Shown here: one piece after another, positions 1 through 64,000 of the stretch | How the letters are laid out: each line of letters begins with the position of its first letter | How positions within the stretch are numbered: position 1 is the stretch's first letter | DNA from: an uncultured bacterium | Lineage (GTDB): Bacteria > CSSED10-310 > CAZUFC01 | Direction: 5' to 3' | Length of the DNA stretch: 64,000 nucleotides | Assembly: GCA_964619725.1 (NCBI GenBank) | Contig: CAZUFC010000016.1 | Location: 1-64,000, forward strand | Notes under the pieces: model-generated | Told to the model about the DNA's origin: nothing | Database searches by the model: none | The model's input: only the letters and a program-made list of their open reading frames with translations | Program-made: the position numbers and the translations under genes

Positions 1-229
1 GTTTTTTTTGTCAAACATTTCACAATTTTTTATTAGCGAATGTCAGGAGATGTGAACCTCAATAGTCGTATTTTTGATCAATGCCAAAAAAACTTCACCA
101 TCACCATCGGGGCTTTGAGAGCTTATGTTTGCCTTTTAAGCTTTACTCTGCTCAAGCAGGCTGGAAGACCCGCCTGGGGGCTAAAAAGCGCAGCGTTTCA
201 AGCCAAACCAGGCCATATTTTACTCGATA

Positions 230-282
230 GTGGCTGTCCAGCATTAAATTTTGAATCGTGAATCGATTTTATGGACAAGAGC
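230..282. mobile_element. Short MITE-like module (module B of the 200-bp element at 10562 and 32694)
   Basis: GTGGCTGTCCAGCATTAAATTTTGAATCG...TGGACA is near-identical to 10709-10761 and 32841-32893. It is flanked by a perfect 6-bp direct repeat TCGATA (224-229, 283-288). Confidence 0.7.
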
Positions 283-341
283 TCGATAGGTAAATCTCCC
301 GGGTAAAGTAAAGAAAAAAGACTCGTTGAAATCCTGCCGCT

Positions 342-2171
342 TTACTCACTATTCAATAAATCCGAATTAAAAAGGTCCGCAAAAACGACCTTATCGACCA
401 GTCCGATTTTTTTATCTTTTTCCAACTTGACATAGACCATTCCGGAATCCTCATCCTCGTCGCCTATCAACAGAACTTTCGGGTCCTGATCCTCTAATTC
501 GATTTCCGCTCTTATCCGCGGCGACTCCAGGCCGAAATCATCGGCACCTTCCGGGGCTTCATCAATTATTTCCTTGTATTGAACGGAATCAAAAGCCCAA
601 ATTAAATCGTCGATTTGTTCCTTTGACAATTCATCGCCTTCCAGAGTCCGGCCTTTGAATTTTCGGCCGTCGCCTTCAACCATTAATTGTTTTTCAGGCG
701 ATTCGACAAAAACCCGTAATTCGCGCAAATCCATCCGTGAATATTCAACCGCGGTCTTGTTCCTTAGATCAAAGACGGTTTTGTCCAGGTCATTCTTCGT
801 CTCTTCGCTTATTTCATATACTGTCTCCGACAGGGACGTTACAGCATAGAATTTATCCTCTGCATCCGGACCTTTGCCTATTTTCAGAACAGTCGGTTCC
901 GATTCTTCCGCAGACATCCACAACCTGACGGTAATCAAAGGAGCATCAAGTCCGTAATCCTCCAGCGACTTCGGTTCATCAATAAAAGATTCCGCTTCCA
1001 ATTCCTCCAAATCCCAAAGCCACGAATTAATCGTACCGGCATCAGCGTCCGTCTGAAAGGGTTTCAACATATACCACTGATCCTGTTCTTTTCTTTCTAT
1101 CAGTATATCCTCTTTTTGTCTCGGTTTCCTCAATTCGATCCTTGCAATGGAATTACGATCAAAATGCAGGATCGACTTATTCCTCAATTCATCGAAATTT
1201 TTATCCAGATTATCCAGCAGATTCGTACCGAGCAGAATAACGTTCTCCCGCCCTTCGAGCCTGGCATAAATTCCATCGGCTCTCGGTTTCTCTTCCGTCT
1301 CATCACTGGATTCTTCCGGAAAACGTTCATCGCCAAACACCAGAGTTTCACCGGATAGGCCCTCCGCCTCCTTTGAAATCGCGCGAACCTTCAATACCGG
1401 TTCCTGGAATCCATACATATCCGGATTCTCAATCTCCTCCGCAATAAATTCCTTCACCTCTGCATTATCAAGCTCGATTAACCATTCCTCTATCGCTTGA
1501 CTATCCGCTCTTACCGTCTCCACATTCTCGTTCTTTCCCGGCTTCAGGAGCATCCATTCCCCCGATCTCTTTTCCGCTCTGATCGTTTGTTCTTTTCCGA
1601 CGATTTCAATCGAAACCGTATTCTCCATATCAACGTCCATAACGCTTTTATCCCTGAGATCGTACAACGACTGATCAAGCCTTGAACGGATGATCGTATC
1701 GACCAGCAACAATTCGTCGCTCTCCGACAACCCGGCGTAATTGCTCATGCCCGACGGATTTCTATTGCCAAGACTCAGCACAGGCAATTCGCCTTCGTCT
1801 TTCGTTTTAATCCTGACCTGCAGGAAAGGGTCGTTCAATCCGTATGCAGCCAGGTCTTCACCTGCATCGAGTTTCTTATCTATCAGCGGATCGGTCAGAC
1901 TTTTTGAAATGTCCCGGATTAAAGATTGATCGCAACGGGCCTGAACCGGCCGGACCAACCTCCATTCGCCCTCCGTCCTTTCTATAACTATCTCCTCTTC
2001 TCCCTTTTTCATCAGAGTAATCGACTTCAGCTCATCCTCGTTCACAGTGTAAATCTGCTTTGATTCCAATTCGCGATCCTCTTTTTTTCGCATCATCTGT
2101 TTATCGAAGTAAAGGAATCCAACCAGGATCAAAAATATAACGATCAAAACAATTGTCGTTCTGAAACTCAT
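342..2171 (-). CDS. DUF4340-domain membrane-anchored protein (repeated DUF4340-like units)
   Basis: N-terminal TM anchor; repeated 'YGLxxP...L.(I/L)G' units; last gene of the GldA/F/G-like ABC operon, where this family is typically found. Confidence 0.75.
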   Translation of the reverse strand: MSFRTTIVLIVIFLILVGFLYFDKQMMRKKEDRELESKQIYTVNEDELKSITLMKKGEEEIVIERTEGEWRLVRPVQARCDQSLIRDISKSLTDPLIDKKLDAGEDLAAYGLNDPFLQVRIKTKDEGELPVLSLGNRNPSGMSNYAGLSESDELLLVDTIIRSRLDQSLYDLRDKSVMDVDMENTVSIEIVGKEQTIRAEKRSGEWMLLKPGKNENVETVRADSQAIEEWLIELDNAEVKEFIAEEIENPDMYGFQEPVLKVRAISKEAEGLSGETLVFGDERFPEESSDETEEKPRADGIYARLEGRENVILLGTNLLDNLDKNFDELRNKSILHFDRNSIARIELRKPRQKEDILIERKEQDQWYMLKPFQTDADAGTINSWLWDLEELEAESFIDEPKSLEDYGLDAPLITVRLWMSAEESEPTVLKIGKGPDAEDKFYAVTSLSETVYEISEETKNDLDKTVFDLRNKTAVEYSRMDLRELRVFVESPEKQLMVEGDGRKFKGRTLEGDELSKEQIDDLIWAFDSVQYKEIIDEAPEGADDFGLESPRIRAEIELEDQDPKVLLIGDEDEDSGMVYVKLEKDKKIGLVDKVVFADLFNSDLLNSE

Positions 2172-3775
2172 TTTGAGCGTCTCCTTTGAGTGATGACCAT
2201 AATTCCGATTCCAATAATCATAAAGGGTATCAGAACCACTGGAACCCAGAAGCTGATTTGAGCCTGGAAAGCAGACAGGAAAATGGGTTCGGCTTCTTCC
2301 TGGTCAGCGCGAACGGAGATGAGTTCTTCCTGTTCAGCGAGCCAGGCGACGCTGTTCAAGAACAGGTCTTTGTTGCCCGGCAGATAAAGATAATTGTTTG
2401 AGGCGAAATCCGCATCGCCGATGACTACCAGTCTGGCCTCTTCCGGCTGCTCATCAGCCGACTCCTCTTCCGCGGCTTCCTCATCCTGTTCTTCAGCATC
2501 CGTTTCCTCCTCTTCGTTCAGATCAAATTTCGTCAATGCGATAGTCACTGCTGCAGCAATCGGTATGGGGCCATCCATATCCTCCCCCTCATTGAATTCG
2601 ACAGCCTGCTCTTTTTCAATCTTATCCAGGTTCGTTTCCGCCCAACTGTCCTGACTGGTGTGCAGCAAAGCTGTGACCTGAATGCGGTCTGAAATGTCTT
2701 CAGCTTTGGCTACCGAGCGGCACATGGCGAAAACCGGCGTGAATCTGTAATTTTCAAAAATCGGATGAACCGCGATTGATTCAACCACAGGAACGAAAGC
2801 ATCTCCCCCGAATAACTGGGAAAGCGGTTCTATTATCACATCCTTTTGAAATTCAAGCCCGTAATTCCCTAAAAATGTTGAAACTTCCTCCGGGCCCTTG
2901 TAATCATGCATGACCATCAGCCGGCCCCCGCGATTGACGTAATCAATCAAAAATGCAGCCTCCTCCGGATAAAATGCCGCTTCAGGACCCGGAACGACCA
3001 AAACGGAACAGTCTTCCGGCACGCCGTTCGTCAGACTCAAAGCTATCTCTTCCACCTCGTAATTGTCCTTCAACAGCGCATTTTCTACTCCGCTGTAACC
3101 CCGGTTTCCCGTCTCCGTTATCGAACGCTCATTATGACCTTTCAGAAAGTATATTTTCTTCTTGGTATCTTTCGTCACTTCCAGAATAGCGCTGGTGACT
3201 TGGTTTTCCGATGCCGAGCTTACTTTTTTATAATTCACTCCCGATTCTATCACGGTCGTTCCATGCGTATCGACTCCGTAATGCTGAGCCAGTTGAGGCT
3301 TCAAGTCGCCGTCGACAAACTCGTAATCGAATTTGTCTGAATGATACTTGTATAAAGCCAGCAAATCCTTTAATTCAAAGTAATTCGCCTGCCCTTCCAC
3401 CGTAAAGGCAATCGCTTTAACCTCCCTGTCGAGGTTTTCCAGGATTTTTACGGTTTGCGGAGAAAGGGTAAAACTGCCGTGTTTCGTCAGATCGAACATC
3501 TTATCGTGACGATTCGCCAAAACCTGAACCACAATGATGATCGCCGTAAAAACCAGTATCATCACCGTGACGTTGGCGCCGTACCTGGCGGTTCGTCGTG
3601 AAAAAATACGCGCCAGGTGTTCTCGATTGAAAAAGGCAAACAGAATCCAGAGTATTATTCCAAGTCCGATCATCCCGTATCCGTAGAGTATATGTTGCTT
3701 ATAGGCTATAAAAATAATGCCTGCCGCTAATGCCGCCGTACCTATCAGAGCTCCTATTCGAGTCGTTTTTTCCAT
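2168..3775 (-). CDS. GldG-like ABC transporter auxiliary component
   Basis: 'DLTKHGSFTLSPQT', 'YFLKGHNE', 'RLVVIGDADFASN', 'NKDLFLNSVAWL' motifs; TM helices at both ends. Start set at the second Met (3775) to avoid overlap with the permease gene. Confidence 0.8.
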   Translation of the reverse strand: MEKTTRIGALIGTAALAAGIIFIAYKQHILYGYGMIGLGIILWILFAFFNREHLARIFSRRTARYGANVTVMILVFTAIIIVVQVLANRHDKMFDLTKHGSFTLSPQTVKILENLDREVKAIAFTVEGQANYFELKDLLALYKYHSDKFDYEFVDGDLKPQLAQHYGVDTHGTTVIESGVNYKKVSSASENQVTSAILEVTKDTKKKIYFLKGHNERSITETGNRGYSGVENALLKDNYEVEEIALSLTNGVPEDCSVLVVPGPEAAFYPEEAAFLIDYVNRGGRLMVMHDYKGPEEVSTFLGNYGLEFQKDVIIEPLSQLFGGDAFVPVVESIAVHPIFENYRFTPVFAMCRSVAKAEDISDRIQVTALLHTSQDSWAETNLDKIEKEQAVEFNEGEDMDGPIPIAAAVTIALTKFDLNEEEETDAEEQDEEAAEEESADEQPEEARLVVIGDADFASNNYLYLPGNKDLFLNSVAWLAEQEELISVRADQEEAEPIFLSAFQAQISFWVPVVLIPFMIIGIGIMVITQRRRSK

Positions 3776-3777
3776 TT

Positions 3778-4548
3778 CTATGCCCTCCATTTTTTCGATT
3801 CCAGCGCTCTCAGCGTCAAAAAGAGAAAAAATACCGTAAAGTTCAGGTAATAAACGATGTCCTTAATGTGCACGACTCCTTTTGAAAAATTCTCGAAATG
3901 TCCCAGGATGCTCAATTCACTCAGTATCCTCGATAATCCCGGCTCCGCCGACTCTCCAGCCCATCCGACAATCCATAAAAACAGGAGCGCTCCGAAAGTT
4001 ATGACCGCTGCCACGATCTGATTCTCGGTCATGGCTGATATGAATATTCCCAACGCCAGAAAAGCTCCTCCCATCAAGGCCATACCCAGATATCCGCTTA
4101 TAACCGCACCGGTATTGGGCGATCCAAATATCGTGACTATTACGGGATACGCCAGAGTCAATCCCAGCATCATCAAAAAGATACTTAAAGCCGCCGCATA
4201 CTTGCCAAGAACTACCTCATAATCTCTAATCGGAAATGTCGCCAGTAACTCGAACGTCCCCGATCTTTTTTCCTCAGAAAAATTCCTCATGGAAATCAAA
4301 GGCATGACAAGCAGCATGATCACGGACATGTTTCCGAAAAGCGGCATTAAAATGCCGTCTCTTATGTTCAGGTCCGATGCTCCATAAGGACTGTTCATCA
4401 TGTCCATGGAAAACTGAGAATAAAAAATGAATATATTGTAAAAGAGAAATCCTGAAACGAGCAGGAAAATAGTGAAAACCACGTAAGCGATGGGCGAATA
4501 AAAATAGGTCAGCAGTTCCTTTTTATAAACCGGCCAGGCTCTCTTCAT
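3778..4548 (-). CDS. ABC transporter permease (GldF-like)
   Basis: Six hydrophobic segments; 'KKELLTYFYSPIAY' and 'SEEKRSGTFELLAT.P' motifs. Confidence 0.85.
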   Translation of the reverse strand: MKRAWPVYKKELLTYFYSPIAYVVFTIFLLVSGFLFYNIFIFYSQFSMDMMNSPYGASDLNIRDGILMPLFGNMSVIMLLVMPLISMRNFSEEKRSGTFELLATFPIRDYEVVLGKYAAALSIFLMMLGLTLAYPVIVTIFGSPNTGAVISGYLGMALMGGAFLALGIFISAMTENQIVAAVITFGALLFLWIVGWAGESAEPGLSRILSELSILGHFENFSKGVVHIKDIVYYLNFTVFFLFLTLRALESKKWRA

Positions 4549-5489
4549 TCCGCCACCTCCTCTTCAGAAGTAACCAGTTCAACGAAAACGTCCTCCAGAC
4601 TCATTTTATCCATCTGGATTTCAAGAAGTCCCAGGTTCTTCATAACCACGGCTTTGGAAAGCTCCTTCCTTATATCCCTGTCCTTGTGAGCTTCCACGAT
4701 GACCCGGTAATGAGATTGATCGCCGTCTTCTTTTTCCAGCTCGATCCCGTATCTCGTAATCTCGTCGAAACGCTCAAAAAGCTCATGAATATCCTGTTCT
4801 TTGCCTTCTATAAGCAAAAACAACCTGTTCGTCCTCTGCATTCGACGCTGAAGGTTTTCCGGCGTGTCCTCAGCAATCATTCTTCCTTCGTTTATTATCA
4901 TGACTCGTTCACAGATCATACTCACCTCCGGCAGTATATGCGAACTGAGTATGACCGTTCGTTCCTGCCCCAGGGCTTTAATCAGCCGTCTGATTTCAAC
5001 TATTTGTTTGGGATCGAGTCCTATCGTCGGTTCATCCAGCACCAGAACTTCCGGGTCGCCGATGAGGGCTTGAGCGAGCCCCACCCGCTGCCTGTAACCT
5101 CTGGAGAGTTTTCCGATTATTTTGTCTTTAGCCGGAACAAGTCCGCATTGTTCCATCGCTTCTTCCGGACCACCGGCTCCGTTTTTGACCTGAGAAACGA
5201 AATTGAGATATTCGTTTACCGTTAAATCTTTATATAACGGCACGGACTCAGGCAGATAACCTATTTTTTCTCTGGCTTTCAAGGATTCCTTCATGATGTC
5301 CATTCCCAGGATGTTGACGCTGCCGCTCGTCGGCGGCATAAAACCCGTTAAAATGCGCATCGCCGTAGTCTTTCCTGCGCCGTTTGGACCCAGGAATCCA
5401 AGAATCTCTCCTTTTTCCACCCGGAAAGACACATCGTCCAGGGCCTGAAAGGACCCGTAAAACTTGTTTAAATGTGAAACTTCAATCAT
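4545..5489 (-). CDS. ABC transporter ATP-binding protein (GldA-like)
   Basis: Walker A GPNGAGKTT, signature LSRGYRQ, Walker B LVLDEPT, H-loop SSH. Confidence 0.92.
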   Translation of the reverse strand: MIEVSHLNKFYGSFQALDDVSFRVEKGEILGFLGPNGAGKTTAMRILTGFMPPTSGSVNILGMDIMKESLKAREKIGYLPESVPLYKDLTVNEYLNFVSQVKNGAGGPEEAMEQCGLVPAKDKIIGKLSRGYRQRVGLAQALIGDPEVLVLDEPTIGLDPKQIVEIRRLIKALGQERTVILSSHILPEVSMICERVMIINEGRMIAEDTPENLQRRMQRTNRLFLLIEGKEQDIHELFERFDEITRYGIELEKEDGDQSHYRVIVEAHKDRDIRKELSKAVVMKNLGLLEIQMDKMSLEDVFVELVTSEEEVAE

Positions 5490-5720
5490 GCCGTTCTCCT
5501 TCTTTCAAGACTACGCTTTCTTCATTTCATTGTTTATCCTTCTATTTTGTCAATTCCCGCCTGTTTTAAATTCGTCGCTTGCATTTCTATTCCGATTCGC
5601 TGCATCATAACCGACTGCCCTGATAAGTCAACCGCCGCCGTAAAAAAACTGGATTCCTTAGCTTAATTCTGAACCTTTCCGCAAAGCGGACTGATTAATC
5701 TCCTCACAGCTAGAATTAAT

Positions 5721-5770
5721 ACGCCAAAAGCCTCTCCCCGGCCGACGACCGGGAAAGAAGCCTTTGGTGT
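5721..5770 (-). terminator. Probable intrinsic terminator after degQ
   Basis: Minus strand reads ACACCAAAGGCTTCTTTCCCGG-TCGTCGG-CCGGGGAGAGGCTTTTGGCGT, a long imperfect stem with G-U pairs, about 45 nt after the stop codon. Confidence 0.5.
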
Positions 5771-5816
5771 TTCAGCTTATTTACTTTCGGTCAAATCCGG
5801 TTCAGCCTACCGAACA

Positions 5817-7295
5817 TTATTCATCGGATTCAGCACGAAGCGCTACATATAATCCCGCTGTCCCTCGCCGGATGTAAAGAACGACCGAATCGCCCGCTTC
5901 AATATCTCTCAAAGAGTTCCTGTAATCACTCATGGATTCGACACGTTCACGATTGATTTCCAGTATTACGTCGCCTCTCTGTATGCCGGCTTCATCAGCC
6001 GGTCCGCCCGGTTTGACTTCAGAAACCAGAACGCCTTCGTCTTCCGTAAGATTGAAATAATTTTTCAGTTCGGGCGTTATAGGCTGAACAGTCATTCCAA
6101 GCCTGACTTCCTCTTTGGTTACTGCCTTGCCTGTGCCGTCCTCAATCCTCTGCCCCAGTTCCGCTTTAATCGTTTTCTCCTTGCCTTCTCGTATGATATC
6201 AATTTTGATCTCCGTTTCGGGCGGTATATTCGCGACGATCCAGGACAGGTCGCGCGCGTCTTCGACTTTTTCACCTTCTACTTCGATGATCAGGTCGCCC
6301 TTTTCAAGTCCGGCTTTTTCCGCCGGACTGTCCGGCTCCACATCAGAAATCAGCGCTCCGTAAGAAACGTCGAAATCCATACTCTTCGCCAAATCCTCCG
6401 TCATATCCTGAATATAAACGCCTAACCAGCCTCTAACAACCTCGCCCGTCGACTTCAACTGATCGATTATTCCCTTGGCCATGTTTATCGGAATGGCGAA
6501 GCCTATGCCTGCAGACTGAGCTATTCCTCCGCTGGCTATGGCCGTGTTTATGCCGACAACCTCGCCGTAAATGTTGAATAACGGACCGCCGCTGTTGCCG
6601 GGATTGATCGATGCATCCGTCTGAATGAAATCCGCATACCGGGACAATTGTCCCAATACTCTTCCCTTTGCGCTCACTACGCCGACCGTGATCGTGTGCC
6701 CGTACCCGAAGGGATTCCCTATCGCCATCACCCAGTCGCCGACCTGTAATTTATCCGAATTGCCCAGTTCCGCAACCTTGAAATCGCTCAGCTTCTCCGA
6801 TGCCTTGATTAAAGCCAAATCCGTCATTGAATCAGCCCCGATGATCTCCGCCTTATACTCCTTCTCATTGTGAAGCGTTATCGTAATCTCGTCCACGCCC
6901 TCAATCACATGATTGTTCGTTAATATATATCCGTCCTCATTGATGATTACGCCCGATCCTAAACTCTGACTCTTAAATTCCCGCTCCTGGTTCGGCGCAG
7001 GACCGAAGAATCTCCTGAAAAAATCATCCTGAAAAAAATCCTCAAAAGGATTCATACCCCGGCTCGTTATTATCTTCGTCGTCTGGATGTTCACAACAGT
7101 CGGGTTCTCCTGCTCAGCTATCTTACGAAATGTATCGAATGTAAACGGGCTGCTCGCACGGTCTCTCTTCGTTCCCTCATCTTCATCCTCTCCGAACCAG
7201 CTCCGGCCCGTCGCCGTGCCTATTCCTGCAACGGACAAAGAAATTAAAACCAGAACAACAAACGTAAAGCCAAATAATTTTTTCCTCTTTTTCAT
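5817..7295 (-). CDS. degQ: HtrA/DegP/DegQ-family periplasmic serine protease with two PDZ domains
   Basis: Signal peptide; TNNHV (His), DLAL (Asp), GNSGGPL (Ser); two PDZ domains ('SPAEKAGL', 'GPADEAGI'). Confidence 0.92.
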   Translation of the reverse strand: MKKRKKLFGFTFVVLVLISLSVAGIGTATGRSWFGEDEDEGTKRDRASSPFTFDTFRKIAEQENPTVVNIQTTKIITSRGMNPFEDFFQDDFFRRFFGPAPNQEREFKSQSLGSGVIINEDGYILTNNHVIEGVDEITITLHNEKEYKAEIIGADSMTDLALIKASEKLSDFKVAELGNSDKLQVGDWVMAIGNPFGYGHTITVGVVSAKGRVLGQLSRYADFIQTDASINPGNSGGPLFNIYGEVVGINTAIASGGIAQSAGIGFAIPINMAKGIIDQLKSTGEVVRGWLGVYIQDMTEDLAKSMDFDVSYGALISDVEPDSPAEKAGLEKGDLIIEVEGEKVEDARDLSWIVANIPPETEIKIDIIREGKEKTIKAELGQRIEDGTGKAVTKEEVRLGMTVQPITPELKNYFNLTEDEGVLVSEVKPGGPADEAGIQRGDVILEINRERVESMSDYRNSLRDIEAGDSVVLYIRRGTAGLYVALRAESDE

Positions 7296-7396
7296 CCAAA
7301 ACCTCCTTCAGTTTTGTTCTTTTTCATTTAAAACAATAAAAAGAAAATCGTTAACAGCGGATTCCCAAAACGAAAAGTGAATCCCTGTCATGAATA

Positions 7397-7412
7397 AGCA
7401 AATTGCATACCG
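7397..7412 (-). promoter_or_regulatory. Sigma54 -24/-12 promoter of degQ
   Basis: Minus strand CGGTATGCAATTTGCT = GG-N10-GC, close to the consensus TGGCACG-N4-TTGC; about 100 nt upstream of the ATG. Confidence 0.65.
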
Positions 7413-7490
7413 GTTTCAAAAAAACAGGATAAACTCCCTGATTTCCCTCCATTACTCTTCAATATTCGCATTCCGCATGCCCGAATGAAC

Positions 7491-7546
7491 GCGTCAGGTT
7501 GACGCACTCCCCCTTTCCCGTTGTTCTCGCTGCGTCATATTGACCG
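7491..7546. promoter_or_regulatory. Paired palindromic enhancer-like sites (GCGTCA-N3-TGACGC)
   Basis: GCGTCAGGTTGACGC (7491-7505) and GCGTCATATTGACCG (7532-7546), 41 bp apart. The same motif and spacing recur at 41907 and 41948. Confidence 0.65.
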
Positions 7547-7675
7547 GTTCTTCCCATTGTAAATCTCTCTTGACCTTTATTTTATTTCAATGCTAGATTG
7601 AGTCGTGGGAATGTTTAGACTGCGTGAGCGATTTTCATTTCACATCAATGTACCGATCTGGTTTTGGAGGCTTGA

Positions 7676-8602
7676 ATGAAAGTACTGGTAACGGGAGGAG
7701 CAGGATTCATAGGTTCGCATTTGTGCGAAAAATTGCTGAATCAGAAGAATGACGTCATTTGCGTCGACAATTTTATAACAGGAAGTAAAAAGAACATCGA
7801 AACAATTCGTGACCGCACCGGATTCCGACTTATCGAACATGACATATGCCGACCCCTGAAAATTGAAACTCCGGTGGATTTCATATTCCAACTGGCCAGT
7901 CCAGCCAGTCCTATAGACTATCTGGAACTACCGCTGGAAACCTTGAAAGTCGGAGCTTTCGGCACATATAACATGCTGGAGCTCGCCCGTGAAAAAAATG
8001 CAGGAATACTGCTCGCTTCCACTTCCGAAGTATACGGCGACCCGCTGGAGCACCCCCAGAATGAGAAATACTGGGGTAACGTCAATCCTATCGGTCCCCG
8101 GTCAGTCTATGACGAGGCGAAACGGTATGCAGAGGCGATGACGGCGGCTTATCGACGTAAATTTAAGCTGAACACGCGAATTATCCGGATTTTCAATACT
8201 TATGGGCCTCGAATGAGGATAAACGACGGACGGGTCGTTCCGACTTTCATCAATCAGGCCCTGCACGGAGAACCTTTAACCATATTCGGCGACGGAACTC
8301 AGACGCGTAGTTTCTGCTTCGTCAACGATCTCGTTGAGGGCATTCTTAAAATGGCGGCATCAAATTTCCCGGGTCCCGTTAATCTGGGGAATCCTACCGA
8401 ACTCTCTATCCTGGAATTTGCCGAACGCATTAATAAACTGACGGGCAAACATTCGGAATTGGTCTTCAAAGAATTGCCTCAGAATGACCCGAAAGTCAGA
8501 CGCCCGGATATTTCCCTGGCAAAAGAAAAATTGCTCTGGGAACCCATAGTGCCCCTGAATGAAGGTTTGAAGCAAACGATAGAATATTTCCAGAATAATT
8601 AG
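7676..8602 (+). CDS. UDP-glucuronate decarboxylase (extended SDR, UXS family)
   Basis: [55 protein letters not shown] motifs. Confidence 0.9.
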
Positions 8603-8819
8603 AAAACTTTCGAAAAATTTGTATCCTTCCGCTCATCAGCAACTGCACGCCCAGCATGCTGAGTTCAAAATCAGTTTGCCGACAGGAGCTCGTTGATCGG
8701 AAAATTATTCTCCGCAGATTTTGCGTTTGCCTGAACATATTGTCATTTACGCGATTTTTTTATACTATTACAAAGATGATTCGAAATTTTCCGAAAATTT
8801 CTTTAGAGGAGGAATAATC

Positions 8820-9473
8820 ATGAAAGATGTTTTTTTCAAATATTGCGTGGTTGCGTTGTTGATAATCTCGGCGGGTTTGACGGGCTGCGGTCAGGAACAG
8901 GAAGAAATCACGGTGTTGCAGGAAGCGGAAGCTCCGCAATCTGATGCCGTACTTCATATGTTACGCGTCAACGGCAATCTGTTGAAAGAGCCTTTGACCA
9001 AACCGGGAGAAAAACCTCAGGTCATTATGATGGTTTCTCAGGGAGATCAGGTTACGGTATTGGAGAAGTACAACGAGTGGTCCAAAGTTCAGCATCATCA
9101 GAGCGGCAGGATCGGATGGATTAACAACGACTTCATCCAGATTGAATCCAGGAGTCGATGGTGGTCCGGAGATACGGAGAAGGCCCGAGCCGAAGCGAGG
9201 AAAATTTACAAAGATAAAAGTTTTCTGAAGCATAATTATCCCATCACTCACGTCAATATTGAGGAACGCTTCAACCGGATGGTATTCAGCGTGGATGAAG
9301 ACAGCACGTTTCTCCGGGATGAAGCTGAAGAGTGCGTTTCTTCCTGGATAGGTTACTTGCAGAAGAAATTTCCGCACTGGAGCAGCCATCAGATATTTTT
9401 AAACGCCAGGGACAAAAACGGCCAGGAATATACGGTCATAATCGGCGATGACGGCGAGCCGGAATTTCTTTGA
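8820..9473 (+). CDS. Lipoprotein with bacterial SH3-like domain
   Basis: GAGGAGG RBS before ATG 8820; lipobox LTGC; 'GDQVTVLEKYNEWSKV...GWINNDFI' SH3b-like pattern. Confidence 0.7.
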   Translation: MKDVFFKYCVVALLIISAGLTGCGQEQEEITVLQEAEAPQSDAVLHMLRVNGNLLKEPLTKPGEKPQVIMMVSQGDQVTVLEKYNEWSKVQHHQSGRIGWINNDFIQIESRSRWWSGDTEKARAEARKIYKDKSFLKHNYPITHVNIEERFNRMVFSVDEDSTFLRDEAEECVSSWIGYLQKKFPHWSSHQIFLNARDKNGQEYTVIIGDDGEPEFL

Positions 9474-10457
9474 TTGATGAAGTCAGGAGACATCACTGAC
9501 ATTGCGGGGATAAAAGTCGGTCATGCTGATAATCGATCTGCAGGAACGGGCTGCACGATTTTCGTATTCCAGGAGGCGGCGACGGCTGCCGTAGACGTGC
9601 GAGGGTCTGCGTCAGGAAGCCGGAGTCTGGACAGCTTGAAACCGGGACATGTGGTTACGGGAATTCACGGGTTGATGTTTTGCGGAGGAAGCGCTTTCGG
9701 CCTGGCAGCCGTTTCAGGCGCGGTAAAAGCCCTGGAAGAACGAAACATAGGGCATAAAATAAACTCTGTTTGCATACCCATCATACCTGCAGCAGTAATT
9801 TTCGATCTTAATGTCGGCGATCCCCGGATAAGACCCGATGAAAATATGGGAAAAGAAGCCTGCGAAGATGCCTGGTCTTCTGAAACGAAATGGGGCTGCG
9901 TGGGCGTTGGAACAGGAGCCGCAGCGGGAAAACTCAAAGGAATTAAACGGGCTGTAAAAACAGGAATTGGTTCAGCGCTTATCGAAAAACAAAACGGGCT
10001 TAAAATCGGAGCTGCAGCAGCAGTGAACTCTTTCGGGTCCGTTATCGATCCTGCAGACGGCAAAGTCATCGCCGGCGTCAGAGCTGAAGAACCGGGGAAG
10101 TATGTCGATCCTTTCGACTGGTTCGCCAATTATCATGAATATAAACGCCCCGGAATGGCTACGAATACGACTTTGGCCTTGACCGCAACCAATGCCGCCA
10201 TGACAAAAACAGAAGCTCTTAAAGTGGCTCAAAACGCTCAGATAGCGCTGACCCGGTGCATCCAACCCGTGCACACCCTCTACGACGGCGATATGACTTT
10301 CGCCGTTTCCGTCGGCCATCGGAAACACGACCTGGATGAAATCGCTCAAGGAGCAATTTTAGCCGTCATGCAAGCTATTAAAAACGCTGTCCTCTCTGCG
10401 TCGTCGATGCTCGGCCTGCCCTCCGCAGCAGACTGGAATAAAACGCTAAGAGTATAA
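9474..10457 (+). CDS. P1/S58 family peptidase (DmpA-like, autoproteolytic)
   Basis: 'ITDIAGIKVGH', 'AVDVRG', 'GGSAFGL', 'GVGTGA', 'NTT', 'PVHTLYDGD' motifs. Confidence 0.88.
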   Translation: MMKSGDITDIAGIKVGHADNRSAGTGCTIFVFQEAATAAVDVRGSASGSRSLDSLKPGHVVTGIHGLMFCGGSAFGLAAVSGAVKALEERNIGHKINSVCIPIIPAAVIFDLNVGDPRIRPDENMGKEACEDAWSSETKWGCVGVGTGAAAGKLKGIKRAVKTGIGSALIEKQNGLKIGAAAAVNSFGSVIDPADGKVIAGVRAEEPGKYVDPFDWFANYHEYKRPGMATNTTLALTATNAAMTKTEALKVAQNAQIALTRCIQPVHTLYDGDMTFAVSVGHRKHDLDEIAQGAILAVMQAIKNAVLSASSMLGLPSAADWNKTLRV

Positions 10458-10561
10458 CTTCATCTTAAATTCTCCCTTCCTGTCGTATCCGTCCGCTTCG
10501 CCGGATGCCTGCATAGACCCTGCACCTGACCCTTCCCATTGATGACGTACCTTCTCATCTA

Positions 10562-10761
10562 GTTTTTGTCCATAAACGGCGAATTTTTCCCAATACTGCG
10601 TCAGTCTTCGGATTTGCTCAGTCAAAGTATAAGCGCCGCCCCTGCCTCGCAAATCATTACCATCCTTGTCTTAAGAAAAATTCGCTCGTTTATGGATCAA
10701 AAACCGCAGTGACTGTCCAGCATTAAATTTTGAATCGAGAATCGAGTTAGTGGACAGTCAC
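10562..10761. mobile_element. 200-bp composite MITE-like element, copy 1
   Basis: Ends GTTTTTGTCCA...TGGACAGTCAC. Internal inverted repeats split it into module A (10562-10704) and module B (10709-10761). Flanks CATCTA/TATCTA (5/6 match). Colinear with 32694-32893. Confidence 0.75.
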
Positions 10762-10878
10762 TATCTAATCCCCTGTTGAAAGCTTGCGGGCGAGTCCCTC
10801 TTTACTTTACAAGTAATAAGTTGACCGCTGACGATATTAGGTTTAATATGGTGAGGAAAGGAATGCGAGGCGCTTCCT

Positions 10879-11115
10879 ATGAATCATAAATCTAAAGACA
10901 GAGAGAAACGAATCGAAGGAGTTTTCAATCAGCTTGGTCTCGGATTGGGCTGTGATCCTGAAAAGATACGAAAATTGCTTGACATGCGGGAAGAGATGGA
11001 AGCCAGGGCCGATTTGGAGATCATAAGAAAAGCGTTGAAAAAACGTAAAAAAAACGAAAAAAAGAGATTTTCAGGCTCTCAGTTCAAGGATACATTCGAA
11101 ATCGCTTCGGAATAA
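10879..11115 (+). CDS. Small basic hypothetical protein upstream of tmk
   Basis: 78-aa ORF filling the gap, same strand as tmk and 26 nt before it, with a GAGG element upstream. No recognisable motif. Confidence 0.5.
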   Translation: MNHKSKDREKRIEGVFNQLGLGLGCDPEKIRKLLDMREEMEARADLEIIRKALKKRKKNEKKRFSGSQFKDTFEIASE

Positions 11116-11141
11116 CTCGAAAACAATACGCGAGCGCTCAT

Positions 11142-11894
11142 ATGAAAAATTCAACATCTGACCAGGACCGGAAACAGAAAGGCTTATTCATTACATTCGA
11201 AGGCATTGAAGGTTCCGGTAAAACGACTCAAATGCGTTTATTCGACGCTCATTTGAGGAAAAAAGGGTACGAGGTCCACAGTACGCGTGAGCCCGGCGGC
11301 ACCCCCATCGGCGATCAAATCCGTAAAATTCTCCTCCGCTCAGGAAACTCTGAAATGCATCCTCTAACGGAAATGTTCCTGTTGGCCGCTAATCGGGCTC
11401 AGCATATCCATGACGTCATTCTCCCGGTTTTGAGCAGAGGAGCTGTCGTGCTGTGCGATCGTTACACGGATTCTTCATTGGCTTATCAGGCTTATGCCAG
11501 AGGCATTTCGACAGATACGGTCCTTTTTATGAACAAGATAGCGACTCAGAACAAGAAACCGGATTTAACTATCCTGATCGATATACCCGCAGAAAGCAGC
11601 CTGTCGCGAGCCAGAACGAGAAATGTGCAATTGTCGCTGATCAATGTTGAAGACCGTTTCGAGCAGGAAAACGAAGATTTTCATAGAGCTGTCAGGGAAG
11701 GCTATCTTCGAATGGCGGAAGAAGAACCTGGGCGATTTCTGCTGATTGACGGGAAAAATTCTATTGAAGGCGTCCATGAGGAATTGCTGCAGCGATTTGA
11801 ATCTCTCGGGATACTGGAACGGTATAATTTAAAAAATGAACTCAATCCAAGAAAACCAACCAAAAATAAAAGTAGTTGGAATCAGGGAACGTGA
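11142..11894 (+). CDS. tmk: Thymidylate kinase
   Basis: FITFEGIEGSGKTTQ, TREPGGT, CDRYTDSSLAYQ, 'DRFEQE...FHRAVREGY' motifs. Confidence 0.95.
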   Translation: MKNSTSDQDRKQKGLFITFEGIEGSGKTTQMRLFDAHLRKKGYEVHSTREPGGTPIGDQIRKILLRSGNSEMHPLTEMFLLAANRAQHIHDVILPVLSRGAVVLCDRYTDSSLAYQAYARGISTDTVLFMNKIATQNKKPDLTILIDIPAESSLSRARTRNVQLSLINVEDRFEQENEDFHRAVREGYLRMAEEEPGRFLLIDGKNSIEGVHEELLQRFESLGILERYNLKNELNPRKPTKNKSSWNQGT

Positions 11895-12753
11895 AACCAA
11901 CAAGCTGGATTTCCTGCCTATAAACGATAATGAATTCAAACGCGGTGAAATCTGCGTCATTGAAACATCAATGGGTATCGACACGGGCGTCGTCATTACC
12001 GGCACTCTGGAAGTGGAACAACGGCATTTGAATCAGAACGGATGCAAGTTCATACGAAAAGCTGATCACGACGATTTAAAAAATCTCAAGAAAAACAAAT
12101 CAAGAGAAAAAACCGCGTATAAATCATGTCTCGCTAAAATCGCCGTACGTAAATTACCCATGAAACTCGTCGGCGTAAAATACCTGCTAGATGCCAGTAA
12201 AGCCATTTTTTTCTTCACCGCTGACGGACGCATAGATTTTAGGGGACTCGTCAGAGACCTGGCAAGAGAATTTAAATGCCGTATTGAAATGAAACAGATC
12301 GGCGTCAGGGATGAAGCTAAAATGCTCGGCGGTCTCGGTATCTGCGGCAGGGAACTCTGCTGTTGCGCCTTTCTCCGCGATTTCGAACCAGTTTCGATCC
12401 GAATGGCTAAAGAACAAGGCCTTACTCTTATCCCTTCTAAAATCTCCGGTATTTGCGGCCGGCTGATGTGCTGCCTGGTTTACGAGTATGAGGATTACCT
12501 GGAAATCAGAAAACAACTGCCTAGACTCGGTCGTAAAATCAATACTTTGAAAGGACCCGCTAAACTTCTGAACATCAATGTACTTAGAGAATCGGTCACC
12601 GTCGAATACGAAAACGGAGAAAAAGCCGATCTCTCCATCATTGAAGTCACCAAACTCCCTCTTACGGCCAAGTCAGCATGTAAAAACTGCAAATCTAATC
12701 CCAATTCAGACCAGAAAAGACAAGACGAGCGCCGAACAGATAGGGATTCTTAA
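11836..12753 (+). CDS. ricT: PSP1-domain protein (RicT/YaaT family)
   Basis: 'FTADGRIDFRGLVRDLA', 'IEMKQIGVRDEAK', 'CGRELCC', 'KISGICGRLMCCL' motifs. Confidence 0.88.
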   Translation: MNSIQENQPKIKVVGIRERETNKLDFLPINDNEFKRGEICVIETSMGIDTGVVITGTLEVEQRHLNQNGCKFIRKADHDDLKNLKKNKSREKTAYKSCLAKIAVRKLPMKLVGVKYLLDASKAIFFFTADGRIDFRGLVRDLAREFKCRIEMKQIGVRDEAKMLGGLGICGRELCCCAFLRDFEPVSIRMAKEQGLTLIPSKISGICGRLMCCLVYEYEDYLEIRKQLPRLGRKINTLKGPAKLLNINVLRESVTVEYENGEKADLSIIEVTKLPLTAKSACKNCKSNPNSDQKRQDERRTDRDS

Positions 12754-13368
12754 GTTATCGTTGATGATACGCAAGGGCAGGAATTCCACCATCGCTGCAG
12801 TCAATGCCCCGGCCAAAGCTATCGGCGGAGGAAAAAAGAACAGCGCTGCCAGAAAACATACCTGTAAACACGCAAAAGCCCCTTCCAACGTCTTTCCCCA
12901 TATCTTAACTTCGCCGAAACGCTTGCCGATCAATGCCGCAGCAGGATCGCCCACGGATAAAAACAACAAGGCCGTGATGGCCGTGTTCTTCTCAAAAAAA
13001 GATATGACGAAAAACGATGCTATTACAAAATATGTCGCGGTATTTAAACTGTTCTCTTCACTCTTTCGCATTAATGCCGAAAAATTTTTCAAATAGAACC
13101 TGTTGAAACTGGGAACCAGCAACCGCAATACATCCGATCCCGCCAATATTATTAAAAAAGGCAACAAAAGGCCTACGGCTATCTCGCGACTCATCCCCGT
13201 AATTAAATAAATAAATGGGATAATCGATCCGGCAAAAAAGTGAAACGCTTTTCTCGGTATTTCATAGTCCAACTCGTCCATAAAACCTGAGTCCGCTTTC
13301 GCCAACGATGCTGATGTATAGTTATGCTTCTCAAATTTATTCAACGTTGCTGTGTCTGTTCGCTTCAT
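12706..13368 (-). CDS. CTP-dependent polyprenol/diacylglycerol kinase family membrane protein
   Basis: 'RKAFH', 'GDPAAALIGKRFG', 'KTLEG', 'NDNLRIP' motifs. Start placed at ATG 13368, which has a GGGGAAG RBS and lies downstream of the sigma54 site. Confidence 0.8.
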   Translation of the reverse strand: MKRTDTATLNKFEKHNYTSASLAKADSGFMDELDYEIPRKAFHFFAGSIIPFIYLITGMSREIAVGLLLPFLIILAGSDVLRLLVPSFNRFYLKNFSALMRKSEENSLNTATYFVIASFFVISFFEKNTAITALLFLSVGDPAAALIGKRFGEVKIWGKTLEGAFACLQVCFLAALFFFPPPIALAGALTAAMVEFLPLRIINDNLRIPICSALVLSFLV

Positions 13369-13393
13369 TGCTTCCCCCAATCCACGGCTATAC

Positions 13394-13409
13394 AGCAATT
13401 TTCATGCCG
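13394..13409 (-). promoter_or_regulatory. Sigma54 promoter of the polyprenol-kinase-family gene
   Basis: Minus strand CGGCATGAAAATTGCT: GG-N10-GC, nearly consensus, 25 nt upstream of ATG 13368. Confidence 0.65.
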
Positions 13410-13682
13410 AAATTAATTCAACGCCGACAAGCGCCTCATCCGCAATAGAACAATCAATTTTATTCTTTAAAAATAATAATTTATACTATTGCCGTTCTTT
13501 TTCTTCCCTCTGACCGAAAAAGCGCAAATAACGAATATCAATGCATACTTTCTTTTACGGTGCGTAAAACATTTTACGCCTGACCGCAGCCTTAACGCGG
13601 CTTTCTCTTCAAAAAACAGTATTGGCAGTCAAACCGGAATATGTTATATTGCAGTGAAACGCAAATGGAGGTGATGGAATCG

Positions 13683-15098
13683 ATGGCGGTTGAAAACAAA
13701 ATCGCGCGAATTAAGAAGCGCACGGGAGCGCTTGTGCCGTTTGATTCTGAAAGGATCATGTCGGCGATACTGGGAGCGGCGAAATCTATCGGAGGATTTG
13801 CCCAGGACATTATTCCGAAAACGATATATTCGACATTCCGGGAAAAATCGGATCATGAGATAGCGGAATTATTATGCGACGACGTGTTAATGTGTTTGAA
13901 CGCAAACAACGCAAATGTGAATCGTGAGACGCCGCCTGATGTGGAAACGATCCAGGACATGGTGCTTCATGTTCTCCGAAGCAGGGGATTCTCGGACACG
14001 GCTGACGTATATGAAGTCTATCGTTCGGGGAGGGCGAAGATTCGGGAAGGCGATATCGACAAGCAGCGCTTTGCGGGAAACGGTTTTCCTGAGCAGAAGG
14101 TCGAAGAGATCAAGCAGTGGAATATCGAGCGCCATTGCGAGACAGTCCAGAAATTAAATGCGTGGGTTTTAAGCGGCCGATTCAAGGAATTAGTGGATGC
14201 ATCGATCGCGGAATATGATCGACAACTGGACGAAGCAGCCCAAAAATTCCTGGACAAGGGAAATGTTAAACTGCTCATGGTAACGGGTCCTTCCTCTTCC
14301 GGCAAGACCACCACGACGATGAAACTTGCGCAGAGACTGGCGAAAAAAGGATTCAAATTTCATACTCTGAATCTGGACGATTATTTCCTGGGTTTGACGG
14401 ATTATCCTCAGGATTCGTTCGGGGATTGGGATTTCGAAACGCCTCATGCCTTGCGCCTGGATATGATAAACGATCATCTGGGTAAGCTTCTCCAGGGAGA
14501 GACCATCAGCAAACCCAAGTATGATTTTAAAAGAGGCGTCAGTATTCCGAATTATGAGGAGATGAAGATAGAGAAGGATGAGATACTTTTGATCGACAGC
14601 CTTCACGGATTGTATCCGCCTATGACGTCGAAAGTGCCGGAAGATGTGAAATTCAAACTATACATCGAACTGATAAGCTACTTGAAAATAGGGGACGGCA
14701 GTTCCGGGGTTCTAACCAAGTGGACGGACGTTCGAATGTTAAGGCGGATGCTGCGGGACCGCGATCACCGCAATCATTCCCCGAAGATGACTCTGGGTCA
14801 CTGGCATTTCGTGCGTCGCGGCGAATTACGCGATATGATACCCTACATACGCACCGTCGATTATATTATAAACGGAGGCCTCTCTTTTGAATTGCCCATC
14901 TTAAAAAAATGCTTAGGCTCAGATTTTCCGGACCCTGAAACTTTTCTTAAACAGGGTCGCATGGATGCCTATCTGAGAGGCGTAAGAACCAGACGCCTCC
15001 TGGATTCACTCGTCACTCCGGATGATATCTCGACCAAACTTATACCTGGTGATTGCCATTTAAGAGAATTTATCGGCGGAAGCGAACTGAAATATTGA
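13683..15098 (+). CDS. ATP-cone domain fused to a uridine-kinase-family P-loop domain
   Basis: N-terminal 'IKKRTGALVPFDSERIMSAI...VETIQDMV...YEVYR' ATP cone; GPSSSGKTT, LDDYF and 'PKYDFKRG' kinase motifs; GGAGGTG RBS before ATG 13683. Confidence 0.8.
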   Translation: MAVENKIARIKKRTGALVPFDSERIMSAILGAAKSIGGFAQDIIPKTIYSTFREKSDHEIAELLCDDVLMCLNANNANVNRETPPDVETIQDMVLHVLRSRGFSDTADVYEVYRSGRAKIREGDIDKQRFAGNGFPEQKVEEIKQWNIERHCETVQKLNAWVLSGRFKELVDASIAEYDRQLDEAAQKFLDKGNVKLLMVTGPSSSGKTTTTMKLAQRLAKKGFKFHTLNLDDYFLGLTDYPQDSFGDWDFETPHALRLDMINDHLGKLLQGETISKPKYDFKRGVSIPNYEEMKIEKDEILLIDSLHGLYPPMTSKVPEDVKFKLYIELISYLKIGDGSSGVLTKWTDVRMLRRMLRDRDHRNHSPKMTLGHWHFVRRGELRDMIPYIRTVDYIINGGLSFELPILKKCLGSDFPDPETFLKQGRMDAYLRGVRTRRLLDSLVTPDDISTKLIPGDCHLREFIGGSELKY

Positions 15099-15391
15099 TT
15101 TTCTCAAAAAAACCCTTTGATTTTCACCTCAATTCACGGGAACTTTTGGAGACTGATCAAACCTGACTTAGGCTTCTTTCAAAACTTATGACAGTGTGTT
15201 TCAGTAATCGGGGTCGGTATCTGGGTCGTTTTCAAAACAAAATGATGGGAGATTCTGTCGAATTGCAACCTCAAAAGAGGTGTTTTTGTTCAATGCCAAT
15301 TATTGTTATTCATTTAAACGTCTCTTAGGCGATATTCGCCATCGAGCGGCGGCATCTTTTTACAATCATCGCGGCAGCGGGAGAAATTTTT

Positions 15392-15625
15392 ATGAATGAA
15401 GCCGATAATAAAGGAAACAGATTCGGCAGGCTGCGCTCAAAAGCATTCTGGATATTGACGGCTTTTGTCGCTCTGGACAATGTCGTACCCTTTGTTTCCG
15501 TCACTTCCTGGGTCCTCCTGATCGGACTTTTCGTCCCGGAATACCTGGTCAGGACGGCCGCTTATCTCCTGAACGCATACTATGAAATGAAAGGCGTAAA
15601 ATTGGAGATTACTCCGAAATCATGA
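15392..15625 (+). CDS. Small membrane protein of unknown function
   Basis: 77 aa with a long central hydrophobic stretch and a GGGAGA RBS, in an otherwise empty gap. Confidence 0.55.
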   Translation: MNEADNKGNRFGRLRSKAFWILTAFVALDNVVPFVSVTSWVLLIGLFVPEYLVRTAAYLLNAYYEMKGVKLEITPKS

Positions 15626-15796
15626 ATCTATTATGACTTCTGAGGTGTTCGCTCCTGAAATATGAGATTCGTAAAGGTCTTACGTCGGTACTGCGAATCA
15701 TATTTTAAGGATTGAACAAATATTTTATGAAAAAGCGCAATCCCGGCTTGATGAGTCCCCTGTTTTTTCTTTACCTTTATCCGACGGCGTTCCCCG

Positions 15797-17116
15797 TCAT
15801 GTCCCGGAAACGATCAGATTCTCGAATCTCAATGCGGCCGGACCGTAATAATCGCCGCGAAAAACTTTTTCGCTTGAAAGTCGAGCATTCAGCAACGCAT
15901 CGAAGATGTTGCCGCTGATCGCGCCGCCCCTTATGGGTCTTATGCCTTTGGAGGAATATTCATATCCCGTTCTTATTTCCCCCTTAAAATCACCGGTTAC
16001 CGGGTCGGGCATCAAGGAGGAAAAGGAAGGGATATGATAAAGCAACGCGTTTCCGTTCCGGTGAATCAGCTCTTGCCAGCCGGCCTTTCCTTCCTGCAGT
16101 ATAACATTGCCTGTCGGTCCTGTGGGCCTGATATTCAAATAATCGGCATATTTCTGGTCGCATATTAAGTTCTTGAATATGTTATCTTCGATTACCTTTA
16201 CTTCTTGCGGCGGCAATCCCTCCGGCCCGAAGGGAACAGTTTTATTGCCCATAGGCCATGTCGCATCGACTTTCAAACTGACGGCATCACCGTTAAAGCA
16301 TCCGTTCGTGATGGGTTTATCTTTTTTAAATCTTGAAAGTCCTTCATAAGTGGCTCTTCCTGAAGAATGAAATAGCAGGGGGGCAAAGAAATGATCAAGA
16401 GCTGAATCGCTGATGATCACGGGAAATGTCCCGGTCTGGGGCAAGGAACCTGAAAGACGATCTCGGGCGAATGCGGAATATGATCGTACAATGTTCTCCA
16501 GGTCCATTTTATTGAACGAACGCCTGTGAATCTCGATTTGTTGATCGATCTGATCCCCGTTTTTTTCGGCAAGCAGAATAAGATACATGCTGCAGAACGT
16601 CTCTTCCCCCTTCAGTTCCAACTGATTGGAATTAACCAGCAGAGTCGTGCGAAATGTCAGATAAAGCTCCGAATGACTGATGCTGATATTTTTTTCTTTC
16701 CTAACCAGTCTTATGATTTTGTTAGCGATATCTGACAGAAGGTCCTGAAAATGCGCTTTATAACCGTTTTCAAAACAATCGGCGGGGGGATAGATCAGAC
16801 CGGAAACAGGCAGCGTTCTCAGGGGATTGTAAACGCAGCCGGCATGTCTCAAACCCTGTTTAAGCATCTTGAGGAAATCGCTTTTCGTCATATCCGCCGT
16901 CACCGGAAAACTCGTATGCCCCAACTTCGGCTTTTCGGAATCACCATTTTCATGAATCAAAAAGAGCCGGAATTTACCGGCACGATCTTTGACTTTACGT
17001 TTAGCTTCTATTTTTTCTCCATAGAGAAACAACTGATAATGCGTACTGTTCTGTCGGGAAAAGTCCCACATTTCCAAACCGGCCTTTTGCGTCATTTCTT
17101 TAACGAATTGAATCAT
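15797..17116 (-). CDS. TldE/PmbA-like metalloprotease partner
   Basis: Overlaps the tldD stop; C-terminal 'DPVTGDFKGEIRTG...GGAISGNIF' TldD/PmbA-type pattern; no HExxxH motif. Confidence 0.75.
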   Translation of the reverse strand: MIQFVKEMTQKAGLEMWDFSRQNSTHYQLFLYGEKIEAKRKVKDRAGKFRLFLIHENGDSEKPKLGHTSFPVTADMTKSDFLKMLKQGLRHAGCVYNPLRTLPVSGLIYPPADCFENGYKAHFQDLLSDIANKIIRLVRKEKNISISHSELYLTFRTTLLVNSNQLELKGEETFCSMYLILLAEKNGDQIDQQIEIHRRSFNKMDLENIVRSYSAFARDRLSGSLPQTGTFPVIISDSALDHFFAPLLFHSSGRATYEGLSRFKKDKPITNGCFNGDAVSLKVDATWPMGNKTVPFGPEGLPPQEVKVIEDNIFKNLICDQKYADYLNIRPTGPTGNVILQEGKAGWQELIHRNGNALLYHIPSFSSLMPDPVTGDFKGEIRTGYEYSSKGIRPIRGGAISGNIFDALLNARLSSEKVFRGDYYGPAALRFENLIVSGT

Positions 17117-18570
17117 CAGGTTAATCTTCCTTCGAGTAAGAGATAGGGGCCGCCCGAACCGACAGGAATCCAGTCTTTACGGAAAGTTTTACCGCATTTT
17201 CCGAGTCCGGTAGCGGCGAATTGCCTGCTTATTCCGCTGATGCTCTTGAGCAAATCCGGCACATATCCCGTCAGGACAAGCGGAGAAAAAACTCTGCCCG
17301 TAAACTTCCCGTCTCGTATTTCCTCGCCTGTTTGAACTGAAATTTCAATGCCCCATCCAAGCGGGTCTTCCATGCCGGAACCGCCGTTTTTCAGAAGAAC
17401 GCCGTGCTGGACTTTATTTATTAGACTTTCGACATCTTCTCTTCCGGGAGCAATATACGTGTTGCTCATTCTTGAATAGGTTTTCCTTCGAAAATTTTCG
17501 CGTCTGCCGTTCGGGGTCCTTTTCATTCCCAGTAGCGTCGCTGAATGAAAATCGGTAATTCCGCTTACCAGAATGCCTTTATCGATTATCTGAGTCGCTG
17601 ATGCCTGAAAACCTTCATCATCAAAATAGTAATAACCGGCTGAAGTTAAACCGGCCGGGCTGTCGTACATATCCACCATAGGCGCCGCTACCTGCTTGCC
17701 GATGTATTCTTGCGCTCTGGCGCATTTTTTCAAAAACATATCCGTTTCAACGCCATGGCCGAATGCTTCGTGAGCGATTACGCCGGATATCAACGGCGTA
17801 GTCAGGAGTTGATAAATCCCCGGTTTGATGGACTCAGCCCTCAATTGCTCGACTGCTCCGTTTACAACCTGCCGCACTTTTTCCTCAGAGGTGAATTCTC
17901 TGAACTTTTCGTATCCTCCGACAGAAGTATTGCCTTCATGATTGCGTCGAGTCATATTCCTATCCGTCACATAACAGTTCATTGAAACCGAAACGAAACG
18001 TAAATCCTGACTCAGAAGCTTGTAACGGTCTGCAAAAAATTTCAGAATTCTTGATTCCGTATATACGACTCGGGCATGCTTCACTCGTCCATCGCTGCTG
18101 ATTATTCTCTGAACAAGCCGATGCAAATCCTCGTACTTTACCTCAAAAGGAATATCCGAAAAGTCCTCATCAAATTCCGAAATGTAATGCCTTATCACTC
18201 TCTCTTTTCCAATTTCAGCATTTTCAAGAATGAAGCTGTGATCCGGCTTCCTTTCCAGGATATTATCCGTCCATTTCTTCGCTTCTTTAACCAGCTCCTC
18301 CGGTCTTGTCTCCGCAATCCCCAGTTCAACGACTTCACCTCCGTTGAAACCTGAAAATACCGTCCCGTTTGATACCTCCGGCTTCGTAATAATAGAATCT
18401 TTATCCGAAAAAACATATCTCGTGATCTCTTCCAGGCTCACCGACATACTCGAATAACCGAATTTTTCTTCAAGGATTTCAATTATCTCCGGCGCCCTCT
18501 CCCTGTATTTTTTAATCTCATCCGGCAATCGTCCGCTCTCCATCTCCCGCGCTCCTTCCAGTAAACGCAT
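17116..18570 (-). CDS. tldD: TldD-family metalloprotease
   Basis: HEAFGHGVE, 'FDDEG', 'NGRRE', 'RMSNTYI' and C-terminal 'CGK...PVGSGGP' motifs. Confidence 0.88.
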   Translation of the reverse strand: MRLLEGAREMESGRLPDEIKKYRERAPEIIEILEEKFGYSSMSVSLEEITRYVFSDKDSIITKPEVSNGTVFSGFNGGEVVELGIAETRPEELVKEAKKWTDNILERKPDHSFILENAEIGKERVIRHYISEFDEDFSDIPFEVKYEDLHRLVQRIISSDGRVKHARVVYTESRILKFFADRYKLLSQDLRFVSVSMNCYVTDRNMTRRNHEGNTSVGGYEKFREFTSEEKVRQVVNGAVEQLRAESIKPGIYQLLTTPLISGVIAHEAFGHGVETDMFLKKCARAQEYIGKQVAAPMVDMYDSPAGLTSAGYYYFDDEGFQASATQIIDKGILVSGITDFHSATLLGMKRTPNGRRENFRRKTYSRMSNTYIAPGREDVESLINKVQHGVLLKNGGSGMEDPLGWGIEISVQTGEEIRDGKFTGRVFSPLVLTGYVPDLLKSISGISRQFAATGLGKCGKTFRKDWIPVGSGGPYLLLEGRLT

Positions 18571-18870
18571 TTAAACGCCTCCGCATTATACTCACTTCAC
18601 GGGCAGGTTCAACAATGGAAATGAGTTTATATTCAATTTCGACTGAATGGCGTCATATTTAAATTCGACAAGCAAAACGATCACTACCATGAATAAACTC
18701 TTAACTTTGCAGCAGTTAAATCACGGCAACAATTTTTCGGGATTTATCAGATCGATCTTCCGCTTTTAATAAAACATTTTACTGATTGAAATCACCATAA
18801 GAAAATTGACCCTCAACGCCATATACCCTTCTGCCGAACTAACCGCTATGTTTCATCCAGGGCCATTTTT

Positions 18871-18961
18871 ATCGGGGTCGGTATCGGGATCAGGGTTCAG
18901 GATCGGTATCGGTATCGATATCGGGGTCGGAGTCGGAATCGGTATCGGGATCGGAGTCGGC
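18871..18961. repeat. Degenerate hexamer tandem array (RTCGGN) of about 15 units
   Basis: atcggg gtcggt atcggg atcagg gttcagg atcggt atcggt atcgat atcggg gtcgga gtcgga atcggt atcggg atcgga gtcggc. Shorter related runs occur near 15207 and 19655. Confidence 0.85.
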
Positions 18962-19167
18962 GAATGACCGCTAAGAGCATTCTGGAATAAACGTGGGTTG
19001 CAGCATACGCGCTTATTGAAAAAAACCACTGGGGACCGAGGTTGATCGGCGGATTTTTTTTACTTTATTTTGCCTTTAAACGTCAGGGGTTTCAGAGAAC
19101 TCATGGGAAAGCGGCAGGATGCCGCTTCTACTTTCTTTCCTTCCTTCGTTTTTCGGCGGGTTGCCGG
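18957..19167. repeat. ~210-bp direct repeat, copy 1
   Basis: Near-identical to 19295-19504; one G indel and one C/T change were seen. Confidence 0.9.
19109..19131 (-). repeat. GTAG-type REP-like palindrome
   Basis: Minus strand GTAG-AAGCGGCA-TCC-TGCCGCTT. Identical copy at 19446-19468; degenerate inverted copy GTAGACGCGGCATACTGC starting at 19190. Confidence 0.65.
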
Positions 19168-19294
19168 AAAAAAATGGTTGTTTCGAATTGTAGACGCGGC
19201 ATACTGCATCGTTCCGTCTAGCTTTATGATATTCCACAGGCTGAATAGGCATGGCTCAGGATTGTCATGCAGCGGACTTCCGTTGAAGCTTTTT

Positions 19295-19504
19295 TCGGCG
19301 AATGACCGCTAAGAGCATTCTGGAATAAACGTGGGTTGCAGCATACGCGCTTATTGAAAAAAACCACTGGGGACCGAGGTTGATCGGCGGATTTTTTTTA
19401 CTTTATTTTGCCTTTAAACGTCAGGGGTTTCAGAGAACTCATGGAAAGCGGCAGGATGCCGCTTCTACTTTCTTTCCTTCCTTTGTTTTTCGGCGGGTTG
19501 CCGG
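19295..19504. repeat. ~210-bp direct repeat, copy 2
   Basis: Near-identical to 18957-19167. Confidence 0.9.
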
Positions 19505-19841
19505 GTAAATTGTTACTGATTAAGAGAGAAAACAATTTGTCTCAATAAAAAAAATCGGCTAATTGAATTCCCCATCAGTAAACGGCCTCTTACCCACGAG
19601 AATCTGTTCGACACACTCAGCGCTGTTTTTGATCGAGTGGACTTTATGCCTGTAATCGGAGTCAGTATCGATATCGCAGTCGAAACAACTAATTTCGCAG
19701 CGCTTTCCATAAAAAGAGGGTGTTTATCAGACGTTGTTGCGGCAGTCTGTTTAGGTTAAATTGAATTGTGAATAGTCAAGGAACATCAATCAAAACCGTC
19801 GTTATTGCTCTTGCAACAGTTTGTATATGGAAATATCTCCG

Positions 19842-21785
19842 TCAAGCCTTCTCTTTCGCCGTTTCTTTATCCTGAGTTTCTTTAAGAATATCCTGCACCT
19901 GAGCAACGCTCATGGTTTCTTTTTCGATTAATTCCTTCGACAGTCTTTCCAGGGCTTCCTTATTTTCTTCAAGCAGCTTCTTTATCGAAGCCTCCTGTTC
20001 TGATATTATCCGCTTTATTTCCTCATCTATCGCCGCAGCGGTCTGTTCGCTGAAATGCTTTTCACCGGCAATTTCTTTGCCCAAAAAAACATGCTCTTCA
20101 TTTCCTTCATAATAGACCGGACCCAGTTTATCGCTCATACCCCATCTGGTGACCATGTTCCGGGCCATTTTGGAGGCTTGTTTGAGGTCGCTTTCAGCGC
20201 CGGTCGACACTTCTCCGAAGATCATTTTTTCGGCGGCCCTGCCTGCGAGTAAAGTAGCGATCTTATCGGCAAGGTAGGAGCTGTTGTAATTGTGTTTGTC
20301 CTCGATGGGCAGTTGCTGAGTGACGCCCAGGGCCATTCCGTGAGGAATAATCGTAACCTTGTGAAGCGGGTCAGCGTTGGGAAGCAGCAAAGCAGCAAGC
20401 GCGTGACCGGCTTCATGTAGCGCAATGATTTTTTTCTCGTTTTCGCTGATGAGATCGGTCCTTTTCAAGCCCATAAAAATACGGTCAAGTGCGTCCTCAA
20501 AATCCTCCATCTCTATCATGGTTTTGTTTTTTCTGGTGGCGAAAAGCGCCGCTTCATTAACGAGGTTTTCCAATTGAGCGCCGGATACGCCGGGCGTGCT
20601 TCTCGCAATGGACCTTAAATCAACTTGCTCGGCAATCGGTTTATTTCGGCAATGCACCTTTAAAATTTCGACTCGAGCGTTCAACGACGGCGTTTCGACA
20701 GTAATATGCCTGTCGAAACGTCCGGGCCTCAATAATGCAGGATCAAGAACATCCGGCCTGTTGGTCGCCGCTATCACGACTACATCCTCATTCGGTTGAA
20801 ATCCGTCCATTTCATTCAATAACTGATTCAGCGTCTGTTCCCTCTCATCGTGACCGCCTCCCAGCCCGGTACCTCTCGCTCGCCCGACCGCATCAATCTC
20901 ATCGACGAACAGTATGGTCGGAGCGCTCTTCTTGGCCTTCTGAAATAAATCCCTGACTCGCGCTGCGCCCACGCCCACAAACATCTCCACAAACTCCGAA
21001 CCGCTGATCGAAAAGTAAGGCACGTCCGCTTCGCCTGCTATCGCCCGGGCGAGTAAGGTCTTGCCCGTTCCCGGAGGTCCCACCAGAAGGATGCCCTTGG
21101 GAATCTTGGCGCCTATCTTCTTGAACTTGTCCGGGTCTTTTAAAAATTCCACAATCTCTTCCAGCTCCATCTTTGCCCCTTCCAATCCGGCCACATCGCT
21201 GAACGTCACGCTCGTCTTTTTCTTAACGTAATATTTGGCCCGGCTTGAACCGACGTTGAATATGCTTCTTTGCTGAGACTGAACGCGGCGCCCCATGAAT
21301 ATGATAAAACCGATGATGAACAACCAGGGCAAAAATGAAAACAGCAATTGCCAGAAGATGGAATCCTGGTCCTCTCTTATCTCCAACTCTATCCCCCGCT
21401 CTTCTATCGTGCTCATCAGGTCCTTATCCTCGAACGGCGGCAGCAGAGTCTTGAACTGCTCCACTTCCACCTCCTGCTCCTCGCTGCCGAAAAATTTCTC
21501 CATCTCCTTCTCAGTCGTTACGCTGGTAAGAAAACTTCCTCTGATCTCACGTCCCTCAATGGACAATTTCTCGATGTTGCCTTCCCTCAACTCCTGCTTG
21601 AATAAAGTATACGGAATGCCTATTCGATTGATCTGCTGGGTTGAATAATGTCTCACCATCAGATACTGAAAAAGGACCGCCAGCAGAATCAGCAGAATAA
21701 TGTTGCGCCATTTTTTCTTTTTGTTATCAAAAGGAGGCGGTGAAAACTTTTGATGGGGATCATCCGGGGGTCTGTTGTTTTCCAC
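19842..21785 (-). CDS. ftsH: ATP-dependent zinc metalloprotease FtsH
   Basis: Two TM helices, [43 protein letters not shown]. Confidence 0.95.
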
Positions 21786-22011
21786 TTTTCTGAAACTCCC
21801 TTAATTATTTACATTATTTAATCTGCGGACTTCACTGAAAACCGCAACGATTTATTCGCTCCTGACGCGGGACTGAAAGCCCATTTATATTATGAACCAT
21901 TAATCCTCGTTATGCAACCTGTTCCATGATTCCCTTAAATTCTGATATAGAAAAATCATTTTTCCTATATCAGAATTTAAATGGAAATAATTCGCCGGTG
22001 ACGGTCGAAAA

Positions 22012-24090
22012 CTATATTATGTAACGGAATTTAAAAAGATTACTTAAGGCTTCCAAAGCGCCTTTCCGTTCATTATCAACAGGGCCAGCCACTTGTTCGG
22101 CTATCCGTCGAGCGGTTTTCTTTCCGTCTATCAAATCCAGCAGTCCAACCACTTCAGGTGAAATTTCAGATACCTGATCAAACTCGCCGTCATAAATCAG
22201 CCCTGTTGACGATTCATGAACAGTCCCCTTCCTTTCCGCCTTTTTATCGTAAGGATTGTAACGAAAGACCCTGTATTTAACGGAGGGAGATATCTCAACC
22301 GGCTTATTCATCCAATTTTCATCCAAATCAGCCGAACCATCGCGCCGGCATTTCAAAAGGTATCCCTTCTTGAAATCCGACAACGACATAAAAAGCCCGT
22401 GGGCTTCTATCATTGTGATATTTTGAAACTCTTTGCCTTTATTGCTGAAGAATTCATCAATCATTTTCCGGGCGCTCTCTTGCGGAATCGTTTCCTCTGA
22501 TTCAAAATCGTAACTTAACGCCATATCCTTTTCCCTGTCCGGCGACGTTATGCTTACATTATAATCATTTGGATGCTCATGCACGTCCGAATGCCTGGTT
22601 AAAACAAATGTTCCGCTGCCTGCAGCAGCAATTTTATCACGATTTAAATGAATGAAATCAAGCGTTTCCGCTGCTTCTTCCGGCCGCTCCCCCGGAAAAC
22701 CCAAAAAAAACAGAAGCCATACATTAACGCCGGCCTTATGAAAATTGTCTATGACCTCCTGCATGTTTTCCTTTTTGATGCCCTTTTTCATTACATCGAG
22801 GATTCTCTGACTGGCCGATTCCATTCCGAACATAACGAGTTTGCAGCCCGATTGAGCCAGCAATCGACATACGGCGGGCGAAAAATAAGTCTCGAATCTA
22901 ACTTCAGCTCCCCATCGGAAATTACGACCCTTTTCGATGATTTTTGCCGCCGTTTTCTTCAGCGCCGCAGGCGAAGGGCAATCATCCATGAAATAGAAAT
23001 TTCGCGTCTGATGTTTTTCCGCCAACGTCAGCATATCGCGAAACACATGCTCCGCCTTACGCGTCCTGTATCTCTGGTAAGCGAAGTGATGGCTGCAGAA
23101 TGCGCATTTTCGCCAGTAGCAGCCCCGGGAAGCCGATACAGGTAGGATGAGCTCCGGTGAAAAATACAGATCAAGAGGCATTCCGGCAAAATCCGGCGGC
23201 GGCAGCTTTTTCACCTCCTCGAATGTCGTTCGTTCGCTCATAAAAACCTGCTTGTCTTTAAGAAAAATAATGTTGGGCGCCTCTGCCAGATCGCCCCTTT
23301 TTTCAATCTTCTCCAGCAAATTTCTGAATGCCGTTTCTCCTTCGAACCTGATACAACTGTCAGCATATCGAAAGAATTCTGGATTCTTCTGCAGGGCTCC
23401 GGACAAATGAGTGATAAGATTCCCGCCCAGGCAAATATGAATACCGGGCGATTTTAATTTTATCAGTCGACAGAGCGTCAAAGCCGGAATAAGCTGAGAC
23501 GGCCAATTTACGGAAATGCCGATTACATCAGGCTTGCTTTTTAAAAGACTCGGGATCGCATGTTCTTTGAAAAAAGCAAAATAAGGATTGGACCTCCTGT
23601 CGGTTATCGCCGCAGAGACCTGTTTCCATGACTCCGCAGAATACTTCATCCTGAAGCTCTTTAATGCGAGTTCCGTCGGAAAAAAAGAAGCCGATATCAA
23701 ACGAAGCGCGGAAATAACAACCCGAAAGGCCCATTGGTATCTTTCCAGATTCATTTCCGCTCCCATCTCCCTGATGCTTCGTTTTGCAATTTCGATATTT
23801 TTGACTGCATACTCGGAAGACAGAGACTCCCTGGAAATGTAATTATACTCGCGCACCTGTTCCGTCTTGAGTTTTCGAGAACTCTCCAGCTTGCTCAACC
23901 TCCACTCTAGCTGACGCGCCTGCTCAAACAAAAAATCCTCACTTAGGAAAAAATCATAGCTTTCAATATTTAAATCGCGTACCACGATGTCGGTAAAGCC
24001 GGATGATTTCAGGTATGCCTGCAGAGACGGTATGCCCAGAGGCGGATAGGCGGGCTCTCCCTGCGGCGGATAAACAAGCGCTGTTCTCAT
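22012..24090 (-). CDS. Cobalamin-binding radical SAM enzyme with a C-terminal PqqD/RRE-like segment
   Basis: N-terminal 'LVYPP...PPLGIPSLQAYL...DLN' B12-binding domain; SRGCYWRKCAFC motif; 'FGMESASQRIL'; C-terminal 'LLDLIDGKKTARRIAEQV' winged-helix-like segment. Confidence 0.85.
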   Translation of the reverse strand: MRTALVYPPQGEPAYPPLGIPSLQAYLKSSGFTDIVVRDLNIESYDFFLSEDFLFEQARQLEWRLSKLESSRKLKTEQVREYNYISRESLSSEYAVKNIEIAKRSIREMGAEMNLERYQWAFRVVISALRLISASFFPTELALKSFRMKYSAESWKQVSAAITDRRSNPYFAFFKEHAIPSLLKSKPDVIGISVNWPSQLIPALTLCRLIKLKSPGIHICLGGNLITHLSGALQKNPEFFRYADSCIRFEGETAFRNLLEKIEKRGDLAEAPNIIFLKDKQVFMSERTTFEEVKKLPPPDFAGMPLDLYFSPELILPVSASRGCYWRKCAFCSHHFAYQRYRTRKAEHVFRDMLTLAEKHQTRNFYFMDDCPSPAALKKTAAKIIEKGRNFRWGAEVRFETYFSPAVCRLLAQSGCKLVMFGMESASQRILDVMKKGIKKENMQEVIDNFHKAGVNVWLLFFLGFPGERPEEAAETLDFIHLNRDKIAAAGSGTFVLTRHSDVHEHPNDYNVSITSPDREKDMALSYDFESEETIPQESARKMIDEFFSNKGKEFQNITMIEAHGLFMSLSDFKKGYLLKCRRDGSADLDENWMNKPVEISPSVKYRVFRYNPYDKKAERKGTVHESSTGLIYDGEFDQVSEISPEVVGLLDLIDGKKTARRIAEQVAGPVDNERKGALEALSNLFKFRYII

Positions 24091-24313
24091 CTCCCGTTTC
24101 CCTCCCTTTTTTTAACTCAAAAACAAACTGCCCTCGATCTGCATCAAATTGATAATAAGATTCATGCTGAAGATTTTCAAGCCGTTTTCCAGCCCAAAGG
24201 CTTATATTACGGTACGGACTCGCGGTTGAAATTCAGTCATTTTTCGAGTACTTGTACAGATGCCTTCAGAAGCGCGTAATTCGCGTCTTCTACGGCATAA
24301 ACTGGAAATTGAT

Positions 24314-25093
24314 ATGATTCACATCGGCACATCAGGATTCAGTTACAATGATTGGATCGGTCCCGTCTATCCCCAGGGAACTAAAAAAAGAGACATGCTG
24401 GCGCTGTATTCGGAACTGTTTTCAACAGTCGAATTGAATTTCACCTATTACGGTTACCCCTCGATAAAAGCTATTCTGTCTATAGTCGAAAAATCAGAAG
24501 GAAAACTTGTTTTTTCGGTCAAAGCCCACCAGGACATTACCCATAAACGGGAAAACATAACTGAAGCTGCCGAAAAATTCATCAAGGGAATCGATCCGTT
24601 GAAAAAAGCAGAAACACTCGGCGCAGTGCTGCTTCAGTTTCCCTGGTCCTTTAAGAATAATAAAAATAACAGACGCTATCTGGCTCAACTGCCGAAGCTT
24701 CTGCCTGACTTACCCCTGGTTGCGGAATTCAGAAATTCCGACTGGATTCAACCTCCTCTGTTCGATTTTTTGCGCTATCACAATCTGGGATTCTGCTGCG
24801 TAGATCAACCCCAATTGAAAGACCTCCTGCCCCCGATGCAGAAAACCACCTCTTCCATAGGATACGTGCGTTTTCACGGTCGAAACGCCGCCAAATGGTG
24901 GACCCATGACAAGGCTTACGAAAGGTATGATTATCTCTACAACCAGGAAGAACTCTCACCCTGGGTCGATTCGATAAAGCAAATGGATCGAAACACCGAC
25001 CGCACTTTCGTTTTCATGAACAATCATTATCGCGGCCAGGCCGTGGAAAACGCAAGGATGCTGATTCAGCTTATTGAAAAAAATAATGATTAA
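24314..25093 (+). CDS. DUF72 family protein
   Basis: 'IGTSGFSYNDW', 'VELNFTYY', 'LLQFP', 'EFRN', 'YVRFHGRN', 'YDYLY', 'FMNNH' motifs. Confidence 0.9.
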   Translation: MIHIGTSGFSYNDWIGPVYPQGTKKRDMLALYSELFSTVELNFTYYGYPSIKAILSIVEKSEGKLVFSVKAHQDITHKRENITEAAEKFIKGIDPLKKAETLGAVLLQFPWSFKNNKNNRRYLAQLPKLLPDLPLVAEFRNSDWIQPPLFDFLRYHNLGFCCVDQPQLKDLLPPMQKTTSSIGYVRFHGRNAAKWWTHDKAYERYDYLYNQEELSPWVDSIKQMDRNTDRTFVFMNNHYRGQAVENARMLIQLIEKNND

Positions 25094-25886
25094 AAAAGCC
25101 GTTATACCTGCCGCCGGAACCGGATCACGCTTAGCGCCGCTGTCCGACGTTATGCCAAAAGAATTATTCCCTCTCGGAAAAAAAGCCATTCTCGACTGGA
25201 TCATTGAAGAAGCTCAGGATGCCGGAATAAAAGAAATCCTGATAATCATTGCTCCGAATAAATCAGTTATTCGCAATTATCTGGAAAAAAGGAACCACAA
25301 AAACATCGGCATTGAATTCGCTCTTCAACCCGAACCGCTCGGACTGGGCGACGCAATCAGCAAAGCACGTCCCTGGACGCCTGACGAGCCTTTCCTCTTA
25401 ATGCTGCCGGATAATCTCTTCTCTGGTTCGACCAGACCGGCCTCCTCTCTGATTACCGCCTTCAAACAAGTCAACGCAAACGTCATCGGCTTAATCAAAA
25501 CCACGGAAATGGATGTAAAAACTCAAGCCTCCTTCTCCTATCCCTTGCTTCAAAAACGGGAAATGAAAAATCTTTATGAAATAACGGATTTTTCAAACAA
25601 ACCGCCCAAACGTGACATCAGCTCAACAATCAAACCAGGAAACTTCCTGGGTGTCGGAAGGTCTCTCCTGATGCCTTCCGTTTTCGATTATATAGAAAGA
25701 TGCCGTTCCGAACTGAAACCGGATCAGGAGCTTGAAGACACGCAACCTTTAAAGCTGGCCGCTGAAAAGGGCGAGGTCTTCGGATGCGCGCTCGATGTTC
25801 GGCGTTTCGATACGGGAAACTGGGACGGCTACCTCAGAGCTTTGGAGTTCTATATAAGCTGCTGCCGGCGCTTTGAAGAAAAATAG
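25086..25886 (+). CDS. GalU-like sugar-phosphate nucleotidyltransferase
   Basis: 'KKAVIPAAGTGSRL.P...PKEL', 'QPEPLGLGDAI', 'LPD', 'RFDTG' motifs. Confidence 0.82.
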   Translation: MIKKAVIPAAGTGSRLAPLSDVMPKELFPLGKKAILDWIIEEAQDAGIKEILIIIAPNKSVIRNYLEKRNHKNIGIEFALQPEPLGLGDAISKARPWTPDEPFLLMLPDNLFSGSTRPASSLITAFKQVNANVIGLIKTTEMDVKTQASFSYPLLQKREMKNLYEITDFSNKPPKRDISSTIKPGNFLGVGRSLLMPSVFDYIERCRSELKPDQELEDTQPLKLAAEKGEVFGCALDVRRFDTGNWDGYLRALEFYISCCRRFEEK

Positions 25887-26069
25887 AACTCATGATTTTA
25901 AACGCTTTTCATATACATCAAAACGTCTTTTACCTGATTCATCTTAACTTATTGAATTAAAGGAAATATAGAGTGTTTTTTTTCGATAGCGGCAGAGGCT
26001 CTGTGACTGGTTTTTTATGCTTTTTTTCCGCTTTTTCTATTTTTTCTTGAAAAAAATCGCTTTTTTCAC

Positions 26070-26097
26070 GAAACTTTATTTTGTCGATTACCGATAA
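26070..26097 (+). promoter_or_regulatory. Sigma28 (FliA/SigD)-like promoter
   Basis: GAAACTTT-N12-ACCGATAA versus the consensus TAAAGTTT-N11-GCCGATAA, about 80 nt upstream of ATG 26176. Confidence 0.5.
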
Positions 26098-26175
26098 CAA
26101 GGCTGAATGAGGGAAGCAAACAAGAGAATGACCCTCTTAAGTTAACGTTATAAATTTTTTCAAGGAGGAAAGAAA

Positions 26176-27609
26176 ATGTTACCAGGTTTGGATCCAGGAA
26201 GAATGTTAAACAACATGATAGACAGGGCTTTACCGGGAAAGCTGGGAGATTTCGTCGGCGACATGGCTGGAACTTATACGGATTTTATGACGGGCAATAC
26301 GATCGGCGCTTTCCAGAATTTTATGGACGGTTTTCAGAATTTCGGAGACCTTATGCAATCGGGCATGGGTTTCCAGGATTTCGCCAGCAATTTCGGCAGC
26401 CAGATACCCGAACCGGGATATTCCCCTTCCTTCGATCAGTCATTGCAGCCTCAGGGACAGTTAGCCGTTGAAGGAAATAAAATTCACACACCCGGCGGAT
26501 ACAGCGTGGAAAACATGGGCGGCACGAAATGGAAGATCACGTCGCCCACGGGAAAAGAAACGCTCATCCACGGCGATCCTCATGTATCGGAAAAGGACGG
26601 CGGCAGATGGGACTGGGACAACAAGACGATGTCCTTCAATTTACCTGATGGGACGAAAATCACGGCCAATGCCACCGGACCTCGGGGCGTTACGACTGAT
26701 TTCGACGTATACTACGGCAACCAGCACGTCCAGGCGACGGGAGTCAATACGGGGAATCCGCAGGTCAGCGGCGTAAGATATGATGCAGCGATCCATGATG
26801 CGATGCATACTGACGGATCGTCCGTGCATCTGGGCGGTGACGGCGATGACTGGTTCAAGATGGTTGACGGGTTCATGCGAGAAGTCGCAGGCGGCGGCGG
26901 AAAACCCGGCGCATTGAAATTCGGCGGCGGTTTCTGGGCTGATAAAATTACGCAACTTTCCAGTTCGCTCGCCGGCATGCCTTCCATGGGCGACTTCCCC
27001 GGCAATGTAATGCAACAGTTCCCCGAAGCTTTCCAGCAGATGAATTTCCTCAATCCCGCCATGGGATTATTACCCAACATTGCCCAGTTTCCGAACTTCC
27101 CCAGCGGTCCGGTTATGCCGGAACAACCGCCCACAGGCGGTGCAGGCGGCGCAGGCGGCGCAGGCGGCGCAGGCGGAGCCGGCGGAACAGGCGACATGGA
27201 CTGGTGGGGAGCGATGAGAGACGTCGAAAACGACAAAACACGGGGTGCATTAATGTCGATGATCAAAGGCGGAAGCTTTGAAGAAAAAATGATGGCCCTC
27301 CTGCTGGCCGCAGCCAACAAAGAGATGAAAAAAGCCGAAGGTTTAGCCAAGAATCTGGATGAAAGCAAAGGCGGCGGCGGTGGCGGCGGCGGCATCGGCG
27401 GCATGATGAAAAATATTCCTCTCGTCGGCGGTCTCTTCGGCGGCGGCGGAGGCGGAGGCGGAGGCGGCGAAGGCTCCGACACCAACGTCAACAACTTCAA
27501 GCTTCAGATGAGCATGCAGAGAATATCCCGGTTATTCCAATCAGTTACGAACATCATGAAAACGATGGGCGACGCCAGAATGGGCATTGCCAGAAACTAT
27601 AAAGCTTAG
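26176..27609 (+). CDS. Putative type III-secreted Gly-rich protein (DUF1521-like core, needle/tip-filament-like C-terminal helix)
   Basis: Strong AAGGAGG RBS; no Cys and no signal peptide; 'IHGDPHV...LPDGTKIT' core; C-terminus KLQMSMQRISRLFQSVTNIMKTMGDARMGIARNYKA; adjacent to a SycD-like chaperone and SctV. Confidence 0.7.
   Translation: MLPGLDPGRMLNNMIDRALPGKLGDFVGDMAGTYTDFMTGNTIGAFQNFMDGFQNFGDLMQSGMGFQDFASNFGSQIPEPGYSPSFDQSLQPQGQLAVEGNKIHTPGGYSVENMGGTKWKITSPTGKETLIHGDPHVSEKDGGRWDWDNKTMSFNLPDGTKITANATGPRGVTTDFDVYYGNQHVQATGVNTGNPQVSGVRYDAAIHDAMHTDGSSVHLGGDGDDWFKMVDGFMREVAGGGGKPGALKFGGGFWADKITQLSSSLAGMPSMGDFPGNVMQQFPEAFQQMNFLNPAMGLLPNIAQFPNFPSGPVMPEQPPTGGAGGAGGAGGAGGAGGTGDMDWWGAMRDVENDKTRGALMSMIKGGSFEEKMMALLLAAANKEMKKAEGLAKNLDESKGGGGGGGGIGGMMKNIPLVGGLFGGGGGGGGGGEGSDTNVNNFKLQMSMQRISRLFQSVTNIMKTMGDARMGIARNYKA
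27136..27186 (+). repeat. 9-bp coding tandem repeat encoding (Gly-Gly-Ala)n
   Basis: GGCGGTGCA GGCGGCGCA GGCGGCGCA GGCGGCGCA GGCGGAGCC GGCGGA inside the 477-aa ORF. Confidence 0.85.
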
Positions 27610-27623
27610 TCAGCAATAAAGCA

Positions 27624-27662
27624 AAACAAAAAAGGCGGTTCGATAAACCGCCTTTTTTGTTT
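27624..27662 (+). terminator. Intrinsic (bidirectional-type) terminator
   Basis: AAACAAAAAAGGCGGTT-CGATA-AACCGCCTTTTTTGTTT, a perfect stem with a U-tract, 14 nt after the stop codon. Confidence 0.9.
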
Positions 27663-27835
27663 GTTTTTCGCTATGAACCTCTCGTCTTACATAAATAGAA
27701 TTCTGCAAATGCCGACTCTTTATCGTCCTTTCCGGTTTCTGCCCATTTGCTCAAGGAAAGACGAAACCCGAAAACGGCATTTTTTTAGGAAATTTACAAA
27801 TTTACGAAATCCGCAAGATAGGCTGCAGCCCTTGC

Positions 27836-27864
27836 TTGACACGAATGCGTTTTTTTGTTTCAAT
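27836..27864 (+). promoter_or_regulatory. Sigma70-type promoter for the chaperone gene
   Basis: TTGACA-N17-TTCAAT, 50 nt upstream of ATG 27915, which has an AAGGAG RBS. Confidence 0.5.
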
Positions 27865-27914
27865 GGACTTAGATACGATAGTCCGTGACTTTTCTTCTAT
27901 CAAGGAGTTAAAAA

Positions 27915-28472
27915 ATGGCTGAAGAAAAAAAAGTAGATGAAACTGCAGGAAAAACAGAACCTGCCGAACAGATCGAGAATCCCATCACGATGGAAGCACT
28001 CGGCGAATTTCTGCGAGGTGAAATCACCCTCCAGGAATTACATCAGATTCACCCTAACGAAATGCTGGCTTTGGCCAAGATGGGCGAAGTGCTGCTTGAA
28101 TCCGGAAAGCTTGACCAGGCTCGCAGCATTTTTGAAGGATTGGTTTCGCTTAATCCTTATATCGGACAGTTTCATACCGTACTCGGCGGAATATACATGA
28201 AAAAGGGCGAACTGGAAAATGCGGTAGCCGAATATTCTGTCGCTGTAGATCGCAATCCCGCCGATATCGCAGCTTATGCCAACAGAGGCGAAATTTATCT
28301 CCGCCAGGGAAAACTCGATCTGGCCACCAAGGACCTCACGAAGGCAATCGAATTAGATAAAGAAACCGACCCGGCCAAGAAGAATCCGGCTTCAATGCGA
28401 GCGATTGTTTTAGCAATGGCTTTAAACGAAACTTTGAACGAAATACAGAAAAAGCAGGGGGAAAGCAAATAG
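27915..28472 (+). CDS. TPR type III secretion chaperone, SycD/LcrH (class II)-like
   Basis: 'GEITLQELHQIHPNEMLALAKMGEVLLESGKLDQARSIFEGLVSLNPY' fits the LcrH/SycD N-terminal pattern; three TPRs; directly upstream of sctV. Confidence 0.75.
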   Translation: MAEEKKVDETAGKTEPAEQIENPITMEALGEFLRGEITLQELHQIHPNEMLALAKMGEVLLESGKLDQARSIFEGLVSLNPYIGQFHTVLGGIYMKKGELENAVAEYSVAVDRNPADIAAYANRGEIYLRQGKLDLATKDLTKAIELDKETDPAKKNPASMRAIVLAMALNETLNEIQKKQGESK

Positions 28473-28696
28473 TCGTTTAATAAACGTTTTTTTGCGGTTT
28501 TCTCCTGTTAACGGAGCGATACTGTGGGATTGCTCCGGAGCGCTTTTTCAAGCAGCACAAAAGAGTATTTTTCTTCAGCCTGTTTTTTCTTGATTCAAGA
28601 AATTTATTGTTTAATTTATCGACTTGAAGGTAATAGCATTCGGAGCGTTACAGGCATGTAAATTATTAATTCTATTAAAGGACGGACGGCGCAAGT

Positions 28697-30817
28697 ATGT
28701 CTAAAATGACGAATGTGAAGAGGTCTCTGGCGGACGGCGGATTAACGGAAGCTCTGACGAAATACAGCGATATAATGCTGGCGGGACTGGTAATCGGCAT
28801 AGTGGGAATGATGCTGATCCCTTTGCCGACTTTTTTATTGGACATATTGCTGACGATGAACATTACCCTGGCAGTGACCATATTGCTGGTAACCCTATAC
28901 GTACCCGGCGCCATAAAATTCGCATCCTTTCCCACTGTGTTGCTCATTGCAACTCTGTTCAGGCTTGCACTGAACGTGTCTTCGACAAGGCTGATTCTGC
29001 TGTATGCTTATGCGGGAGAAGTCATTAAATCATTCGGAAATTTTGTGGTTAAAGGCAATTTCGTTGTAGGGGCCGTAATTTTTCTGATTCTGACGTTAAT
29101 TCAATTCATCGTGATATCGAAGGGTTCGGAGCGGGTAGCGGAGGTTGCGGCGCGTTTTACGCTTGATGCCTTACCCGGTAAGCAGATGAGCATTGACGCC
29201 GATATGCGTGCAGGATCGATCAGCATGGAGGAAGGAAAACGGAGGCGCGAGGAACTGGAGCGTGAATCGCAGCTTTACGGGTCCATGGACGGGGCTATGA
29301 AGTTTGTGAAGGGGGATGCCATCGCAGGCATCATCATCACCGCCATAAACATTATCGGCGGGTTGATCATCGGCATAATGCAGCAGGGGATGTCCGCTGG
29401 AGAGGCCGCCCAGACATATACCTTGTTGACTATCGGCGATGGATTGGTTTCCCAGATACCGGCGCTTCTCTTGTCGACCGCCGCCGGTATGGTCGTTACT
29501 CGCGTCGCTTCGGAGCACGAGGATTCGCATCTCGGCAAGGATATAGGAACTCAGTTGCTGGATCAGCCGAAAGCGATCGGAATAGCTTCCGGTATGTTGT
29601 TTCTTTTGGGCATTGTGCCGGGATTGCCGATGGTGCCGTTCTTTATCCTCGGCGCTGTCACGGGAACCATCGCCTACGGTCTTTTGAAGACCAGGGAAAT
29701 ATCTGAAGAAGCAGCGGAAGAGATTGAAGCAGAGGAAGAAGAAAAAAAGAAGGAGGAAGCAGCGAAAGAGGGACTGGTTTCTTTGGTTACTCCGCTTGCG
29801 CTGGAAGTGGGCGAAGAATTGACCAAATTTGTGGATTTGAAGTACGATGGAGGCAAATTCATCAATGAGATGCTGCCGATGATCCGGGAAGGCATCTATC
29901 AGCAACTCGGAACAAGATTACCTGGCGTGAGAGTGCGCGGATACAGCCGGGCGCTCGGTCCGGACATGTATATGATCCTTGTGAACGAAATTCCTGTGGT
30001 CACAGGCAGAATTCTTATGAACAAAATACTGGTGAACGAAGCCGCTCAGAGTCTAAAAATTTTCAATATAGATGCCATTCCCACTACGAATCCGGCGACC
30101 GGCTCGCCTGCAGCCTGGGCGCCCGAAGAAAAAAGGGAAATTATTGAAAAAGCCGGTTATAAAATATGGGATGTGCCCGGAGTCCTGACGCTGCACCTCT
30201 CAGGAGTCATGCTGAAGCATGCTCACGAATTTATAGGCATCCAGGAAGTACAGTCAATGCTGGATCAAATGGAACAGGCTTTTCCCGCTCTCGTGAAAGC
30301 CGCTTCAAAGGCGGTTAATACCCTCAAACTGTCCGAAGCTTTGCAACGACTCGTCCATGAACAGATCAGCATCCGTGATTTTCGCAGAATTCTGCAATCC
30401 GTGGCCAAGTGGGGTCCCATTGAGCCCGACGATGTTATGATGCTTACAGAATACATCAGGACCGATCTCAAGGAAATCATCAGTTACAAATATTCAGGCG
30501 GCAAAAATACGCTCATCGTTCACCTTCTGGATTCTGATATAGAAGACTTGATCCGCAGCTCAATTAAAAAAACAAAAGCCGGCAACTATCCGAACCTCAA
30601 TCCCGATGTCGCCGAAGAAATACTGGCGGTTATGGGACGCGAATTAAAACATTCGCTAAACTCACCAACTCCGCCGGTAATTCTCTGCAGTTTCGACGTA
30701 AGGCCTTATTTCAAAAGCATCGTGAAAGACACTTATCCCCGCGTAGCGGTTCTTTCATTTCATGAAATCGCCGGCGATATGAATATACAGCCGGTCGGTC
30801 AAATTAGCATCGGTTGA
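28697..30817 (+). CDS. sctV: Type III secretion export gate SctV (LcrD/YscV/HrcV family, non-flagellar type)
   Basis: FHIPEP motif with injectisome-type residues KGSERVAEVAARF, QMSIDADMRAG and ESQLYGSMDGAMKFVKGD; no FlhA-type GH-containing insertion after STRLILL. Confidence 0.88.
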   Translation: MSKMTNVKRSLADGGLTEALTKYSDIMLAGLVIGIVGMMLIPLPTFLLDILLTMNITLAVTILLVTLYVPGAIKFASFPTVLLIATLFRLALNVSSTRLILLYAYAGEVIKSFGNFVVKGNFVVGAVIFLILTLIQFIVISKGSERVAEVAARFTLDALPGKQMSIDADMRAGSISMEEGKRRREELERESQLYGSMDGAMKFVKGDAIAGIIITAINIIGGLIIGIMQQGMSAGEAAQTYTLLTIGDGLVSQIPALLLSTAAGMVVTRVASEHEDSHLGKDIGTQLLDQPKAIGIASGMLFLLGIVPGLPMVPFFILGAVTGTIAYGLLKTREISEEAAEEIEAEEEEKKKEEAAKEGLVSLVTPLALEVGEELTKFVDLKYDGGKFINEMLPMIREGIYQQLGTRLPGVRVRGYSRALGPDMYMILVNEIPVVTGRILMNKILVNEAAQSLKIFNIDAIPTTNPATGSPAAWAPEEKREIIEKAGYKIWDVPGVLTLHLSGVMLKHAHEFIGIQEVQSMLDQMEQAFPALVKAASKAVNTLKLSEALQRLVHEQISIRDFRRILQSVAKWGPIEPDDVMMLTEYIRTDLKEIISYKYSGGKNTLIVHLLDSDIEDLIRSSIKKTKAGNYPNLNPDVAEEILAVMGRELKHSLNSPTPPVILCSFDVRPYFKSIVKDTYPRVAVLSFHEIAGDMNIQPVGQISIG

Positions 30818-30894
30818 TGTTCCAGCGAAAAATAAATGAGTTTTCCGCGGCAGCCTTTCAGTGAAAACATTAAGTTTAACGGAACGTCAAACGG

Positions 30895-31932
30895 ATGAAA
30901 AAAAGACCATTTAGAAAATTCGCCTTTCAAGCCGCAGCGAAGGTTCTCTGGAAAAGCGGCGTTATTCGCCGGCAACTCCGAAACAAACCGCAAAAGCGCT
31001 TGCAGGTTTTAGCCTATCATTCGCTTAAACCTCATTTCTTTTTTCGAAAGTTATTTGAAATTGAAAGAGCGGAAGAACATTTTGAAAAACAGATGTATTT
31101 CCTGAAGCATTTCATGTCTCCGGTCAGCCTTGATGAGGTCCTCGGGTTTCTCTACAAAGGAAAGGCGTTGCCGCCCAATCCTGTGCTGGTAACTATCGAC
31201 GACGGTTATCGCGATTGCTGGGATTCTGCTTTTCCATCTTTAAAAAAATTCAGTATACCCGCCGTCCTGTTTTTAACTACCCAACCTGTCGATCAGGATT
31301 CTTTTTTGTGGTTCGACAAGTTGTATTACTGGTTGAGCGAAACGGCCGAATCGTCTTTATCTGTAGAGACCGGAAGCGGCGTTCGTCGATTTTCTTTAGA
31401 GACGATTACCGACAGACGGAATGCCGCCGTGACTCTGCGCCGAATCCTGAAATCCTTACCGAACCGGGAACGATTGAAATGGCTCGAATCCATCGAACAA
31501 TCTCTCAATCTCTCCCCGGACGACCCTAGGTTAGAAAGCATGAAATTGCTCGATTGGCCGCAGGTTAAAAAGATGTCGGAAGCAGGCATTGAATTCGGTT
31601 CTCATTCGGTTTCTCACCCCATTATGACGAGATTGAATGACGATGAATTTGCATTTGAAGCGAAATTTTCCAAAAACAGAATCGAAGAATCAATCTCAAA
31701 ACCCGTGCGCGCTTTTGCTTTTCCCAGCGGACGGAAGGGTGAGTTCAACCGCAGCGCACAGGACAAACTGAAAAAAATCGGTTATCAATGCGCTTTCACT
31801 TTCATGCCCGGATACGTTTCTGAAAAAACGCCGCCTTTTGAAATCAACCGTTTCGGTTTCTTCGGAGAAAATCTTGAAAGCTTCGCTTATCTGATGTCGG
31901 GACTCAATAAAAAAAAGAAAAATAAACTGTAA
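30895..31932 (+). CDS. Polysaccharide deacetylase (CE4/NodB homology)
   Basis: 'VLAYH', 'VTIDDGYRD', 'GSHSVSH', 'FAFPSG' motifs. Confidence 0.85.
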   Translation: MKKRPFRKFAFQAAAKVLWKSGVIRRQLRNKPQKRLQVLAYHSLKPHFFFRKLFEIERAEEHFEKQMYFLKHFMSPVSLDEVLGFLYKGKALPPNPVLVTIDDGYRDCWDSAFPSLKKFSIPAVLFLTTQPVDQDSFLWFDKLYYWLSETAESSLSVETGSGVRRFSLETITDRRNAAVTLRRILKSLPNRERLKWLESIEQSLNLSPDDPRLESMKLLDWPQVKKMSEAGIEFGSHSVSHPIMTRLNDDEFAFEAKFSKNRIEESISKPVRAFAFPSGRKGEFNRSAQDKLKKIGYQCAFTFMPGYVSEKTPPFEINRFGFFGENLESFAYLMSGLNKKKKNKL

Positions 31933-32082
31933 TCTTTTCCAAGCTATAATAAGTAATCATGAACGAGCGTATATTGAAATTTTCGGGACTGGTCAGATTG
32001 GGACGACAAATTGACGCCGGCGTACGTCGCACATTATTTTAATCAATGACTTATTTTTGTATGAAGGGAAGGCGGAGAATTT

Positions 32083-32562
32083 GTGAAGAGAAGCAATTGG
32101 CATGAATACTTTATGAAAATCACTCGCTCTGTCGCTGAAAGGTCGACATGTCCCAGAGCCGCTGTGGGAGCGGTTATAGTCAAAAATCGTTCCATCCTTT
32201 CCACAGGATACAATGGAGCGCCCAGCGGTCAAAAGCATTGTACTGAAGTGGGATGCCTTGTCTATGAATCTAAGAATCCATTCGGCGAAACTGAAAAAAA
32301 TTGCTACCGAACGACGCACGCAGAGATGAATGCCGTCATACAGGCTGCGAAAAACGGCACAGCCATATCAGGAGCGGACATATACATCACTCATTCGCCC
32401 TGTTATCATTGCCTTAAAGCTCTCATCAACGCCGGCATCAGGAACATTTACATCGAAACGCCGTACAAGATTCATACCATCAAAGAACTTATCGAAAATT
32501 CAGACCTTCGGATATACAGAATTCATTCCGACGGGAAATTAACACCGCTTTTCGATGTTTGA
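32083..32562 (+). CDS. dCMP deaminase family protein (ComEB-like)
   Basis: 'RSTC.RAAVGAVIV', 'TGYNGAP', HAEMNA and PCYHC zinc motifs. Confidence 0.9.
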   Translation: MKRSNWHEYFMKITRSVAERSTCPRAAVGAVIVKNRSILSTGYNGAPSGQKHCTEVGCLVYESKNPFGETEKNCYRTTHAEMNAVIQAAKNGTAISGADIYITHSPCYHCLKALINAGIRNIYIETPYKIHTIKELIENSDLRIYRIHSDGKLTPLFDV

Positions 32563-32693
32563 CCTCCTTCCCGCCGACACGACCGACAGTCAGATAAATA
32601 ATCAAGCGATGATTTAAATACACGGATTTTTGGAAGTCATTGTCCGGCCCTCAGCAACCAAGGGTCAACACGGATAAGAGAAGAAGATAGTTA

Positions 32694-32893
32694 GTTTTTG
32701 TCCATAAACGGCGAATTTCCCCCAGTGCTGCGTCAGGCTAACGATTTGCTCAGCCAACATATAATAAATACGCCTTCTTCGCAAATCCTTGCCTTCCTTG
32801 CCTTAAGAAAAATTCGCCCGTTTATGGATCAAAAACCCAAGTGGCTGTCCAGCATCAAATTTTGAATCGAGATTCGAGTTTGTGGACAGACAC
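32694..32893. mobile_element. 200-bp composite MITE-like element, copy 2
   Basis: Same length and layout as 10562-10761; perfect 6-bp flanking direct repeat TAGTTA (32688-32693, 32894-32899). Confidence 0.78.
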
Positions 32894-33057
32894 TAGTTAT
32901 GGAAATTGTAATTTCCGTTTGATCAGTCCCAGCTTTTGTCGCCTAATACATAGGGCGCTGATAATGATTTTGTGAACCGCCGCCGGCTCACATTGACTTG
33001 CAAGGTCCGAATCATTCTTTTATTATTGAATTCGTTTTTTGGGGATGAGGTTGTGAA

Positions 33058-34647
33058 GTGAAAAAATCAGATAAAAAAAACAATTATTTCAAAGAGCGAA
33101 AGCATGAACTTATCATACTTGGGATCATCTTTTGCCTTTTTTTAGCGCATGCTTTCCTGATGTCTTTCTATGATACCGATGATGCTTACATTTCTTTCCG
33201 ATACGCGCGTAACCTTTACAAAGGTGAGGGGCTTACATTCAATCCCGGCCAGAGAGTCGAAGGGTATACAAATTTTCTTTGGACTGTTCTGATGGTCGTT
33301 CCGTTTGCCCTGAGATTTCCGCCGATTATCTGGGCGCGCCTGTTGAGCATATTCTCAGCTTTATTACTGATGTGGCTGCTCTATCGGCGTTCTCAGTCGA
33401 GCATTCCTCTGTGCCGTCTGTCCGGGCCCCTCCTTTTCGCTTGTTCAGGCTCTGCAGCTATATGGGTCATGGCCGGACTCGAAACTGTTTTTTTCAGCCT
33501 GTTGATTTTCTGGGCGATGATTCGCAGCGTGGAAAAAGAACAATCATTCAAACACATTATGTTCACAGGCCTTCTAGCTCTCGGAGCGGCCCTGACGAGA
33601 CCCGAGGCATTGATGTTCGTATTTCTTTTCGGCGTTTTTCAGCTAACGTTATGCAAACGCGACAATTTCTGGGCGGTCCTGACGGAATTTGTCCTTTTCT
33701 TTTTATTATACGGGATTTATTTCTTTTGGCGATATAACTACTACGGATATTTTCTCCCCAACACATTTTACGCTAAAACCGGAGGCGGCGGGAGTCAGAT
33801 CGAACAGGGACTGGCGTATCTGAAATCATTCGCTTTCGGCCCGGGTTTGATCCCTTTGATACTGATGTTTTGCTCCATGATGAAAAAAGGTAGAAGTCGC
33901 CGCAACAGCCTGATGATATTATCGGTGATGTTGTTTTTAGTATACGTCGCCTTTATCGGCGGCGATTGGATGCCGCTGTGGCGTTTTATGGTCCCGGTCT
34001 TGCCCATTATTTTTTACCTGGTCTCGGACGGATTGGAAGCCTTACATAACCGCATCAAGTCGAAAAACGCCGGCTCTGTCATTATTGCCTTGCTTCTGCT
34101 TTTAGCTGTCACCGGACAGATGCCCTCATCCCTGAAATGGATTCGTCAGAATCCCGTTTTTACCGGAGAACCTAAGGTCGATGTTCTGAAAGAACTAGGA
34201 CTTCACCTGAAAAAAAACGCCCCGCCTAATGCCGTAATCGCAGTCGTGCCTGCAGGAAAAATACCTTTTTACTCTGAATTGTGGACCATCGACATGAGGG
34301 GTCTCTTGGATACTCATATTGCTCATGAAAAAATTCAAAGAACAGGCCTGGCGGGACATGAAAAACGCGATCCGGACTATATCATGTCGCTTCACCCCGA
34401 TTACATCGTCACGACCGGAGCCCGCCGAAAAAAAGTTACCGCATTCCCTCTTAAAGACCTCAATTCTGATAAAACTCTCGATACATACAGCATACTGAAT
34501 CACCCGGATTTTACGAAGAATTACACCGTAAAGATAATCGAGCTGCAGCAAGGAAACAAAGACCTGCAATTCTACGAGAGAAAGCATCCCCCCGGAAGAT
34601 TGAGAAACCATGACGAATCTCTGCATAATTCGTCATCCGAAAACTGA
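33058..34647 (+). CDS. Multi-pass membrane GT-C-type glycosyltransferase
   Basis: 'DDAYISFRYARNL', 'VEGYTNFLW', 'TRPE', 'PNTFYAK', 'GGDWM...RF' motifs; many TM helices. Confidence 0.75.
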   Translation: MKKSDKKNNYFKERKHELIILGIIFCLFLAHAFLMSFYDTDDAYISFRYARNLYKGEGLTFNPGQRVEGYTNFLWTVLMVVPFALRFPPIIWARLLSIFSALLLMWLLYRRSQSSIPLCRLSGPLLFACSGSAAIWVMAGLETVFFSLLIFWAMIRSVEKEQSFKHIMFTGLLALGAALTRPEALMFVFLFGVFQLTLCKRDNFWAVLTEFVLFFLLYGIYFFWRYNYYGYFLPNTFYAKTGGGGSQIEQGLAYLKSFAFGPGLIPLILMFCSMMKKGRSRRNSLMILSVMLFLVYVAFIGGDWMPLWRFMVPVLPIIFYLVSDGLEALHNRIKSKNAGSVIIALLLLLAVTGQMPSSLKWIRQNPVFTGEPKVDVLKELGLHLKKNAPPNAVIAVVPAGKIPFYSELWTIDMRGLLDTHIAHEKIQRTGLAGHEKRDPDYIMSLHPDYIVTTGARRKKVTAFPLKDLNSDKTLDTYSILNHPDFTKNYTVKIIELQQGNKDLQFYERKHPPGRLRNHDESLHNSSSEN

Positions 34648-34717
34648 TTCTTTCTAATACTCGCCCCGATAATCAGCTATTAAAATTCCGGAATATTTTA
34701 GAATTCTTGTTTCCCAA

Positions 34718-35617
34718 TTATTTTTTCGAAGTAGGCGCTATCTTATCCAAAAAATCTCGAATCGCCGGCCAGGCCGTACCCGCTGGGTCCTCAGGATGAA
34801 AAAATTCTTTCTCAATCTTTCCCGGTACTGACTCCTTCCCGTAAAACAACCCTTTCTGTTTCCATTGCCTTTCCATTAATTCAAAATAATCCGTTGTTTC
34901 ATCAGATAACATATCGTTTTCGGAAAACCGGATTTCCATGATATGACAATTCAGGTTCTCGCCAATGTCATCAAATCCCAAATAACTTCTCATTTCTGTT
35001 TTGGAAAAGTCCCGAAAATCTTCGGGAAAATAGCTTTGTTTTAATTGTCGGTTATCCTCATCGAAGTCTTCTGTCCACAAAACGGGATTCATAACGGGAT
35101 TAACGAGCAGGAGCGCTTTAATTTCATTGTTCTCTAAGCCTGCGGCAGCTTTGAGAGCAGGAAAACAGCTTATACCGAAAGCCGCAATAATCGTTTCCTT
35201 CTTCTGGAAGTAATAATATTCGGTCATTCTTATAGCGGAAATTTCGATATCTTTTTTTATTCTTTCAAATAAAGGCATCTTCGCATTATCATATTTATAA
35301 TAGTTTAACCGATCTACGATGAATCCTATCCTGCCGGCATCCAGACAGCGACGAGTAAAAGGAGTATAATGCCGCGCATCTATTTCAGGATCAGGAACAA
35401 CTATCATTCCCGGTTCGTAGAACACGCCTTTTCTATTCGGAACGCAAATGATTCCTTGAATTTCCTGCTGGTGGTAATCATCCGCTTCATCGGGTAAAAA
35501 AAACAGCATGCCCTCTCTGACGTTTTCATTTCGGCCGAATTGTGGAGCCGGCAGTCCCAGGCAACCGAATTGAGTAAACAGTATCATAAGCATGAGAGTC
35601 GCTAGAGCTTTTTTCAT
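34718..35617 (-). CDS. Hypothetical lipoprotein (possibly alpha/beta fold)
   Basis: GAGGAGG RBS before ATG 35617; signal peptide ending FTQFGC; no catalytic motif recognised. Confidence 0.6.
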   Translation of the reverse strand: MKKALATLMLMILFTQFGCLGLPAPQFGRNENVREGMLFFLPDEADDYHQQEIQGIICVPNRKGVFYEPGMIVVPDPEIDARHYTPFTRRCLDAGRIGFIVDRLNYYKYDNAKMPLFERIKKDIEISAIRMTEYYYFQKKETIIAAFGISCFPALKAAAGLENNEIKALLLVNPVMNPVLWTEDFDEDNRQLKQSYFPEDFRDFSKTEMRSYLGFDDIGENLNCHIMEIRFSENDMLSDETTDYFELMERQWKQKGLFYGKESVPGKIEKEFFHPEDPAGTAWPAIRDFLDKIAPTSKK

Positions 35618-35697
35618 CGTCAAATTCCTCCTCAAAATTGAAAATAAGCAAACCTGCGTAACCGGCACGAAAAGGCCGATATTTATTCAAAAGATTT

Positions 35698-37713
35698 TCA
35701 AGTGCAGCGTCGAACGGTGTTTATGGCTAACAGACAGGCGAGGAAAAGGGTAAGGAGAGCTATACCTGCGGAAGATGATGCGGGGATCGAAGGGGTCGTG
35801 GGAATCAGTGTAGGCGTAGGCGTAGGAGGCGGAGGAACCAGAGATGCGCTCATATAGTGGAAACCCATATCCGCCATTTCCGAATCATATACGCTGTCCG
35901 TTCGAGTAGTGAACTGACTTAAACAATGAGTTTTATACAATCCCTCGAAGCAGACCCAAAGGGCATCCCGATCGCCCCCGTCGATGCACGGACTGTCCAG
36001 AGTTTGTCCCGCAGCCGTGTGACTCAGATAATAATCTCCATTCGTGCCTGCGGCGAATAAAGGGTCCTCGTTGATGTTGCCTGTGCCCGTATATCCCTCC
36101 TGAATGTCGGAATATTGGACAATTGGAATAGGAAATCCATGGACGAAAATTCCGTCGGGAGAGTTATTCCAAAAGATGGTATTGGAAATTTGAGGGCTTG
36201 CATTAAAAGAATATAGACCGCCGCCGTCCAGCCCCTCAGACGTCCCGTTTCCGGCGAATGTGCAATTGAGTATTTCCGGTTCGGATTCGAAACAATATAT
36301 AGCGCCGCCGGAACTGAAACTGTAATTGTCGTAAAACAGACAATTAGTTATATTCGGCGTCGTTTCTTCATAACAAAGAATGGCTCCGCCGCCGTATTGA
36401 GCGAAATTAGCGGAAAAAATGCAGTTTGCCACGGCAGGCGAACCGCTTTCCAGGTAAATCCCGCCGCCGTAATCAGCCATCCCGTTTTTTATCGTTAATC
36501 CTCTTATGATCGAATCCTGAGTTTCGCCGTTGTGAAAATGAAATCCTCTGCCCTGAGACTCGCAATCGATAACGCAATAATCGGGTCCGTATTGAGAGGC
36601 GACAGTGATGGCTTTTCCGTGAAAATCTAAATTATAATTGCCGTTGCCCGAGTATGTTCCGTTATGGATAAGTACGATTTCACCCGGATCAGCAGCATTA
36701 ATGGCTCCCTGAATGGTGTTGTAATCTGCAGGCACGTGTTTGATTATCCCTGTCTTATAGAAATGAGCGCCCATGTCTACCGTTCCCCAATCCCGCCCGA
36801 ATTCATCATACCTCGTCGTCAGGTCGCTCAGACATAACTCAGGCGCGCTTCCCGGCAAACATATCTCGGAGGCGAGGCTGCTTCCGGTATCCAGGCACGG
36901 ACTGTTGAATGACTGCCCTGCAATGGTTTGACTCAGATAATATCCGCCGCATGGACCTGCGGCGAATATAGGATTCTGATCGATATTGCCGGCTCCTGCG
37001 AATCCGCCCTGAACGTCTGAGTAGGTGATCTGCGGAACCTCATCCCCGGCTATGGTTACGCCTGCGTTATCCCAAATAATGCAGTTTTCCAGTACCGGCG
37101 AGGAATTGAGTATGCTGTATACAGCGCTTCCTTCGCTTCCAGCGGAATTTTCCGCTACAGTGCAATTGTAAAATTCAGGTTCGGCGTTGAAATAACAGGC
37201 AATAGCTCCGCCCGAATCCGAATAGTTGTTCGTCGCTATACAATTAATAAATGTCGGAGAGCTTTCAATACAATATATTCCCCCTCCTTCGTACGTAGCC
37301 GTATTTCCTTCGATTCTGCATCCCCATATCACCGGATCGGAATAATCCACATAAAATCCTCCGCCCCAGGCGCTGGAACCGTTCCTTACGGTAAAACCCC
37401 TGATTATAGTATCCGACTGCTCAGCATCATTGATGTAAAATGACCGGCCGCTACCTTCGCAATCTATAATGCAGGTGAGAAATCCGTTCGCGGACATAAC
37501 CGTTATCGCTTTACCCTTCAATTCGATCTCTTTGTTGCCCGTTCCCGTATATGTTCCGTCGGAAACCAGAACCGTGTCGCCGTTCATTGCCGTATTTATG
37601 CCTGCCTGAATCGTCGGTTGATCTTCAGGAACATGGATCACCGCCCCGAAAGCCGTGCCGGCTGTTATCATTACCGCTAAATTTAAAATATAAAAAATCT
37701 TATACTTTTTCAA
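35698..37713 (-). CDS. Secreted right-handed beta-helix repeat protein (duplicated module) with a Pro/Thr linker and C-terminal TM sorting signal
   Basis: TTG start with AGGGGTGA RBS; two 'HVP.D..TIQ..IN.A..G..VL...GTY' modules; GG(A/G)I repeats; tail PTPTPT...IPASSSAGIALLTLFLACLLAINTVRR. Confidence 0.8.
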   Translation of the reverse strand: MKKYKIFYILNLAVMITAGTAFGAVIHVPEDQPTIQAGINTAMNGDTVLVSDGTYTGTGNKEIELKGKAITVMSANGFLTCIIDCEGSGRSFYINDAEQSDTIIRGFTVRNGSSAWGGGFYVDYSDPVIWGCRIEGNTATYEGGGIYCIESSPTFINCIATNNYSDSGGAIACYFNAEPEFYNCTVAENSAGSEGSAVYSILNSSPVLENCIIWDNAGVTIAGDEVPQITYSDVQGGFAGAGNIDQNPIFAAGPCGGYYLSQTIAGQSFNSPCLDTGSSLASEICLPGSAPELCLSDLTTRYDEFGRDWGTVDMGAHFYKTGIIKHVPADYNTIQGAINAADPGEIVLIHNGTYSGNGNYNLDFHGKAITVASQYGPDYCVIDCESQGRGFHFHNGETQDSIIRGLTIKNGMADYGGGIYLESGSPAVANCIFSANFAQYGGGAILCYEETTPNITNCLFYDNYSFSSGGAIYCFESEPEILNCTFAGNGTSEGLDGGGLYSFNASPQISNTIFWNNSPDGIFVHGFPIPIVQYSDIQEGYTGTGNINEDPLFAAGTNGDYYLSHTAAGQTLDSPCIDGGDRDALWVCFEGLYKTHCLSQFTTRTDSVYDSEMADMGFHYMSASLVPPPPTPTPTLIPTTPSIPASSSAGIALLTLFLACLLAINTVRRCT

Positions 37714-38002
37714 AATGTCACCCCTTTTCAACAGGCATCTTTTCCGCTCGATCCCTGCTTTATCAGTATACCGGCCCGTAATACAATTTTCAAACTGTAA
37801 CGGCTGTTTATATTGATTCTTCGTCAACTCCAGGGATAATCAACGGTTCTTCATCATTTCGTCGAACGAATCTACGCACGTAGCTTTCCTGCCTGTCAAC
37901 CTCATATTTCTTTTGAAAACGGACCATTCCTCTCTGAACAAATATACCGAAAACCCTGCTGAGAAATATCTCTCTGAAAGCCTCCAAAGCTTTTGCCGGC
38001 GG

Positions 38003-38956
38003 TCAAGGTCCGTAACTGAAATCGATGACTTCCAGGTTACTGATGAAATTAAAATTTCCGGGGGCCGTTAAAACAGAATAGAAATAGAGCCCGGTCAGAC
38101 TGTCCTGGACGTCAGGCCACTGGAAAGGTCCCAATACGTCGAATGACGTCATTCCGATTCCTAAATTCCTTCTCTCGAATTCCAGCATTTCAGTCCATCC
38201 GGGATACCAGAAATATAATCCCACTACTTCCAGGACGCAGTAATAATCAGATTCTACCGGGTAGGGGTTATCATTCATAACTTCCGCAAAAAGATGGAAT
38301 TCATCGCCGGGTTGAAGCTGAGAATCGGTGAGCGTCAAATCCAGAGTCATGTTTTCAAAGGTTCCTGTCGGGGTTGAAGTCGGTTGAGGAGTATTTTCCG
38401 ACGTGGGAACAGGGGTTGGAGTGGGTGATCCCCCGCCCAGCAAATCCTCGACTATGGCGACCATCGTGTCCATGTCATCCTCAGTATAACCGGAATGCTT
38501 GTATTGAATGACCATATCCTGGTCGATAATGAAATTAGACGGATAAATCGGTACGACGTAACTGTTTTCAACCTCTTCGGTACCCTGCAAAATCGGAAAC
38601 GTTAAACCGAAGTCCCTGGCCCAATCCTGCAAATCATCGACCGTCGGAGGGTCCCCGCTTGCGTTTTCCATCAGTATCGTAAAAACCATTACTCCCTGGT
38701 CCTTGTAAGGAATCCATATTCTCGACTCAAGCTCCGGCGCCTCCTGCTGACATGGGCCGCACCTGACGGTTGAAAAGTCTATCACAATGACGTCTCCCCA
38801 GTAATCATAGAGCGTGTAAAAGGACTCGTCATTCCCCAGCAATGTAAAATCAGTCGCCGTATCGCCGACGTTCAGAGCGCTGCAAACCGTCAGACCGCTT
38901 AATAAAACGACAGCAAACATTACTACGCCCCGCAGGCATGTTTTTCTATGAAACAT
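38003..38956 (-). CDS. Exported TlpA/redoxin-family thiol oxidoreductase (CGPC) with a Pro/Thr linker and C-terminal beta-rich domain
   Basis: Signal peptide; 'VGDTATDFTL', 'DFSTVRCGPCQQEAPEL', cis-Pro-type 'YPSNFIIDQD'. Confidence 0.85.
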   Translation of the reverse strand: MFHRKTCLRGVVMFAVVLLSGLTVCSALNVGDTATDFTLLGNDESFYTLYDYWGDVIVIDFSTVRCGPCQQEAPELESRIWIPYKDQGVMVFTILMENASGDPPTVDDLQDWARDFGLTFPILQGTEEVENSYVVPIYPSNFIIDQDMVIQYKHSGYTEDDMDTMVAIVEDLLGGGSPTPTPVPTSENTPQPTSTPTGTFENMTLDLTLTDSQLQPGDEFHLFAEVMNDNPYPVESDYYCVLEVVGLYFWYPGWTEMLEFERRNLGIGMTSFDVLGPFQWPDVQDSLTGLYFYSVLTAPGNFNFISNLEVIDFSYGP

Positions 38957-39045
38957 CTCTTCTATTTCCTCCCTTTATAGTTTTATCCTGGAATTTCTGG
39001 AGATAGTCCCGCTATTCGTAAATGAAGTTCATTCCTTTCCCTGTA

Positions 39046-40014
39046 TCAATACCCGTATCCGAACTGAATAACCGAAACGTCATCCAGAAATTCGAACGTT
39101 CCCTGCTCGGTTACAGCCCCATAAAAAAACAGGCCGTTAAGTCGATCCTGAACATCGGGCCAGGTGAATTGAAGAATGTCGAGAGTTCCCGTACCCATGA
39201 CGAAAGTCGTCAGCTCATGAGATATTTCCTGAGTCCATTGGGGATGCCAGAAATAAGCTCCCAGAACGTCCAATACGACATAAACGTCGGCCTGGAACAA
39301 TTCCAGCGGATTGTAATATTCTGCCGTAAGATCGAAATAATCACCCGGTTCCAGGAAATCGTCCGTCAACTGTAATGTGAAATTAAACTCATCGGCCGAA
39401 GATGTAGGCGTTATCGTCGGCGTCTCCGTCGGAGGAGGAGTATGCGGCGGGGTGGGCGTCGGCGTATATGAAGGGACAGGCGTCGGGGTTTCCTCACCCA
39501 GCAGGTCCTCAATAAAATCGATTACGGGTTGCCAGTTCTGAGGCAATCCTACTATTTTCCAGGCGATGATCATTTGCTGATCAATAATGAAATTCGTCGG
39601 GTAGGCCGGTATACCGTAAGTGATGCCCACCAGGTCCGCGGCCTGAAGGACGGGAAAGGTCACTCCGCCCATATCAGCCCAGGTCTGAAGGTCTCCGAGA
39701 GACGGCTGATTGCCCTGCGCATTCTTTAACAAAATACAAAAAACCTGTACGCCCTGATCTTTGAATCTCTGCCAAATTTCTGCCTCCAACTGAGGCATTT
39801 CCTGACGGCAGTATCCTCAGTTCCAGGTCGCGAAATTGATGAAAACTACATCACCCGTGTAATCATATAATGTATAATATGACCCGTCATGTCCCAGCAG
39901 AGTGAAATCCGCGGCAGTATCGCCTTCATCCAATCCTGCTGAAACCCCGCAAACCGTCACCAGGGCAAAAAATACCCACAACAAAATCATTCCCTTGATT
40001 TTTAAATTACTCAT
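39046..40014 (-). CDS. Putative selenoprotein: exported TlpA/redoxin-family oxidoreductase with a UGYC motif (in-frame UGA at 39817-39819)
   Basis: ORFs 39817-40014 and 39046-39798 share one frame, joined by TGA GGA TAC TGC CGT CAG GAA ATG. The TGA aligns with the first Cys of CGPC in the adjacent paralog. Read-through gives 322 aa, versus 317 aa for the paralog. Confidence 0.82.
39781..39797 (-). promoter_or_regulatory. Candidate bacterial SECIS hairpin
   Basis: Minus strand TGCCTC-AGTTG-GAGGCA. The loop begins 25 nt after the UGA and has G at loop position 2, as in the general bacterial SECIS model. Confidence 0.6.
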
Positions 40015-40247
40015 TTACACTTTCCCTTCATGGTTTTTCATTTCTGTTCTTCCTTAAAGGAAATTCAACCCTCATATAAATTATTGCATTATCCCATGAA
40101 AGTCAAATCTCAAACGGATTTCCGCACATCCGAAGCCTTATTTTGCTGCTGCAGCAGCGTTGCTCGCGCCGATGCAACACTCCTGCGAATCATTATGCGC
40201 CGTCACGAAAGCTTCAAAAACATGCGGCGCTTTGCTGACAGCCCCGT

Positions 40248-41816
40248 TCACCGTTCAGTCTTTCGTCTTAAATAGTCTTCAACGACTTGTATAACCTGGT
40301 CCGCCTCCATGTCCTGGAACATCTCATGCCCCGTTTGCTTGAACCACACCAGCTCCTTGTCCTCAGAGCCGATTTTTTCCCAAATTTCCTGAGCTGCCTT
40401 CGGATCGACCACATTGTCCTTGTGGGACTGCAGAATAAGCACGGGAACTTTTATTTCGGGCAGCAGCTTCTCTATTTTGCCTGTGTATTCATAAAGCGAA
40501 GCAAATGCGTCGATAGGAAACTTCTCGTAATTCCTGTTGTTGACGGACAACTCCTTACTGTTGAAAGAATTAGGCGAACTCCAGTACTTGACGAATTTTT
40601 TCATGACAGGAACAATCCTGGTCAGGGGATTCTTGAATCGAAGGGCCGGAGCCGCCAGGACCGTACCCGCTGTCTTGTCGGGATACTTTGCCGCCAACTC
40701 CAGTGCGACCAGTCCCCCCATAGACAAACCCACCACAAATACCGAATCATGCTTTCTTAAAAGTCGCTTCATGGCCGCTTCCGCATCCTCATACCAATCC
40801 TGATGCGTTACACCCTCCAGGTCCTGATAACGAGTTCCATGTCCTCGTAACAGGGGCATCAAAAAATCAAATCCGTTTTGAGTCAGCATGGGAGCCAGAC
40901 CGTCAACCGTTTTCAAACTGGAAGTAAAACCATGCAGTACCAGTACTCCAGGCATCTTGTTATCTCCTCCCTTCCGTTCTATCTCTTTCGTCGGTCCCCA
41001 CGGCGGATCATCCAGGGGCACGCTTATGGGAATATAATTGCGGGAATGGTCTACAAGGCTGGATATGGATTTCATTATCCTCTTCGTCGCGCTTTTCAAT
41101 TTACGCTTGTCTATCTTCCCGACGGAATCATATAAATCGGAAAATTCTATGGGATTGCCGAATCTCACCGTAATCGGTATCGGCTTTATTAACGGAAATT
41201 TCTCCATTCGCGGATAATATTCCGGCGGAAATGACTTGCCGGCTCCCGATATCCCTACTGGATATACAGGCGCCCTGGCCTCAATCGCTAATCTTACCGC
41301 ACCGGTCTTCCCCGGTAATAATCCCGTATCATACTCAACGGCCGAACGCGGAACATCCTCTTCTCCGGGTATCGTCCCCTCAGGAAAAATCGCCACTGCA
41401 TCTCCACCCTTTAATGCCTCCCCTATAAGACGCATTCCCTCAGGATCGCCCCCTCTCCGAATGCGCAAACTGTCGAACAGCTCCAATACATGCCGTAAAA
41501 CAGAAAATTGATACAGCATGTCCTTCGTGATAAACCTCAATCTTCTCGGAGACACCGCTCCCAGTATCTGCGCGTCAAACCAGCTCTGATGATTGGACGC
41601 CAGTATAAAACCCCCCTCCTTCGGAATTACTTCTGAATTTACCACCTCTATTTGATGATATACGTTGAAATAACTGCCCAGCATCGTTTTCGCTGTATTG
41701 GACAGCAGCCCCTTGACCGTCTCATATAATCCCAGTCGCTTCAATAAGTTGAGCTCCGCTTCAAGAAACATATCTATCGGCCGCGTCATCCTGTTCAGCA
41801 TTTCGTAACGTTCCAT
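40248..41816 (-). CDS. Fusion of a PlsC-type acyltransferase and an alpha/beta-hydrolase (carboxylesterase/lysophospholipase-like)
   Basis: N-half NHQSWFD (HX4D) and FPEGT; C-half LHGF, GLSMG nucleophile elbow, 'DNVV' Asp, 'GHEM' His. Confidence 0.85.
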   Translation of the reverse strand: MERYEMLNRMTRPIDMFLEAELNLLKRLGLYETVKGLLSNTAKTMLGSYFNVYHQIEVVNSEVIPKEGGFILASNHQSWFDAQILGAVSPRRLRFITKDMLYQFSVLRHVLELFDSLRIRRGGDPEGMRLIGEALKGGDAVAIFPEGTIPGEEDVPRSAVEYDTGLLPGKTGAVRLAIEARAPVYPVGISGAGKSFPPEYYPRMEKFPLIKPIPITVRFGNPIEFSDLYDSVGKIDKRKLKSATKRIMKSISSLVDHSRNYIPISVPLDDPPWGPTKEIERKGGDNKMPGVLVLHGFTSSLKTVDGLAPMLTQNGFDFLMPLLRGHGTRYQDLEGVTHQDWYEDAEAAMKRLLRKHDSVFVVGLSMGGLVALELAAKYPDKTAGTVLAAPALRFKNPLTRIVPVMKKFVKYWSSPNSFNSKELSVNNRNYEKFPIDAFASLYEYTGKIEKLLPEIKVPVLILQSHKDNVVDPKAAQEIWEKIGSEDKELVWFKQTGHEMFQDMEADQVIQVVEDYLRRKTER

Positions 41817-41906
41817 AGTTTTTCCTCCTTACTTCCTTACAACGCGCTGCGTCATTATACCGGAACTGACGGTTGAGTCAACGGAAATTTGAATTGGAAG
41901 ACAGCG

Positions 41907-41962
41907 ACGTCAAAATGACGCGATTCATATTCTTGAAGACTCATGATGCGCCATATTGACGC
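41907..41962. promoter_or_regulatory. Paired palindromic enhancer-like sites (GCGTCA-N3-TGACGC)
   Basis: ACGTCAAAATGACGC (41907-41921) and GCGCCATATTGACGC (41948-41962), 41 bp apart, as upstream of degQ. Confidence 0.65.
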
Positions 41963-42071
41963 CTTGCATACAATCAACTTTTTCCACATAAATCGTTTCT
42001 TTCAACGTCTAAACGTCGTAATCCTTTAAAATCGGGCGGTTGAGCAAAATGAATTCTGATTTTTCACAGGT

Positions 42072-42087
42072 AGGTACGGGTTTTGCC
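42072..42087 (+). promoter_or_regulatory. Sigma54 promoter of the foldase/Bat operon
   Basis: AGGTACGGGTTTTGCC = GG-N10-GC, about 120 nt upstream of ATG 42208. Confidence 0.6.
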
Positions 42088-42207
42088 TTTGTTTATGCGG
42101 TTCGCATTTAAGGCGACGGAAGCAAGTGAAAAGTGACGTCGTTTGGGAGATCGACGGCTATGTCAATTCGGGAAATTTCAACATTAACAAGAGAGGAAGG
42201 AGACCTC

Positions 42208-43560
42208 ATGAAAGCAAAATCGGCATTATTCATTATCTTACTGGCGCTCGTGATATCGGGGACGTTTTCATTCAGTTCAGATGCTGTTCTGGCTGAAGAG
42301 GGGAATGAGCCTGTGGCGAAGATAGGCGAAGAGACGATCACAGTATCCGATCTGGAGGCAAAGATTGAAGAAATCCCATCTTATGCGCGTAAGAATTTTT
42401 TGAAGAAGGAAGGCAAGCAAAAAATTCTTGAAAACATGATAAAGGGGAAACTTTTGTATAAGGCGGCAGTGGATGCGGGATATATGGAGAAGCCGGATAT
42501 AAAGGAAAAAATCCGAGAAGCGCAGGAAAAGATACTTCAGACGGAATATTTCAAGAATGAGGTAAAGGACAATCTGGGCGTAGAGGAAGAACGTCTGAGG
42601 GAATACTATGAAGAACACAAGGATGAATATTCGACGGCGGCACGCATGAAGGCGGCCCAGATTCTCGTAGACAGCGAGGAGAAGGCCCGGGATATACTGA
42701 AGCAGCTAAAGGACGGCAAGGATTTCAGCGAGCTGGCGCAGCAGGAATCTCTGGATTTAAGTTCTGCAAGGCAGGGCGGTCAGCTAGGATATATCAAGGC
42801 GGGCGGATACATAAGAGGACTGGGCAAGTCTGAGGAATTTGAAGAAGCGGCCTTTTCATTGAAGGAGGGCGAGGTCTCCGAACCCGTGAAGACGAGCAAA
42901 GGCTGGCATATCATAAAATGCATCGAGAAGGAGCCTGCTTCTCAAAAACCTTTCGACGAAGTTAAACGTGATATCGCAGGTGAAGTAATGGTAACGGATA
43001 AAGAAATAAGAAAGGCTTATGAAGAGAACCGTGAGGAATACAAATCACGTGCCCGCGTAAAAGCCAGGCACATAGTGTTGTCAACCAAAGAAGAAGCTGA
43101 AGCCGTACGTCAACAACTTCAGGAAGGCGCTGATTTCGAAAAATTAGCGGAAGAAAAATCGGAAGACAAGGCCTCAGCATCAAAGGGCGGAGATATCGGA
43201 TATATTTATGAAGACGGCTACATTAGGGGCGTCGGTAAAGATAAAGCATTTGAAGAAGCGGCTTTCAGCCTTGAAGAGGGCGAGATAAGCGAGCCCGTTG
43301 AGACCAAGAAGGGGTGGCACATCATCACGATCACTCAAAAAACTCCTTCACAATACAAGAATTTCGACGAAGTCAAGAATCAGATCAGAGACAAAATGTT
43401 GCGGGAATACAAGGAGAAGTCTCTTGACCGTAATTTCGAGAATTTAAAGGAAAAATACAACGTGCAGGTGTTCGAGGAAAACATCCAGGATTCGCCTGAT
43501 CTGGAAACGATGGAGGAAGAACCAGAAAGCAGAATAAATCCTCTGGATATTCCTGAATGA
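42208..43560 (+). CDS. Periplasmic PrsA/SurA-like foldase with two PpiC (parvulin) domains
   Basis: Signal peptide; duplicated 'F..LA...S.D..SA..GG..G.I...FEEAAFSL.EGE.SEPV.T.KGWHII' domains; AAGGAG RBS. Confidence 0.9.
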   Translation: MKAKSALFIILLALVISGTFSFSSDAVLAEEGNEPVAKIGEETITVSDLEAKIEEIPSYARKNFLKKEGKQKILENMIKGKLLYKAAVDAGYMEKPDIKEKIREAQEKILQTEYFKNEVKDNLGVEEERLREYYEEHKDEYSTAARMKAAQILVDSEEKARDILKQLKDGKDFSELAQQESLDLSSARQGGQLGYIKAGGYIRGLGKSEEFEEAAFSLKEGEVSEPVKTSKGWHIIKCIEKEPASQKPFDEVKRDIAGEVMVTDKEIRKAYEENREEYKSRARVKARHIVLSTKEEAEAVRQQLQEGADFEKLAEEKSEDKASASKGGDIGYIYEDGYIRGVGKDKAFEEAAFSLEEGEISEPVETKKGWHIITITQKTPSQYKNFDEVKNQIRDKMLREYKEKSLDRNFENLKEKYNVQVFEENIQDSPDLETMEEEPESRINPLDIPE

Positions 43561-43578
43561 TGAGATAAGGAAACGGCG

Positions 43579-43611
43579 GCTGCGGCAGGCGCTTCCGCCG
43601 ACTGCCGCAGC
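43579..43611 (+). terminator. GC-rich stem-loop after the foldase gene (partial terminator or mRNA stabiliser)
   Basis: GCTGCGGCAG...CTGCCGCAGC perfect 10-bp stem followed by a weak T-tract. Confidence 0.4.
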
Positions 43612-43708
43612 AGCGTTTTCTGAAGAGTCCGCAGGATTTTACAAGCAGAAGCCGGTAATTTATCGGCTAAGATCGAGTTGATCATATATCATCGCCGGAA
43701 GCATCAGA

Positions 43709-44764
43709 ATGAATAGAAACACAATTTCGAAATATTCATCAAAAGAACGCGGACGCAATTGCGGCTTAACTTCGGAATGCAACCGTCTTTCGTTAATGCT
43801 GACTTTACTGACCGCAGCGGTTTGCCTGTGTATTTGTAATTTGCTTCCAGGTTTAACCGCGGCAGAAGAAACCGGCATCGCGGAGGAGGTAAAGTTATCG
43901 GCATCAGTTGATTCGTTTAAGGCGCCGTTGAACAGGGACGTTGAATTATCGATTGAGCTTCAATGGACGGGCGAGATGGGCGATTTTGAATTTGAGGAGC
44001 CTGATTTTGAACACAGAGACGGTTTTCACGTCCGCTCCGTATCATCTGCGAATCAGCGACAGTCATACGGCGACAGCTTCAAAGTATTGAAGAAATATTT
44101 ATTCAAGTTACGAGCGGAAGATACGGGAAAGCTGGAAATACCTCCGGTAAAAATCCGCTACAGGCCTTTGCAGTCCGGGGCATCTGAGGAAGACCTTTCA
44201 TTTCGGGAAGAGGCAAGGATTCTAAGCACTTCGCCTATCCTGGTCGACATAGGATCGCCGATTATTTCAGAGAACTTGCAATTATCCAGGAGTCTGGTTG
44301 TTTTCGTCTGCATCGTCATAGTGCTGGTAATCGGCGGAATAATTTTTATCAAGCTGAAGACTCGCCGTACAGGTGAAAAACTGGAAGAAATGATGGAGGA
44401 AGATGCCCTGACGCGAGGTTTAAATTCGATAAAAGAAGCGGACCAGCTCAGGTACAGAGGCGAATTCAAGCAACTGGCGCTTAAATTCGAGGAGATACTG
44501 ACAGGCTTTATAACGGAAATGGGAATTGAAGTATCGGGAAACGACATTGAAGCGTCAATGGAAAAGTTGGAAAGAGAGGGAATAACCGAGGAATCGCTCA
44601 AGGGAATTGAGTGCACGCTCAAGCTGGCGAACCTGGTGAAGTTCGCCGGTCATGTTCCCAGCCCGGAAGAGCTGTCGGAAGCCGCCCGGGATGTGGAGAG
44701 CACACTCAGAAAATGGCCGATACCAGGCGTTGAGGAGCAAACAAAGAAAATCTCAAAATCTTGA
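43709..44764 (+). CDS. BatD-like beta-sandwich membrane protein
   Basis: Signal-like hydrophobic segment, 'LSASVD', 'GKLEIPPVKIRY', one TM helix, C-terminal 'LVKFA'. The exact start is uncertain. Confidence 0.65.
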   Translation: MNRNTISKYSSKERGRNCGLTSECNRLSLMLTLLTAAVCLCICNLLPGLTAAEETGIAEEVKLSASVDSFKAPLNRDVELSIELQWTGEMGDFEFEEPDFEHRDGFHVRSVSSANQRQSYGDSFKVLKKYLFKLRAEDTGKLEIPPVKIRYRPLQSGASEEDLSFREEARILSTSPILVDIGSPIISENLQLSRSLVVFVCIVIVLVIGGIIFIKLKTRRTGEKLEEMMEEDALTRGLNSIKEADQLRYRGEFKQLALKFEEILTGFITEMGIEVSGNDIEASMEKLEREGITEESLKGIECTLKLANLVKFAGHVPSPEELSEAARDVESTLRKWPIPGVEEQTKKISKS

Positions 44765-44776
44765 GAGGGAATTGAA

Positions 44777-45769
44777 ATGCATCAAGAAGAAATACGAAAA
44801 CTTCACGAACTAATAAACGAAAAATCGGAATTCGTAGAGACTATTTTCGATCAGATACGTCAAGTCATCGTCGGTCAGAAATATTTAATCGAACGACTTC
44901 TAATTGGTCTTCTGGGAGACGGCCATATACTGATAGAAGGAGTTCCGGGACTGGCGAAAACGCTATCGGTAAAAACTCTATCGGATTCCATATCCGGCAA
45001 ATTCCAAAGAATTCAGTTTACTCCGGACATGTTGCCCGCCGACCTGATAGGCACCATGATTTATAATCAACGCGAAGGAACTTTCGTTGCGAAAAAGGGT
45101 CCATTGTTCACCAATCTTGTTCTGGCTGATGAGATCAACAGGGCTCCGGCGAAAGTCCAAAGTGCGCTGCTGGAAGCGATGCAGGAGCGTCAGGTGACCA
45201 TAGGAGAAACGACCTATCCTTTGGAAAAGCCGTTTTTGGTGTTGGCGACGCAGAATCCCATCGAACAGGAGGGAACGTATCCTCTGCCTGAAGCGCAGGT
45301 GGACCGTTTCATGTTGAAGCTGAACGTAACTTATCCGAGCAAGGAAGAAGAGAGAGCCATTCTGGACAGAATGACGGGTATGGAAGAGCCGAAGGTGGAC
45401 AGCGTGATAACGCCGCAGCAGATTGTGGAATCCCGGAAAATAGTGAACCAGGTTTATGTGGATGAACGGATAAAAAATTATGTCGTGGATTTGGTTTTCG
45501 CTACCAGGTATCCCAAAGATTACGGTCTTGAGGAACTGCAGGACCTTATCCGGTACGGAGCCTCACCCCGTGCGACGATTTATCTGACGACGGCCGCCAG
45601 GGCCCATGCTTTCATCCGCCGGCGAGGCTATGTTACGCCGGAGGATGTGAAAGCAATCAGCCTGGATGTTTTACGGCATCGGATCATTTTAACGTATGAG
45701 GCTGAAGCGGAAGAGAGAAGCGCCGAGGATGTCGTCGGCCAGATACTGGATACGGTGGAGGTCCCGTAG
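44777..45769 (+). CDS. moxR: MoxR-family AAA+ ATPase
   Basis: EGVPGLAKT, RIQFTPD, DEINRAPAKVQSALLEAM, ATQNPIEQEGTYPLPEAQ.DRF motifs. Confidence 0.95.
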   Translation: MHQEEIRKLHELINEKSEFVETIFDQIRQVIVGQKYLIERLLIGLLGDGHILIEGVPGLAKTLSVKTLSDSISGKFQRIQFTPDMLPADLIGTMIYNQREGTFVAKKGPLFTNLVLADEINRAPAKVQSALLEAMQERQVTIGETTYPLEKPFLVLATQNPIEQEGTYPLPEAQVDRFMLKLNVTYPSKEEERAILDRMTGMEEPKVDSVITPQQIVESRKIVNQVYVDERIKNYVVDLVFATRYPKDYGLEELQDLIRYGASPRATIYLTTAARAHAFIRRRGYVTPEDVKAISLDVLRHRIILTYEAEAEERSAEDVVGQILDTVEVP

Positions 45770-45858
45770 GGCATAATTCATGCCGGAATATATCCGAGAT
45801 ACATGGGATTGAGCGGCTATTCAGAGTATGAAGTTTCATTATTTGGAAATATCGGATC

Positions 45859-46743
45859 ATGATACCCAAGGAATTGCTGAAAAAAATCAGGCGCATTGAG
45901 ATTTATACCAACCGTATGGTCAATGAGGTCATTGCAGGTCAATATCAGAGCGTGTTCAAGGGCCGCGGAATGGAGTTCGACGAAGTCAGAGAATACAGAC
46001 CAGGCGACGACATAAGAACGATCGACTGGAATGTTACGGCCCGCATGGGAAGCCCTTACGTCAAAAAATACGTTGAAGAGCGTGAACTTACCGTCATGCT
46101 GCTTGTGGACGTCAGCTCATCAGGCTCCTTCGGCTCGTTCAATCAAATGAAAGGCGAACTCGCCGCAGAAATCTGCGCTTTACTCGCCTTCTCCGCGATT
46201 AAAAATAATGATCGCGTCGGCCTGCTCGCCTTTACCGACCAGGTTGAAAAATATATTCCCCCCAAAAGCGGATCAGAACATGTGCTTCAGATCGTCAGAG
46301 AAATACTCTATTTCAAACCTAAAAGGACGGAAACCGACATCGCCGGCGCGCTTGATTACCTGAACAGAATTCAAACGAAAAAAGCAGTTGTTTTTCTTGT
46401 ATCAGACTTTCTTTCCGGAGAATATGAAAAACCGTTGAGAATCGCCAATAAAAAACACGACGTCATAGCGATATCCGTTTCAGACCCCAGAGAAATAAGC
46501 TTGCCGCCCATAGGCATTCTGGAACTTGAAGATGCCGAAACTGGCGACATCCTGGTCGTTGATACGTATGACTCCCAGTTACTGGATCAGTTCTCTGCCA
46601 CATCAGAGGAAAACAGAAACAGCCGCACGGAAATGTTCAAAAAAATGGGTATCGATCACATAGAAATCTTTACCGATAAACCCTACCTTAAACCGCTGGT
46701 TCTCTTTTTCAGGGAACGGGCCAGGAGATTAAGGGCGCTGTAA
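45859..46743 (+). CDS. DUF58 domain protein
   Basis: 'KGRGMEFDEVREYRPGDDIRTIDWNVTAR', DVSSS, 'SDF'; follows moxR. Confidence 0.92.
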   Translation: MIPKELLKKIRRIEIYTNRMVNEVIAGQYQSVFKGRGMEFDEVREYRPGDDIRTIDWNVTARMGSPYVKKYVEERELTVMLLVDVSSSGSFGSFNQMKGELAAEICALLAFSAIKNNDRVGLLAFTDQVEKYIPPKSGSEHVLQIVREILYFKPKRTETDIAGALDYLNRIQTKKAVVFLVSDFLSGEYEKPLRIANKKHDVIAISVSDPREISLPPIGILELEDAETGDILVVDTYDSQLLDQFSATSEENRNSRTEMFKKMGIDHIEIFTDKPYLKPLVLFFRERARRLRAL

Positions 46744-46807
46744 GCTGGAGGATTATGGTCGATTATGCATTGTCTTTCGTTCAATTTATTATTCTGGAGA
46801 ATCTAAA

Positions 46808-47773
46808 GTGAAAAGTCTGGTCATAGTCAATACCGTCATTTTATTACTGCTGCTCGGAACTGTCGGATATATGCTGACGGATCAGTCTGAAGAACAATAT
46901 CGGGAGGACCCCGAATGGATAAAGGAGTATGCTGCCCTGCTGACTTCAAAAGAATTGTATGAGCAGGCGATTGAGGCTTATAAAAGGTACGCCGAATTTT
47001 CAGGCATAGGACTGGACCGTCGCATCAACGCCAATTACATGATCGGAAAAATCTACCAGGAAAACCTCAAGGATTATGAAAACGCTCTGGCTTATTTTTA
47101 CAAAGTCAAACAATTTCGCCCTTCCGGCGACCTCATGAATGAAACCAACCGCAACATCGTGGAATGTCTTGAAAGAATGCAGAGAAGCTCAGACGCTCAA
47201 CGGGAACTGGACCGCATAACCAGGCATGGAGCGGAAGCCGAGGCGAAAGAAGAGGAGGGAGTGGTACTGGCGCGCATTGGAGATGAATCGATAACGCTTG
47301 AGGAAATAAGAGAAAAAATAACTGAATTGCCTGAAGATTCGGCTGAGTCATTTACGACCTGGGACGGATTCAGAAATTTTCTGAGGAATTACGTGGCCGA
47401 GGAAGTAATATACAAAGCGGCTTTACGACAAAATTTACAAAAATCGCCGGAAATCAGGGAGAAAATTGAGGAAGTGGAGAAAGCCTTATTGGTGCAAAAG
47501 GTTATCGAAACGGAACTGGCCGACAACGTTGAATTGCCTGAATCGGACCTGAGACTCTATTATAAGGCTCATAAAGATCGTTACAAGAAACCCGCTGCAG
47601 GCGATTCAGAAGAAGAAGAGATAATGAGTTTTGAAGAAGCGCGTCAGAAGATCGCTGCCGACCTGGCCCGGGAAAGGGGAATGGAGGTTTGGCAAAACTT
47701 GATCAACAGGCTTTCTGCAGCAGAGGACGTAGAATTTTATGAAGAAAGAATACCGGAACATCCTATGGAATAG
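46808..47773 (+). CDS. Membrane-anchored TPR protein with a PrsA/SurA-like chaperone scaffold lacking a parvulin domain
   Basis: N-terminal TM and TPR-like helices, then 'VLARIGDESITLEE...YYKAHKDRY...SFEEARQKI', similar to the non-catalytic part of 42208-43560. Confidence 0.65.
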   Translation: MKSLVIVNTVILLLLLGTVGYMLTDQSEEQYREDPEWIKEYAALLTSKELYEQAIEAYKRYAEFSGIGLDRRINANYMIGKIYQENLKDYENALAYFYKVKQFRPSGDLMNETNRNIVECLERMQRSSDAQRELDRITRHGAEAEAKEEEGVVLARIGDESITLEEIREKITELPEDSAESFTTWDGFRNFLRNYVAEEVIYKAALRQNLQKSPEIREKIEEVEKALLVQKVIETELADNVELPESDLRLYYKAHKDRYKKPAAGDSEEEEIMSFEEARQKIAADLARERGMEVWQNLINRLSAAEDVEFYEERIPEHPME

Positions 47774-48773
47774 AATCCTGATTGTGCTGATTCTGAGTCT
47801 CGCTGCAGCGCCATTGAGCCAAGCACAGGATGAGGACGCGGAAAAACCGGAACTAACGGTGAAATCGTCTGTGGACAAATCCGTCATCACTATGGGTGAA
47901 CCGCTGATTTATTCCCTGTCCATTGAGGCTTCGGAAGACGTTTCAGTTAAATTGCCTGATCCGGGAATAAACCTGGGTAAATTTGAAATTCGAGACTACA
48001 CGGCAGTACCTCCTTCCAAAATTGAAGGATATGTGAAGTATGAAACCAGGTATGAAATCACTTTGTACTATGTCGGAGAGTATGAAATTCCTCCGGTTCA
48101 GGTAAATTATGTGGATGCTGAAGGCGAGGAAAAAAGCATTCGCTCAGAACCTCTCAAAATAAAAGTGACCGGCATAGCGCCGGAAGATGCTCAGGATATT
48201 AGAGACATTAAGAATCCTGTGTTGATGGAGCGGGACCTGTCGAAAGTCTATTATCTCATCGGTGCGATATCAGGGATAATTTTAGCTGCAGTTGCAGCAT
48301 TGCTTTATGTGCGTTATCGCCGCCGGAGCCGGCTCGAACCGGTAGTGACGGAGCCTCCCGTTCCTCCGGATGAAGAGGCATTGCAAGCCCTCCAGAAGTT
48401 AAAGGAAAGTGACCTGCTGGAAAATTCTCAATACAAGGAATGGTTCGTAAGATTCTCGGAAATCATGAAAAAATTCATGGGGCGACAGTTCGGTTTTCCT
48501 TATCTGGAAAGGACGACGGAGGAAATCCTGGATGACGTGCACAAGGCTTCGGTTCCGGACGTATGCGTACAGATATTTACGAAACTGCTGGAGAGGAGCG
48601 ACCTGGTCAAGTTCGCCAAATTTCATCCTCACGATGAAGAGATAAACGAAACGCTTGAAATGGCTGAAACACTTATATCTGAATCGAAAAAAGGAATGTT
48701 GCTGCATTATGTGAAAACTGAAGGCGGTTCGACCGAAACCGTCAAGAGGACGGAGGTGAGTTCGGGACAATGA
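47739..48773 (+). CDS. BatD-like domain membrane protein of the Bat operon
   Basis: Signal peptide; 'SVDKSVITMGEPL', 'IRDIK.P', TM helix, 'ERTTEE', 'DLVKFAK'. Confidence 0.7.
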   Translation: MKKEYRNILWNRILIVLILSLAAAPLSQAQDEDAEKPELTVKSSVDKSVITMGEPLIYSLSIEASEDVSVKLPDPGINLGKFEIRDYTAVPPSKIEGYVKYETRYEITLYYVGEYEIPPVQVNYVDAEGEEKSIRSEPLKIKVTGIAPEDAQDIRDIKNPVLMERDLSKVYYLIGAISGIILAAVAALLYVRYRRRSRLEPVVTEPPVPPDEEALQALQKLKESDLLENSQYKEWFVRFSEIMKKFMGRQFGFPYLERTTEEILDDVHKASVPDVCVQIFTKLLERSDLVKFAKFHPHDEEINETLEMAETLISESKKGMLLHYVKTEGGSTETVKRTEVSSGQ

Positions 48774-49762
48774 GGTTTGCGAATCCGGAATTCTTTTTGC
48801 TGCTGGCGTTTCCCGTCGTCGTTTATCTTATCGGAGCGACCCGGTTCCGTTTTCGTTTCGCTTCATTACGCTTTTCCGATTTCAGGCTTCTAAAAGGAGT
48901 CAGGTCCTCCAGGGGTTTGAAGAAGCTCCGTATTCTAAAAATACTCCGCGCAGCGGCGCTGTTGTTCTTCATTACAGCGCTCGCCAGACCTCAATCCGGA
49001 ACCACTCATCAGGAAATACTCAGTGAAGGAATCGACATCATGCTCGCCATTGATATTTCGGGAAGCATGAGAGCGGAGGATTTTCAACCTGACAATCGTC
49101 TTGAAGTCGTTAAACGTGTCGTATCCGACTTCATCAACGGTCGAATGCACGATCGCATCGGTATGGTCGTGTTTGCCGCAGACAGCTTTACTCAATGTCC
49201 GCTGACGCATGATTACGGAATATTAGAGGAATTTCTGCAGCATGTGGAAATCGGTATGGTCAATGAAGATCAGACGGCCATCGGAATGGCTCTCGCCAAC
49301 TGTATCAACAGGCTTCGCGATTCGGAAGCCGACAGCAAAATAATTATTCTTTTGACCGACGGCGTCAACAATGCCGGCAAAATTGACCCGCTGCACGCCG
49401 CACGCCTGGCTGAAACCATGGATGTTAAAATATACTCCATCGGCGTCGGCTCCAGAGGCACCGCAATGGTCCCCGTCTCCGATCCCATTTTCGGCAAAAG
49501 AATGGTTCCCATGCAGGTGGAAATTGATGAAAAAACCCTTAAGGAAATCTCTGACTTAACGGGAGGAGCCTATTTTCGAGCTACAGACCCCAAAAAACTG
49601 GAAGAAATTTACGACATAATCGATGAAATGGAAAAAACCGAAATTAAAACCCAGGAATACACCGAATACAGCGAACTGTTTTACTGGTTCATTCTGGCAG
49701 GTTTGCCTTTTCTCGTTCTCGAAATCTTTTTAAGTCAAACCCGACTCAGAAAACTTCCATAA
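48770..49762 (+). CDS. batA: BatA-like VWA domain protein
   Basis: 'FANP', 'LARPQ', MIDAS DISGS, 'DRIGMVVFA', 'TAIG', LLTDG motifs. Confidence 0.88.
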   Translation: MRFANPEFFLLLAFPVVVYLIGATRFRFRFASLRFSDFRLLKGVRSSRGLKKLRILKILRAAALLFFITALARPQSGTTHQEILSEGIDIMLAIDISGSMRAEDFQPDNRLEVVKRVVSDFINGRMHDRIGMVVFAADSFTQCPLTHDYGILEEFLQHVEIGMVNEDQTAIGMALANCINRLRDSEADSKIIILLTDGVNNAGKIDPLHAARLAETMDVKIYSIGVGSRGTAMVPVSDPIFGKRMVPMQVEIDEKTLKEISDLTGGAYFRATDPKKLEEIYDIIDEMEKTEIKTQEYTEYSELFYWFILAGLPFLVLEIFLSQTRLRKLP

Positions 49763-49772
49763 GGATGCTGTC

Positions 49773-50822
49773 ATGATAACCTACGGACAATCCGGCCCTC
49801 TTTTAACTCTCTCGTTATTTCTGATCTTCGGACTAACGCCGCTTATCATTCTTTTGCTTTTATACGGCAATCACGCCAAAAAGAAAGCGCTGCAGAAATT
49901 CGCAGAAAACCGTCTGCTGCAGCGACTCACATCAGCGGTTTCCCGCCGCAAACAGATGCTCAAGATGACCCTGATCGTCGTCGGCCTTTTCCTTGCCGTC
50001 TATTCTTTCGCAAGACCGCAATGGGGTTCGCGTAAAGAAATGGTAAGGATGAAGGGTCTCGACATTTTCATAGCCGTCGATACGTCTCTCAGCATGAACG
50101 CGACAGACGTGAAACCCAGCCGGTTGCAGAAGGCGAAAGGAGAAATAGAAGCGCTGCTGGACAAGATGCGCGGAGACAGAGTCGGGCTGATAGCCTTCGC
50201 CGGTACAGCCTTCGTTCAATGTCCTCTTACGGTCGACTACGGAGCGCTTCGAATATTCCTTAACATATTGGATACCGATCTCATTCAATATCCGGGCACC
50301 GCGCTTGAAAAAGCCATACGCACCGCTGCCGACAGCTTTGAAACAGGCGACAGAAAGCATAAAGTCCTTATCCTGATGACCGACGGCGAAGGACATTTGG
50401 GCGACCCGGTTAAAGCGGCAGAAGAAGCCGCTGCAGAAGGAATTCGCATATTTACTATCGGATTCGGGTCTCCCCAGGGCGAGCCCATACCCATCAGAAA
50501 CGAAAGAAATGAAGTCGTCGAATACAAAAAAGACAAAAATAACCAGGTCGTCGTCAGTAAACTGGACGAAACGACCCTGGAAAAAATCGCGCTGCTCGCC
50601 GACGGAACATATTATCGAGCCACTACCGAAGAAAGCGAACTGGATAAAATCTATGAAGAACTCCAGCAAATGGAAAAACGGGAAATGGGATCAAAACTTT
50701 TTACCAGACGCGAAGACCGCTATCAGATATTTCTCCTGCTGGGAGTTCTTGTTCTTTCCGTCGAAGCTGTTTTAACCGACCGCAAAACAAAGGGTGAAGA
50801 ATGGAAAGGAAGATTCGTATAA
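49773..50822 (+). CDS. batB: BatB-like VWA domain protein
   Basis: 'ARPQWG', DTSLS, 'DVKPSRL', 'CPLTVDY', MTDGE, 'SKLDE' motifs. Confidence 0.88.
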   Translation: MITYGQSGPLLTLSLFLIFGLTPLIILLLLYGNHAKKKALQKFAENRLLQRLTSAVSRRKQMLKMTLIVVGLFLAVYSFARPQWGSRKEMVRMKGLDIFIAVDTSLSMNATDVKPSRLQKAKGEIEALLDKMRGDRVGLIAFAGTAFVQCPLTVDYGALRIFLNILDTDLIQYPGTALEKAIRTAADSFETGDRKHKVLILMTDGEGHLGDPVKAAEEAAAEGIRIFTIGFGSPQGEPIPIRNERNEVVEYKKDKNNQVVVSKLDETTLEKIALLADGTYYRATTEESELDKIYEELQQMEKREMGSKLFTRREDRYQIFLLLGVLVLSVEAVLTDRKTKGEEWKGRFV

Positions 50823-51589
50823 AAATCCTTCATATAGCTTTCGCCTGCTCTGCGCTGCTCTTTTCCGGATGCGAAAATCTGGAGGATCAACTCTGGAAAA
50901 CCACCAGCGAAGGCAACCAGCTCTACAAGGAAGCTGAATATGATGAAGCCTTGAAAAAATATACAAACGCACAACTCGAAGCCCCGGAATCGAAAATCCT
51001 TCACTTTAATATCGGCGACGTCTATTACAGATTACAGAAGCATGATCAGGCCATTGAAAGCTGGCAGAAAGCCGTAGCAGCCGATTCGCACCAGCAACGC
51101 GCTGATGCCTGGTACAACATCGGAAACGCACATTATCAAAAAAAGGCATGGATAGAAGCTATTGATTCTTATAAAAGAGCCCTGGATATCGTGCCGGACC
51201 ATGAAGATGCAAAATTTAACCTGGAACTGGTCCGTCGCCGGCTTAAATCTGGTCCTTCCGAAGAAGCCCTGAGATATAAAAAAGAGATTGAAAAGCTCGT
51301 CAAAGAGAAAAAATACGGAGAAGCCTGGAATGTGACGGCTGAAGCGCTTCAAAAAGATGAAACTTTCCAAAAATTAGGCGATATGATAATGAGGGTTTAC
51401 GAGCTGGCGGGCATTTTTGATCCGGAATCAGTTCAGAATCAGCAGTTGAAGATTCAGCCGCCTGGAGGCGCCCCCGGAGGACAAACCGGCCCCGGCCCTG
51501 GTCCCCGAATCAATCCCATGCCCCCGCCGAAACAGACGCCTATACCTATGAAAACGCCTCTTCCCCGCCCTAAGGGAGTTAAAATATGA
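50801..51589 (+). CDS. BatC-like TPR lipoprotein with a Pro-rich tail
   Basis: Lipobox FSGC; TPRs 'HFNIGDVYY', 'WYNIGNAHY', 'DAKFNLEL'. Confidence 0.78.
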   Translation: MERKIRIKILHIAFACSALLFSGCENLEDQLWKTTSEGNQLYKEAEYDEALKKYTNAQLEAPESKILHFNIGDVYYRLQKHDQAIESWQKAVAADSHQQRADAWYNIGNAHYQKKAWIEAIDSYKRALDIVPDHEDAKFNLELVRRRLKSGPSEEALRYKKEIEKLVKEKKYGEAWNVTAEALQKDETFQKLGDMIMRVYELAGIFDPESVQNQQLKIQPPGGAPGGQTGPGPGPRINPMPPPKQTPIPMKTPLPRPKGVKI

Positions 51590-52164
51590 AAAAAATAACG
51601 ATTAATGCCGGAATCCTCATATTCTGTTTGTGCTTTTATTTACCGGGAATTTTCAGTCAAAACTCTGATGGACAACTGACCGACCCGGACGATGCTTTTC
51701 AAGACAATATGCATGGGGCCGCCTTCACATTTTTCAAAGGCAATTACGGAAAAGCTATGGACATGATCGAAAAAGCGCTCGAACTGAAACCGGATGATGA
51801 GCAATGCCGGCAATTGAAAGAAAAAATAGAAGAACGCCTTAAGCAACAGCAACAGCAGCAGCAACAGCAGCAGCAGCAACAGAATCAGGACAGCGAACAG
51901 GAAAAGAATGGACAGGAAAACCAGGAAAATCAGGAACAGCAGGAACAGCAGGAACAGCAACAACAGGCTCAGGCAGGCGAACAGTCAGACGAGGAAAAGC
52001 AGGGTGAGGAGGAGCAGGAGGCAAAGGCGATGACGGCCGAAGAAATTTCAAAGGAGGAAGCTGAAAGGATTTTGAATGCATTGGAAGATGATGAGGAGGA
52101 AATACAGAAGGATGTGCGGCGCAGATTAACGGGAGGCGCCAGAAGCGTTGAGAAGGACTGGTAG
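51586..52164 (+). CDS. TPR and Gln-rich protein carrying the BatC-type C-terminus
   Basis: Signal peptide, one TPR, 13xQ tract, ends 'ISKEEAERILNAL...EKDW'. Confidence 0.75.
   Translation: MKKITINAGILIFCLCFYLPGIFSQNSDGQLTDPDDAFQDNMHGAAFTFFKGNYGKAMDMIEKALELKPDDEQCRQLKEKIEERLKQQQQQQQQQQQQQNQDSEQEKNGQENQENQEQQEQQEQQQQAQAGEQSDEEKQGEEEQEAKAMTAEEISKEEAERILNALEDDEEEIQKDVRRRLTGGARSVEKDW
51844..51882 (+). repeat. CAG/CAA trinucleotide tract (13 Gln)
   Basis: caa cag caa cag cag cag caa cag cag cag cag caa cag. Confidence 0.9.
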
Positions 52165-52167
52165 ATT

Positions 52168-54048
52168 GTGAAAGTTGTCTCCATATTTTTGATAATTTTG
52201 TTTGTGTCCGGCGTATGCGCAGCGAGAAGTGCGGATTTTTCGGTAGAAGCTTACACGGACAAAACAAGGATGACCAGCGACGACAGTCTGCAACTGACCG
52301 TTTCTGCGGGAGCCCAACAGGGGACGCCACAAATTCAGATTCCCGAATTTGAGGATTTTGATGTTGTCCAAAGGCCGTCCCAGTCGACTGAGATGCAGAT
52401 CATCAATGGTCGTATGTCCGTAAAACAGAAGATCACTGTAATTCTGATGCCGAAGCGGGACGGAAAGCTGACCATACCTCGCATACCGGCGACACTGGAC
52501 GGACAGACAGCCTATTCTGAACCCATAGAAATTCATGTGGTCAAATCCGCGGTCAAACCTCAAGCTCCTCATCCGCAATCGCAGCAGGATTCGCGCCGTT
52601 CCGACGTCGAACCACCCGGTTCAACCGATGAAAAGGACCTTTTCATCCGGGCTGCAGCGGATAAAACTGAAGTTTATGTAGGCGAGCAGATATCGGTACA
52701 GTATGACCTATACAGCCGGATCAACATAGTCGACGTCAATATTCAGACCATGCCGTCGACTTCGGGCTTCTGGGAAGAGGACCTGTATTCGCCGCAGTCG
52801 CTTGATATGCGCCGGACGAAAATCAACGATGTTCCTTACGTCACGGCGCTGATCGCCCGTAAAGCCCTGTTTCCCGTTTCCTCGGGAGAATATACGATTG
52901 AACCCATGGTGCTCCGTTTCGCCGTCAGAACGGAAAGGCGCCGCTCTTCCCGATCCCGTGACCCTTTCGGTTTTATGAATGACGATTTTTTTAATCCTTT
53001 TTTCGACAGAACAAAATCCATATTCCGAAAAAGCAATCCGCTTTCCATCAAGGTTAAACCATTGCCCGAAGAAGGCAGGCCTTCATCTTTTTCCGGCAGC
53101 GTCGGCGATTTTTCCATTTCCGCGGATATCGATAAGACAAGACTGAAACAAGGCGATGCCCTGACGCTGACTATTAACGTCCAGGGAACCGGAAACGTTA
53201 AGACCTTCGGCCCTCCTGTTCTGCCTGAATTGCCGGATTTCAAGGTTTATGAACCCAAAGTATCCGAGTCCGGCAATATTCAAAACATGACGTACGTGGG
53301 CCTGAAATCATTTGAATACGTTCTGATAGCCAGGAATCCGGGAAATGTCGCAATTCCTTCGCTGGAATATTCGTTCTTCGATCCGCAAAAGGAACAATAC
53401 AGAACTGTCCATACGAAAAATTTCCGTGTTTTCGTCGAAGAATCGGAACAGGAGGAAGATTCCGTCATAGTCGTCGGCCCTGAAACTCAAAAGAAAAAAA
53501 TGGTCCTGAAAGGGAAGGACATTCGATATATAAAAAGCGCTCCTGATATGCTCTCCGATCAAACCCAAAATTTTCATAAAAGACCGCTCACACTGCTCTT
53601 GTGGATACTTCCATGGTTTGCTTTACCCGGAGCGTTAATTTTCAGTTCTTACCGGAAACGTCTCTCGGAAGATGTGGCTTTCGCTCGTAAACGAAAAGCG
53701 CTCGTCACAGTTCAAAATAAATTAAAGAAAGCGGAAAGCATGTCGGAGCATCCTGAAAACTCAGTGGAATTCTATAAAACAATCAATGACGCATTGACGA
53801 AATACATCGCTGACGTCTGTAACCTTCCCGCAGCAGGTTTGACTCCCGAAGAAATCCGGAACGTCTTGAATCAATCCTGCGTCACTTCAGAATCGATCAG
53901 GAAAGTCGATTCATTGCTCGAAACTTCAAATTTCCTTATTTTCACCGGTGCACGCTCCGAAAAAAAGGATATGCAGAATTCTCTCGAAGAAGTGAAACAA
54001 TTGATAAATGAACTGGAAAAAGAAAAGAATCTGAGGAGCCGGAAATGA
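52168..54048 (+). CDS. batD: BatD family protein
   Basis: Signal peptide; 'QIING', 'VYVGEQ', 'F.GSVGDF', 'GTGN', 'FFDP' modules; C-terminal TM helix. Confidence 0.88.
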   Translation: MKVVSIFLIILFVSGVCAARSADFSVEAYTDKTRMTSDDSLQLTVSAGAQQGTPQIQIPEFEDFDVVQRPSQSTEMQIINGRMSVKQKITVILMPKRDGKLTIPRIPATLDGQTAYSEPIEIHVVKSAVKPQAPHPQSQQDSRRSDVEPPGSTDEKDLFIRAAADKTEVYVGEQISVQYDLYSRINIVDVNIQTMPSTSGFWEEDLYSPQSLDMRRTKINDVPYVTALIARKALFPVSSGEYTIEPMVLRFAVRTERRRSSRSRDPFGFMNDDFFNPFFDRTKSIFRKSNPLSIKVKPLPEEGRPSSFSGSVGDFSISADIDKTRLKQGDALTLTINVQGTGNVKTFGPPVLPELPDFKVYEPKVSESGNIQNMTYVGLKSFEYVLIARNPGNVAIPSLEYSFFDPQKEQYRTVHTKNFRVFVEESEQEEDSVIVVGPETQKKKMVLKGKDIRYIKSAPDMLSDQTQNFHKRPLTLLLWILPWFALPGALIFSSYRKRLSEDVAFARKRKALVTVQNKLKKAESMSEHPENSVEFYKTINDALTKYIADVCNLPAAGLTPEEIRNVLNQSCVTSESIRKVDSLLETSNFLIFTGARSEKKDMQNSLEEVKQLINELEKEKNLRSRK

Positions 54049-54836
54049 AAGAGCGATTTCTGATAATCTTCTGCACTGTAACGGTTCTGCTCGGCGCCGG
54101 CCTTTTATCGACGCTTCCCGTCTTTTCGGATGAAACGGAGAGTTTCACATTATTGTTCAAAAAAGGAAATGAAGCCTACCAGAAAGGACAATACGAAACA
54201 GCGTTATCCAACTACGAAAGAATACTGACTCACGGATTCGCAAGCGGAAAAGTCTATTACAACATCGGCAACACCTATTTCTATCTTGGAAACATCGGAA
54301 AAGCCATCCTGTATTATGAACGAGCCAGACGCATCCTTCCGGGAGACGAAGACGTCAAAGCCAATCTGGAATTAGCATATTCCATGACGGAAGACAAAAT
54401 AGAAGCGCCGCAGCCTGGACTAATGAGCCGGGCATTCCGATTCTTCTATAACAAATTTAATCTTAATACTCTTGCCGCCGCTTCACTCATTATTTATCTC
54501 GTCATAAGCGCCCTTGTCATAACAGGAATATTAATTCGCATTACTCAAATACGCAAATGGTGCTTTCGATCAGCCATGATATGCGCAATACCGCTGATCG
54601 TTTTCGGATACAGTTTTCTTTGGAAACTGTATGACCTCCATTACAATCCCCAGGCCGTCGTCCTGGCCGATCAAGTCGAAGCGAAAAGCGGTCCCGCCGA
54701 AAACTTCACATCCCTTTTTACCATTCATGAAGGAACCAAAGTCAATATAATAGCCGGACGATCAGATTGGGTCCGTATCGACCTGCCCAACGGCCTGAAC
54801 GGCTGGATACCTGGGGACGCTCTTGAACGTATCTGA
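54045..54836 (+). CDS. batE: BatE-like TPR and SH3 protein
   Basis: 'GNEAYQKGQYE.A', 'YYNIGN', 'AILYYERA', two TM helices, 'F.IHEGTKV...W..I.LPNG..GWI'. Confidence 0.88.
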   Translation: MKERFLIIFCTVTVLLGAGLLSTLPVFSDETESFTLLFKKGNEAYQKGQYETALSNYERILTHGFASGKVYYNIGNTYFYLGNIGKAILYYERARRILPGDEDVKANLELAYSMTEDKIEAPQPGLMSRAFRFFYNKFNLNTLAAASLIIYLVISALVITGILIRITQIRKWCFRSAMICAIPLIVFGYSFLWKLYDLHYNPQAVVLADQVEAKSGPAENFTSLFTIHEGTKVNIIAGRSDWVRIDLPNGLNGWIPGDALERI

Positions 54837-54913
54837 CGTTCTAAAATTTTTTCCCCGAAATGCTGTGCGTAAAGTAACGGGAGGACTGAATTTTCTGAAT
54901 CACATGACATCAT

Positions 54914-56266
54914 TTATTCATAAGAAATGACTTCCAACATGAAAGAAAGTAGTCTTCCGTCAGTTTCGTCGTGCCAATACGGTGAAAAAACGCTGTCTGA
55001 ATAAAAATTAATTTTTACCGTTCTATTTAATTCATTCATTGTCAGCTCAAACTGGTTCATCGTCTCGGTCAGAACGATTTTTTCGTACAAAGAGCCGTCT
55101 GAGTAGACGAATATGCTCTGTTCTTTATTGTAAAAACGCGGGAAAAGGCTGCTGATTTTGAACTTTATCCTATTGACGTTGAACAACATTATAACGCTTT
55201 CTATTTGAGACCATCTGAAAGCAGCCTGCCCTGTCTTCTCTTCACCATAAAAACCCCCAATATAATCGACTAACGGCTCGTTTTCACTTTTATCCCTGTA
55301 TTCTGGGGCTGCTTTCTTTAACGCTTCTGCATCTTTCGAAGCCAGGCATATGTTCCATTCCCGGCCTTCCAAAAAGCTCTCTCTAACGATGTCCATACTT
55401 CTCGGGACATGCTCGAATAAGCCGTTAACGGGATAAAGAAAAATCATGTGCGTAAATCCGGATATCCTGAGCAATCGAATCATCTGATCCCTGGAATAGG
55501 GTCGTTCCAGAGTATGATATTTCTCCATAAGTTCCCTGTTGTTTCGCTGCCATAAAGAATCTTTATCAGGCGCCGTGCTTTCGGTTATTGCGATAATTCC
55601 ATCACTTGTTAAATTTTTCGATATGTTTTTTAAGGCGGATATCGGATCATAAAAGTGATGTAAAGCGGATTCAAGGAAAGCCGTATCGAATAAATCGCTG
55701 ACAGGCAATGGCGCCTTTTCGATATCGTGCACCATGAAATCCACATCGAACGACCTATCTTCATAAGTGGACAGCGGATCAGCAGCGACGCGTCGCTTTG
55801 CTGTCTGAATCATATCCGGCGATATATCAAAGCCCAACACGCTGAGTCCCAATTTTCCGAAGTAATGGGACGTCCAGCCAGGTCCGCAACCTACGTCCAA
55901 AATTCTTGTTTGCGGAGTTAAAGGTAGTCTTTGAGCCATATTCAGGAATTTATACATCTCAATATAAAAAGAATCGTAATCAGGACCTCCTATAAAGGGT
56001 TTAATCAGATGATACCTTTCTGTGCCGCGTCCCTTGTCATTCGTCAAATTGCGAAGATATTCCACAGCCCCTTTTTTCCAGTCGATACCAGGAGGAACAT
56101 CACGGTTTATTTCTTCAAGCAGTTCTTTCTCCGAATCTTCCCTATTCGTCTTTTCATATTTCTTCATTGCCTCTATCTCCTTTCCCATGAGTCTCCGCCA
56201 AAAAAATCTGATCACGACTTTCCTCATCCTGTCCGAACAGTCCAAAGCGTTAAATCGATTATTCAA
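54914..56266 (-). CDS. Class I SAM-dependent methyltransferase with a C-terminal beta domain
   Basis: ILDVGCGPGW, GFDIS, 'ALHH' motifs. The start codon is uncertain. Confidence 0.8.
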   Translation of the reverse strand: MNNRFNALDCSDRMRKVVIRFFWRRLMGKEIEAMKKYEKTNREDSEKELLEEINRDVPPGIDWKKGAVEYLRNLTNDKGRGTERYHLIKPFIGGPDYDSFYIEMYKFLNMAQRLPLTPQTRILDVGCGPGWTSHYFGKLGLSVLGFDISPDMIQTAKRRVAADPLSTYEDRSFDVDFMVHDIEKAPLPVSDLFDTAFLESALHHFYDPISALKNISKNLTSDGIIAITESTAPDKDSLWQRNNRELMEKYHTLERPYSRDQMIRLLRISGFTHMIFLYPVNGLFEHVPRSMDIVRESFLEGREWNICLASKDAEALKKAAPEYRDKSENEPLVDYIGGFYGEEKTGQAAFRWSQIESVIMLFNVNRIKFKISSLFPRFYNKEQSIFVYSDGSLYEKIVLTETMNQFELTMNELNRTVKINFYSDSVFSPYWHDETDGRLLSFMLEVISYE

Positions 56267-56284
56267 ATCTGATCATTCTGCATT

Positions 56285-57754
56285 CTATAAGTTCGTAAAC
56301 GAAAACCCTGCGCCCAGAAGTCGTACATCTACGCTGCCGAAAGCATCCGAAGGCCTAATCGCACGGTCCGTTTCACATTTAAGCACAACCCATCGGCCCC
56401 TTAAATCATCTGGAATGAATATCTTGCAGGGAACCCAGACGTTATGCTCTTTGAGCGCCAATTCTTTTACCGTTTTTCCGTTAAGTGAAATCCTGACGTG
56501 TTGAGGATCATTCTCTGAACATTGAATTATTGTTATAACGGAAAATTCCAGGTGAGAAGAGTTCCTGTCCAGGGCGACTATTTTTGCTGCGGATTTCCCC
56601 ATCCATTGAAATTTCCTGTTGTCTTCACTCCATGTCTCAACGGCATAGAATTCACCTTCTTCAGCTTCCGGCTTCGTTTCCTTTTCCGGCTTAGAGCCCA
56701 GACAGCGGCGGCATAGGGGAGATGTCAGATAATTCTTCTGCATTCCCTCACGTATTTCCGTCGCATCCTTTCCCTGCCACAGTCTTTTTAACCGCGTTTC
56801 GTGAATATTCCCGATAACCATTTCCCCGTCATAATCCTCGCAGCATAAAGTCACATCGCCGTTGACCAGCACGATGAGCTGATTAAAAGGATTGGCGCAA
56901 CTTCCCTTCTCCGTATACGAGTAATTTTCTTCTCCGTAAAGGCTTCCGGTCCAGGCGCCTGCTTCCCTTACAGCGATATTGAGTATATGGTCCTTATTAT
57001 TCATTAATTGAAATTTATAAATATCATCCGCTTCTTTCACGGGTTGAGGGAATTGCACCGGTAATCCGGACTTTTCTTCCAGAACTTTCGTCCAATTCTT
57101 TAATATTTTCAGAACGTCCATCCAGGACTGAAGCCCCTTCATGTTCGGCATAAATCCGAAAGAAGTCATATATAGAACATCTATTTGCCTTAAGCCCGTC
57201 GGTTCGCCTGAATCCAGTCTTTCCAGATAACGCCCTATGGCTGATTCGATCCTTTCAATATATGATTTCCAATCCATTCCGGATTGAAAACGCGCCTGTT
57301 TAAACGATGCCTCATCCGGAGATTGTATGGATATAACCAGGCGCACCACCGTCAATGCAGACAACTCATTAATTTTCTCCGGGTTCAGAAATGTTCCGTT
57401 CGTATACAAATCCGGCAATACTCCCCGGCTGTTCATGTATTCGATGAACCGGATCAGCTCCGGATGAAGAAAAGGTTCGCCCATTAAATGCAAGCCGACG
57501 TGCGAATTATTAACCAATCCGTCATCCGCAAGCATGTCTATGATCTTTCGGAATGTTTTGAAATCCATGTATTCCTTTTTGCGCTTCATAATGCCGTAAG
57601 GACAAAAAGAACAGTTAAAATTACAGCAGTTTGTTATCTCAACCCAGAAATTCCGCGGCGGCTCCCAACGAGTCTCTTTGCCCTTTTTTTTCATGACGCT
57701 CAACAACTTCTGAAACAGAACCGGCGTTTTAGCTCCAATATTTTTCCGAACCAA
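56285..57754 (-). CDS. Radical SAM / SPASM(twitch) protein with a C-terminal beta domain
   Basis: EITNCCNFNCSFC, GEPFLH, 'C.NPF...NGDVTLCC.D...IGNI...CRRC'; AAAGGAG RBS before the TTG start. Confidence 0.88.
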   Translation of the reverse strand: MVRKNIGAKTPVLFQKLLSVMKKKGKETRWEPPRNFWVEITNCCNFNCSFCPYGIMKRKKEYMDFKTFRKIIDMLADDGLVNNSHVGLHLMGEPFLHPELIRFIEYMNSRGVLPDLYTNGTFLNPEKINELSALTVVRLVISIQSPDEASFKQARFQSGMDWKSYIERIESAIGRYLERLDSGEPTGLRQIDVLYMTSFGFMPNMKGLQSWMDVLKILKNWTKVLEEKSGLPVQFPQPVKEADDIYKFQLMNNKDHILNIAVREAGAWTGSLYGEENYSYTEKGSCANPFNQLIVLVNGDVTLCCEDYDGEMVIGNIHETRLKRLWQGKDATEIREGMQKNYLTSPLCRRCLGSKPEKETKPEAEEGEFYAVETWSEDNRKFQWMGKSAAKIVALDRNSSHLEFSVITIIQCSENDPQHVRISLNGKTVKELALKEHNVWVPCKIFIPDDLRGRWVVLKCETDRAIRPSDAFGSVDVRLLGAGFSFTNL

Positions 57755-58104
57755 AATCGGCTCCTTTCATCCATACCGCCAAGATCAGGAATTGCACAAG
57801 CTCCTCATTCGCTCGCCCTGCTCCCAGAGTACAGAGTAGTTAATAATTTTTACGGCAGAAAGCATTACCGCGTTCAAAATCATAATTCATTACAAGGCTC
57901 CAGTTCAACTCAAATCTTCAATCCTCCTACTCTCCTTTTTCATCGTTCTCTGATTTCGAATGCTCAAATCTGCAGTTGTCTCACCGGTGTGAAGCATTTG
58001 CAGGTATCGTTTTACAGGCTGAGGGGACGGATAAAAAACGGACTGCCTTTACGACAATAGATATGCCTTTCAAACGTGATCTGCGTAGCCGCGCTTTCCG
58101 CTTT

Positions 58105-59211
58105 CTATAGTTTCCATTGCATGGGCAGACTCAATAATGACGTCGAGAATTTCAAGAACCAACGGGACCAATAGGTGGGATCACCTTTTATTATTAACTG
58201 CAAATCCCGTTCTTCGAGGAATTGCGTTAAACGCAGCATTAAATTTTCTTTGGAATAAATGACTTTCTTTCGATATACGGAAGCCAGAAATTGAGGAGAC
58301 ATATTGTTTCGGTCTATCTGAACGACTGATTCAGCGGCTTTTTTTCCGCTCCAGAATGCGTAATACAGACCGCCTCCCGTTACTGGATTCACGAAGCCGG
58401 CCGCATCTCCCGCACAAATAACGGGTCCTGACCCGAAGGAATCAGCGGTTTTAAGAGGTATTCTTCCGCCGGATTTCCTGATGATTCTGCAGTTTTTCAG
58501 GAAGTCTCGACTTTCAATAAATTCCCGCAGAAGAAGATGGAGGCTGTTGCGCCGTTCGAATCCGAAACCCCCTATTCCCACGTTATAACGGTCTTTGTTT
58601 GGAAAAATCCAGAAATAACCATGAGGATTGAGTTTATGATCATAGATGAAGGCCAGGGGCGCATCGGCCGGGGGCATGCCTTCGATTTCCCAGGCTAATC
58701 CTTGTGCGTGGTGCATGTCTGTATTGAATCCTATTTCCAGAGCTTCATAAGCGATATCGGTGGGTCCTGCTGCCGTAATCAGCATATCATAAGAGAAGTA
58801 GATTTTTTCTCCTGATTGTCGATTTTCAACTTTAATTCTTTTCAGAAAGGGATCGATTTCGACGGCTTTATGATGGTATAGAATTTTTGCCCCTGCTTTT
58901 CCCGCTTTATCCGCCAGAAAGTTATCCAACTTTTCGCGTCTTACCGCGGCGAAAAGCGGTTTTTTCAGTCTCGTTTTTTTTACCGTTCCCTCGTATTCTA
59001 TTGAGACGCCGCTTATACTTCTCTCAACAAGTTCTTCCGGAATGGCTAATTCGCGTAATAAAAATACGCCCAGCGCCCCGCCGCAAGCAGCGTGTTCGCC
59101 CGCATAATTTTCGCGACACAAAACCAGGGGTTTAATGCCCGCCCTGGCAGACTCGTAAGCTGCGACGCTCCCGGAAGGTCCAGCTCCTATTATGACGACT
59201 TTCCTCATCAT
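58105..59211 (-). CDS. Geranylgeranyl-reductase-family FAD oxidoreductase
   Basis: GAGPSGS, CGGA, 'GYFWIFP', GDAAGFVNPVTGGG motifs. Confidence 0.85.
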   Translation of the reverse strand: MMRKVVIIGAGPSGSVAAYESARAGIKPLVLCRENYAGEHAACGGALGVFLLRELAIPEELVERSISGVSIEYEGTVKKTRLKKPLFAAVRREKLDNFLADKAGKAGAKILYHHKAVEIDPFLKRIKVENRQSGEKIYFSYDMLITAAGPTDIAYEALEIGFNTDMHHAQGLAWEIEGMPPADAPLAFIYDHKLNPHGYFWIFPNKDRYNVGIGGFGFERRNSLHLLLREFIESRDFLKNCRIIRKSGGRIPLKTADSFGSGPVICAGDAAGFVNPVTGGGLYYAFWSGKKAAESVVQIDRNNMSPQFLASVYRKKVIYSKENLMLRLTQFLEERDLQLIIKGDPTYWSRWFLKFSTSLLSLPMQWKL

Positions 59212-60143
59212 AAACGTCTCACAGCCATTTCCGCTGCTGCGGCCAAACCCGCCAGGGAATACAATAAACGATAACTGCTTCTATATTTCATGACCGCGTT
59301 CCTGCTTTCCGCCGATTTTCTCACTCTTAAATAGAAAGGTAACAGAATAACCGGCACAAAAAAGAATACCGCAACGAAAAAAAACGACAATTTCTGATCG
59401 AACGGCGAAGGTAACGTTTCTTCAAAAATATATAAAAAGGCCAGATACAGAGAAGAAAGCATAAATAAAGCATAAGCCGCATCGATTAACTTTTTCGGTC
59501 CGTACCTGAAAGCTTTATTATGAACCTCCAATTTGCTGTCTTCTTCCCTGTCCTTTACTTCATGAACCAGATGCCCGCCCGTAAAGATCATCGCAAAAAA
59601 AACCGATAACATCACGGTTTCGCTTGCGATCTCCACAACGAATGCGGCTCCTAATAAAAATTGCAATATTCCGCTGACGATATGAGTAAAAACGGAGCCT
59701 ATCGCTGTCGCTTTCAACAAAGTAGCCGGATGAGAATATACGGCCCAGACGGTGAACAGGATAATCGAAAAAACAAAAGCAGCCGAGGAAAAATAAAGAA
59801 ATATGAGGATTGCCGCCAGAAAGAGCAGGAAGGAAATGTTCCGGAATTTCTTTAATTCTACCGAAGGTTCTCTGATGAACGCATCGGAAAAGCGCTCTCC
59901 CCTCGTCAGTTCCTGCCGATGCCCTGAATATTTATTAAAAAGATAGATGGATTCCGACAAAAGCATCACTCCGCAAAAGAAAATGAAGAAGCGTCCTAAT
60001 TTCTCCGGTCGCCATTCTTTCCAGGCGTAAAGGAAGCCGAACAAGGGAAAACCGCACATCAGCAGAGCTTCATAAAGGCGCAATCTGTGCCACCACAGAA
60101 TCAGCCCCCGGTTCCTGGTTTTCGTTTCATCTATCTGATCCAT
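59208..60143 (-). CDS. UbiA-superfamily prenyltransferase-like membrane protein
   Basis: About 9 TM helices; 'YS.P...LKA'; second acidic motif 'HEVKDREED'; first motif degenerate (YLFNKYSG). Confidence 0.65.
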   Translation of the reverse strand: MDQIDETKTRNRGLILWWHRLRLYEALLMCGFPLFGFLYAWKEWRPEKLGRFFIFFCGVMLLSESIYLFNKYSGHRQELTRGERFSDAFIREPSVELKKFRNISFLLFLAAILIFLYFSSAAFVFSIILFTVWAVYSHPATLLKATAIGSVFTHIVSGILQFLLGAAFVVEIASETVMLSVFFAMIFTGGHLVHEVKDREEDSKLEVHNKAFRYGPKKLIDAAYALFMLSSLYLAFLYIFEETLPSPFDQKLSFFFVAVFFFVPVILLPFYLRVRKSAESRNAVMKYRSSYRLLYSLAGLAAAAEMAVRRL

Positions 60144-62109
60144 CGCCAGTTTCCACCTTTCGAGCGCCTGGTTGAAATTCCCCTATGGACCTTTCAGCGG
60201 CCGAAGGGGCTTCCTGAATTACATCTTTTATCCCGTTAAGCTCCTCTTTCTTTTTGTTTTTCCTTACGCCGCCCAATTCAACCATTTTCGGTTTCGTATC
60301 TTCCATCACTTCCCAGGATAACCCGCCTTCGCTGTATGGTTTTAATTCCAGATTTCCTCGATAGGACCTGATGCGATAAGCCGGTCGATCGTCGTAATAC
60401 TCCATTAATTCCAGGTTTTTTTCATGTCCTAAATCTCTGGCATATATGACGTCGTCAGAAAAATCAGGAGCATTGTTTTTTAGCGTAGCGACCCAGCTTT
60501 CCTGGAACCCTGTTCCAATATAATATTTGACGAAAATTAAACCTTTCTTTACTCCTTCTTCCGATACTTTCCTGTAGACCGTATTGATCTTTCTGACGAG
60601 ATTTTTTAAAGCATCCGCTTGAGCGTAATCATAAAAAAGCGACCCGGTAAAAACAGCCAGAGTCAAAGCGATTGCGGTGGCGTAAGCCGACAGGCGCGCT
60701 TTTTTCGAGATTATATCTGCCAGACTGCGGATTCCCCTGGCGGAGAGAATAATCAGACAGGGCAGCGTTTCGACATAAAGTATGGGTCCCGTATCATTCG
60801 TACCAGCCCAGAAATAAAAGAAATACAGGGCAAAGGAAAAAATAACGGGGGCAATCAGGAAAATATTGAATTTTCTTTTTTTCGAAAATAGAATGTAGGA
60901 AATAAGGGCAACGAGAGTGAAGGGACCGCCGAACAACCAGAAATTCAATCTCAGAAAATTAATGACCGCGTTGTTGAAACCAAGCTGCGGCGTATGCTCT
61001 ATACCCCAGGGATATTTTCCGAAACCTATAGCCTCCGTCAGTTCTACTTCCTCCATCCAGAACTTGTAATACCCCGAATAAAGCGGATGTCCATTCATGA
61101 TCCAGTTAAGCGAAGCAATTAAGACGAGTGAAACGGCGCCTCCTGCAAACAGCATCAACAACTTTTTTTTCTGCGGTTTCCTTATTTCATTCAAAAAGCC
61201 TGCGGCGAGGATGGGTAAAGAGTGAGTAACGCTCACCGTTGGTCTGATGTTGTACATCCAGACGCCTATAAAGCCGGCTGCGAAGAGTTTCACCATTCTG
61301 CGCTTATCGGGATTCTGTTCAAGCGAGAGGAACAGAAGAAACAGAATTGTAATGAAAAAAATGGCTGAAACGCCTGAACCCAGAGCAGCGAAGGTGAACA
61401 GAAAAAAAGGAGAGCAAAGATACAGCACTGCCGTAATATTCCCGGTGGTTTTGCCGTAATACTCTGCGGCGAATTTTCGGCTGAACAGGACGACAAGTAA
61501 GCCCATTACGGCCGGCATGAGATAAGGGAAGCCCACCCAAACACCGGGAACCAGCATTAGGGGATGGCCAACCGGATACTGACCGTACATTCTGTCTTCA
61601 TTGATGAGGAAGACGTTATCGAAGAATTCCTTCAACGGGTGCGCCGGAGCCGTAAGATGACCGTCAGCCAGAATCCTGGCCTGAAATAGATATACATCCT
61701 CATCATCAGTCAAGCCCGTCTCCTTCAAAACAAAAACAGCGATAATCAGTATGACCGGGAAGACAATCCAGGGCGATGCTTTTCCTGCGACTGCAAGCAA
61801 CCTCTTCCCTATTTTATCTGTTTTTTCCAGTTGCGCTGCATAAAGAAAACACACCAGGCCGGTCGCCAGAAAAATCAGTCCGGGAAAAACATAAACGGTC
61901 AAGATACGCCAGAGCTGCTGCTCTTTAACAGTCACTTTCGATACCCAGTTTATGCCGTCATTATCAGCGCCGTATTTTCTCAGGTTCCCGAAACCGTGTA
62001 TATCTTCGACGAATATCATGAATCGGTACGCGCTGAATGAAAAAGCGATCAAACACAGCAAACCGGCAATAATAAACACTGAGCGTGATTTGTTGCCTTT
62101 AAACGTCAT
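60127..62109 (-). CDS. GT-C-type (family 39-like) membrane glycosyltransferase
   Basis: 'DDEDVYLFQA', 'QYPVGHP', 'SPF', 'IRP' motifs; many TM helices. Confidence 0.7.
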   Translation of the reverse strand: MTFKGNKSRSVFIIAGLLCLIAFSFSAYRFMIFVEDIHGFGNLRKYGADNDGINWVSKVTVKEQQLWRILTVYVFPGLIFLATGLVCFLYAAQLEKTDKIGKRLLAVAGKASPWIVFPVILIIAVFVLKETGLTDDEDVYLFQARILADGHLTAPAHPLKEFFDNVFLINEDRMYGQYPVGHPLMLVPGVWVGFPYLMPAVMGLLVVLFSRKFAAEYYGKTTGNITAVLYLCSPFFLFTFAALGSGVSAIFFITILFLLFLSLEQNPDKRRMVKLFAAGFIGVWMYNIRPTVSVTHSLPILAAGFLNEIRKPQKKKLLMLFAGGAVSLVLIASLNWIMNGHPLYSGYYKFWMEEVELTEAIGFGKYPWGIEHTPQLGFNNAVINFLRLNFWLFGGPFTLVALISYILFSKKRKFNIFLIAPVIFSFALYFFYFWAGTNDTGPILYVETLPCLIILSARGIRSLADIISKKARLSAYATAIALTLAVFTGSLFYDYAQADALKNLVRKINTVYRKVSEEGVKKGLIFVKYYIGTGFQESWVATLKNNAPDFSDDVIYARDLGHEKNLELMEYYDDRPAYRIRSYRGNLELKPYSEGGLSWEVMEDTKPKMVELGGVRKNKKKEELNGIKDVIQEAPSAAERSIGEFQPGARKVETGDGSDR

Positions 62110-63791
62110 TCCGATAATCCAGAACCTTCAGGACCCATATCTTTCTTCTTTTTTCTCTTCAGCGCCCTGACAAAGAACATGCGGTTTGCAATATCGTCCA
62201 TTTCTTTAATCTTAAGAAGCCTGGCGAAAACATAGTATACCGCTGCGCCTGCTGCAGGCCCAGTGATCCCGACTATGACGTTGGTCATATCCGCCGGTCC
62301 GGCATCCCAGCGCCCCATTCCTGTTAGCCATTTTAATACAATATATACTGGAATTGAAGCCAGGACGATCCTCAACATCGGCGGGACGAGCTCCTTAAAG
62401 GATAAATGTTCCTTTAACCTACGGCCCAATATTATGAAATAAAGCGACGCCTGTATGACGGTAGATATCGACAGAGCCATCGCCAAACCCTTGATGCCTG
62501 AAATACGAACAAATTGAAGCCCGAGTCCGGCAGTCAGCAATATTCCCAGGAATCCAATTTTCAGGAGAGTATTCCGATCGTCCATGGCGAAGTAGGCTTT
62601 TTTGATGATGTTAAGCGCGGCGATAGCCAGGAAAAAGGGAATGAGGTAACATAATACAGCTGCGGTGGTCGTCATATCCTGAGCGGAAAAATTACCGTGT
62701 CTGAACAGGAGACTTACCACAGGCAGACCGAAAGCCGCGAGACCGAAAGCTGCCGGTATCAGGAGAAAAAATGCGAAACGAAACGTGTAGAACAGATCAT
62801 TGCGGAAAGAAAGCCAGTCCTTCATTGCCAGATCCTTGGAAATGGCGGGCAACAGGCCGCTGCCGATCCCTACGGCCACTATGCCCTGAAAAAGATCGAC
62901 CAGCCGGTTGGCATTCCAGTAATAGGTAACCGATCCGGGTTCCAGGATTGAGGCGAGCAACCGGAGTATGACGATATTGATCTGTGCGAAAATGCCTATC
63001 AAAACTACCTTTCCCATTTCTTTTAAAAATAATCGAAACCGTGATGATCGAAAATGAGCGGCAGGTTTGGGAATTCCCCATTTTATTATAATCATAGGTA
63101 TTTGGACCACAAAATGGAGAGCTCCTCCCACCAGAAGACCTGCAGCCAGGGCATACACCGGAGAAGAAAAAAATCCGGTCAGGTAAAGAGCGAAGACGGT
63201 TAAAGTAATGGACACTATTCCCGGGGCCAGCTTGGGAATTAAAAAATGTTTTCTGTGATTAAGCAATCCTTCGCAATAAGAGGTCAGACTCACGAAAATC
63301 ACGAAAGGAAAAAGCCAGCGGGTCAATCTAACAGTCAATTCGAATTGTTCCGGTCTTTTGCTGAACCCGTATGCGAATATTTTCACCAGCGCCGGAGCGG
63401 CGAGTATTCCGCCTACGGTTATGATGAAAACCGCCGCAATTAACGCGGTAAAAGCCGTATCCATTAATTTTTTCGCATCATCGTACCCTCTCTCCTGTTC
63501 TTCCTGTGAAACCATCGGAATGATGGCTCCCGTCAAACCTTCATCTGCCGTAAAACGACGAAATACACTCGGAACCGTATAAGCCACCCAGAATGCATCC
63601 GTGACGATTCCGGCACCAAAAACATGAGCGATAGCAATATCACGCACTGCACCGAAAATCCTGGAGAATCCCGTCCCGAACACAGCAGCAAAAAATGCTT
63701 TAAGAAGGCCCTCTTTATTGGTTTTACCCGTATTCCCAGCTTGATTTTCTGTCGTCACAAGATAGTATCCTTGCTTCATCGTCAAAGGCAT
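62106..63791 (-). CDS. murJ: Lipid II flippase MurJ (MviN)
   Basis: 'SRIFGAVRD', 'DAFWVAYTVPSVFRR..ADEG', 'ANRL', 'LFRHGNFS' motifs; about 14 TM helices. Confidence 0.9.
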   Translation of the reverse strand: MPLTMKQGYYLVTTENQAGNTGKTNKEGLLKAFFAAVFGTGFSRIFGAVRDIAIAHVFGAGIVTDAFWVAYTVPSVFRRFTADEGLTGAIIPMVSQEEQERGYDDAKKLMDTAFTALIAAVFIITVGGILAAPALVKIFAYGFSKRPEQFELTVRLTRWLFPFVIFVSLTSYCEGLLNHRKHFLIPKLAPGIVSITLTVFALYLTGFFSSPVYALAAGLLVGGALHFVVQIPMIIIKWGIPKPAAHFRSSRFRLFLKEMGKVVLIGIFAQINIVILRLLASILEPGSVTYYWNANRLVDLFQGIVAVGIGSGLLPAISKDLAMKDWLSFRNDLFYTFRFAFFLLIPAAFGLAAFGLPVVSLLFRHGNFSAQDMTTTAAVLCYLIPFFLAIAALNIIKKAYFAMDDRNTLLKIGFLGILLTAGLGLQFVRISGIKGLAMALSISTVIQASLYFIILGRRLKEHLSFKELVPPMLRIVLASIPVYIVLKWLTGMGRWDAGPADMTNVIVGITGPAAGAAVYYVFARLLKIKEMDDIANRMFFVRALKRKKKKDMGPEGSGLSE

Positions 63792-64000
63792 CTTCGGGCG
63801 TCTGCCCTCGGTGCCTGGAGGTTACCAAACGTTATGAAAAGGGTCAATCCGCTCATGATGGGTCATCATTAAAATAGATAAAAAATTTACAAATAAAAAA
63901 TTCGGAAAACACTGGGATCATTGATCTTACAAGGTGAAACCCTGCGACAAGAAACTTTTTTCTTTATATGGAGCGCCTGGCCGGGCAGCGTCTTATTCGA

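Follow-up and report, generated by a model that had tools for sequence, protein, structure and literature searches.

SctV, the inner-membrane export gate of type III secretion systems (T3SS), provides in its cytoplasmic ring the docking site of chaperone-substrate complexes, and the needle subunits SctF, about 80 aa in length, are paired with TPR-like chaperones, as in YscF-YscG and CdsF-CdsG. Secretin, needle and translocon are all present in chlamydial systems. The core genes of the Chlamydiales T3SS are scattered over several loci in the account given in the available part of PMC3459982. The closest known counterpart of the system described here is the 'needleless' T3SS* of Myxococcus xanthus (MXAN_2434-2464), the 'Myxo' NF-T3SS of Abby and Rocha 2012; a Kil-type Tad pilus counts as the partner of the Myxococcota type. 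In their available portions, PMC10433427, PMC12075869 and PMC3459982 describe the Myxococcota-type system as intermediate in evolution between the flagellum and the injectisome, with no secretin, needle or translocon, and the first two attribute to it an action on bacterial prey. So far, the proteins in which the DUF1521/MIIA domain has been described are NopE1, NopE2 and VIC_001052, all of them secreted, and the MIIA domains of VIC_001052 and NopE are cleaved after the Asp of a GDPH motif upon Ca2+ binding, according to the available part of PMC6506597.

A three-gene locus in the metagenome-assembled genome (MAG) of a microbial-mat bacterium was found to belong to a real, split T3SS; the system is of this known atypical kind, and the architecture of its substrate is rare and new. 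The MAG (9.17 Mb in 344 contigs) is 90.9% complete with 6.5% contamination, and the phylum of the organism is small, with 14 genomes in the set examined.

Organisation of the locus

The window, a stretch of 64,000 nucleotides, belongs to the 97.5-kb contig C16 and includes the following features.

25074-25886, NTP_transferase gene, upstream neighbour (Pfam scan)
26071-26097, + strand, sigma-28-type promoter-like motif AAACTTT-N12-ACCGATAA, 79 nt before the gene for the 477-aa protein (consensus match only)
26176-27609, + strand, ORF for a 477-aa Gly-rich protein, a predicted T3SS substrate with a conserved N-terminus, a DUF1521/MIIA domain, Gly-rich linkers and an SctF-like C-terminal hairpin (ORF coordinates verified)
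26452-26889, + strand, beta-rich DUF1521/MIIA core, residues 93-238 (AlphaFold2 model and family alignment A1)
26572-26583, + strand, GDPH motif, residues 133-136, with predicted autocleavage at D134/P135
27277-27606, + strand, SctF-like C-terminal helix, Gly-rich loop and helix, residues 368-477
27624-27662, + strand, terminator-like hairpin with a 17-18 bp stem and a T-run, 15 nt past the stop codon of the 477-aa ORF (pattern scan, consensus match only)
27915-28472, + strand, ORF for a 185-aa TPR protein (ORF coordinates verified)
28697-30817, + strand, ORF for SctV (706 aa), the export-gate protein of a non-flagellar T3SS
30895-31932, polysaccharide deacetylase gene, downstream neighbour (Pfam scan)

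The arrangement given in the preliminary description, with three ORFs flanked by a GalU-like gene and a deacetylase gene and isolated from other T3SS genes, was thus recovered in full. Among 63 ORFs scanned across C16, 57 of them at E<=1e-5, no further T3SS, flagellar, integrase or transposase family was detected. The G+C content rises modestly, from about 0.45 in the window to 0.48-0.50 across the locus, and this slight shift, together with the absence of mobile-element families from C16, fits a resident rather than a recently acquired locus, as had been supposed.

Identity of the export-gate protein

The 706-aa protein is the SctV of a non-flagellar T3SS, in agreement with what its motif residues had indicated. 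It matches Pfam FHIPEP with 785.7 bits and passes the NCBIfam equivalog model for SctV (TIGR01399; 795.5 bits, cut-off 692.25). The gene is intact, and the match covers the whole model (positions 2-677 of 677). Three injectisome-type motifs are present at residues 142, 164 and 190, the first of which, KGSERVAEV, recurs unchanged in Aeromonas AscV and Shigella MxiA; at the matching places Salmonella FlhA has KGAGRIAEV, MAIDADLNAG and EADFYGSMDGASKFVRG.

A quick IQ-TREE tree was calculated from 95 rows, four rows having been skipped for length and one duplicate removed, with the FlhA proteins of the same genome, Salmonella and Sulfitobacter included. The protein branches with SctV and not within FlhA, the 90-row SctV clade being separated from FlhA by a branch of length 0.8 with SH-aLRT 100. 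Identification as FlhA, also considered, was ruled out by this placement and by a score below the cut-off of the FlhA model (TIGR01398; 697.3 bits, cut-off 772.1). The closest row is the SctV of a genome from the same phylum (G004, 57% identity) and the nearest named relatives are from Myxococcota (54-56% identity), and in the tree the protein belongs to an unresolved basal grade, together with rows from Myxococcota, Acidobacteria and Eisenbacteria, without falling into any of the starred clades. It falls outside a 37-row clade (SH-aLRT 100) uniting Chlamydiae with the classical systems; the parallel drawn earlier with Chlamydiae therefore holds as an analogy for gene dispersal and not as kinship.

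The remaining T3SS genes

FHIPEP, FliP, Bac_export_2, T3SS_ATPase_C and YscJ_FliF each have exactly two matches in the genome. One T3SS-type set is a full flagellar cluster on contig C7, while the second core set, on contig C79, comprises SctJ, L, N, O, P, Q, R, S, T and U and no SctV. The C79 cluster consists of SctU-T-S-R, a FliO-like gene, SctQ-P-O-N-J and SctL, together with FliG_M-like and FHA/YscD-like proteins and a FliA-like sigma factor, and its core proteins score between the flagellar and the Sct models. When the criteria of Abby and Rocha 2012 for injectisomes were used, SctJ, N, Q, R, S, T, U and V were all found besides the flagellar set, across the two contigs. As the second set includes no SctV, the system is split, a distance of at least about 30 kb separating SctV from the remaining genes in this MAG of 344 contigs. 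A common organism for the two contigs is supported by their tetranucleotide composition, which correlates with the bin mean at 0.989 (C16) and 0.983 (C79), against a bin median of 0.984. Thus, the locus is not an orphan, its SctV being split from the remaining non-flagellar T3SS. The expectation that the remaining system is encoded elsewhere in the genome was borne out, and SctRSTU and SctN, whose absence would have marked the SctV gene as a relic, are present.

In G004 the two parts are likewise apart, with TPR-SctV on one contig (C195) and SctU on another (C227). In loci from Archangium, Cystobacter, Corallococcus, Myxococcaceae and Bryobacterales, SctN-O-P-Q-R-S-T-U is followed by a 3-6 kb interval and TPR-SctV, and to judge from these other lineages contiguity of the core genes with TPR-SctV would be the ancestral state.

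Secretin, translocon and needle genes

None of the seven secretins encoded in the MAG, which is 90.9% complete, passes the cut-off of the SctC model (TIGR02516). Two are GspD, one is PilQ and four are below every cut-off, one of these scoring best on MshL, and none of the seven genes is on C16 or C79. Pfam searches with the ORFs from contigs C16 and C79 named no translocon protein (SctE/SctB) and no tip protein, kinds of protein that diverge quickly. The term injectisome used in the preliminary description is thus not upheld, and the system resembles the secretin-less T3SS* of Myxococcota more than a classical injectisome. The missing secretin, which leaves a substrate no evident exit from the cell, counts against the best explanation given below.

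The needle subunit family PF09392 has no match in the genome (best 11.9 bits), and two ORFs are remotely SctF-like, that for the 477-aa protein and a needle-like ORF on C79. With an HMM of canonical SctF only these two were recovered among 39,844 genome ORFs (E 0.08 for the 477-aa protein and E 1.3e-4 for C79:29502-29987). The C79 protein is 161 aa long, and the TPR protein encoded beside it matches CdsG best (35.3 bits, cut-off 170).

The 477-aa protein and the adjacent TPR protein

The 477-aa protein contains 92 Gly (19%) and no Cys, in line with its earlier characterization as Gly-rich and Cys-free. The claim that it is secreted survives as a prediction and can be made more specific, since it carries a DUF1521/MIIA domain and an SctF-like C-terminus. 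Pfam DUF1521 (PF07481) was matched with 32.8 bits (33.9 in another scan; cut-off 23.6), the match being partial (residues 122-167; profile positions 33-79 or 33-104 of 169). The AlphaFold2 model of the complete protein has a mean pLDDT of 47; strands are modelled in the MIIA core, where block pLDDT is mostly 67-87 and falls to 50-55 over residues 131-150 and to 53-59 from 201 onwards. This core is the best-conserved stretch of alignment A1, and GDPH is present in 10 of the 11 family members, P0010 being the exception. By analogy with the characterized MIIA domains, autocleavage between D134 and P135 is predicted.

The C-terminal helices are modelled at residues 368-399 and 434-476 with low pLDDT. 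Comparison by hhalign of family A2 with the canonical SctF alignment A3 gave 90.5% probability and E 1.3e-6 over 43 columns, and the best PDB profile match to YscF had E 0.033; the likeness is confined to one 43-residue helix. Homologues score 28.8, 25.5 and 19.7 bits against PF09392 (cut-off 29.4), and the C-terminal 137 residues of the window protein match no Pfam family, PF09392 included; for this reason the protein is labelled SctF-like and not SctF, the likeness being remote. In other lineages the same C-terminal domain occurs as stand-alone ORFs of SctF size (72-93 aa), in tandem before TPR-SctV. The order needle-like gene, TPR orthologue and SctV recurs in two further loci (L064 and L049), and in a third (L045) with an additional TPR gene ahead of SctV.

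Eleven homologues of the 477-aa protein were found, four of which have precomputed matches to both PF09392 and PF07481, and only about 8 of 1.84 billion cluster representatives are covered by both domains. Profile A1 gave 1276 hits in the library, most of them to the DUF1521 part alone. The literature search returned no paper with both 'DUF1521' and 'needle'. The combination of MIIA with a C-terminus predicted to be needle-like is new in kind and a rare substrate architecture.

The 185-aa protein, a small protein encoded beside the predicted T3SS substrate, matches Pfam TPR families. Its best NCBIfam match is LcrH_SycD (TIGR02552), where its 64.1 bits fall short of the cut-off (104.8); on SctY it reaches 30.8 bits. 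Among the orthologues adjoining SctV in other lineages, LcrH_SycD is matched by 11 of 11, SctY by 10 of 11 (best E 4.3e-10) and SicA by 9 of 11; LcrH_SycD heads the table by E-value, its count being equalled by three general TPR families (11 of 11 each). An orthologue immediately precedes SctV in G004 and in many Myxococcota loci. The designation SycD-like chaperone is thus retained as to the nearest family, class II SycD/LcrH, and not as to membership, and the protein is best termed T3SS chaperone-like.

Promoter motif

The sequence AAACTTT-N(10-13)-CCGATAA has three matches on both strands of the 9.17 Mb, one preceding the gene for the 477-aa protein and the others preceding the C79 needle-like gene and a C39-like peptidase gene on contig C6. 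In block shuffles the mean was 0.5 matches and 1 of 30 reached three, for a motif that had been derived from the two needle-like genes. Upstream of the organism's flagellin gene stands the canonical AAAGTTT-N11-GCCGATAT. The motif was absent from all 20 starts of needle-like genes in 12 related loci and from 12 loci of same-phylum genomes. As the rare motif is shared and the C79 cluster encodes a FliA-like sigma factor, the dispersed T3SS parts are probably co-regulated as late genes, and the C39-like peptidase is a candidate effector.

Proposed function and alternatives

The three genes probably make up a module of substrate, chaperone and export gate that belongs to one non-flagellar T3SS, the remainder of which is on C79. 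The TPR protein would hold the 477-aa protein in the cytosol and deliver it to SctV. The substrate would belong to the needle (SctF-like) family and be exported, possibly with the ability to polymerise, and in it the MIIA domain is placed ahead of the hairpin. As in the studied MIIA domain, this domain may be unfolded in the low-Ca2+ cytoplasm and, after export, may bind Ca2+, fold and cut itself at D134/P135. The sigma-28-type motif would place both needle-like genes and the C39-like peptidase under common late control, and the machine would be of the Myxococcota T3SS* kind, with no secretin of its own and with traits between flagellum and injectisome. A broader proposal, put forward tentatively, is that T3SS* encodes needle-family subunits missed by standard models, that one of these is fused here to a Ca2+-triggered self-cleaving MIIA domain, as a filament or needle subunit able to process itself after leaving the cytoplasm, and that a sigma-28 paralogue of the cluster drives two needle-like genes and a C39-like effector over three loci as a late regulon directed against other microbes. 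On the same joint reading, the tandem genes of SctF size that precede TPR-SctV in Archangium, Cystobacter and Corallococcus would be examples of missed subunits.

The 477-aa protein might instead be an effector or helper of the NopE/harpin type, with the TPR protein as a class II-like chaperone and the C-terminal helix as a general export or chaperone-binding helix. Its Gly-rich, Cys-free composition agrees with this, as do the occurrence of MIIA in secreted NopE1, NopE2 and VIC_001052 (in the available part of PMC6506597), the weak SctF likeness over 43 columns, the restriction of the majority of the 1276 profile-A1 matches to DUF1521, and the presence on C79 of a shorter needle-like protein with its own CdsG-like TPR neighbour. 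However, the C-terminal helix motif is found genome-wide only in two T3SS-linked ORFs, the same domain elsewhere constitutes tandem 72-93-aa ORFs before TPR-SctV, and the promoter motif is common to this gene and the needle-like gene of the cluster, which makes an effector or helper rather unlikely.

Alternatively, the pair could be an analogue of SctX/SctY, an exported accessory protein and its TPR chaperone that interact with SctV and on which the export of early substrates depends. This is quite improbable; the gene order is that annotated as ascX-ascY-ascV on an Aeromonas salmonicida plasmid and 10 of the 11 TPR orthologues match SctY, but LcrH_SycD outscores SctY for the window protein and has the better best E-value over the 11 members, the annotated coordinates of AscX give about 120 aa against 477 aa here, and similarity to SctX was absent from all searches run, none of them a direct SctX comparison. 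An artefact or relic, with C16 and C79 derived from different organisms or SctV decaying with no working partner, would be suggested by the contamination and fragmentation of the MAG and by the low read depth (about 7x in the best run). Such an origin is highly improbable, as both contigs have a composition typical of the bin and share a rare promoter motif, the copy numbers equal one flagellum plus one split system, G004 is split likewise, SctV is intact, and four runs from a single study, one of which may be the source, have contigs with identical pieces of the locus.

Comparison with known systems

The occurrence of the same kind of system in a second, distant phylum, in loci that are probably co-regulated, suggests that the T3SS* type is broader and older than a single predatory order. 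The remote but specific needle-like genes beside chaperones and SctV, here and in myxobacteria, are candidates for the 'missing' axial structure. A Ca2+-triggered self-cleaving domain on a needle-like subunit would, if true, be a new form of T3SS-substrate maturation, and the poorly understood MIIA domain gains a new structural context.

Likeness to T3SS* consists in gene order and, going by the best named matches, in a possible SctV kinship to Myxococcota. The two systems also share SctD, J, I, Q, RSTU, N and L and several LcrH-like TPR genes, and neither has a secretin of its own; the secretin-less core cluster, the LcrH-like TPR genes and the FHA-bearing ring proteins agree with the description in the available part of PMC10433427. 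In contrast to T3SS*, the SctV, TPR and substrate genes are here apart from the core cluster, the cluster includes a FliA-like sigma factor, the substrate is a MIIA-needle-like fusion, and the host is from another, small phylum and by its gene content is also flagellated. Chlamydiales share the dispersal of core genes and differ in possessing secretin, needle and translocon and in their separate SctV clade. In the Ysc-family SctX-SctY-SctV arrangement the order of exported protein, TPR chaperone and SctV is alike, whereas no sequence link to SctX was found and the TPR protein resembles LcrH more closely than SctY. SctF/chaperone pairs share a helix-loop-helix with a conserved C-terminal helix and an adjoining TPR gene, and the protein described here departs from SctF in its length, its long N-terminal extension, its poly-Gly loop inserts and in falling below the PF09392 cut-off. 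NopE1 and NopE2 of Bradyrhizobium and VIC_001052 of Vibrio coralliilyticus likewise have DUF1521 above the cut-off, GDPH and a linkage to T3SS, whereas here the domain, with cleavage as a prediction, is fused to an SctF-like hairpin and encoded beside SctV.

The SctV locus and its genomic context

The preliminary description had recognized genes for a secreted protein, a chaperone and SctV at 26176–30817, and three same-strand open reading frames (ORFs) were found exactly there. They are listed with two signals that accompany the first gene.

26176–27609, same strand as the other two genes: Gly-rich protein, 477 aa
27915–28472, same strand as the other two genes: TPR protein, 185 aa
28697–30817, same strand as the other two genes: SctV, 706 aa
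79 nt upstream of the start of the 477-aa gene: sigma-28-like motif AAACTTT-N12-ACCGATAA, a consensus match
27624–27662, after the 477-aa gene: strong terminator-like hairpin

On contig C16 (97,562 bp, of which the window is bases 1–64000), other genes extend from the locus for 26.2 kb in one direction and for 66.7 kb in the opposite one. A Pfam scan of 63 ORFs across the entire contig disclosed no further T3SS genes, in agreement with the earlier statement that no other sct gene was recognized in the window. The source genome is a metagenome-assembled genome (MAG) of 9.17 Mb in 344 contigs, with completeness of 90.9% and contamination of 6.5%. According to the genome index the host is not a myxobacterium; the genome set searched contains only 13 others of its phylum, none of them nearer than phylum level. 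Identical pieces of the locus were found at low depth in four DNA runs from a single study, which carry the label microbial mat metagenome and one of which may be the source; no RNA run was listed for it.

An antisense ORF (26712–27500, minus strand, 262 aa, Pro-rich) was rejected as an artefact, the mirror image of the Gly codons in the 477-aa frame. Rfam at the gathering threshold over 25500–33200 and ARAGORN over 32500–33100 returned nothing. Elsewhere in the window, 44777–54836 holds a Bat-like aerotolerance operon (MoxR AAA_3, DUF58, two BatA/VWA, TPR, two BatD and TPR-SH3), and 35698–37827 (minus strand) encodes a 709-aa protein that has repeats of the right-handed beta-helix and Chlamydia PMP types and ends in a hydrophobic tail.

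Identity and phylogeny of SctV

SctV forms the gate and the docking ring of a T3SS. The 706-aa protein matched Pfam FHIPEP from end to end (785.7 bits), passed the NCBIfam SctV equivalog (795.5 bits, cut-off 692.25) and failed the FlhA equivalog (697.3 bits, cut-off 772.1). The diagnostic strings on which the preliminary description had relied are present at residues 142, 164 and 190; KGSERVAEV is common to this protein, Aeromonas AscV and Shigella MxiA, and the FlhA-type strings occur in Salmonella FlhA.

In a quick maximum-likelihood phylogeny covering 95 FHIPEP proteins (IQ-TREE, LG+G4, SH-aLRT only; four rows left out for length and one duplicate removed), a branch of length 0.8 with support of 100 divides a clade of 90 SctV rows from the FlhA proteins of the same genome, Salmonella and Sulfitobacter. 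The 706-aa protein lies within the SctV clade, apart from FlhA, as the preliminary description had anticipated. Its nearest row belongs to a genome of the same phylum, G004 (57% identity), and its closest named relatives are from Myxococcota (54–56% identity). Its place is in a basal grade of poor resolution, together with rows from Myxococcota, Acidobacteria and Eisenbacteria, and outside a 37-row clade (support 100) that contains Chlamydiae, Ysc, SPI-1-type, Hrp, Rhizobiales, Desulfovibrionales and PVC systems.

Same-phylum genomes carry three SctV lineages in this tree: the first comprises the source genome and G004, the second places G002 beside a Myxococcaceae-like group, and the third is a further clade of G003, G005, G006, G008, G009, G010 and G012. 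The presence of three lineages inside one small phylum suggests several acquisitions or old paralogy.

A second part of the system on another contig

The genome contains exactly two matches each to FHIPEP, FliP, Bac_export_2, T3SS_ATPase_C and YscJ_FliF. Contig C7 holds a complete flagellar cluster (FliI, J, K, FlgD, FlgE, MotA, MotB, FliL, N, P, Q, R, FlhB, A, F, G). A second T3SS gene set, on one strand throughout, is on contig C79 (40.5 kb), which has no SctV.

T3SS-related genes on C79
Export genes: SctU, SctT, SctS, SctR
FliO-like gene: before SctR
SctQ: 535 aa, a fusion of FHA, FliM and FliN domains
Further core genes: FliK-like SctP, YscO-like SctO, SctN, SctJ
Sigma factor: FliA/WhiG-like
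1335-aa protein: peptidoglycan-binding domain
133-aa TPR protein, SctL and a FliG_M-like protein
FHA/YscD-like protein: farther away from the core genes

Thus the SctV locus is not an orphan but one part of a T3SS split over contigs, and the earlier proposal that SctV belongs to a dispersed system holds, its other core genes being on C79. Even with the contigs abutting, a distance of no less than about 30 kb would separate SctV from the closest T3SS-related gene of C79. Both contigs are typical of the bin, their tetranucleotide correlations to the bin mean being 0.989 (C16) and 0.983 (C79) at a median of 0.984. In G004 the TPR–SctV pair (contig C195) likewise sits amid unrelated genes, separate from SctU (contig C227). 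Archangium, Cystobacter, Corallococcus, a Myxococcaceae MAG and two Bryobacterales MAGs have the contiguous order SctN-O-P-Q-R-S-T-U, 3–6 kb, TPR–SctV, and the arrangement on C16 and C79 reads as such a Myxococcota/Bryobacterales-type cluster cut in two.

An interspersed repeat of about 205 bp with inverted ends occurs in the window at 32686–32900 and 10560–10763 and on C16 at 82441–82628. It gave 438 blastn matches in the genome (144 of at least 150 bp), very high depth in the metagenome runs and neither an Rfam nor a tRNA match. Copies are at the starts of C7 and C79, so the assembly was probably broken there by the repeat. The core cluster on C79 (loci L013 and L014) is unusual in its FHA-FliM-FliN SctQ, FliO-like gene, FliA-like sigma factor and 1335-aa protein, and also in the neighbours of SctU, which are an S8 subtilase and a 1213-aa Ser/Thr kinase that carries AAA and TPR domains.

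The C79 core proteins scored between the flagellar and the Sct models.

Scores (bits) of C79 core proteins
SctU: Sct model 357.6 (cut-off 358); FlhB 345.4 (cut-off 349.25)
SctR: Sct model 222.4 (cut-off 208.6), passes; FliP 217.1 (cut-off 217.45), fails
SctS: Sct model passes; FliQ passes
SctN: Sct model passes; FliI_clade2 passes
SctJ: Sct model 153.3 (cut-off 161.95); FliF 70.5

The preliminary description had thought of an injectisome and named the secretin SctC as a check. On this point it was not upheld: none of the seven secretins of the 90.9% complete genome passed the SctC cut-off, and C16 and C79 are without a secretin. Pfam scans of the two contigs named no translocon or tip family.

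The Gly-rich protein

[quoted passage not shown] As published, this domain is disordered without Ca2+, and with Ca2+ it folds and cuts after the Asp of GDPH (PMC6506597). GDPH is at residues 133–136 of the 477-aa protein and is retained in 10 of 11 family members; the exception, P0010, has lost it and retains a needle-like C-terminus and all other parts of the domain. If it behaves as known MIIA proteins do, the 477-aa protein would be cleaved at D134|P135 when it meets Ca2+ after export.

A search of 5.8 billion clusters gave eleven homologues, four of them with precomputed matches to both DUF1521 and T3SS_needle_F. The family profile (A1) recovered 1276 proteins at E<=0.001 from 1.84 billion representatives, and about eight of the best 150 of these extended over the C-terminal hairpin as well as the DUF1521 part, which indicates that the combination is rare. 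The AlphaFold2 model was poor (mean pLDDT 47), with a beta-rich core at 93–238 (block pLDDT mostly 67–87, dips to 50–59) and two long C-terminal helices, 368–399 and 434–476. A fold search of this low-confidence model against the PDB gave generic helical hairpins only and barely covered the DUF1521 core; a Shigella needle-complex entry (Z 7.8) stood amid unrelated rows and is uninformative. The PDB sequence search gave low-complexity matches only, and a protein atlas search had best scores of 0.76, under the level of a lead. A harpin identity was discarded, as Pfam at E<=0.01 gave no harpin family.

Likeness of the C-terminus to the needle protein SctF was disclosed by profile methods. With the PF09392 needle model (cut-off 29.4), three homologues reached 28.8, 25.5 and 19.7 bits, and the C-terminus of the window's protein, where the loop is enlarged by poly-Gly runs, gave no match. 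The family profile matched YscF of the PDB at E 0.033, and a profile of the C-terminal domain family aligned with one built from eight canonical SctF proteins at 90.5% probability (E 1.3e-6) over the 43-residue C-terminal helix, this one helix being the basis of the likeness. Because the family cut-off was missed, an SctF assignment was rejected and the protein is termed SctF-like.

When the canonical SctF HMM was run on the 39,844 genome ORFs of at least 50 aa, two matches only were obtained: the 477-aa protein (E 0.08) and a 161-aa ORF within the core cluster (C79, 29502–29987; E 1.3e-4). The latter adjoins a TPR protein with CdsG as top NCBIfam match (35.3 bits, cut-off 170). CdsG is a chlamydial needle chaperone family, and YscG/YscE-type proteins are needle chaperones. 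A 140-aa ORF directly before SctJ had SctI as best, weak Pfam match (19.4 bits).

Myxococcota T3SS loci contain tandem ORFs of SctF size (72–93 aa) between LcrH-like TPR genes and SctV. Archangium gephyra (L045, 5213–6466) has three 93-aa needle-like ORFs and a separate 382-aa DUF1521 protein ahead of two TPR genes, after which SctV follows; Cystobacter fuscus (L076, 5891–6595) has a pair of 73-aa ORFs along with a DUF1521 protein of 279 aa; and Corallococcus aberystwythensis (L054, 7545–8657) has three ORFs of 72–79 aa, two of which were scanned and gave about 24 bits on PF09392. These small ORFs alone aligned with canonical SctF in hhalign at 94% probability (E 1.5e-7). As needle-like ORFs and separate DUF1521 genes are adjacent elsewhere, the 477-aa protein looks like a fusion of both.

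The TPR protein

TPR chaperones hold T3SS substrates. Orthologues of the 185-aa protein stand directly before SctV in G004 and in many Myxococcota-type loci, and two loci (L064 and L049) show a needle-like gene, the TPR orthologue and SctV in this order. LcrH_SycD was matched by all 11 orthologues, with the best E-value and a count tied with three general TPR families; SctY was matched by 10 and SicA by nine. A PDB sequence search gave generic or designed TPR proteins only. Complex prediction for the TPR protein with residues 341–477 of the Gly-rich protein scored 0.02 (mark 0.32), which weighs neither way.

In G004 a gene for a 350-aa leucine-rich-repeat protein (L117, 9066–10118), with about 310 nt between its end and the TPR gene downstream, occupies the place of the MIIA-needle-like gene, and the DUF1521 protein of G004 is encoded about 18 kb away on the same contig.

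A shared upstream motif and a candidate effector

In flagella, late substrates are under sigma-28. The entire genome has three occurrences of the pattern AAACTTT-N(10-13)-CCGATAA: before the 477-aa gene, 6 nt upstream of the 161-aa needle-like ORF of C79, and 72 nt upstream of a 409-aa ORF on contig C6 (110402–111631; L141, 5403–6632). Shuffles gave a mean of 0.5 and reached three in 1 of 30; the motif was derived from the two needle-like genes, and only the third match and the flagellin comparison are independent of them. The flagellin gene has the canonical sigma-28 form AAAGTTT-N11-GCCGATAT upstream, and the FliA/WhiG-like sigma factor of C79 scored 138.7 bits, below its cut-off of 189.6. 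The motif was absent before the needle-like genes of 12 related loci (0 of 20 starts) and from 12 loci of same-phylum genomes.

Judged from sequence, the shared putative motif links C16 and C79 functionally. The C6 protein matched Peptidase_C39_2 (66.3 bits) and has a hydrophilic N-terminus and a Gly/Val-rich tail. Since the same rare motif precedes it and the two needle-like genes, it is a candidate T3SS effector.

Comparison with known systems

The order of exported protein, TPR chaperone and SctV recalls ascX-ascY-ascV of the Ysc family. The split system agrees with what has been published on the 'Myxo' NF-T3SS and on the Myxococcus xanthus T3SS*. As described, these comprise SctD, J, I, Q, RSTUV, N and L with several LcrH homologues and are without secretin, needle and translocon, and bacterial prey is lysed only when both they and the Kil Tad pilus are present (PMC3459982, PMC10433427, PMC12075869). 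By analogy with M. xanthus, other bacteria seem likelier targets of the present system than eukaryotes. The Myxococcota loci that carry SctF-sized ORFs are of the very kind named needleless in the literature.

Follow-up and report, generated by a model that had tools for sequence, protein, structure and literature searches.

Type III secretion systems (T3SSs) have needle and tip proteins that are known as passive conduits. The domain listed in Pfam as DUF1521 is the MIIA domain of NopE, which undergoes Ca2+-induced autocleavage at GD'PH, an identity missed in the first-pass annotation of the DNA described here. The cleavage site has been defined for a Vibrio MIIA domain that is unfolded at low Ca2+, and MIIA domains have so far been without a structure and without a purpose (PMC6506597). 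NopE1 is a secreted effector, the function of which depends on autocleavage (PMC8367979). In the FrpC self-processing module the Asp anhydride links to lysines, according to the available part of PMC7078468, and in FCGBP cleavage is described as only stabilising the domain, with a cross-link not seen, in the available parts of PMC10880436 and PMC8267560.

The window analysed here, a stretch of 64,000 nucleotides, contains a gene for a 477-aa protein in which a MIIA domain is followed by a predicted needle-like hairpin. Two known parts are thus combined in a way that is real and new, in a T3SS that has been little studied, and no paper on a MIIA-needle fusion, or on a link between MIIA and the von Willebrand D (vWD) fold, was among the openly accessible papers listed by literature searches. 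The reading we favour, at about even odds, is that the protein is a late substrate of a Myxococcota-like, non-flagellar T3SS, becomes a minor subunit of its filament or tip, and cleaves itself after export. The gene and its surroundings are as follows:

26070..26097, forward strand: sigma28-like motif GAAACTTT-N12-ACCGATAA, 79 nt before the start codon, a putative promoter (motif search)
26176..27609, forward strand: gene of the 477-aa MIIA-needle fusion protein (ORF analysis, Pfam, alignment of relatives)
27624..27662, no strand assigned: bidirectional intrinsic-terminator-like hairpin of 17-18 pairs, on both strands, 3' of the gene
27915..28472, forward strand: 185-aa SycD/SctY-like TPR chaperone, likely that of the 477-aa protein (HMM scores, adjacency, tree)
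28697..30817, forward strand: non-flagellar export gate SctV (TIGR01399, 795.5 bits against a cut-off of 692; the FlhA model stays below its own)

The ORF has a GGAGG ribosome-binding site and is single-copy among the 40,114 ORFs of the genome. One contig from the probable source run, of the same sample, covers positions 26128-28458 in register with 118 repeat letters skipped, the best matching dataset for the locus DNA is a microbial-mat metagenome from one study, and no RNA dataset carrying the locus was among the matches listed. Ten relatives share best local identities of 39-59% and keep the core and the C-terminal helix; one of the close relatives, P0010, bears the label candidate division CSSED10-310. 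A close relative also occurs as a tandem duplicate (L094:2459-4441), with a DUF72-like gene upstream as in the window. Rfam gave no match within the 64-kb window and NCBIfam none for the 477-aa query, and the ESM Atlas returned only unnamed clusters for the whole protein (scores 0.75-0.76).

The first-pass annotation had described a protein free of Cys and of a Sec signal, with a Met/Gly/Phe/Asp-rich N-terminus, GGA and poly-Gly linkers and none of the long hydrophobic segments of translocators, and this description holds. Cys is absent, as it is in 34 of the 1,155 unfiltered genome ORFs of 400-560 aa (~3%), Met, Gly, Phe and Asp account for 41 of the first 90 residues, the N-terminus judged by eye agrees with the lack of a Sec signal, and the sequence contains 92 Gly and both kinds of linker. 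The maximum Kyte-Doolittle mean over 19 residues is 0.8, there is therefore no transmembrane segment, and the hydrophobic membrane segments of SctB and SctE are not present. The comparison with harpins comes down to a likeness in composition alone, with no family match. The motifs HGDPHV, WDW, LPDGTKIT and LQMSMQ start at residues 132, 145, 156 and 443, and the protein can be divided into these parts:

26176..26430, forward strand: aa 1-85, amphipathic helices H7-18, H22-38, H42-61 and H66-72, probably the region of the secretion signal, and belonging to the N-terminal cleavage fragment (model, hydrophobic moment, conservation)
26449..26940, forward strand: aa 92-255, beta-rich DUF1521/MIIA autocleavage domain with a predicted vWD-like fold
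26572..26583, forward strand: aa 133-136, GDPH motif with predicted cleavage at D134/P135 (alignment; site definition from PMC6506597)
26941..27201, forward strand: aa 256-342, low-confidence Pro/Gln/Met-rich segment and GGA linker (model, alignment)
27271..27606, forward strand: aa 366-477, needle-like hairpin with helix 368-398, a Gly-rich loop 398-435 holding a short amphipathic stretch, and helix 436-476

Residues 1-60 are modelled at pLDDT 58-75 with a hydrophobic moment of up to 0.47, and the N-terminal region 1-85 is kept in nine of ten close relatives, partial ones being counted as far as they are present. The segment 256-342 is variable in length or missing among relatives, and pLDDT falls below 50 for residues 273-357.

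Pfam confirms the core as DUF1521 (PF07481, 32.8 bits against a gathering score of 23.6, E 8.5e-8, residues 122-167). D134 is present in 92 of 93 aligned rows, GDPH is conserved in 80/80 and 58/59 related loci (two locus sets), and the acidic residues E139, D141, D146, D158, D203, D225 and E236 are conserved in 83-94 of 93-94 rows. The cleavage site is intact, cleavage is to be expected from the sequence, and the predicted fragments would be of 14.4 and 35.4 kDa. As GDPH is intact and DUF1521 cleaves itself with Ca2+, what the first-pass annotation took for a domain simply displayed on linkers would have a different role. The fold is predicted to resemble vWD domains, which rank first among the model's beta matches, and the MIIA family profile aligns to the GDPH sites of FCGBP (E 2.2e-9, summed over five sites). 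Foldseek with the full model gave no match at E 0.001, and in a wide VIA fold search generic hairpins took up the list, so that the core was hardly put to the test. Five predicted strands precede the GDPH site in the MIIA model, and the two fragments may therefore stay together after the cut.

The C-terminus is supported as an SctF-like needle-type hairpin by family profiles and by the model, in line with the needle-type helix proposed earlier, although the candidate polymerisation unit is now a two-helix hairpin (368-398 and 436-476) that the earlier annotation had missed. PF09392 (best E 1.4e-6) and TIGR02105 (best E 0.006) each match four of the 11 family members, but the 477-aa query alone has no match to any needle HMM. 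The ESM Atlas places residues 343-477 with needle clusters at scores of 0.91 and 0.89, PF09392 being found on 27% and 52% of the members of these clusters, and the helix-turn-helix hairpin predicted at the C-terminal end superposes on MxiH. Both helices are conserved in the close family, P0004-P0006 having a tight needle-like turn. From the 40,114 genome ORFs the family's C-terminal profile picks only the 477-aa protein and a needle-like gene on contig C79 (E 2.4e-7), and a homolog search with the C-terminal region returned one protein from 1,887 candidates. Comparison of the family C-terminus with 22 small needle-like proteins by hhalign gave a probability of 98.9, which we do not count because those 22 were chosen with the family's own profile. 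The C-terminal helix of Myxococcota and Acidobacteriota MIIA proteins gave no match to the needle helix.

It could also be proposed that the protein, as major subunit, builds a separate sheath filament of the EspA/Bsp22 kind, densely coated with MIIA domains and cross-linked or stiffened by them. A promoter motif and terminator of its own, as in a highly made subunit, and the tandem duplication of its relative would suit such a role, as would the likeness of helix 368-398 to the N-terminal helix of the EspA-like P0067 group, which is weak and not significant (domain E 0.29). Against this, the EspA Pfam model finds none of the 11 family members at E up to 1 and EspA is absent among the fold matches listed, and a load of some 360 N-terminal residues on every subunit would presumably be sterically costly, so that we regard a sheath as very improbable. 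Three other proteins, P0067, P0071 and P0131, are EspA/Bsp22-like with the MIIA domain inserted between N- and C-terminal helices; P0067, a distant MIIA protein, has an EspA match at E 0.007, and a PDB search with the three-sequence alignment found no EspA chain.

The minor-subunit reading draws on the neighbourhood as well. The gene for the TPR chaperone follows directly and sctV lies two genes downstream, FlhA being encoded separately in a flagellar cluster on contig C7. The core non-flagellar T3SS cluster is at C79:14115-31660 (L155) and contains SctU, T, S, R, Q, P, O, N, J, I, L and K-like genes, of which SctN, R and S are above their cut-offs and SctU, T and J below. This cluster also has its own sigma28-family gene, an FHA-SctQ fusion and a 1,335-aa protein with a peptidoglycan-binding domain. 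Its gene order includes sctL-(sctE-sized ORF)-F-CdsG-like, and the needle-like gene C79:29502-29987, lying between the SctE-sized ORF and the CdsG-like TPR gene, is a better candidate for the major needle than the 477-aa protein, again missed earlier. No SseC-family translocator gene was found in the 91% complete genome. None of its seven secretins lies on C16 or C79; a Tad/CpaB-like locus, labelled by eye, is present on C52, and by analogy with Myxococcus the secretins or the Tad locus could possibly partner the secretin-less T3SS. Elsewhere the genome has a SycD-like chaperone gene that is an orphan, no client being evident in its vicinity (G000:C46:49622-50119), and the window contains a run of MoxR ATPase, DUF58, vWA and TPR genes (44777-54836) that we take to resemble a bat operon.

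Which protein the chaperone serves had been left unclear, and its conserved adjacency now makes the 477-aa protein the likely client, since five relatives in the phylum (G003, G005, G006, G008, G009) hold a needle-tailed protein, X, in the order sctU-X-TPR-sctV. These slot proteins have 199-240 aa and no MIIA; their C-terminal end is a helix of the needle type, though a weak one (E 3e-5 to 0.024), the last helix being kept and the hairpin not. This arrangement invites the comparison with SctX, a substrate whose chaperone-bound C-terminal helix would dock on the SctV ring and license secretion; the 477-aa protein would then be a soluble MIIA carrier outside the filament. The order X-TPR-sctV, here and in the five relatives, equals the bscX-bscY-bcrD order given in the available part of PMC7498569, a needle-like gene precedes the TPR gene in 10 of 17 TPR-sctV loci of Myxococcota and Acidobacteriota, and the lack of the hairpin in slot-mates fits too. 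As far as the text of PMC9163089 is available, YscX:YscY resembles the complex of needle and chaperone, and YscX enters the YscV ring with its C-terminus, yet SctX/SctY are reported there for the Ysc family only. The chaperone matches SctY weakly (31 bits, cut-off 70, E 3.2e-7) and scores higher for SycD (TIGR02552, 64 bits, cut-off 104.8), both below cut-off, and a PDB search with it gave only generic TPR proteins among the best 60. In a quick tree MIIA-adjacent chaperones form one clade (SH-aLRT 100, 29 rows), which the window's chaperone joins weakly (86) rather than grouping with sctV-adjacent chaperones, and needle G-type chaperones are separate (99). Furthermore the slot profile and the A1 and A4 profiles match needle-type chains, with no YscX chain among the matches listed at E up to 5-10. 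On balance we find an SctX-like role rather unlikely.

The minor-subunit reading also draws on the promoter motif. In its strict form, GAAACTTT-N11/12-ACCGATA, it occurs at three sites in the genome (0.049 expected per spacer), upstream of the 477-aa gene, of the C79 needle-like gene and of a C39-peptidase-like gene. For a looser pattern, defined after about five outside examples had been seen, the upstream regions of MIIA genes match in 46 of 114 cases and those of needle-like genes in 51 of 82, against 6 of 712 for other genes and 1 of 93 for T3SS-like genes of other kinds; no such pattern was found ahead of X when four slot-mates (G003, G005, G006, G009) were checked. That the protein is flagellar, or unrelated to T3SS and beside sctV by chance, is scarcely credible: the genome does have a flagellar cluster, and sigma28 promoters also drive flagellin, but the flagellin promoter reads TAAAGTTT where the 477-aa and C79 needle-like genes both have GAAACTTT, and slot and chaperone adjacency are conserved across three phyla. 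The adjacent chaperone and sctV, the C79 cluster, the conserved slot and the promoter motif thus bear out the link to T3SS genes made in the first annotation. Two C39-peptidase-like proteins (G000:C6:110402-111631 and C79:1481-2584) have T3SS-substrate-like N-termini and Gly-rich amphipathic tails and are candidate T3SS substrates, the C6 gene having the same promoter motif as the 477-aa gene.

Among 14 genomes of the phylum, a SctV/FlhA match is found in 10 (nine over the SctV cut-off), a needle-like gene in 11 and MIIA in three. The MIIA protein of G004 is 655 aa long, bears a needle tail and has a TPR gene after it, and that of G002 is without the tail. In a quick tree the proteins with needle-type tails (18 of 75 rows, three of them added by inspection) are rejected as a single clade (AU p 0.0011), and the pairing therefore arose or was lost more than once. 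A TPR chaperone lies directly downstream of MIIA in 70 of 78 evaluable Myxococcota loci and 26 of 35 evaluable Acidobacteriota loci (2 and 24 loci respectively having been dropped for short flanks, and kin not being independent), and core sct genes are present in 32 of 49 and 4 of 11 MIIA loci of at least 12 kb. The needle tail is found in only one of 139 MIIA proteins of these two phyla, which counts against a filament role. G002 and G004 each have five scattered proteins, from ~74 to >550 aa, that end in a needle-type helix (L182, L183, L193, L195, L198-L200), several adjoining a TPR gene of their own, which suggests a modular tail carrying varied cargo. A 306-aa protein, P0160, has the N- and C-terminal parts of the 477-aa protein, including the loop helix, around a Gly-rich hydrophobic middle that replaces MIIA.

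Such observations could also describe a free effector or translocon helper of the NopE kind, in which the tail serves for chaperone binding and export only and Ca2+-dependent cleavage frees the N-fragment for the target membrane. NopE1 needs its autocleavage, most MIIA relatives have a chaperone without the needle tail, the chaperone here is SycD-like, and both the unrelated proteins that end in the same tail and the exchange in P0160 would agree. However, both helices of the hairpin are kept, with a tight turn in P0004-P0006, which is more than a binding tag needs, the 477-aa protein has no hydrophobic segment, and the EspA-like proteins with MIIA between two helices point to display on a filament; we therefore think a free effector unlikely.

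If the 477-aa protein is a minor filament or tip subunit, its gene would be transcribed together with the needle-like gene from a common type of sigma28-like promoter, the motif being present at both. The adjacent TPR chaperone would, to judge from gene order, hold the protein and deliver it to SctV, and in the low-Ca2+ cytoplasm the MIIA domain, like that of Vibrio (PMC6506597), would be unfolded and so exportable. The C-terminal hairpin would dock into or onto the filament of the C79 needle-like protein, leaving the rest outside on flexible linkers. The N-termini of needle subunits face outward. Extracellular Ca2+ would then fold MIIA into its vWD-like beta-sandwich, and D134|P135, an intact site, would be cut, leaving an amphipathic N-fragment that ends in a transient Asp anhydride. 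This fragment may become linked, through a lysine, to the target or to a neighbouring subunit, may be released at the target membrane, or may stay bound, which it could do since it supplies five strands of the fold. Cross-linking through the anhydride is known for FrpC, as the available part of PMC7078468 has it, and is not reported for MIIA in the available texts. A bacterial target is a guess by analogy, prompted by the resemblance to the myxobacterial system and by the co-regulated C39-like and peptidoglycan-binding proteins.

The myxobacterial T3SS is described as lacking a needle in the available parts of PMC3459982, PMC12075869 and PMC10433427. Inside such loci we observed needle-like genes of 70-76 aa, often in 2-6 near-identical copies, with a promoter motif in common with MIIA genes:

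L080:6523-9187, L085, L087, L063, L078:8683-9390, L081:5945-6160 and G061:C126:2293-2514: small needle-like genes (profile search)

When the PDB is searched with a profile built from 22 small proteins of these loci, real needles come out on top (13 of 16 hits, E 7e-4 to 0.06), and single proteins are below the Pfam cut-off (best E 0.0007). All four Myxococcota genomes checked have 5-8 small needle-like matches each, several in tandem, and in Cystobacter and Archangium such genes lie beside MIIA, within ~15-20 kb of sctJ; the myxobacterial cluster of the two that holds them was assigned from size and is thus a presumed one. Myxococcus xanthus offers tractable genetics for asking how this T3SS lyses prey.

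A needle-like tail joined to a Ca2+-triggered self-cutting domain means that a secretion filament may carry a self-cutting part outside the cell. Extended to the T3SSs of predatory and other cell-attacking environmental bacteria at large, a divergent needle filament would be tipped with a calcium-armed clip-and-link subunit, whose MIIA domain, related to mucin vWD domains, would cleave on export and through its anhydride staple the amphipathic N-fragment to the target cell, tethering the filament or seeding a pore; we put this forward as an improbable generalisation. If it is true, the 'needleless' myxobacterial T3SS for prey lysis has an overlooked needle, in the 70-76 aa tandem genes, and a MIIA partner. 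An injectisome would in any case gain a new kind of function from a needle or tip protein that cleaves itself and possibly forms cross-links. The vWD-like fold and the repeated pairing with filament helices also give testable ideas for the structure and purpose of MIIA.

The protein can finally be set against each of the systems it resembles. With SctF subunits (MxiH, PrgI, YscF) it shares the C-terminal helix pattern and the predicted hairpin, but it is of 477 and not ~80 aa, falls below all HMM cut-offs, has a long Gly loop where needle subunits have the tight turn and a single SycD-like chaperone in place of an E/G pair, and the sctE-sctF-sctG position is occupied by the separate gene on C79. 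Like the SctA tip filaments EspA and Bsp22 (PMC7498569, available part), it would be a needle-like protein additional to the needle itself, with a likely chaperone of its own and a plausible place distal to the needle; in the 477-aa protein both helices are C-terminal and the extra domain is N-terminal rather than between them. Position before sctV, a TPR chaperone and a C-terminal amphipathic helix are held in common with YscX/YscY, though the protein is four times longer than YscX, has an autocleavage domain and shows no sequence match to it among those listed. FrpC has Asp-Pro autocleavage in common with MIIA, with no likeness to its module among the fold matches listed for the model. Asp-Pro autocleavage is shared also with the vWD domains of mucins and FCGBP, and GDPH, together with the DG-x-aromatic-D that comes after it, can be aligned to sites in FCGBP; the likeness in the model is partial, with five strands before the site against one in vWD, and unlike vWD domains the protein has no disulfide to hold the fragments together. 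NopE1 and NopE2 of Bradyrhizobium and VIC_001052 of Vibrio coralliilyticus, for which no needle-like part is mentioned in the portions of their descriptions available, resemble it in DUF1521, GDPH, the acidic residues and linkage to T3SS. The 477-aa protein differs from them in a less acidic domain (19 D/E and 14 K/R in 164 aa, against 42 and 21 in 171 aa of known MIIA) and in combining one MIIA domain with a needle-like hairpin and an amphipathic N-terminus.
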